Shown piece after piece: positions 1-32,000 of a stretch of 32,000 nt of DNA. The first letter of the stretch is position 1. Every line of letters begins with the position of its first letter. Under the pieces are notes generated by a model. That model was not told the DNA's origin and made no database searches. It saw nothing but the letters and a program-made list of their open reading frames with translations. Source of the DNA: Candidatus Velamenicoccus archaeovorus. Its GTDB lineage: Bacteria > Omnitrophota > Gorgyraeia > Velamenicoccales > Velamenicoccaceae. The DNA lies in NCBI RefSeq assembly GCF_004102945.1, contig NZ_CP019384.1:750001-782000 (forward strand). Direction: 5' to 3'. The translations under genes were made by a program, and so were the position numbers.

Positions 1-948
1 CCCGAAAACGGACATGTGCTCCCCGGAGACCTTGTTCTTGGGGCGGATTCCCATACCTGTACCTATGGCGCCCTAGGCGCCCTTTCAACAGGCGTCGGCT
101 CCACGGATTTGGCCATCAGTCTTGCTTGTGGCAAGAACTGGTTTAAGGTACCGCAGTCGATCAAGATTGTGGTTCACGGAAAGCTCGGCCGTGGCGTCTA
201 TTCCAAGGATCTTATCCTGCATATTATCGGGGACTTGAAGGCAGACGGTGCCACCTACCAGTCGGTCGAGTTTTATGGATCCTGCATTGATGCTTTAAGC
301 ATGGATGCGCGTTTTACTATCTGCAATATGGGCGTCGAGATGGGGGCGAAGTTCAGCGTTATTCCCGCCGATAAAAAAACGTTGGCATGGCTTTCCGGAC
401 GTAATAAAATGAGAAAACCGAGTCCTCGCTACGCGGATAAGGATGCGGTTTACAGTCTTGTGAAGGAATATGACGCGTCCAGGATCGGGCCGCAGTTGGC
501 CAAGCCTCATGCCGTCGACAACAATGCGGTTGTTGAAGAGCTCGTCGGAACCCATATCGACGAGGCCTATCTGGGGACATGCACCAATGGCCGCTTGGAA
601 GACTTGGAGATCGCGGCCGGAATGCTTAGGGGCCGCAGGGTATCAAAGAATGTTCGTTTCATCGTGGCGCCGGCGTCGAGAAACATTTACCTTCAGGCCA
701 TGAAAAAAGGCTTGATTGGTATTTTGGTCCAGGCAGGTGCCAGTGTCGTGACTCCCGGGTGTGGGCCATGCGTCGGGACGCATAACGGTGTGCCTTCAGT
801 GGGCGAAGTGGTTGTTTCTACCGCTAACAGGAATTTCAAGGGTCGCATGGGCAATCCGGAATCTTTTATTTATCTCGGTTCTCCGGCGACGGTCGTGGCA
901 TCTGCTATTGAGGGCTGCATTGCAGATCCGAGGGCATATTTAAAATAG
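1..948 (+). CDS. Aconitase-superfamily dehydratase large subunit (LeuC/HacA type; 3-isopropylmalate or homoaconitate dehydratase), 5' end cut by the window edge
   Basis: The frame is open from nt 1, so the ATG at 16 is internal. Motifs GADSHTCTYGALGA, YLGTCTNGR and TPGCGPCVG are the substrate and Fe-S-ligand motifs of the aconitase/IPM-isomerase family. The cognate small subunit is at 2192-2692. Confidence 0.85.
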   Translation, partial: PENGHVLPGDLVLGADSHTCTYGALGALSTGVGSTDLAISLACGKNWFKVPQSIKIVVHGKLGRGVYSKDLILHIIGDLKADGATYQSVEFYGSCIDALSMDARFTICNMGVEMGAKFSVIPADKKTLAWLSGRNKMRKPSPRYADKDAVYSLVKEYDASRIGPQLAKPHAVDNNAVVEELVGTHIDEAYLGTCTNGRLEDLEIAAGMLRGRRVSKNVRFIVAPASRNIYLQAMKKGLIGILVQAGASVVTPGCGPCVGTHNGVPSVGEVVVSTANRNFKGRMGNPESFIYLGSPATVVASAIEGCIADPRAYLK

Positions 949-950
949 AC

Positions 951-1026
951 GGCCGGATGCCGGCCCTGGCTTAAACACTTGTAAATTTCCCCTCCGGCCG
1001 GCTGAACCGGCCTTCGGGAAATTTAC
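951..1026 (+). other. Two GC-rich stem-loops directly after the dehydratase stop codon (possible T-tract-less terminator or protein/RNA binding element)
   Basis: Hairpin 1 is GGCCGG-ATG-CCGGCC (951-965). Hairpin 2 (981-1026) has outer arms GTAAATTTCCC/GGGAAATTTAC enclosing an inner GGCCGG-CTGAA-CCGGCC hairpin. No U-tract follows either one. Confidence 0.35.
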
Positions 1027-1093
1027 AGCGTAAACTGCGGAGTTCATTTTGCTGGGAACAAATACCCATCATAGACAAAATGAAGGAGTTCAT

Positions 1094-2140
1094 ATGGAAC
1101 TCAGAGATCTATTGTTGCTGACAATTGAGAAGAAAGCTTCGGACCTTCATTTGACGGAAAATTCTCCGCCAATCCTCAGGATCGATGGTCGGCTTGTCTT
1201 GACGGACTATCCCAGATTGACACGGGATGATACGAAGAAGATGATTTATGCCATTTTGACCAACGAGCAGAAAGAGATATTCGAGAGGAACTGGGAACTG
1301 GATCTTTCTGTGGCCATGGCGGGGATGGACAGGTTTAGGGTGAATATTCATGTCCAAAGAGGTTCCGTGGAAGGCGCCTTTCGTCGCATCCCCCTGGAGA
1401 TCCCCAGATTGCAAGACTTGGGGTTGCCTCCTATTGTGGCTGAATTGGCGCGCAAACCCAATGGTCTGGTCCTGGTGACTGGTCCGACAGGCGTCGGCAA
1501 GACGACGACCATGGCGGCAATGATTGACCTCATTAATAGCGAACGCCAGGAAATGATCATTTCGATTGAAGACCCGATCGAATACTTGCATTATAACAAG
1601 AAGAGCGTGATCAAACAGAGAGAGGTTTATTCCGATACCAAGTCTTTTGCCGAAGCGCTTCGCCATGCATTGCGTCAGGATCCGGACATCATTTTCGTCG
1701 GAGAGATGAGGGACCTGGAGACCATTTCCACTGCCCTGACGGCCGCTGAGACGGGCCACTTGGTCTTGGCAACGTTGCATACGCCGGATGCGCCGCAGAC
1801 GGTCGAGCGTATCATCGATGTTTTTCCCCCGCATCAGCAGCAGCAGGTCAAGTTGCAGCTGGCAGACTGTCTGCAGGGTGTCGTTTCCCAGCTTCTTTTG
1901 CCGCGTGCCAGCGGCATCGGCCGTGTCGTCGCCACAGAGATCATGATCGGCACCCCGGCGGTCCGCAACCTGGTCCGCGAACAGGAGATCGAGCAGATCC
2001 CCACCCTGATCCAGACGGGCCATCAATTCGGCATGAGGACCATGGACAAAACGCTCAAAGAACTTTACAAAGAAGGGACGATCAGTTACGAAGCGGCCTT
2101 GTCTAAGGCCAAGAACGTGGATGAATTCAAGAACTTGTAG
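1094..2140 (+). CDS. pilT: Type IV pilus retraction (twitching motility) ATPase PilT
   Basis: 348 aa from the ATG at 1094, preceded by GAAGGAG. The track's TTG at 1049 is an upstream extension. Evidence includes the N-terminal DLHL.. motif, Walker A GPTGVGKTTT, a GEMRD Walker B region and TLHT, with typical PilT length and layout. Confidence 0.85.
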   Translation: MELRDLLLLTIEKKASDLHLTENSPPILRIDGRLVLTDYPRLTRDDTKKMIYAILTNEQKEIFERNWELDLSVAMAGMDRFRVNIHVQRGSVEGAFRRIPLEIPRLQDLGLPPIVAELARKPNGLVLVTGPTGVGKTTTMAAMIDLINSERQEMIISIEDPIEYLHYNKKSVIKQREVYSDTKSFAEALRHALRQDPDIIFVGEMRDLETISTALTAAETGHLVLATLHTPDAPQTVERIIDVFPPHQQQQVKLQLADCLQGVVSQLLLPRASGIGRVVATEIMIGTPAVRNLVREQEIEQIPTLIQTGHQFGMRTMDKTLKELYKEGTISYEAALSKAKNVDEFKNL

Positions 2141-2191
2141 AGCGATTGCACAGATTGCCGAAAGCAGATTACACAGAAAGCGCAAGGTGTT

Positions 2192-2692
2192 ATGATTCTC
2201 AGGGGCTTTTCCTATAAGATTGGCGACGATATCAATACGGACTATATCATTTCCGGTCGATATAAGTTTTCCATCAGCGATATGAAAGAACTTGCCAAGC
2301 ATATCATGGAAGACATCGATCCGGCTTTTTATTCGCGTCTGAAGCCCGGCGCTTCTTTCCTGGTGGCCGGGAAAAATTTCGGGATGGGTTCGTCGCGCGA
2401 GCAGGCGCCTCTCGTCATCAAAGAGGCCGGGATCGTCGGCGTCGTGGCCAAAAGTTTTGCGCGGATCTTTTATCGCAATGCCATCAATATCGGCCTGCCT
2501 TTGATTGAAGCCGATACGACCGGGATCCGCGAGAATGACGAGTTGCAGATCGACCTGGAGAATGGCGAGTTGCGCAACCTGACCCAGAAGACGAAGATGA
2601 AAATCAATCCCCTTCCGCCTGTCATGCGTAAACTTCTCTCAGACGGCGGCCTCGTCGAGCATTTCAAAAAATACGGCGGCATCAAGCTGTAG
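2192..2692 (+). CDS. Aconitase-superfamily dehydratase small subunit (LeuD/HacB type 2, about 165 aa)
   Basis: The 166-aa protein has GDDINTDYIISGRY, GKNFGMGSSREQAP and FARIFYRNAINIGLP, which are typical swivel-domain motifs of short LeuD-type subunits. RBS is AAGGTG. Confidence 0.85.
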   Translation: MILRGFSYKIGDDINTDYIISGRYKFSISDMKELAKHIMEDIDPAFYSRLKPGASFLVAGKNFGMGSSREQAPLVIKEAGIVGVVAKSFARIFYRNAINIGLPLIEADTTGIRENDELQIDLENGELRNLTQKTKMKINPLPPVMRKLLSDGGLVEHFKKYGGIKL

Positions 2693-2709
2693 CCTTCAGA
2701 CGGAGCATC

Positions 2710-3798
2710 ATGGCGAAATACACCATCACTCTGATCCCCGGAGACGGGATCGGTCCGGAAGTGAGCCTTGCGGCCAAGCGTTGCATCGAAGCCACCGGCG
2801 TCGACATTCGCTGGGAAGAATTCATTGCCGGAGAAGCGGCCATCAAGAAATTCGGAACGCCGTTGCCGGATGACGTCATAGCCTCCATCAGGAAAAACAA
2901 GGTCGCCATCAAAGGGCCGATCGTCACGCCTGTAGGGACCGGTTTTCGCTCGGTCAACGTCCAGCTGCGTCACGCCCTTGATCTTTACATTTGTCTGCGG
3001 CCGGCGCGCAGCATGGAGGGTGTATCCGCGGCTTTCAAGAATATAGATCTTGTTATTGTCCGCGAGAACAGCGAAGATCTTTATATGGGGATCGAGTTTC
3101 AGGAAGGGTCGCCTGATGCCGCCAAGGTGATTGAGACCATTAACGCTTTGAGCCCGAAGAAGATCCGCGAGGATTCAGGCATTTCCATCAAACCCATCTC
3201 AAAATTCGCGACGCGCCGTATCGTTAAATTCGCCTTCGAATATGCCTTGAAAAACGGCCGCAAGAAAGTCACGGCTGTCCATAAAGCGAACATCATGAAG
3301 CATACGGACGGCCTCTTTCTGGCCGTGGCCAGAGAAGTGGCCCAGGAGTATGCCGGCAAAGTCGAATTTGGCGATGCGATCGTCGATAATCTCAGCATGC
3401 AGCTGGTGACTAAGCCTCAGAATTTTGATGTCCTGGTGTTGCCGAATCTCTACGGAGACATTATTTCTGATTTGTGTGCCGGGCTCGTCGGCGGGCTGGG
3501 CGTGGCTCCCGGCGCCAATCTGGGCGACGGGATCGCTTTGTTTGAACCCGTCCACGGGTCGGCCCCGAAATACACCGGCATGAATAAAGTCAATCCGACC
3601 GCCACGATCCTTTCGGGCGTCATGATGTTGCGTTATCTGGGTGAGATGAAGGCCGCCGATAAGCTGGAGGGCGCCGTCAAAGAAGTCATCAGAGAAGGCA
3701 GGTATGTTACCTATGATCTCAAAAAAGACAGGAATGACCCGACGGCCGCTTCGACGAGTGGTATGGCCGATGCTATCATCAAAAAAATGAAAGGGTAG
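2710..3798 (+). CDS. Isocitrate/isopropylmalate dehydrogenase family protein (NAD-IDH or homoisocitrate-DH-like)
   Basis: Motifs are IPGDGIGPEV, GFRSVNVQLRHALDLYICLRP (the S-x-N substrate motif of IDH-type enzymes), NLYGDIISDL and EPVHGSAP. The protein is 362 aa. Substrate cannot be fixed from sequence by eye. Confidence 0.75.
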   Translation: MAKYTITLIPGDGIGPEVSLAAKRCIEATGVDIRWEEFIAGEAAIKKFGTPLPDDVIASIRKNKVAIKGPIVTPVGTGFRSVNVQLRHALDLYICLRPARSMEGVSAAFKNIDLVIVRENSEDLYMGIEFQEGSPDAAKVIETINALSPKKIREDSGISIKPISKFATRRIVKFAFEYALKNGRKKVTAVHKANIMKHTDGLFLAVAREVAQEYAGKVEFGDAIVDNLSMQLVTKPQNFDVLVLPNLYGDIISDLCAGLVGGLGVAPGANLGDGIALFEPVHGSAPKYTGMNKVNPTATILSGVMMLRYLGEMKAADKLEGAVKEVIREGRYVTYDLKKDRNDPTAASTSGMADAIIKKMKG

Positions 3799-3809
3799 CA
3801 GTTCTTATC

Positions 3810-4733
3810 ATGAAAAAAGTCGCTATCATTGGCGGTGGTTTTGTGGGCGGGACAGCGGCAATGCGCATTGCCGAGAGCGGTCTCGCCCAAGTTGTTTTGG
3901 TTGATGTTGTCGAGAATGTTGCGCGGGCCAAGGCTTACGACGTGGAAGATGGGCGTTATGCGCTCGGCGTAGATGTGCGCATCGAAGGCACATCAGACAT
4001 GAAGGCCTTGGCGGAAGCGGACATTGTTGTCGTGACGGCCGGACTGCCGAGAAAACCCGGCATGACCCGGGAAGATCTTTTACTAAAGAACGCCGACATC
4101 ATGAAAACCGTCTGCCGCGGGATCTCGCAACACGCTGCAGGTTCCCTCGTGATTGTCGTGAGTAATCCCCTGGATGTCATGACATACCTGGCTTATAAGT
4201 TGACAGGGTTTTCGCGTCAACGGGTTTTCGGCATGGGGGTGAACCTGGATTCATCCCGCTTTGCCAATTTGATCGCCGGAAAGCTTTTTGTCGGCATTGA
4301 TAGCGTCCATGCCATGGTGATCGGCAGCCATGGTGAGACGATGATGCCTTTGGCAAGGTTTGCTACGGTGCGAGGCAAACCCTTGTCGGAATTGCTCACG
4401 GCTGCAGAGATCGAAGAGATTGTCGCGCGGACAAAAAAGCGCGGCGCCGAGATTGTTTCCCTTTATGGGAGTGGCAGCGCTTATTTTGCCCCATCGGCCG
4501 CGATTTTCGAGATCGTCAGGACGGTCCTTTCGGGCACTTCCAAGGAGATATCGGCAAGTATCTGTCTTGAAGGGGAATACGGCCTTCGTGACGTGGCGAT
4601 CGGTGTCCCGGCGCTCATCGGTCCCGAGGGTGTCGAACGGATCCTGGCTTTGGATTTGAACGAGGCGGAAAGCAAGTCCTTGGCGGATTCCGCCGACGCT
4701 ATCAAGAGTTCCATCAAGTTGCTTAAGGTTTGA
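3810..4733 (+). CDS. mdh: Malate dehydrogenase (LDH-like MDH family)
   Basis: Motifs are IIGGGFVGG (Rossmann fold), AGLPRKPGMTREDLL (Arg at the MDH/LDH discriminating position), VVSNPLD and GSHGETMMP. Confidence 0.85.
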   Translation: MKKVAIIGGGFVGGTAAMRIAESGLAQVVLVDVVENVARAKAYDVEDGRYALGVDVRIEGTSDMKALAEADIVVVTAGLPRKPGMTREDLLLKNADIMKTVCRGISQHAAGSLVIVVSNPLDVMTYLAYKLTGFSRQRVFGMGVNLDSSRFANLIAGKLFVGIDSVHAMVIGSHGETMMPLARFATVRGKPLSELLTAAEIEEIVARTKKRGAEIVSLYGSGSAYFAPSAAIFEIVRTVLSGTSKEISASICLEGEYGLRDVAIGVPALIGPEGVERILALDLNEAESKSLADSADAIKSSIKLLKV

Positions 4734-4788
4734 CGTAGAGCGCGGCATGCCTCAAGGCCGCGCCGGTTTGTTATATCCGCGAGCCATC

Positions 4789-6039
4789 ATGACGTACGAT
4801 CTTTCCATCATAGGCGCCGGGTGGGCTGGTTTTAACGCCGCGATCGCGGCAGCGCGTCTAGGCAAGACCGTCTGCCTGATTGAAGAGAATGAGATCGGCG
4901 GCACCTGTCTTAACCGCGGCTGCATTCCTACCAAGGTCTTCGTTGCAGAATCCAGAAAGAATTCGAACCTTTCCGAGATCCAAAGGAGAAAGACAGAAGT
5001 TATAGCCCGGCTTTCCCAGGGGATGAATTATCTTTTGAAATCGCATAATATCACATGGGTCCAGGGCCGCGGGATTTTGCTGGGACCCGGAGCGGTTTCT
5101 GTCGGCGGCAAAGGAGAGGTCAAGTCAAAATTTGTCCTTTTGGCCACGGGGTCGGAGCCAAAGGAGATTTCCAGAAACCCGTTTGATCGCCAAAGGGTTG
5201 TTTCCAGCGACGATGTCTTGAATTGGGAGGTTGTCCCCGGGACGCTTTTGATTGTTGGCGGAGGTTTCATCGGTTGCGAATTTGCATCGATATTCCGCCG
5301 CTTAGGGGCGCAGGTGACGGTCGTTGAGATGCTCGACAGGCTCTTGCCGAATATGGACGAGGAGCTGGGTAAAAAACTGGCACAGGCTTTTCAGAAACAA
5401 GGCATAAAAGTCATGCTCAAGACGGGCCTGGAACAGGCGGATCCGGATTCATATGAAAAAGTCCTGGTCGCTGTCGGCCGCAAGAGCCGCTTGGAAGACG
5501 TCTGTGCCTCATCCTGTTCTTTGCGCGCGGAAAAAGGAGCAATCGATACAGACCGCACGCTGGCGACGAGCATGAAGCATGTTTTTGCCGCCGGCGATTG
5601 CGTGGGAGGATATCTTTTGGCCCATGTGGCTGCCTATGAGGGAGAGTTGGCTGTCTCCAATATGTTTCAAAAGGCACAGAACAGGGATTACGGCGCCGTT
5701 CCTTCCAGCGTCTTTACAACACCTGAGGTGTCTTCTGTGGGTTTGACTGAGCAGGAAGCCAAGGCTTTCGGCGCGGATTATGAGACGAAGACCATTTTTT
5801 ATCTTTCTTTGGGGATGGCCCATGTCCTTGGTGATACGCAGGGGTTTGTGAAGGTTGTTGTCGACAGGAGAAAAAAACTCATCCTTGGGGCCAGCATCGT
5901 GGGTCTTGAGGCTGCAGAACTGGTAAATTTGTTTTCTGTCATCATCAAGAACAAAATAGGCATCCCCGACCTGAAAAGGACTGTTTTTGCCCACCCCAGT
6001 TTAAGCGAGATTGTCTCTGAACTTGCCAGAGCGTTTTGA
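4789..6039 (+). CDS. lpd: Dihydrolipoyl dehydrogenase-like flavoprotein disulfide reductase
   Basis: The likely start is the ATG at 4789 (MTYDLSIIGAGWAG, FAD-binding GxGxxG). The track start at 4747 adds 14 non-conserved residues. Evidence includes the redox disulfide GGTCLNRGCIPTK, a second Rossmann motif VGGGFIGCEFA and C-terminal HPSLSE. Confidence 0.75.
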   Translation: MTYDLSIIGAGWAGFNAAIAAARLGKTVCLIEENEIGGTCLNRGCIPTKVFVAESRKNSNLSEIQRRKTEVIARLSQGMNYLLKSHNITWVQGRGILLGPGAVSVGGKGEVKSKFVLLATGSEPKEISRNPFDRQRVVSSDDVLNWEVVPGTLLIVGGGFIGCEFASIFRRLGAQVTVVEMLDRLLPNMDEELGKKLAQAFQKQGIKVMLKTGLEQADPDSYEKVLVAVGRKSRLEDVCASSCSLRAEKGAIDTDRTLATSMKHVFAAGDCVGGYLLAHVAAYEGELAVSNMFQKAQNRDYGAVPSSVFTTPEVSSVGLTEQEAKAFGADYETKTIFYLSLGMAHVLGDTQGFVKVVVDRRKKLILGASIVGLEAAELVNLFSVIIKNKIGIPDLKRTVFAHPSLSEIVSELARAF

Positions 6040-6042
6040 CCC

Positions 6043-6717
6043 ATGGCTTACGCAGATCTCCCGCTGAAAGTACTGAATCTCGGCTTGATTCCATATGCCG
6101 AGGCTTGCAATTTGCAGAAAAAGCTAGTCGAGGAGGTGGCCTGCGGGGTGTCTGTAAACACGCTTCTTGTTTGTCAGCATCCTGCGGTGATCACTTATGG
6201 CCGGCGCTGCGGCCATGACCACATCCTTGTTTCGGAAAATGAGATCAGGCGTAGGGGTATCGAGCTATGCCAGACGGATCGCGGCGGCGACGTCACTTAT
6301 CATGGTCCTGGCCAAGCGGTATTTTATCCTATTTTCGATCTTAAAAAGATAGGCCAGGATCTGCATTATTATATGAGGATGCTTGAAGAGGCCGCCATCG
6401 CGCCTTTAAAAGAGCATTTTGGGTTGAACGCTTATCGCAGGGAGGGAATGACCGGCGTCTGGATTGGTCCTTACAAAGTTGGTTTTATCGGCATTGCCGT
6501 CAAGAAATGGGTTTCCTATCACGGCATGTCGTTGAACGTAGGCGTAGACCCGGAATTCTTTTCTTTGATCAAACCCTGCGGGTTGGATGTGAAAGTGGCT
6601 TCAATCAATGATTTTTTCAGTGACGAGGTTCAATTGGAAACGATTTGTGATATGATAGTTGAACAAATGGCCCATGTTTTTCAATTTGAAGTGACAGGAG
6701 GCAGCAGGCAATGGTAA
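6043..6717 (+). CDS. lipB: Lipoyl(octanoyl)transferase LipB
   Basis: The RGGDVTYHGPGQ motif and the downstream K(K)WVSYHG motif are typical of LipB. The gene starts 3 nt after the lpd stop. Confidence 0.9.
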   Translation: MAYADLPLKVLNLGLIPYAEACNLQKKLVEEVACGVSVNTLLVCQHPAVITYGRRCGHDHILVSENEIRRRGIELCQTDRGGDVTYHGPGQAVFYPIFDLKKIGQDLHYYMRMLEEAAIAPLKEHFGLNAYRREGMTGVWIGPYKVGFIGIAVKKWVSYHGMSLNVGVDPEFFSLIKPCGLDVKVASINDFFSDEVQLETICDMIVEQMAHVFQFEVTGGSRQW

Positions 6718-6983
6718 AGGTATATCTGCCGGAATTAGGAGAAGGTGTCGCCAAGGCCACCGTTTCTTACTGGTATGTGGAAGAAGGCGCGACGGTCACG
6801 GAAGGCAGCGAGTTGGTCGAGGTGTCTACGGACAAAGCGACCTTTAATGTTCCTGCGCCCTGCTCAGGGAACGTGATCGAGATCGTGGCCCACGAAGGCG
6901 ATGTGGTGGAGATTGGTGCCGTACTTGCCGTGATCGAAGAAGATACAGTTTCGGAGTCCGAAGAAGAAGCCGAAGGCGCATAG
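6711..6983 (+). CDS. Free-standing lipoyl-attachment domain protein (E2-type lipoyl domain with acidic tail)
   Basis: The 90-aa protein has LPELGEGVAKATVSYWYV...VEVSTDKATFNVPAP, which matches the E2 lipoyl-domain consensus with the lipoyl-Lys in the DKA motif. It has no catalytic E2 core. It overlaps the lipB stop by 7 nt (ATGGTAA). Confidence 0.75.
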   Translation: MVKVYLPELGEGVAKATVSYWYVEEGATVTEGSELVEVSTDKATFNVPAPCSGNVIEIVAHEGDVVEIGAVLAVIEEDTVSESEEEAEGA

Positions 6984-7010
6984 CGTTTTTCCGGATGGGC
7001 AATTGATCCA

Positions 7011-7050
7011 GGCCCTGCCTGAAGGAAATCAGGCAGGGCCTTGTTTTTTT
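7011..7050 (+). terminator. Rho-independent terminator of the metabolic operon
   Basis: A perfect 12-bp stem GGCCCTGCCTGA / TCAGGCAGGGCC (7011-7022 / 7029-7040) with a 6-nt loop, followed by TTGTTTTTTT. Confidence 0.85.
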
Positions 7051-7097
7051 GCCGTCTTGTTCCTTCCCAGAGATGCCCTCATTCTCTCTCTAGGATA

Positions 7098-7136
7098 TTG
7101 ACTAAGCCGTTTATTTGCGGTATTTTAAACTATAAT
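7098..7136 (+). promoter_or_regulatory. Candidate sigma70-type promoter for the HTH/FAS-like cluster
   Basis: TTGACT (7098-7103), a 17-nt spacer, then TATTTT (7121-7126). A perfect TATAAT lies at 7131-7136. The site is 40-75 nt upstream of the ATG at 7176. Confidence 0.35.
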
Positions 7137-7175
7137 CCATTGTGTTTGGTTGTGTTTGTCAGTTTGTGGAGCGAT

Positions 7176-7406
7176 ATGGTTTACCATCTGGAGATCCTGG
7201 AAGCCAAAGAAGTTGCGGATTACCTGCATTTGCATATCTTTACGGTGCATAAGCTTGCGCGGCAAGGTATCCTTCCGGCATTCAAGATTGGTCATGGATG
7301 GAGATTTAGAAAAGCAGCTCTCGATAAGTGGATACGCCTGAGAGAAGGAAGAGAAAGGCAGAGGCGACCAGTCAAGGCCCCTTTGAAAAAAGGGGTTTTT
7401 TATTGA
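7176..7406 (+). CDS. Small excisionase/MerR-superfamily helix-turn-helix DNA-binding protein
   Basis: 76 aa from the ATG at 7176 (RBS GTGGAG). LEAKEVADYLHLHIFTVHKLARQGILPAFKIGHGWRFRKAALDKWI matches the excisionase-family HTH (HTH_17-type) pattern. The track ORF from 7041 runs through the upstream terminator and is not credible. Confidence 0.7.
   Translation: MVYHLEILEAKEVADYLHLHIFTVHKLARQGILPAFKIGHGWRFRKAALDKWIRLREGRERQRRPVKAPLKKGVFY
7378..7401 (+). terminator. Terminator-like hairpin overlapping the 3' end of the HTH gene
   Basis: CCCCTTT-GAAA-AAAGGGG followed by TTTTTT (7396-7401). The stop codon TGA at 7404-7406 lies just after the T-tract. The next gene starts at 7464. Confidence 0.45.
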
Positions 7407-7463
7407 GGCCACAATTTGGTCTGCGGCCAGAGGGCTAAGTCAGGCGTAAGTCCAGGGGTTTTC

Positions 7464-8705
7464 ATGAAACACACAGAGATCGTCATCACAGGCATCGGCG
7501 TTGTTGCCTCTAACGGTATAGGAAGGGAAGCTTTTTGGGGCGCCCTTCGGAAAGGAGTGAGCGGCATCAAGCCGGTGAGTCTTTTTGATACGGGTTCTAT
7601 AAAATCCAAGCAGGCCGGCGAGATCAAGGATTTTGATGCCAAGCTTTATCTGGGAGATAAAGGGCTTCGTCTTCTTGATCGTTCGACGAAACTTGCGAAT
7701 GTGGCGGCCAAGCTTGCTTTGGACGACGCGCATTTTACTGTCACAGAGGAGAACACAGACGAAACGGGGGTTGTCCTGGGGACGACATTGGGGAGCGTCT
7801 GGAGCATCAGCGAGTTTGACAAGACGGCCCTTGTTGAGGGGCCGAGATATGTCAACCCGGCTCTTTTTCCCAATACCGTCATCAATTCGCCAGCCAGCCA
7901 GATATCCATCCGTTTCGGTATCAAGGGGTTTAATACGACGATTGCCACAGGTTTTACGTCGAGCATGGACGCTTTAAAATACGCCTGTGATTTTATCCGC
8001 CTGGGCCGCGCCAAGGCGGTTCTGGTGGGCGGCGTGGAAGAGCTTTGCCTGCAGACATATCTCGGTTTTTATAAGCTCCAGTTCCTTTCAGGGTCAAAAG
8101 ACGATGACCAGGAATTGAATTGTCCTTTTGACTGCAGGCGTAATGGCATTGTTTTCGGGGAAGGGGCAGCAATGCTGCTTATTGAAGATGCGGAGGCTGC
8201 CCGAGCCCGCGGCGTGCGTATTTATGCCAGGATTTCTTCCCTGGGCTATGAATTCGTTCCTTACCGCATCAACAAATATCATCGGCTTGGCACAGGCATC
8301 CGTAAGGCTATGAAAGAGGCCCTGGGGGCCGCCGATCTGGATGTCGAAGACGTCGATTACATCAGCGCTAACGCGAATTCCACGCCTGAAGCGGACAGGA
8401 TCGAGGCGGTGGCGATCCGGGAGGTTTTCGGCTCAACGGCCCAAAAGATACCTGTAACTGCAATCAAGTCGATGGTGGGAGAGACGTTCAGCGCTTCCGG
8501 CGCCATGCAGCTGGCGGCGGCATCAGGGAGTATCAAAGAGGGCTTTATCCCTCCGACACTGAATCTCAGGGAAAAGGACCCACAGTGCACCCTCAATTGC
8601 AAGGACGGCATATCGCAGAAAGCGGACATCCGTCATGTCCTTATCAGCTGTTTTGGGCCCAGCGGAGTGAATACGGCGGTTGTCCTGTCAAAATATGAAA
8701 AATAA
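7464..8705 (+). CDS. Beta-ketoacyl synthase-like protein lacking the catalytic Cys-His-His triad (chain-length-factor-like KS partner)
   Basis: The protein has the thiolase-fold KS layout (ITGIGVVASNGIG..., GGVEE, FGEGAAMLLIE). The FabF nucleophile motif IATACTSG reads IATGFTSS here. AHGTSTP reads ANANSTP, and GHLLGAAG reads GETFSASG. The likely start is the ATG at 7464 (MKHTEIVITG). Confidence 0.8.
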   Translation: MKHTEIVITGIGVVASNGIGREAFWGALRKGVSGIKPVSLFDTGSIKSKQAGEIKDFDAKLYLGDKGLRLLDRSTKLANVAAKLALDDAHFTVTEENTDETGVVLGTTLGSVWSISEFDKTALVEGPRYVNPALFPNTVINSPASQISIRFGIKGFNTTIATGFTSSMDALKYACDFIRLGRAKAVLVGGVEELCLQTYLGFYKLQFLSGSKDDDQELNCPFDCRRNGIVFGEGAAMLLIEDAEAARARGVRIYARISSLGYEFVPYRINKYHRLGTGIRKAMKEALGAADLDVEDVDYISANANSTPEADRIEAVAIREVFGSTAQKIPVTAIKSMVGETFSASGAMQLAAASGSIKEGFIPPTLNLREKDPQCTLNCKDGISQKADIRHVLISCFGPSGVNTAVVLSKYEK

Positions 8706-9456
8706 CGAGTTGCTTAAGGACCGGATCGGCATTGTTTCGGGCGGCACGAGGGGGATCGGCCGCGCGATCGTCAAGGAGCTTGTCGCCGCAGGCGCAAAAA
8801 TCGCTTTTACCTACGTCAAAAGCGATGCCGAAGCAAAAAAACTTCTCCAGGAAATCGCGGCTGCAGGTTCCGAGGCCCTGAGTTTCAAGGGTGATGTGCG
8901 CGATTACGACACGTGCCGGGATTTCGTGGAGCAGGTCAAGGCCTATTTCGGCGGTTTGGATTTTCTTGTCAACAATGCCGGTATCACGCGCGACAAGGCT
9001 TTTATGACGATGGAAAAAGAAGATTGGAAGGACGTCATCGATGTCAACCTCACCGGCTGTTTCAATATGGCGCGTTCGTGCATTGTGACTTTTCTCAAGC
9101 AGAAGGAAGGCAATATCGTCAACATTTCGTCCATCAGCGGGATTTCAGGCATTGCGCGGCAGGTGAACTATTCGGCATCCAAAGCGGGTATCATCGGCCT
9201 GACGCGTGCCCTGGCCCAGGAAGTCGCGCCCTACAATATCCGCGTCAATTGCATAGCACCGGGCTTTATTGAAACTGACATGTTAGGCATCCTCAAGGAG
9301 GAACTCAAGGATAAATTCCGCCGGGCCGTCCCTTTGGGCCGGTTCGGCAATCCACAGGATATAGCCAAGACCGTTTTATTTCTCTTAAGCGAGCAGTCCA
9401 ATTACATCACGGGCCAAGTCATCAAGGTTGATGGCGGCCTGCATACGAGCAATTGA
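8695..9456 (+). CDS. fabG: 3-oxoacyl-ACP reductase (SDR, FabG-like ketoreductase)
   Basis: Motifs are GGTRGIGRAI (cofactor binding), NNAG and the catalytic S...YSASKAG (YxxxK). The likely ATG at 8695 overlaps the upstream stop by 11 nt. Confidence 0.85.
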   Translation: MKNNELLKDRIGIVSGGTRGIGRAIVKELVAAGAKIAFTYVKSDAEAKKLLQEIAAAGSEALSFKGDVRDYDTCRDFVEQVKAYFGGLDFLVNNAGITRDKAFMTMEKEDWKDVIDVNLTGCFNMARSCIVTFLKQKEGNIVNISSISGISGIARQVNYSASKAGIIGLTRALAQEVAPYNIRVNCIAPGFIETDMLGILKEELKDKFRRAVPLGRFGNPQDIAKTVLFLLSEQSNYITGQVIKVDGGLHTSN

Positions 9457-9484
9457 CAACACGGTGAATAGGAGGGACTGACAA

Positions 9485-9730
9485 ATGGCGCCTAGCATAA
9501 AGGATGAAATCCTTGAGATCGTTGCCACGGTTATCGAAAAAGAAGCTGGAGACATTTCTCTTGACGCTCATCTTGTGCAGGAAGTGGGGGCAGATTCCAT
9601 GATGGCGCTTGAGATCCTGGCGGCCTTGGAAAAAAAGTATCATATTGTTGTCCCCGAAGAAAGACTCAAAGAGATGACAACTGTTAACAAAATTATTCAG
9701 ATGGTTGAGACGGCCAGGAAAAGAGGGTGA
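9485..9730 (+). CDS. Acyl carrier protein
   Basis: The 81-aa protein carries GADSMMALEI, the DSL-type phosphopantetheine attachment motif. A GGAGGG RBS lies 8 nt upstream. Confidence 0.85.
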   Translation: MAPSIKDEILEIVATVIEKEAGDISLDAHLVQEVGADSMMALEILAALEKKYHIVVPEERLKEMTTVNKIIQMVETARKRG

Positions 9731-9763
9731 TGGCTAATCGATCTCTATGAGAAAGGATAGAAT

Positions 9764-10195
9764 ATGGTTTTGGAAATAGAAGATATTAAAAAACTTATTC
9801 CCCAACGGTTCCCGTTTTTAATGATTGACAGGGTCCTGGAGGCTTCGCCTGAAAAGGTTGTTGCCATCAAGAACGTCACAGCCAGCGAGCAATTTTTTAA
9901 AGGCCACTTTCCCGGACAGCCTATTATGCCGGGTGCTCTTGTCATCGAAGCCATGGCGCAAACAGGCATTATTCTCTACAAACAAAAATTTGCTAATGAC
10001 AAGGTGCTCTTTCTCGTTTCCGTCAAAAGCCGCTTTTTAAAGCCCGTTATCCCTGGTGACCAAATGATGATTACGGTTGAACCCATAAAGATGATGTCTA
10101 GAATGGGAATTTTTAACGCCATCATCACGATTGAAGATCGCAAGATCGCCGAGGCAGAGATTGCCTTTGGTTCTCAGGACGCCAAATCTATATGA
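9764..10195 (+). CDS. fabZ: 3-hydroxyacyl-ACP dehydratase (FabZ-like hot-dog fold)
   Basis: RFPFLMIDRV...FFKGHFPGQPIMPGALVIEAMAQ is the FabZ active-site His and Glu-region signature. Confidence 0.85.
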   Translation: MVLEIEDIKKLIPQRFPFLMIDRVLEASPEKVVAIKNVTASEQFFKGHFPGQPIMPGALVIEAMAQTGIILYKQKFANDKVLFLVSVKSRFLKPVIPGDQMMITVEPIKMMSRMGIFNAIITIEDRKIAEAEIAFGSQDAKSI

Positions 10196-11430
10196 AACCG
10201 TCGGTTAGATCTAAGGGTGAAAAGCGTCGTGTTGTCGTGACAGGGCTCGGTGTTGTATCTTCTTTAGGCATCGGAGTTCCGGAGTTTTGGAAGAATCTCA
10301 TCGCTGGTAAGTCGGGCATCTCTGATATCGAGTCTTTCGATACCTCGGATTATCCTGTCCATAAAGGCGGAGAAGTTAAAAATTTCCACCCCGAAGATTT
10401 TATCGACAAGCGAAAAATCAGACATTTGGGGCGTGCCTCCCAGATGGCCATCGCCGCGGCAAAATTAGCCACGAAAGATGCCTTGCTTAAAAAAAATAAT
10501 ATTATTCAAAGTGGCATTTTCGTAGGAACAACAATGGGGGAAATTCAAGAGCTTGAGGAGATGAATTTAGGGTGGCTAAAAACTGGACATTTGTCTATCG
10601 ATAAATCTTCAATTTTTTTATTTCCCACAAATGTTATCGCCGTCAACGCAGCGTTAGAATTAAAATGTCAAAAATATAATTTTATGATGCCGACTGCATG
10701 TGCGTCCGGAAATTATTCGATAGGTTTTGCTTTTGATTTAGTGAAAAAGGGCGAGCTGAATGTTGCTTTGGCAGGAGGGTCGGATTCATTTTCACGAATT
10801 GCTTTTACAGGATTTAATCGACTTATGGCTATGGCTCCTGAGAAGTGTCAGCCATTTGACAAAAATCGTAAAGGCATGATGTTAGGAGAGGGGGCAAGTA
10901 TATTAATTTTAGAATCATTAGAGTATGCAGAAAAAAGAGGCGCTAAAATTTATGCAGAAATTTTAGGTTATGGTTTAAGTTGCGATGCGCATCATATGAC
11001 TCAACCGGCAGAAGAAGGTATCGTTAGTTGTATGAAAAAAGCTCTTAAAGAATCAAACATTTCAGCAGGAGAGGTCGATTATATTAGTACGCATGGGACA
11101 GGCACATTGCAAAATGATAAAGTCGAATGTGCTGCCCTTAAAAAAGTTTTTGGTAAGAGATTAAAAAGTATTCCGTGTAGTTCTATTAAGTCCATGCTTG
11201 GTCATACGATGGGTGCGGCTTCTGCCATGGAGGCGGTTGTTTGTTGTCTAGTGATTAAGGATGGTATTTTCCCCCCGACAATTAATTATGAAACACCGGA
11301 TGAAGATTGTGATATTAATTGTGTGCCTAATAAATCAGAAGGAAGAAAGATTAATATTGCTTTGAATAATTCTTATGCGTTCGGCGGAAATAATTGTTGT
11401 GTAATTTTTAAAAGATTTATATCTTTCTGA
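10192..11430 (+). CDS. Beta-ketoacyl-ACP synthase (FabF/KAS II-like, catalytically complete)
   Basis: The triad is intact: PTACASG (Cys), YISTHGTGT (His) and SMLGHTMGAAS (His). The start overlaps the fabZ-like stop (ATGA). GC content falls within this ORF. Confidence 0.85.
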   Translation: MKPSVRSKGEKRRVVVTGLGVVSSLGIGVPEFWKNLIAGKSGISDIESFDTSDYPVHKGGEVKNFHPEDFIDKRKIRHLGRASQMAIAAAKLATKDALLKKNNIIQSGIFVGTTMGEIQELEEMNLGWLKTGHLSIDKSSIFLFPTNVIAVNAALELKCQKYNFMMPTACASGNYSIGFAFDLVKKGELNVALAGGSDSFSRIAFTGFNRLMAMAPEKCQPFDKNRKGMMLGEGASILILESLEYAEKRGAKIYAEILGYGLSCDAHHMTQPAEEGIVSCMKKALKESNISAGEVDYISTHGTGTLQNDKVECAALKKVFGKRLKSIPCSSIKSMLGHTMGAASAMEAVVCCLVIKDGIFPPTINYETPDEDCDINCVPNKSEGRKINIALNNSYAFGGNNCCVIFKRFISF

Positions 11431-11444
11431 GAAGAATATAGACT

Positions 11445-12542
11445 ATGTATACAAAAAATATCTTAATGACTGGTTCGACTGGTTTTTTGGGATCCTTCAT
11501 TTTAAAAAATATCTTGGATGAGACTTGTCATAATGTTTTTTTGTTAATTCGAGCAAAAAATCAGGATGAGGCTTTGATACGGCTAAAAAAATTAATATTT
11601 CGCATTTATAAAGAAGATCGGTTTACGCGTTATAATAAGCGGCTTGAAGTTTTCTGCGGCGATCAGACTCAATCTTGTCTTGGCTTGAGTAGAAAAAAAT
11701 ATTTTAGCCTTTTTAAAAAAATTAATGAAATATATCATTGTGCTGCCTTGACTGAATTTAATGAGCCTTGGGAGAAAGTTTATAAAGTCAACGTTTGTGG
11801 AACAGAAAATATTTTTAAATTTGCTTATTCATGTAATAAATTTACAAAATTAAATTATATCAGTACTGCTTTTGTCGTTGGTAATTCTAGGATACACTTC
11901 ACTGAAGTTGATTTGAGCACGAATCAAAATTTTAATAACACATATGAAAAAAGTAAATATGAGGCAGAGTTACTAGCAAAAGATTTTATAAAAAAGGGGC
12001 TAAAAATAGCAATTTATAGACCAAGCATTGTTGTTGGTGATTATTTAAGTGGAGAGACAACCAATTTCAGAATGTTTTATAAGCCATTTAGATCTCTTTC
12101 GTTAGGTTTATTTGCCGAGCTTCCTTTAAATAAGGACGGCTATTTAAATTTAATACCTGTAGATTATGCCGCCAGGGCCATTTTTACCTTGGCTGAAAAC
12201 GAAGATTCAGCAGAAGTCTATCACATAGTAAATCCAAGACATTTCTCTTTGCCTTATCTTATGGATTTTGCTGCTGATTTTTTTGGCTACAAAAATCCAA
12301 AATTTATTTCTCTGGGAGAATTTGATTCAAACCACCTGACCGCTATTCAAAAGAAGATATTAAAAATTTATTTACCTTATTTCACCTATGGGGCATTATT
12401 TTTTTCTGAGAAAACCCAGAAAATTTTGGCAAGACATCATTTTTTCTATCCAGATACATCCAAGGGTTTCCTTGAACGTATCTTTAATTTTTGCATTAAA
12501 AGTGGGTATATTAACTCTAAAAAGCTTAATAAGGTTTTTTAA
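11445..12542 (+). CDS. Stand-alone thioester reductase / fatty acyl reductase-type extended SDR (NAD_binding_4 type)
   Basis: It has an N-terminal TGSTGFLGSF (TGxxGxxG) motif and the catalytic YEKSK (YxxxK). Its length and layout match terminal reductase domains of NRPS/PKS and acyl-ACP/CoA reductases. Confidence 0.7.
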   Translation: MYTKNILMTGSTGFLGSFILKNILDETCHNVFLLIRAKNQDEALIRLKKLIFRIYKEDRFTRYNKRLEVFCGDQTQSCLGLSRKKYFSLFKKINEIYHCAALTEFNEPWEKVYKVNVCGTENIFKFAYSCNKFTKLNYISTAFVVGNSRIHFTEVDLSTNQNFNNTYEKSKYEAELLAKDFIKKGLKIAIYRPSIVVGDYLSGETTNFRMFYKPFRSLSLGLFAELPLNKDGYLNLIPVDYAARAIFTLAENEDSAEVYHIVNPRHFSLPYLMDFAADFFGYKNPKFISLGEFDSNHLTAIQKKILKIYLPYFTYGALFFSEKTQKILARHHFFYPDTSKGFLERIFNFCIKSGYINSKKLNKVF

Positions 12543-14724
12543 ATGAATACTTTTTCTTTGTCAGGTTTGATATTAGGTTTAACTTGTTTGTTTCTAGTTA
12601 TAATTTCTGAAATTAAGGGTAAATCTTTATTGCATCGAGTTTGGTCTTTATTCAATATTGCCGTTGGAAGTTGGGGGGCAGGATCATTTTTTATAGGACG
12701 TATTAAAAATCCAGATGTAGCATTGTTAACATGGAGATTCACTGAAATAAGCGTAGCATTCATTGCTGTTTTTTTTTCTTCATACAACATATCTAATTTG
12801 TAATTTAAAAAATAGGTCTTTATTATATTTTGCCTATTTCCAGGGGTTCATTTTTTCACTGCTTTCGATAACTTCTAATACATTTTTTTCTGGGACTTAT
12901 TTAATTTTTGGACAGTTTTATTATGCCTTACCAGGAGTATTGTTTTATGTTTTTTTCTTTATATGGATGGCTTTGGTCGGATATAGTCAGTACTGTTTGT
13001 TTATTTCTGTAATCCAGAGTAGGGGGAAGCTAAGAAATCAAATTCTTTATTTTGCCATTGGAACAATCTTAGGATTTTCGGGTGGCTTAACAAATTTTTT
13101 CCCTCATTTTAGAATTAATTTTTATCCTTTTGGTAATTTTACCATTCCTATTTATTGTCTTATTGTAACGTATGCCATTTTGAGATACCGTTTGTTAGAT
13201 ATTAGCATTGCCGTAACTCGAACTAGTATTTTTGTAGCTGTTTATTCTTTGATTCTTGGTCTGCCTTTACTCGTTATTTATTATTTACAGAATCAGTTGG
13301 TAGGTTTGTTAGGCGTTTCTTGGTGGATTGTTCCTTTTTTATGTTCTACCGCTCTTGCTACTTTGGGGCCTTTCTTATACATTTATTTTGATAGAAAGGC
13401 AGAGGAAAGATTATTAAAAGAACAAAAAAAATATCAAAGCATTTTGAAAGGTGCTTCTGCCGGTATGATCCGGATTAGAAATTTAGATGTGCTTTTAAAA
13501 CTTATAGTCTACGTTGTCACAAAGATTGTTAAGATACAGCACGCTTCTGTATATCTTTTTGATCTCGAGAATCAACAATTTTCAGTAAGGGCTTCCCGAT
13601 CATCAAAAGAATCTAATATAAAATTCTTTAATATTGATTTACAGTCTGTTTTAATAAAAAAGCTAATGTCTGAAAAAGAGCCTCTCGTTACGGAAGAAAT
13701 TGCTCTGCGGTTAAGAGATGATCCAAATAATTATTATTTAATTAAATTAATGGAAGAACTATTTTCTTTAAGTGCTGCCTTGGTTATTCCTAGCTTTGTA
13801 GAAGATCGACTCATAGGTATTCTGGTTTTAGGAGAAAAACGTTCCAGGGAGCTTTACTCGCAAGATGATTTCGCTGTTTTTTCTGTTTTGGCCAACCAGG
13901 CAGCTTTGGCCATTGAGAACGCCCAATTTTATGAAGAAATTAGAAAGACTCAGGAATCACTCTTTCAGGCAGAAAAAATGGCAACGATCGGTACTATGGC
14001 CGATGGCTTATCTCATCAGATCAACAACAGGTTCCACGCTCTTTCTTTGATTGCCGGCGATGCCATGGACGTTCTAAAAACTTATGATTGTTCTCAGCAC
14101 AACGAAGAGACAAGGCAGATATTCAATGATCTCAAGAATTCGCTGGAGCGTATTCAGGCTAATGTTTTGCAGGGAGGAGAAGTAGTAAGAGGTTTGCTTA
14201 AATATTCTCGGCCAGGAGAATGTGGTTTCGAAAGGATTTCCTTCAAGGAAGTTCTGGATGGCGCAGTGGAGATGGTGAGCTATAAGATCAAGCTCAGAGA
14301 AATCGATTTCGTTAAAGACATGCCATCACATCTTCCTTGTCTCAATGCTAATATTGTTCAATTACAGGAAGTTTTCTTCAATTTGATAGATAATGCCTAC
14401 GATGCCATTAAAGAACGTCAAATGATTTTAAACGAGCATCATTATCGGGGAAGAATCGAAATATCGGTCATGACTGATCAAACTTTTTTTCATATTAATG
14501 TGCAGGACAATGGGATAGGAATTAAGCCTGAAGACAAACAGAAAGTGTTTACGCCTTTCTTCACCACAAAAGCAACAGCAAAAAAGGGGACAGGGTTAGG
14601 TCTCTATGTTATTCAAAAAATCATCTCTGCTCATGACGGACAGATTAGAATGAATTCTGTTTATCGGTCCGGGACTTGTTTTACGATCAGCCTTCCTATT
14701 AAGCCTAGGCTCGCAGCAGCCTGA
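12543..14724 (+). pseudogene. Sensor histidine kinase (multi-TM N-terminal sensor, GAF, HisKA, HATPase_c) interrupted by a 1-nt frameshift in a T9 tract
   Basis: ORF 12543-12803 and ORF 12763-14724 are consecutive parts of one protein. The join ...ISVAFIAVFF|FLHTTYLICNLKNRSLLYF parallels ...VSFISVFLLHAILLLIGRRNYLIL in the paralog at 14705-16315. The frames differ by +1 across TTTTTTTTT (12769-12777), and removing one T gives about 726 aa. Downstream motifs include a GAF-like region, the H-box GLSHQINN, NLIDNAYDA, DNGIGI and GTGLGL. Confidence 0.7.
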
Positions 14725-16315
14725 TTACCACTGTTGTTCCTGTATTTAATTCACTTTCAACTTCAATTTCTCCCTTATTATTTTTTATGATTTGATGACT
14801 GATGGCAAGACCTAATCCAGTGCCTTCGTCTTTTGTGGTGAAAAAAGGATTAAATATGTTTTTCATGTCTTTTTTTGGAATTCCGCAGCCCTCATCTTTT
14901 AGGATAATCTCGATTTGCTTAGTATTTTTTACTTTTGTTGCGATGTGTATTTTTCCGCCACGGGGCATTGAATCTAAGGCATTCAGAATAACATTAAAAA
15001 AAACTTGTTTAATCTGTGCGGCGTCAACAGCTACCATCAAATTATGGTCCGTACATTCTTCAATCAGTGTTATCTTCCGTTTTAAAAAATCATTACTCAT
15101 TAATTCAAGTGTTTCTCTAACTATGCCGCAAATATTTACAGATTTTAAAATAGGAGGCGTCGGTTTTGAAAAGTCGAGTAACTTGTGGACAATGTTGTTT
15201 ATTCGATCGACCTCGGCTGGAATAATTTTTGAAAATTTAGTTACGAAGTCTTCTTCTTTAAATTTTTTAGGTAAAAATTCAGAAAATGTCTTTAAAGTTG
15301 TAAGAGGATTTTTTATTTCATGAGCTAAACCTAGCGCTAATGCACTGGCAGCCTTGAGTCGTTCTGAGCGTTCAAGCTCTTGTTTAAGTAGTTCATTTTC
15401 TTTTGCGATTTCTTCTGGGCTTTTTCCTAGGAAAATTTTATCGACAAAAGTTTGGATTTTTTGCCGGAGTGGGTTAAATAAAAGTGCCATTAAGAAAGCT
15501 GAGAAAAGACTTAGCAAGAAAGATTGGTATCCGATGATTCCTCTAAATAGCGACTCAATGATAATTATTAATAATAAATATATTGCGCTTAAAATAGCAA
15601 TCAGAATTGAATAGAGCAATCCCTTTTTATATATGATTTCAATGCCGAACATTTTATGTCGGAATACTGCATATGTGAAAATCAAACAGTAGGCAACTAT
15701 TCCTAAGTTTGCAAATTGAAAAAAGGGAGGATTGTACATATAGAAAAAGTTGATTGCTCCACTTGAGCAACCTAAGATAGTTAATATGATAAGCAATCTA
15801 ATATCTTTTCTTTTGTTTTGATCTTGCCAATAAAAAGTGATAAGACAAAAATGGGCATAGGTTACGATTATTGTCCACAAAGCATACCATAGAAAATAGT
15901 ATTTTCCCGAAAAAGGAATTAAAACACCCAGATGGTTTTCAAAATAGTCACCTAATATTAGATTAGTAGTTAATAATACGATACTGCATATAATGGCCTG
16001 AGTATAAGATAATATTAGAATCAAATAATTTCGTCTACCGATTAATAATAAAATTGCATGCAAGAGAAAAACCGAAATGAAACTTACTCCGCAATCCCCA
16101 ATTTTCCAACTTAATAGGGCAATTTTCTCATATGAAAAAAAATTAAGAAAAGAACTTATTGTTGATCCGACAGCCCATATAAATACGGAAAAATTGAAAA
16201 ATAACCACATTTTGTGAAAATTGACATTATTATATTTTAATAGAATGAGAATTAAGAATAATTCTGCTAAAGTTAGAACAAGACTTGAAATGAAAAACCA
16301 GTTTATTGAAAACAT
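14705..16315 (-). CDS. Sensor histidine kinase with multi-TM (7TM-type) N-terminal domain
   Basis: The first roughly 290 aa are hydrophobic with multiple TM segments. These are followed by a coiled coil, the H-box GLAHEIKNPLTT, then NVILNALDS, DEGCGI and GTGLGL. The 3' end overlaps the convergent kinase by 20 nt. Confidence 0.8.
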   Translation of the reverse strand: MFSINWFFISSLVLTLAELFLILILLKYNNVNFHKMWLFFNFSVFIWAVGSTISSFLNFFSYEKIALLSWKIGDCGVSFISVFLLHAILLLIGRRNYLILILSYTQAIICSIVLLTTNLILGDYFENHLGVLIPFSGKYYFLWYALWTIIVTYAHFCLITFYWQDQNKRKDIRLLIILTILGCSSGAINFFYMYNPPFFQFANLGIVAYCLIFTYAVFRHKMFGIEIIYKKGLLYSILIAILSAIYLLLIIIIESLFRGIIGYQSFLLSLFSAFLMALLFNPLRQKIQTFVDKIFLGKSPEEIAKENELLKQELERSERLKAASALALGLAHEIKNPLTTLKTFSEFLPKKFKEEDFVTKFSKIIPAEVDRINNIVHKLLDFSKPTPPILKSVNICGIVRETLELMSNDFLKRKITLIEECTDHNLMVAVDAAQIKQVFFNVILNALDSMPRGGKIHIATKVKNTKQIEIILKDEGCGIPKKDMKNIFNPFFTTKDEGTGLGLAISHQIIKNNKGEIEVESELNTGTTVVIRLLRA

Positions 16316-16319
16316 GACA

Positions 16320-16682
16320 TTAGCAGAGATTGTTTACTTTTCTGAGAATTTCTTTTGAAGCAAAGGGTTTTGGGATGTAGTCATTGACTCCGATACATAT
16401 AGCTTCTTGAGCAATTTCAGGACTGGCGTAGCCGGTGACTATAATGATTTTGATATCTGGACAGGCGCGTTTAATCTCTTGAGTAATCTCGAGACCATTT
16501 TGTTTTGGCATTTTAATATCCAGAAGGACTAGTTTGACATCTTGCTCGCATTCAAGTTTTTCAAGACATTCCTTACCGTTGCAGCTAAAGATGAGGTCAT
16601 AATCATTTTCCAGAATAAGTTTTAAGGATTCTCTGATGCCTTCCTCATCATCACATATTAAAATTCTTTTTTTAGCTGTCAT
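16320..16682 (-). CDS. Single-domain response regulator (CheY-like receiver only)
   Basis: The 120-aa protein has ILICDDEEG, LVLLDIKMP (phospho-acceptor Asp) and a conserved Lys region (IPKPF). It has no output domain. It lies 4 nt upstream of the kinase start. Confidence 0.85.
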   Translation of the reverse strand: MTAKKRILICDDEEGIRESLKLILENDYDLIFSCNGKECLEKLECEQDVKLVLLDIKMPKQNGLEITQEIKRACPDIKIIIVTGYASPEIAQEAICIGVNDYIPKPFASKEILRKVNNLC

Positions 16683-16718
16683 GTTTCCTCCTCTGCTGGA
16701 AGTTTATAGATTATCTGA

Positions 16719-17276
16719 TTATAATGCGACCGGGCTAACGACAGTGATCAGCTTTGCAGGTTTTGAGCCGGTGTTTTTGACAGAGTGAGGGAGGGATGCA
16801 TCGAAGTAAGTGCTGCCATTTTTTCTAAGCTGATAGGTTTTGTCCCCGATCTTTAAATCCGTTTCCCCTTCGATGCAAAAGATGAATATATCCGTTCCGG
16901 GAAGGTTTTCTTCTGTCGGCGTGCCTTTTTGTGGTTCGATGATCAAAAGCTGGGGAAGCATTTTCTTCTTCCCTGTCTGTTTGGCTAGAATGAAGGCCGA
17001 TACCTTTTCGTCATAATTAAAAACTTCCGCATCCTTAATCGTCTTTTCATCAAAGGCGACGACTTTTTCTTCGGCATTCTCCAGCCCCTTATAAAGTTCT
17101 CCCAAGTTTACACTTAATGCGTTGCAGATTTTAAGGTGCGTATTGAGATTGCCGGTTGTCACGCCGTTCTCAATGCGGCTCAATGTGGCCTTGGCAACTC
17201 CGGAAAGTTCAGCGAGTTTATCCAGCGTGAGATCTTTTTGTTTCCTCAGTGCTTTAAGTTTTTCACCTAATTTCAT
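16719..17276 (-). CDS. XRE-family HTH transcriptional regulator with C-terminal cupin sensor domain
   Basis: The N-terminus LGEKLKALRKQKDLTLDKLAELSGVAKATLSRIENG is an HTH_3 domain. The C-terminus IFCIEGETDLKIGDKTYQLRKNGSTYFDASLPHSVKNTG is a cupin_2-like barrel. A GGAG RBS lies 8 nt upstream. Confidence 0.85.
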   Translation of the reverse strand: MKLGEKLKALRKQKDLTLDKLAELSGVAKATLSRIENGVTTGNLNTHLKICNALSVNLGELYKGLENAEEKVVAFDEKTIKDAEVFNYDEKVSAFILAKQTGKKKMLPQLLIIEPQKGTPTEENLPGTDIFIFCIEGETDLKIGDKTYQLRKNGSTYFDASLPHSVKNTGSKPAKLITVVSPVAL

Positions 17277-17299
17277 ATTTTGCTCCGTGAAATTGATTG

Positions 17300-17562
17300 C
17301 ACAGAATGAATTTTCCCCGTGCTAAAGCACGGGGTTTCTTCCCTGGAGACCTGCGCATCGTAAGATATCGGAAAGATTTCTTGCCCGGTAGCTCTGGGCA
17401 CGAAATTTTTCCTCTACTCGCGGGGTTACCCAAAAAGGGCAGACCTTCCTCCTTCCACATAAAATAAAAGAAGGGTCTAATCTTCGCCGCATTTCCGCCA
17501 TCACAACTTAGGCGGACCCGCCGATCTTTAGTGGCGGGCATCCCCGGCTTTTAAGCTGGGGA
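17300..17562. other. GC-rich, hairpin-dense non-coding block (candidate structured RNA or leader of unknown class; strand unresolved)
   Basis: There are at least six stem-loops, at 17315-17334, 17382-17400, 17441-17478, 17495-17515, 17517-38 and 17542-61. Hand-counted GC is 33/60 for 17341-17400, against 16/60 in the flanking spacer 17641-17700. No credible ORF is present. Confidence 0.3.
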
Positions 17563-17629
17563 TTTCTGCGTCTCGATTAAAATGTTTGTTATGCAGATAA
17601 ATCTTATCCTTGATTCCTTGTGTAGAAAC

Positions 17630-17658
17630 AAAATACCACAACTGGAACAGAAAGTCAA
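17630..17658 (-). promoter_or_regulatory. Candidate sigma70-type promoter on the minus strand reading toward the XRE-cupin gene
   Basis: The minus strand reads TTGACT (17658-17653), a 17-nt spacer, then TATTTT (17635-17630). This would give a leader of about 345 nt containing the GC-rich hairpin block. Confidence 0.3.
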
Positions 17659-17740
17659 ACAACAACGGAAATATTTTAGTACAAAATTTGAAAAATAACT
17701 TGAACGTATCATTTTGTAAAGCAACAATTTAAGCGTTTTG

Positions 17741-17754
17741 TTCCATTTATGGAA
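17741..17754. promoter_or_regulatory. Perfect palindrome TTCCATTTATGGAA (TTCCA-N4-TGGAA), a candidate operator
   Basis: It lies 10 nt upstream of the -35 of the toxin-operon promoter, in the divergent region shared with the XRE-cupin regulator. The same half-sites and spacing recur at 26717-26730 and, with one mismatch, at 30377-30390. Confidence 0.5.
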
Positions 17755-17763
17755 AAATATTAG

Positions 17764-17791
17764 TTGACATAAATGGAACAACATGTATACT
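17764..17791 (+). promoter_or_regulatory. Candidate sigma70 promoter of the SpvB/RHS toxin operon
   Basis: TTGACA (17764-17769), a 16-nt spacer, then TATACT (17786-17791). The spacer contains ATAAATGGAACAA, the second half of the recurrent upstream element. Confidence 0.5.
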
Positions 17792-17982
17792 CGTTATTGC
17801 AACAAAATTAGTCTACCCTTAAATCAGCAAACATGATCGTATTTGAGTTCCAAGAAAAACTCGCCGAACAATTCCTCAGAAAAGGCATGCCTCGTCATTG
17901 TGGGTTATGTAAAGAGAATGCGGCTTGCAAGCGCCGCAATCCTGAATCCTATTGTTTATGGTTGAAACGCAGGAGAAGATCT

Positions 17983-19719
17983 ATGGAGAAGTTACTTTTT
18001 GTTATCGGCTTGAGCCTGTTTTTGCTTTTTCCGGTTTCTGCTTTTGCGGCATCGCCAACATTAGGCGTTGTTTCTCCGGTCAACGCTGTGTTTTCGGCAG
18101 ACAATTATGTCACATTTAGCGTTGCATACAGCGATTCCGATGGCTGGAAAGATATCAAAATGGCTTATATCCATGTGAATGTGTCGACCAACAAAAAAAA
18201 TTCATTTGAGGCTTATTATAACCGAGCCGCCAATAAGCTTTATCTGCGAAATGATGCGAATACTTCTTGGGGGACAGGGTGTGCCCCTGGAACCGCCCGA
18301 GTGCTTGAGAATTCATATGTGAGGATGGATTGTTCGCAAACAAGCATTTCCGGTAGCGGCAAGAAGATGATGGTCCGATGGGTGGTTTCGTTTAAGGAGA
18401 CGTTTTTAGGTCCCAAAAACATATATCTCTATGTGCAGGATTCACGGGGATTAAAAGCTGGCTGGACAAAAAAGGGAGTATGCACTATCGCAGAACCGGG
18501 GATAATTGTTGGACCCGGCGGAGGAGAGGTCTTTTCGTCTGATGGAAAGACAAAGTTAGTTATTCCTGCGAGAGCTTTATCTGTAGCGCGGGGATTTGAG
18601 ATCCTTCCTGTTGATTCTCAAGCTGTGGAAGGCGCCGTCCCAGCTCAGACAATAGTTTTGAATGTTGTTGAGTGCAAGCCTTATGGTTTGGTTTTTAATG
18701 TCCCCGTTCAACTTATTTATCGACTCGATCAAGCCGGTATTCCAGGGACGCCGGTTGAATTGGGGCTCTACGATAGCGTACGGCAAAAGATCAATTCTAC
18801 GGGGAAGACATCGGTAATTTCTTCAGATGGCTATAGCGTGACTTTTTCGGTTGATCATTTTTCTACATATGCGGTTTTGATGAGTTTGGTTTCTCAGGGT
18901 GAGCCGATCGGTGGCGGCGTAAAGATTCCGTTGCCGGACCTTTTGACAGGAGCATTCAGTCGAAGTTTTCCGATAACGGTGGCCCCGGGACGAAAAGGCA
19001 TACAGCCGTCGCTTGCACTTGTCTATCGTTCTTCAAGCTCAAATTCTTGGCTCGGCATGGGGTTTGATTTGAGGGCTGGATATATCGTTCGTTCTACACG
19101 ACTTGGCGTGCCGACCTATGATGACACCCAAGATATGTTTTGTTTAGTCACGGATGCCGGAACAACCGAATTGGTGCATCTGGTCGATAACTTGTATCAG
19201 GCAAAAATCGAATCTTCGTTTACAAGATTCTACAAGGAAAGCAATGACAGCTGGCGAGCCCTGGGGAAAGACGGCAACATCTTAAAGTTCGGCGAGACAG
19301 AGGAAAGCAAGGAAGGGGGTTGGGGAGGAACGTTCAGCTGGTATTTGACGAAGACCTTGGACACGAATGGTAATTATGTGAAATACGATTACGCTAAAGA
19401 TGGCGGGAGGGCCTATTTAGCGCGTATCACTTATACAGGTAATGAAAATTCAGGCGTTGTTGGTAGGGATACGGTTGATTTTGTTTTGGGTGATCGGACG
19501 GACCATATATTTAGTTATATTGGCGGGGCCAAGATAGAAACATCCAAGCGTCTTAAAGAAATCCAGGTGAAGTGCAATGGCGATTTGGTTTGGCGTTATA
19601 TCATCGGATACGGCAAAAGTGACGATACGGGTCGTTCGTTAGTAACATCATTCCAGCAGTGCGCAGGAGACGGTGTTTGTTTTCCCGGTCAAATCTTTGA
19701 GTATCAGGGCAATAATTAA
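17983..19719 (+). CDS. Secreted protein with C-terminal SpvB/TcdB-N-terminal domain (TcB-like N-terminal module)
   Basis: The start is the ATG at 17983, 7 nt after AGGAG. The signal peptide is MEKLLFVIGLSLFLLFPVSAFA|A. The middle holds beta-rich domains, one ending in HFSTYAV. The C-terminal half has LTGAFSRSFPITVAPGRKGIQPSLALVYRSSSSNSWLGMGFDL...IVRSTRLGVPTYDD, the SpvB/TcB signature. The track start at 17833 is an unsupported extension. Confidence 0.8.
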   Translation: MEKLLFVIGLSLFLLFPVSAFAASPTLGVVSPVNAVFSADNYVTFSVAYSDSDGWKDIKMAYIHVNVSTNKKNSFEAYYNRAANKLYLRNDANTSWGTGCAPGTARVLENSYVRMDCSQTSISGSGKKMMVRWVVSFKETFLGPKNIYLYVQDSRGLKAGWTKKGVCTIAEPGIIVGPGGGEVFSSDGKTKLVIPARALSVARGFEILPVDSQAVEGAVPAQTIVLNVVECKPYGLVFNVPVQLIYRLDQAGIPGTPVELGLYDSVRQKINSTGKTSVISSDGYSVTFSVDHFSTYAVLMSLVSQGEPIGGGVKIPLPDLLTGAFSRSFPITVAPGRKGIQPSLALVYRSSSSNSWLGMGFDLRAGYIVRSTRLGVPTYDDTQDMFCLVTDAGTTELVHLVDNLYQAKIESSFTRFYKESNDSWRALGKDGNILKFGETEESKEGGWGGTFSWYLTKTLDTNGNYVKYDYAKDGGRAYLARITYTGNENSGVVGRDTVDFVLGDRTDHIFSYIGGAKIETSKRLKEIQVKCNGDLVWRYIIGYGKSDDTGRSLVTSFQQCAGDGVCFPGQIFEYQGNN

Positions 19720-19788
19720 TCCAGTTTGCCAGAATTCCCTGTCTGCCGTGAGCGGCGGGCCAGGGCTGAGGGCAGGATAGAGGTATTT

Positions 19789-22700
19789 ATGAGAAAAATA
19801 GTCTCGGTTGTTTTGATTTGTGCTCACATATTGGTATTCGGCGGCACCGAAGAGGCATTGGCGTTCAGCATGAGTGGTTCAACGTTGATGATGCAAAGCG
19901 GTGCCATCGTTCAGGGCGCAGGCAGTCGTGCGGCGTCGAGCTTTAGTGTTATTCAGGATGGCTTAGGCGAAGCGTGCGTTGGCGGAGGCCGTGGTGCAAC
20001 TTTTATTCTGGAAAGCGGTTATATTGCAACAACTAAATCAAATCCGCCTGTATTAGCGCAGACCATCTCTAACCAGAATTGGCAGGAGAATGAACTTAAA
20101 ACGAATGCGTTTGACCTGGATGATTACTTTTTGGGTTTTGACGGCCATGCCTTGGATTATTCGGTCAGCGGCAATCAGAATGTTGTGGTGCAGATAGATC
20201 CTGTGACACACGAGGTGAGTTTTTCACAATCTCCGGGATGGAATGGGACAGAGGAGGTCATATTTAAAGCAGAGGACACGGGAGGAAATTCTGTTTCTTC
20301 AAATGAGGTAACTTTGCAGGTAGAGGGCGTGGCTAATGCGCCTGTTCTTGACTTCATCCCGGACATTTATGTGGATGAGAACCAGGAAATTGTGATTACA
20401 CCGCATGCGACTGACTTGGATAATGATGAGATCGTTTATGCATTTAGCGCGCCGTTCGATGCGCAGGGCCGGTGGCAGACAGACTTTGATGATGCGGGGA
20501 TGTATGTCATCACTGTCACGGCCACGGATGCCACCGGCCTTGTCGCCAGTCAAAATGTTAAGGTCAATGTCAGAAACGTCAACCGTCCGCCCGTTCTAGT
20601 AATCTTGCCTGATATTACAGTTCAGGAAGGTCAATTAGCGGTTGTGACTCCTCAGGCGACTGATGCGGACGGCGATGCCGTCACTTATTATTACTCATCC
20701 CCCCTGGACATGGCAGGAAAATGGCTGACAGGATATGATGATGCCGGTTCGTATTCCTATAGTGTGACGGCTTCAGACGGTATCGATACTGTTACTAAAA
20801 ATGGATCTATCGTTGTCAATAATGTCAATAGGTCCCCAGAAGCCGCTTTAACCCTGAGTGCATATACTATCAATAAAGGTGAAGATGCAGTCATTCGAAT
20901 TTCGAGCAGCGATCCGGATGGAGATAGGTTAACCTTTGTTTTAAAAAAGGACGGCCAGGAAATTGCTTCCGGCGATCTGAACAACGTTTATGAGAAAACA
21001 ATTTCTTTTGCTGATGCCGGAGATCATACCGTTTCTGTTATAGTGGCGGATGCGGGTGGCTTGAGCGTCGAGAGTTCGGCGGGTGTTGATGTCGTAGATC
21101 CGAGCGTCTCAACCAATCTTATATTTCCGATCATGGGCGATTTTAATGGCGATGCGTTGTGTGATTTGGGGCTATATAACGGCGCAACAGGGGTTTGGGA
21201 GGTAGCGCTTTCAGAGGGCGGTGTTTTTACGAGTGCAGCTGATTGGCTCCGGTCGGGGGCAACGACTGGTGAGATATCGCCGATAGGAGGAGATTTTAAT
21301 GGTGACGGAAAAACGGATGCTGGGCTATATAACAAAACAAACGGTGAACTTCGGATTGCTCTGTCTACGGGGAGCGAGTTGTCTCCGCCCGTCTTATGGT
21401 TGGATTTCACGGAGGATCCCTCGTCGTGGCTTGTTTTTTCAGGAAATTTTAATGGCGACAAATATTGTGACTTCGGTCTCTATAATAAAGAAACGGGAGA
21501 GGTGCGGGTTGCTTTAAGTCAAGGTAGCGGTTTTGATGCCATGGCGACCTGGCTGGCTGGTTTTGGAACGAATTGTTCGGTATTAATGGGTGATTTTAAT
21601 GGGGATTCTTTAGCTGATTTTTGCCTTGTCAACAAATCGAGCGGTGAATATAAAGTCGCGCTTTCCAACGGCAGGGCTTTTGTGGACGGAGGTGTTTGGA
21701 TCTCAGGATTTGGGGCTGATAAGGAATCGGTTATTTCAGACTATAACAACGATGGGATTTCGGATATCGGCTATTGGGATAAGGCCAGTCAGGATTGGTA
21801 TTATGCGGTTTCAACCGGAGAAAATTTTTTGACGAAAGGGCTTCTGGGAAATTACGGCAGCAGTGCCGATGAGTTTGTTGCCGCAGGAGATTTCAATGGT
21901 GACGGTATATCAGACAGGGTCAGTTATGACCATGAGTTGATCGGAATTTTGCGGTGGAAAATACAGATTATCGATCGAAGGCCGCCGGATCTGCTTCAGC
22001 GGATTGCTAACGGTATTGGTGGAAAGACGGAGATTACGTATTCTTACGCCTCTGCCGCAGATAACCCGGGTTTGCCATTTCCGGTGCAGGTAACGTCTGA
22101 GATCAAGATCATTGATACCTTGCCTCTTGGATCACCGGAAGAGTCTTACGACCAACAGTTTGTCTTTTTGGATGGCTATTATGATGCCGCGGAGCGTGAA
22201 TTCCGCGGATTTGGAAAAGCCAAAGCAATTGATCCTATTACGGGAAATTACACGGAGACATTCTTCTACCAGGGTAAACCTGGTCAAGATGGCGCTCTAA
22301 AGGGGCAAATTGAAAAGATCGTCACATTCGATGGGAATGTCCGCCAAATCAGTCAGGTGACCAATACTTACGATGTCAGGAAAGCCGGTCCTGCAGATCA
22401 TGTTCTTGGGTTTCCTGCTCTTATTCGTCAAGATACAACTATTTATGAAGAGGACGGTTCTGTTTTGAACACGGCTACTGAGTTTAATTACGATGCGATA
22501 GGCAATCTTCTTGAAACGAAGAGCCTTGGAGACGTTTCAAAAGAAGGCGATGAAAAAACAACGCAAACAACATATGCTCAGGCTTACCAAGACGGTTTGA
22601 ATAGGCCTTTGGAAGTTTATTTGAAAGATAAAGACGGCGTTGTTGTGACGAAAAAAAGCCTTGAATACGATTCGCGTGGTAATGCGAGCAAAGAGTCTAT

Positions 22701-25700
22701 GGCTGTCGTCAATCCTTTAACAGGTAGTCAGCTATTGGCGGTCAGCAGTTATTCATACGACATTTTCGGTAATTTGCTGACGACGACAGATGCTCTAGGC
22801 CACACGGTGGCGACGGAATATGAGACGATATTCAATTCTTTCCCCTCGACTATCACCAATGCATTAGGTCATATGGTTTCCTATGTTTATGATCCGAAAT
22901 TTGGCGTGGTCAGTCAATTGATAGATCCTAATGCTAACTCGACCTTAACCTTCCACGATTCCTTCGGGCGTCCTACCCAAATCGTGGACGCAGACGGGGT
23001 AATTACAGAAGAATTTGATTATCCTGACTTTAATACAAAAATATCCCGGCAGGGCACTCTTGAGAAAAAAGAATATATCGATGGTTTGGCACGAAAATAC
23101 AGGATCGTTTCAAGCGGCGAAGACGGAGAAAACAGCCGTCAGATTTCGACCGAAATCTATTATGACGACAAGGGCCGGGTTGGAAAAGAATCGATAGCGC
23201 ATTATGCCGATGAGCCGGAAGCTCAGATATCATATATGAGATACGAATACGATATCCGCGGCCGGGTCAAAAAGACAATATCGGATTTCCCTGGGACGGC
23301 AAAAGATGCCGAAAACCAGATGTTTTACGTTGCACCGCTTTATACCGAGACCATCGATCCCATGGGTCATAAGAAGGGCATTCTGAAAGACGTTTATGGT
23401 AATATCATCAAGGTTACGGAATATGCCCAGGGAGGGGTTTGTGCAACAGACTATGGATATGATATCCAGAATAATTTGATCAAGGTAACGGATGCCAGGG
23501 GTAATATCTTGCAAATATGGTATGACTCTTTAGGGCGTAAGATAAAAATGGATGATCCTGATATGGGGGTTTGGACATATGAATACGATCTTGTGGGGAA
23601 TTTGATAAAGCAGACTGATGCAAAGAATCAAATTTTGGAATTCAGCTATGATGAGTTAAATCGGTTGACCTGCAAGCAGGCCGGTGGGCAAATTCTGGCC
23701 ACCTATATTTACGATGAAGCCGCTAAAGAAAATTGTATAGGCCGTCTCTCAAAAGTCGTGGATACTTCCGGATCGACGGCGTTCTTCTATGATAAGTTCG
23801 GCCGGGAAACAAAATCCATCAAGACTGTCGATGCCCATGCGTATGAGGTCAAAAGAGAATATGACGCGTGGAACCATTTGACAAGATTGATTTATCCGGA
23901 TGGCGAAGCAGTTGAATATTCTTACGACACAAATTCCGGATTTTTGGAAAGAGTGTCCAGTGCTTCGACCCCAACGGATTACGTAAATTCAATAGACTAT
24001 GACAGCCAGGGGCGTATACGCCGTATTCAATACGGTAACGGCGTAAATACAGATTATACCCATGGTCAAGACTTGAGGTTAGCGCATATATACACGGTGA
24101 GTGGTGGTGTTAATTTGCAAGACTTGAACTATATTTTTGACAAGAATGGCAACGTAGCGACCTTAACAGATAACCTGCGTAATGATATCCGTACCTACAC
24201 TTATGATGAATTTGATCGCTTGATTTATGCACAGGGCATCCCCGCCGGTGCCGGAACGCGCGACCATAATTTTCAGTACGATTGTATCGGTAATATGACG
24301 TATAAGTCCGATGTCGGTTTTATGCTCTATGGTGTAAATGCCGGGCCGCATGCCATGACGTCCGCGGGCGGCTATGGTTATCAATACGATTCTAATGGAA
24401 ATATGACGTCAGGGAAAAATAAAACCCTGGAATACGATACTGAAAATCGTATAATTAGGATAATCCAACCCGATGCCGTGACGTCGTTTATGTACGACGG
24501 TGATGGCGGGCGGGTAAAAAAGATCTCAATAAATCCGACAACTCAACAAACCCAAGAGACTCTTTATATCGGGTCGCTCTTTGAAATAAAAAAAGATTCG
24601 GCGGCTCCCGGCAATCAGGCAACGCAGATCAGGCACATTTTTGCCGGATCGACGATGGTCTGCAGCATTAGGTCTGTGGGCGGTGGGCCATCTACTACAG
24701 ATTATTATCATGGGGATCATCTGGGATCTTCAAGTATTGTTACTGACCAGAACGGTCAGCAGGTGCAGTATTTGGAATACGCGCCTTACGGTACGGTTGC
24801 TCGCAATGAAGGTGCGGACGTCGCTGCCTATAAGTTTACAGGGAAGGAATTAGACTCGACCGGTTTATACTTCTATAGTGCGCGATACTATGATCCTGAG
24901 ATCGCCAGGTTTGTCACGCCGGATAGTATCGTTCAGGCGCCATACGATCCGCAAACCCTGAATCGTTATTCCTATTGCCGCAACAATCCCCTCAAATATG
25001 TGGATCCAAGCGGCCACTCGTGGTTTAGTAAATTCTTTGGTAAAATCTTTGGTTTTATCGCTGGTGTAGTTGGAACTATATTTACTGGCAATATGATGGT
25101 TGGTTTTCAGATATTCAATTTCGTCAATTCATTTACTACTGCTGCAAATACTGGTAATTGGGGTGGATTTGCTGGTGGTTTGGCAGGTGGATTGATAGGG
25201 GGATATCTAGGAGGCGGGGTAGCTAATAGCATTTCAGGAATGCTTGGCGAACAAAGCTTTACCTTCGGCGGGGGCTTCTTGATTGGTGCTTCCGAAATGG
25301 GAGTGGCTGGTTTTGGTGGCAGTTTCGGTGGTGCGCTAGGCGACGGAGTCAGCTTTAGTGATGCCATGAAGTCGGGAGCTATGGGGTTAGGTATTGGTGC
25401 AGTAATCGGTGGCTTAATTGAGGGTTCATATCTTTCTGGAATGCAAGATTTCGCCCACGGGATGAATAGAGAATCTGTTGGGAAAGCCGCTCATGTGCAA
25501 CGTCAGATGAGTCTTGAGATTGTTGAAAGACCATTGCCAAAAATAATAAAAGATTGCATGCAGGATGATGCGGGTAATCACTGGGGGTTAAGAATAAAAG
25601 ATAATTACAATCAATTTAAGGGCGCATGGGATTTTGATTATATCGATCATAGTGTGGCAGGAAGTATAATTGTTGCTTATGGGGGGCGTGTTTTTGGGCT

Positions 25701-30425: not shown

Positions 30426-31247
30426 ATGAAAAGTTGGCGAAGTGTAGAACGATGGGGTGTATTTTTGATCTTGAGTTTTCTGTGGACATCGGAAGTGTCA
30501 GCGGCGATTCCACGAGCGATTAATTACCAAGGGCGCTTGACGGATTCAAGCGGGATTCCTTTAACAGGCGCCTATGATGTTACTTTCAAGATTTATGATG
30601 CGCAAACAGCTGGAAATCTATTGTGGCAGGAGACGCATGCCGGAGTTGTTGTGGACAAGGGGCTGTTTAATGTGATCCTGGGATCTGTTTCTGGTTTGAA
30701 TATTGCCTTTGACAAGCCGTATTATCTTGAGATCAAAGTTGGTAGCGAGGTTATGGTTCCCAGACAACAAGTCACAAGCTCCGGTTATGCCATACGGTCG
30801 GAGATCGCCGATGATTCTGTTAAGTTCTTGGGTAAAGGCTTAGGTGATTTTGTTCTTTCCGGCGATATTACGGCAGTACCGACGGCCAATAAGGCAGTAA
30901 AGCTCGACGGTAATGCGAAACTGCCTACAGCGGCCTTGAAGACATTTGATAGCGGTTGGTTCGTGGTCGTCCGTAACGCAGCTTATCTGAAGACGCATAA
31001 CCTGGGGACAACGAAATGTATCGTCGTCGGTTATCTTGCTGAAAATAGTGATGGCTCCGGCAGATTTGCTTGGGGGCTAGGACAGAACCAGCAGTATGGC
31101 GGCGGCGTTTTTGTTGCCGAGATGACGCCGACGACTGTAACCATACGGACCGATCCAGATCATTTGGGCAGTGTCAGAGACAAAAATGGCAATGCCTGGA
31201 ATCCGACGTCTGGTTACGTAAGAATTATTATGTGGGCACTGGAATAA
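30426..31247 (+). CDS. Secreted protein with tail-fibre-like N-terminal domain
   Basis: The signal peptide is MKSWRSVERWGVFLILSFLWTSEVSA|A. The mature N-terminus INYQGRLTDSSGIPLTGAYDVTFKIYDAQTAGNLLWQE...GLFNVILG matches a domain common at the N-terminus of bacterial proteins annotated as tail-fibre-domain proteins. The C-terminal half is unassigned. Confidence 0.6.
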   Translation: MKSWRSVERWGVFLILSFLWTSEVSAAIPRAINYQGRLTDSSGIPLTGAYDVTFKIYDAQTAGNLLWQETHAGVVVDKGLFNVILGSVSGLNIAFDKPYYLEIKVGSEVMVPRQQVTSSGYAIRSEIADDSVKFLGKGLGDFVLSGDITAVPTANKAVKLDGNAKLPTAALKTFDSGWFVVVRNAAYLKTHNLGTTKCIVVGYLAENSDGSGRFAWGLGQNQQYGGGVFVAEMTPTTVTIRTDPDHLGSVRDKNGNAWNPTSGYVRIIMWALE

Positions 31248-31298
31248 TAGAGAGATAGGTGCTGTTAAAAACAGTTGTATTAACAAGGAGGAAGGAAT

Positions 31299-31568
31299 AT
31301 GTCTTTTGAAATCAAGGTCAATAGGATCCATCGCCTGGATCCGCAAATCAGGAATATCAAGGCATTTGCGGATATCGAAATCAGCGGCGCAATTCTTGTC
31401 AAGGGGTTGCAGGTGTTGGATGGCAGGAATGGTCTGTTTGTTTCTATGCCGCGACAAAAAGGTAAAGATAATAAATGGTATGAAACAGTCAGGACGATGA
31501 CGCCGGAAGCGAAAGATAAAGTGATGTCTGTGGTTTTGGAGGCGTATGAAGCCAAGACGAGCGAATAA
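31299..31568 (+). CDS. spoVG: SpoVG family protein
   Basis: The 89-aa protein has IKAFADIEISGAILVKGLQVLDGRNGLFVSMPRQKGKDNKWYETV, which matches the SpoVG core (KAFAsv.. f.v.dlkVi.GknGlFVaMPsrk). It has a strong RBS, AAGGAGGAAGG. Confidence 0.85.
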   Translation: MSFEIKVNRIHRLDPQIRNIKAFADIEISGAILVKGLQVLDGRNGLFVSMPRQKGKDNKWYETVRTMTPEAKDKVMSVVLEAYEAKTSE

Positions 31569-31688
31569 CTAAGAGAGTTTGAGAGGTGCTCCGTTTAGGT
31601 GTCCGGGATTAACCCCGCAGTGGATGGATTTCTGTAATTTTATGAAGGCGGAGGGTTTGATTCCGTCTGATGCGCGGTTGAGGAGGAT

Positions 31689-31892
31689 ATGGCGATGCAA
31701 ACAGATAAGGCAATGATATTGAAAAGGCTCCAAGGCAGACGAAATGTGCTCAGAGAGAAGCTTAAAAAACATTTTAGTTCGGCTGTTTCTGAGCGGGATT
31801 ATAAGGAGTTTGAAAAGATAGTTGACGAGCTTGATGAGTTAAGAATGAAGATTCGTTTTTTAAAAATGGAGAATGTCGATGATAAAGGGTAG
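31689..31892 (+). CDS. Small hypothetical coiled-coil protein
   Basis: The 67-aa ORF has a strong RBS, GAGGAGGAT, immediately upstream. It is charged and helical-looking, with no recognisable family. Confidence 0.4.
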   Translation: MAMQTDKAMILKRLQGRRNVLREKLKKHFSSAVSERDYKEFEKIVDELDELRMKIRFLKMENVDDKG

Positions 31893-32000
31893 GGTTTTGA
31901 TAAAAAAGCTGGGCCTTGCCGGCGTATTTTTAATCATGATGGGATTTTGGGGGTATTGTTATGTCTACGCCGGTGATTTTGAGCGTCTTGATTCAAGGGG
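31879..32000 (+). CDS. Start of a membrane-anchored or secreted hypothetical protein (3' end outside the window)
   Basis: The ATG at 31879 overlaps the previous ORF's end, and the frame stays open to the window edge. The sequence MIKGRVLIKKLGLAGVFLIMMGFWGYCYVYA looks like a signal or anchor. Only about 40 codons are visible. Confidence 0.3.
   Translation, partial: MIKGRVLIKKLGLAGVFLIMMGFWGYCYVYAGDFERLDSR

Follow-up and report, generated by a model that had tools for sequence, protein, structure and literature searches.

The locus lies in a window of 32,000 nucleotides (the whole stretch of DNA analysed) from Candidatus Velamenicoccus archaeovorus, a predatory bacterium of the Omnitrophota. 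A strong intrinsic-terminator-like hairpin, with a 13-bp stem followed by a T run (7010–7041, forward strand), closes the upstream LipB/lipoyl-protein operon and marks the left boundary of the unit. The promoter-like hexamers TTGACT-17-TATTTT, with TATAAT nearby (7098–7136, forward strand), are a consensus match only, and the promoter scan overall returned 28 sites versus 26.9 expected, which is not above chance. Hairpin and the promoter-like part at 7098–7126 nevertheless fit the left border drawn in a preliminary description of this DNA. Seven forward-strand genes follow: an HTH_17 (excisionase/MerR-like) DNA-binding protein found by domain search (7176–7406), a dead ketosynthase (KS1, 7464–8705), a 3-oxoacyl-ACP reductase (KR, 8695–9456), an acyl carrier protein (ACP, 9485–9730), a dehydratase (DH, 9764–10195), an active-type ketosynthase (KS2, 10192–11430) and a stand-alone thioester reductase (TR, 11445–12542). 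The order and every junction described earlier were found in the sequence at exact coordinates: an 11-nt overlap between the end of KS1 (8705) and the ATG of KR (8695), an ATGA at 10192–10195 that joins the DH stop to the KS2 start, a 14-nt gap between the end of KS2 (11430) and the start of TR (11445), and a TR end at 12542 with the next open reading frame running from 12543. That frame is an eighth co-directional gene, the 7TM-GAF histidine kinase HK1 (12543–14724), so the right border first placed at 12542 cuts off the most conserved partner of the array.

The HTH_17 gene is also present upstream of class a and class c modules in relatives, and its product is predicted to be a cluster-linked regulator. 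Enoyl reductase, malonyl transacylase and thioesterase, noted earlier as missing from the cluster, have no domain match in any open reading frame of the 32-kb window; no exporter or obvious secretion step is encoded. Three reverse-strand genes assigned by domain calls lie beyond HK1: a second 7TM histidine kinase (HK2, 7TM-HisKA-HATPase, 14705–16315) convergent with HK1, a stand-alone response-regulator receiver protein (RR, 16320–16682), and an XRE-type HTH + cupin regulator (16719–17276) that is kept at the module end in many relatives.

KS1 has both ketoacyl-synthase domains (N and C) and is of the chain-length-factor (CLF) type; its Cys/His/His positions are Phe/Arg/Asn, and in 19 orthologues the Cys position is Phe, Tyr, Met, Leu or Ser, in line with the earlier assignment as dead. 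With its catalytic triad Cys170/His268/His301 intact, KS2 is predicted to be active as a ketosynthase. KS1 scores 390 bits against PDB entry 9s5h_C, and its next best match, the best canonical FabF, reaches 245 bits; KS2 scores 488 bits against 9s5h_B versus 341 bits for the best canonical FabF. Moreover, amxFabF2 nests within the Omnitrophota KS2 clade and is 54% identical to KS2 of the window. At the level of sequence, KS1 and KS2 are thus identified as orthologues of amxFabFmut and amxFabF2, the KS/CLF heterodimer of anammox bacteria.

KR, ACP and DH complete a dedicated elongation set. KR is of FabG type (TIGR01830, 309 bits versus a 298-bit cutoff), and its Y-x3-K motif indicates that it is not a FabI-type enoyl reductase. 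The ACP, a PP-binding protein with a DSM serine motif, falls below the AcpP cutoffs and has amxACP (PDB entry 7QV0) as its best solved relative. DH passes the FabZ model (NF000582, 146 bits versus a 113-bit cutoff), carries His48, Glu62 and Ile69, and is closest among solved proteins to amxFabZ, with His48 and Ile69 numbered identically in S. brodae amxFabZ. Ile69 is the tunnel-blocking residue of amxFabZ, where canonical FabZ has Gly; in S. brodae it clashes with chains longer than C6. The amxFabF heterodimer, which decarboxylates malonyl-ACP, and amxFabZ have been described as fatty-acid-type enzymes preferring C6–C8 chains (bioRxiv 10.64898/2026.05.19.726425; PMC10139942). In DH, Ile69 argues for short chains, and the gene set as a whole indicates a KS/CLF system for short or medium chains and not one of aryl-polyene-like type; this estimate of chain length is carried over from anammox enzymes about 50% identical. 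Domain and residue calls bear out the preliminary view of a type II FAS/PKS-like cluster, which is of the KS/CLF type and has an ACP, a KR and a DH of its own.

These anammox enzymes belong to Cluster I (KustE3603–3608; amxACP, amxFabZ, amxFabF2/amxFabFmut), which is of the antiSMASH type 'ladderane' and has been called exclusive to ladderane producers in the anammox literature; in Omnitrophota MAGs, antiSMASH hits of this type have been mentioned but not analysed. Shared with Cluster I are the two specific ketosynthase orthologues, the encoding of the dead subunit upstream of the active one, Ile69 in DH, and an ACP nearest to amxACP. Unlike Cluster I, the window has no phytoene-dehydrogenase-like (PDH-like) or B12 radical-SAM gene, adds the FabG-type KR, the thioester reductase, the HTH regulator and the sensor kinases, replaces the catalytic Cys of the dead ketosynthase with Phe or Tyr instead of Val or Thr, and is hosted by a non-anammox bacterium.

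TR (365 aa) matches NAD_binding_4 (PF07993) with 188 bits and TIGR01746 with 158 bits, the latter under the 213-bit cutoff. Among solved proteins it is closest to the reductase domains of MxaA and AusA and to carboxylic acid reductase, and not to sugar epimerases, which the preliminary description had named as an alternative. All 23 TR homologues compared share the GxxGxxG motif, Arg36 and Tyr167/Lys171. TR has in common with terminal thioester reductases (MxaA, carboxylic acid reductase, ElbD and AusA R domains) the SDR-e family, the Tyr/Lys pair and the NADPH-type Arg and, like them, would act on a carrier-protein thioester; unlike them, it is free-standing rather than a C-terminal domain, scores below the TIGR01746 cutoff and is paired with a 7TM kinase gene. 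TR is a putative reductive release enzyme, and release as an aldehyde or alcohol, as first proposed, holds as a reading of the sequence. In a strain whose KS1, KR, ACP and DH are 99–100% identical to those of the window, the TR slot holds a non-homologous AAR-like acyl-ACP reductase (TIGR04058, 108 bits); the exchange of TR for an unrelated acyl-ACP reductase suggests that the function of the slot is reductive release. The AAR family, to which cyanobacterial AAR and the PigE N-terminal region belong, occupies the slot in alleles L089, L091, L095 and L090 and not in the window itself; scores of 85–108 bits versus a 450-bit cutoff make the slot enzymes distant relatives only. Other enzymes occur in the slot as well, and allele L094, with a methyltransferase and a third KS but no reductase, indicates that release is not always reductive. 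In other lineages, FadL, an acyl-AMP ligase and ACP supply the TR family, together a dissociated carboxylic acid reductase, and in class b loci TR lies directly behind plsX-fabH-fabD.

HK1, a 7TM (HisKA_7TM)-GAF-histidine kinase, lies co-directionally downstream of TR in 32 of the 34 loci with at least 35% TR identity, regardless of the acyl-ACP supplier. It is within 4.5 kb of TR in 27 of these 34 loci versus none of 29 loci with distant TRs, and the TR and HK1 stop and start codons abut or overlap. This linkage appears to be conserved too strongly for a chance neighbour. In HK1 the phospho-acceptor His491 is retained, as are the N and G boxes. Neither a related solved structure nor a conserved Lys was found for its membrane domain, and a binding site is therefore not indicated. 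In the window a +1 frameshift interrupts the gene within a poly-T tract, which is T9 at approximately 12769–12777 and T8 in two other assemblies. Contig L001 has the whole gene (726 aa), the partial copy of L002 reads through the site, and an IS element breaks the gene in L092/L093. With these lesions, the system may be in decay or may be dispensable. Also missing from the window is the RR + HD-GYP pair that follows HK1 in most relatives.

Between KS2 and HK1, strains with identical flanking sequences differ from the window in the cassette they carry. The low-GC, strain-variable allelic block (10430–16610) has a GC content of 30–40% and a GC3 of 22–33%, versus 45–55% and 45–65% in the flanks, and comprises KS2 from about codon 80 onward, TR, the sensor part of HK1, HK2 and most of RR. 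Inside this block the HK1 kinase domain stands out with 99% identity. The syntenic site is shared by seven alleles. Among them, identity in the HK1 7TM domain goes with slot-enzyme class (Mantel r = 0.86, p = 0.005) and with neither the backbone (r = 0.05) nor the kinase domain of HK1 (r = −0.06); the kinase domain itself goes with the backbone (r = 0.91). A comparison of the window with L089, for example, gives 99–100% identity in the flanks and 99% in the kinase domain, but 32% in the 7TM domain. Co-transfer of the adjacent slot enzyme and 7TM domain alone could give this co-variation without a ligand–receptor relation.

Adjacent synthase and polytopic membrane histidine kinase genes are a feature that the present locus shares with the 'pherotype' specificity-group signalling loci agrBDCA and comQXPA and with the lipid-signal pairs CqsA/CqsS and RpfF/RpfC-RpfG. 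As in pherotype loci, the synthase and the sensor domain are hypervariable and inherited together, against a conserved kinase domain and conserved flanks, and the HD-GYP output of relatives is a resemblance to Rpf. The locus has no component homologous to those of Agr, Com, Cqs or Rpf, and its candidate signal would be an acyl-ACP-derived aldehyde or alcohol. The joint exchange of release enzyme and sensor domain between strains suggests a lipid-derived signal whose receptor is encoded beside it. That it forms one strain-variable unit of small-molecule synthase and sensor kinase, a reductively released aldehyde or alcohol with its cognate kinase, is a reading to which we give an even chance.

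The preliminary description had predicted a polyene-like acyl-ACP released as an aldehyde or alcohol. On this reading the genes would be a self-contained secondary-metabolite cluster resembling a miniature aryl-polyene (Ape) or ishigamide (Iga10–16) system, a conjugated polyene acyl-ACP would yield a polyenal or polyenol pigment or antioxidant, and the kinase would be a mere neighbour. We consider this unlikely. Highly reducing type II PKSs do follow the gene logic seen here, a KS/CLF pair and separate KR, DH and ACP with no enoyl reductase (none lies in the 32 kb); Iga11 (PDB entry 6kxd), the ketosynthase of the ishigamide system, is the fourth-best solved relative of KS2 (332 bits) and is given in the preprint as the closest structural homologue of amxFabF2, and precomputed Pfam matches of DH are of ApeI/ApeP-like type. 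However, the cis absence of an enoyl reductase, on which the polyene prediction rested, is weak evidence for a cluster that would already borrow FabD, and the nearest characterised homologues, being fatty-acid-type, do not favour it. Sister loci add a phytoene-desaturase-like flavoenzyme, which would be pointless on a conjugated chain, and the imported fatty acids accepted by the TR family, the short chains predicted from Ile69 and the conserved kinase linkage also speak against a polyene. As first noted in the comparison with aryl-polyene clusters, the set is smaller, having no second DH or ACP, LolA-like or export genes (nor aryl starter enzymes), and release here would be reductive; the closest relative, the 'ladderane'-type cluster, had been missed.

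A specialised membrane-lipid pathway, one that provides either a ladderane-related lipid or the fatty alcohols or aldehydes of ElbD-like ether lipid synthesis, with the 7TM kinases sensing membrane state and adjusting the pathway, seems to us similarly doubtful. Homology links the core to Cluster I, for which a part in ladderane synthesis has been proposed, and ladderane lipids include ether-linked alcohols; ElbD homologues are reported in 93 of 267 Omnitrophota MAGs by a lipid survey (PMC11868695), class b loci place TR behind plsX-fabH-fabD, and sister loci carry the PDH-like or a B12 radical-SAM gene. Yet these last two, the Cluster I enzymes thought to shape ladderanes, are those missing from the window, and no alkyl-DHAP synthase, AGPAT or glycerol-linking enzyme is nearby. 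Exchange for non-homologous enzymes, along with a sensor domain, among strains of one species would be unexpected for a bulk-lipid pathway, the kinase output is an HD-GYP or receiver protein rather than a lipid-gene regulator, and the 'DH' of class b loci has no catalytic His, so that these genes are not simply housekeeping fabZ.

It is quite improbable that the genes are a housekeeping or cofactor FAS, either the only elongation set of the organism or a mitochondrial-type short FAS making octanoyl-ACP for the adjacent LipB/lipoyl protein. The scores of KR, DH and KS2 are above or just short of the NCBIfam cutoffs for FabG, FabZ and FabF, five independent lineages of class a (but no locus of class b or c) have LipB within 7 kb of the cassette, and a C6–C8 preference would fit octanoate. 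Against this, the strong terminator separates the cassette from the LipB operon, a thioester-destroying reductase is co-transcribed, FabH and FabD are absent from the cassette along with enoyl reductase, and part of KS2 is strain-variable and low in GC. The dead KS partner, the divergent ACP, the amxFabZ-type Ile69 and locus L058, where the cassette coexists with a second DH-KS pair beside the lipid housekeeping genes DAGK and Lgt, uphold the earlier judgement that this is not a housekeeping fab operon. A chimeric metagenome assembly joining two organisms, suggested by the fall in GC from 55% to 30% across 3 kb with a break inside KS2, can be dismissed, as the same transition is spanned by independent assemblies (ENA contig L001, 97.7% identical; Logan contig L002, 99.98% over 8722–12947), the TR–HK1 junction is shared by both and confirmed further downstream by JGI contigs L092/L093, TR and the kinases are likewise low in GC in L015, L034, L003 and L005, and the break coincides with the recombination boundary relative to L089.

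In the preferred reading of a synthase with its cognate kinase, KS2/KS1 would self-prime by decarboxylating malonyl-ACP, the ACP being loaded by the cell's own FabD, and would elongate to a short or medium chain of about C6–C10. KR and DH would act in each cycle, with saturation by a trans-acting enoyl reductase or else an unsaturated chain, and TR would release the acyl-ACP as an aldehyde, or as an alcohol after a second reduction. The hydrophobic product or a derivative may then be the ligand of the HK1 membrane domain, and HK1 would pass its signal via neighbouring receiver proteins, in most relatives on to an HD-GYP protein and here to the HK2/RR/cupin-HTH set. Different strains would carry different matched pairs of release or tailoring enzyme and sensor domain, in the pattern of agr or comQXP specificity groups. 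If this is true, the locus would represent a lipid-aldehyde synthase coupled to its sensor kinase.

The gene array described from the sequence proved accurate in its internal structure. ORF calling reproduced every junction of the plus-strand series, which consists of an HTH_17 regulator (7176–7406), a ketosynthase homolog of the chain-length-factor (CLF) type (KS1, 7464–8705), a ketoreductase (KR, 8695–9456), an acyl carrier protein (ACP, 9485–9730), a dehydratase (DH, 9764–10195), a second ketosynthase (KS2, 10192–11430) and a stand-alone thioester reductase (TR, 11445–12542). KR begins with an ATG at 8695 and so shares 11 nt with the end of KS1 (stop at 8705), DH and KS2 share an ATGA at 10192, 14 nt lie between the end of KS2 at 11430 and the start of TR at 11445, and TR ends at 12542, immediately before the next ORF at 12543. 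Pfam and NCBIfam models support the assignments of HTH_17, two ketosynthases, a FabG-type KR, an ACP, a FabZ-type DH and a PF07993 reductase. The left border was likewise recovered: a terminator with a 13-bp stem (7010–7041) closes the upstream lipoamide dehydrogenase–LipB–lipoyl protein operon, and a promoter-like site lies at 7098, although such sites are no more frequent in the window than in shuffled expectation. An Rfam scan of the window gave no matches. At 7379–7395, where the HTH_17 gene ends just ahead of KS1, a short hairpin precedes a run of T and may act as a partial terminator or attenuator that sets the regulator apart from the biosynthetic genes.

Domain searches of the whole 32 kb found neither an enoyl reductase nor a malonyl transacylase or thioesterase domain, in line with what the preliminary description had claimed for the cluster. 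Its view that this is not a housekeeping fab operon is upheld by the absence of FabH, FabD and enoyl reductase, the presence of a dead ketosynthase partner and an ACP that scores below all AcpP cutoffs. All matches to the NCBIfam models for Cispentacin (Amc) and flexirubin (FlxB) fell far under cutoff. Aligned with 60 relatives, KS1 shows Phe, Arg and Asn in place of the catalytic Cys and the two His residues, in keeping with its description as dead, and its orthologs carry Phe, Tyr, Met, Leu or Ser where the Cys is expected; the triad of KS2 is complete. About 10 of roughly 40 KS2 orthologs have lost the first catalytic His, equivalent to His303 of FabF, while retaining the Cys and the second His: it is Ser, Asp or Asn in loci L005, L007, L014, L016, L045, L051 and L058, and Lys in a third ketosynthase of L003.

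The closest solved relatives of the biosynthetic core come from anammox bacteria. In sequence searches of the PDB, KS2 matched chain 9s5h_B best (488 bits, followed by B. subtilis FabF at 341 bits) and KS1 matched chain 9s5h_C (390 bits; next match, 245 bits), and the best matches of DH and ACP were chains A and D of 7QV0, the amxFabZ–amxACP complex of Scalindua brodae (JBC 2023, PMC10139942), with a modest 45 bits for the ACP. Entries 9s5h and 9s5i each contain two FabF homologs, 9s5i together with an ACP, and from this chain composition we infer that they represent the amxFabF2/amxFabFmut heterodimer of bioRxiv 10.64898/2026.05.19.726425. According to that study, the gene for the dead anammox FabF homolog lies immediately upstream of that for its active counterpart, and the two proteins pair as a KS/CLF-like heterodimer, which decarboxylates malonyl-ACP, by which it can prime synthesis, and favors C6/C8 probes. 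In amxFabZ, Ile69 occupies a tunnel position where Gly is conserved, and acyl chains beyond C6 clash with it (PMC10139942). The window DH has His48, Glu62 and Ile69 at positions identical to those of amxFabZ; among the DHs of such cassettes, Ile occupies position 69 in 11 of 17 and Gly in none. A neighbor-joining tree places amxFabF2 inside the Omnitrophota KS2 clade. Because of these PDB matches, the shared Ile69 and the KS2 tree, we identify the core as orthologous to the anammox Cluster I core (amxFabF heterodimer, amxFabZ and amxACP).

The resemblance extends to gene order and content, in that the window also has an active and a dead FabF homolog with the dead gene upstream, an amxFabZ-type DH with Ile69 and a dedicated amxACP-like ACP. 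The two systems differ in their remaining members. The Cluster I enzymes suspected of making ladderanes are a phytoene-dehydrogenase-like (PDH-like) flavoenzyme and a cobalamin-dependent radical-SAM enzyme. The window contains no Amino_oxidase-family ORF, whereas many sister loci do, and no B12 radical-SAM gene, although one group of sister loci (class c, below) has one; the sole radical-SAM ORF of the window (27541–28464) is 15 kb away and lacks a B12 domain. Conversely, the window adds a KR and a reductase, and its host, Ca. Velamenicoccus archaeovorus, is not an anammox bacterium, whereas both anammox papers term Cluster I exclusive to ladderane producers (bioRxiv 10.64898/2026.05.19.726425; PMC10139942). 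Calls of 'ladderane' clusters by antiSMASH in Omnitrophota MAGs have been published before, without interpretation.

The terminal reductase belongs to the thioester-reductase family, as had been proposed. Its best PDB matches are to carrier-protein-dependent reductases, namely the reductase domain of MxaA, carboxylic acid reductase and the reductase domain of AusA, which rules out a sugar epimerase-type SDR; of the two family models named for it, PF07993 matches at 188 bits, whereas TIGR01746 reaches 158 bits against a cutoff of 213. TR shares the SDR-e Rossmann fold, TGxxGxxG and Tyr-x3-Lys of thioester reductases (PF07993/TIGR01746), and T9, G10 and G13 of the nucleotide motif, together with R36, Y167 and K171, are invariant in 23 homologs. 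TR is predicted to reduce the thioester of an acyl-ACP, yielding an aldehyde or alcohol, a prediction supported indirectly by its non-orthologous replacement in a related strain by a protein like acyl-ACP reductase (AAR, TIGR04058 family). TR is a single-domain protein, unlike the ether-lipid enzyme ElbD, in which acyl-AMP ligase, ACP, reductase and AGPAT are fused; domain searches of the window found no AGPAT near TR.

An alignment of TR homologs yielded 80 loci from GTDB species representatives, whose six-frame ORFs were scanned with the window proteins and those of relatives. TRs of at least about 35% identity are nearly all from Omnitrophota, the host lineage, which is part of the PVC group. 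Ahead of TR are three alternative classes of acyl-ACP supplier, mirrored by TR sub-clades: (a) the window's own HTH17–KS1–KR–ACP–DH–KS2, (b) plsX–fabH–fabD, then a DH-like gene whose product lacks the catalytic His, then KS2, and (c) HTH17–FadL–ACP–acyl-AMP ligase. Class b was considered as housekeeping fab and rejected, its KS2 falling in the amxFabF2-like clade and its 'DH' lacking the catalytic His. In L014, L016, L030, L043 and L045, this His is replaced by Leu, Gln, Gly or Ser in the FabZ-like protein encoded between fabD and KS2. This makes it a dead hotdog protein that partners an amxFabF2-like ketosynthase, not a housekeeping FabZ.

Whichever class supplies the acyl-ACP, the constant downstream partner of TR is HK1, a HisKA_7TM–GAF histidine kinase (12543–14724, plus strand, in the window). 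HK1 is co-directional and downstream in 32 of the 34 loci with enough sequence and a TR of at least 35% identity, and lies within 4.5 kb in none of 29 loci with distant TRs. In relatives, genes for a receiver protein and an HD-GYP protein usually come next, and the opposite strand usually encodes a second 7TM kinase (HK2), a receiver and a cupin-HTH regulator. Because HK1 is this constant partner and directly abuts the TR stop, the right border originally drawn at 12542 cuts through the unit.

Accessory genes vary among the loci. A nitroreductase-family flavoprotein of ~200 aa (L018, L035, L051, L058, L029, L046, L028, L049, L050, L044, L090 and L096) usually accompanies a phytoene-desaturase-like gene, and further additions include a GMC oxidoreductase in L017 and a methyltransferase in L035 and L046. 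In the Solirubrobacterales and Thermoleophilia loci (L054–L086), distant TR homologs of 29–33% identity consistently lie beside a FabH-like gene; about ten of these loci have a GAF-kinase-like match 6–8 kb downstream, which is a different arrangement.

Comparison of closely related strains showed that the reductase and the membrane sensor are exchanged together. Two contigs match the window closely, L001 from ENA at 97.7% identity and L002 from Logan at 99.98%, and the window's flanks are 97–99% identical to L089, a contig of MAG GCA_041890195.1 labelled Candidatus Velamenicoccus archaeovorus. Relative to L089, LipB, KS1, KR, ACP and DH are 99–100% identical and the cupin regulator is 100% identical. 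Residues 1–80 of KS2 are also 100% identical, and the rest of KS2 is 63%; identity in HK1 is 32% in the 7TM domain, 71% in GAF and 99% in the kinase domain, and HK2 and the receiver protein stand at 41–63% and 64%, respectively. In the slot between KS2 and HK1, L089 has in place of TR a non-homologous 380-aa protein of the AAR/PigE-N family, so that two unrelated reductive-release families occupy one position. The window's low-GC island and the stretch diverged from L089 (~10430–16610) fall in the same place. The independent assemblies L001 and L002 both span the GC transition, and a chimeric assembly is therefore rejected as the source of the GC drop. GC and GC3 are low relative to neighboring genes at 10350–16650 of the window and in the TR, PDH-like and 7TM kinase genes of L015, L034, L003 and L005; in several unrelated Omnitrophota genomes these genes have GC3 values of, e.g., 17–26 against 40–65 in its neighbors, which suggests that it has been exchanged horizontally and repeatedly from low-GC donors.

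Five further loci share the synteny and vary again in slot content: TR plus a nitroreductase in L096, an AAR-like reductase in L091 and L095, a WbuX-like amidotransferase with a long AAR-like protein and a nitroreductase in L090, and a methyltransferase with a third ketosynthase in L094. Among seven alleles, mean 7TM identity is 60% within a slot-enzyme class and 29% between classes. In Mantel tests on these alleles with exhaustive permutations, 7TM identity follows slot-enzyme class (r = 0.86, p = 0.005) and neither the DH backbone (r = 0.05, p = 0.38) nor its own kinase domain (r = −0.06, p = 0.57), whereas the kinase domain follows the DH backbone (r = 0.91, p = 0.003). Thus, the slot enzyme and the 7TM sensor domain travel as a single cassette, with breakpoints inside KS2 and where the membrane part of HK1 gives way to the cytoplasmic part.

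The specificity groups of agr and comQXP show the same co-movement of synthase and sensor domain. As in those systems, the synthase adjoins a membrane sensor kinase, both the synthase and the sensor domain vary strongly and are inherited together, and the kinase domain and flanks are conserved. Release of the product and activation of the cognate kinase by it would complete the parallel; no exporter is encoded at the locus. The DSF/Rpf system differs on two counts, as its synthase RpfF is a crotonase, a family absent from the window, and its RpfC/RpfG pair is of the REC–HD-GYP type, whereas HD-GYP is absent from the window and, where relatives have it, is a protein in its own right.

The AlphaFold model of HK1 (P0121) has a pLDDT of 81, with most of the membrane part above 90. 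A Foldseek search of this model against the PDB returned matches to the GAF domain alone and none to the 7TM part. The only residues conserved in the membrane domain of 35 homologs are W44, Y169, P195 and Y210; a Schiff base between HK1 and a retinal-like polyenal was rejected, as the domain has no conserved Lys. A poly-T run at 12769–12777 is T9 in the window, a +1 frameshift that splits the gene, and T8 in L001 and L002. In two JGI contigs (L092/L093, 2654–3783), HK1 is broken by an IS3-family transposase pair. These two independent inactivations within the TR allele could be sequencing error, phase variation or receptor loss.

Next after the module (17833–26510) come genes for a protein resembling SpvB and for a TcdB/RHS-repeat toxin-like protein of 2053 aa, and an ORF of 208 aa without a Pfam match; this neighborhood is kept in all Velamenicoccus-like contigs examined. 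At 16–2692, a T2SSE ATPase gene (type II/IV secretion; 1049–2140) lies between genes for the large and small aconitase-family subunits, with a spacing unlike that in L001.

The cluster recognized in the preliminary description is real, and its interest rests on grounds other than those proposed there: it is a type II system with a KS/CLF pair that belongs to the Cluster I lineage and releases its product reductively, within a conserved, strain-polymorphic enzyme–sensor module hitherto undescribed. In the mechanism that we propose, the KS2/KS1 pair would prime itself and elongate a short or medium acyl chain on the dedicated ACP, TR would release it as an aldehyde or alcohol, and HK1 would sense that product. 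We give this combined reading an even chance of being correct, the enzymology being much more likely than the receptor function. Roles in octanoyl-ACP and lipoate metabolism or in membrane lipids remain as rivals. A point for the former is that LipB, the octanoyl transferase, lies no more than 7 kb from the KS/CLF genes in five class a lineages that are independent of one another, and a link to octanoyl-ACP is conceivable given the C6–C8 preference of the anammox homologs. LipB is found near the cassette in the window (4747–6983), L015, L034, L003 and L007; it precedes the cassette in one group and follows it in another, and the window's group also has a small lipoyl-domain protein and lipoamide dehydrogenase. 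A conjugated polyene, the product expected of a highly reducing type II PKS with KS/CLF, KR, DH and ACP and no enoyl reductase in cis, accords with the resemblance of KS2 to Iga11 but is disfavored by Ile69 in the DH tunnel, by desaturase-like genes in sister clusters and by the use of imported fatty acids by FadL/FAAL-fed sister TRs. An enoyl reductase encoded elsewhere could act on the chain in trans.

Cluster I proteins, whose function is a long-standing question in organisms with no genetic system, are the only characterized relatives of the window ketosynthases. An orthologous KS/CLF–DH–ACP core in another phylum, in a simpler context ending in a reductase, provides a comparative handle on its product and warns that antiSMASH 'ladderane' calls beyond anammox bacteria mean something else. 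Omnitrophota are uncultured, ultra-small and partly predatory, and we know of no signal/receptor pair of this kind in them. Our literature search found no paper on a TR–HK1 enzyme–sensor module, and the Omnitrophota genome papers mention neither ladderanes nor histidine kinases, one mentioning short-chain fatty acids in passing. Ca. Velamenicoccus archaeovorus itself is described in one study as a predatory ultramicrobial epibiont (PMC13153191).

Across the phylum, a 7TM kinase is tightly coupled to an acyl-ACP reductase, and strains of one species swap enzyme and sensor jointly, a genomic pattern that marks signal/receptor pairs. The two natural alleles (TR and AAR-like) with identical upstream genes make the hypothesis testable. 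A broader reading, which we offer tentatively and consider somewhat improbable, is that Omnitrophota, among them the archaea-killing ultramicrobacterium Ca. Velamenicoccus archaeovorus, possess a hitherto undescribed lipid-derived signaling family in which an exchangeable release/tailoring enzyme would convert acyl-ACP to an aldehyde or alcohol that the co-inherited 7TM kinase reads, and in which cassette exchange would split strains into specificity groups. If so, the 'ladderane' Cluster I KS/CLF core would be an older, PVC-wide short-chain acyl-ACP synthase rather than an anammox invention.
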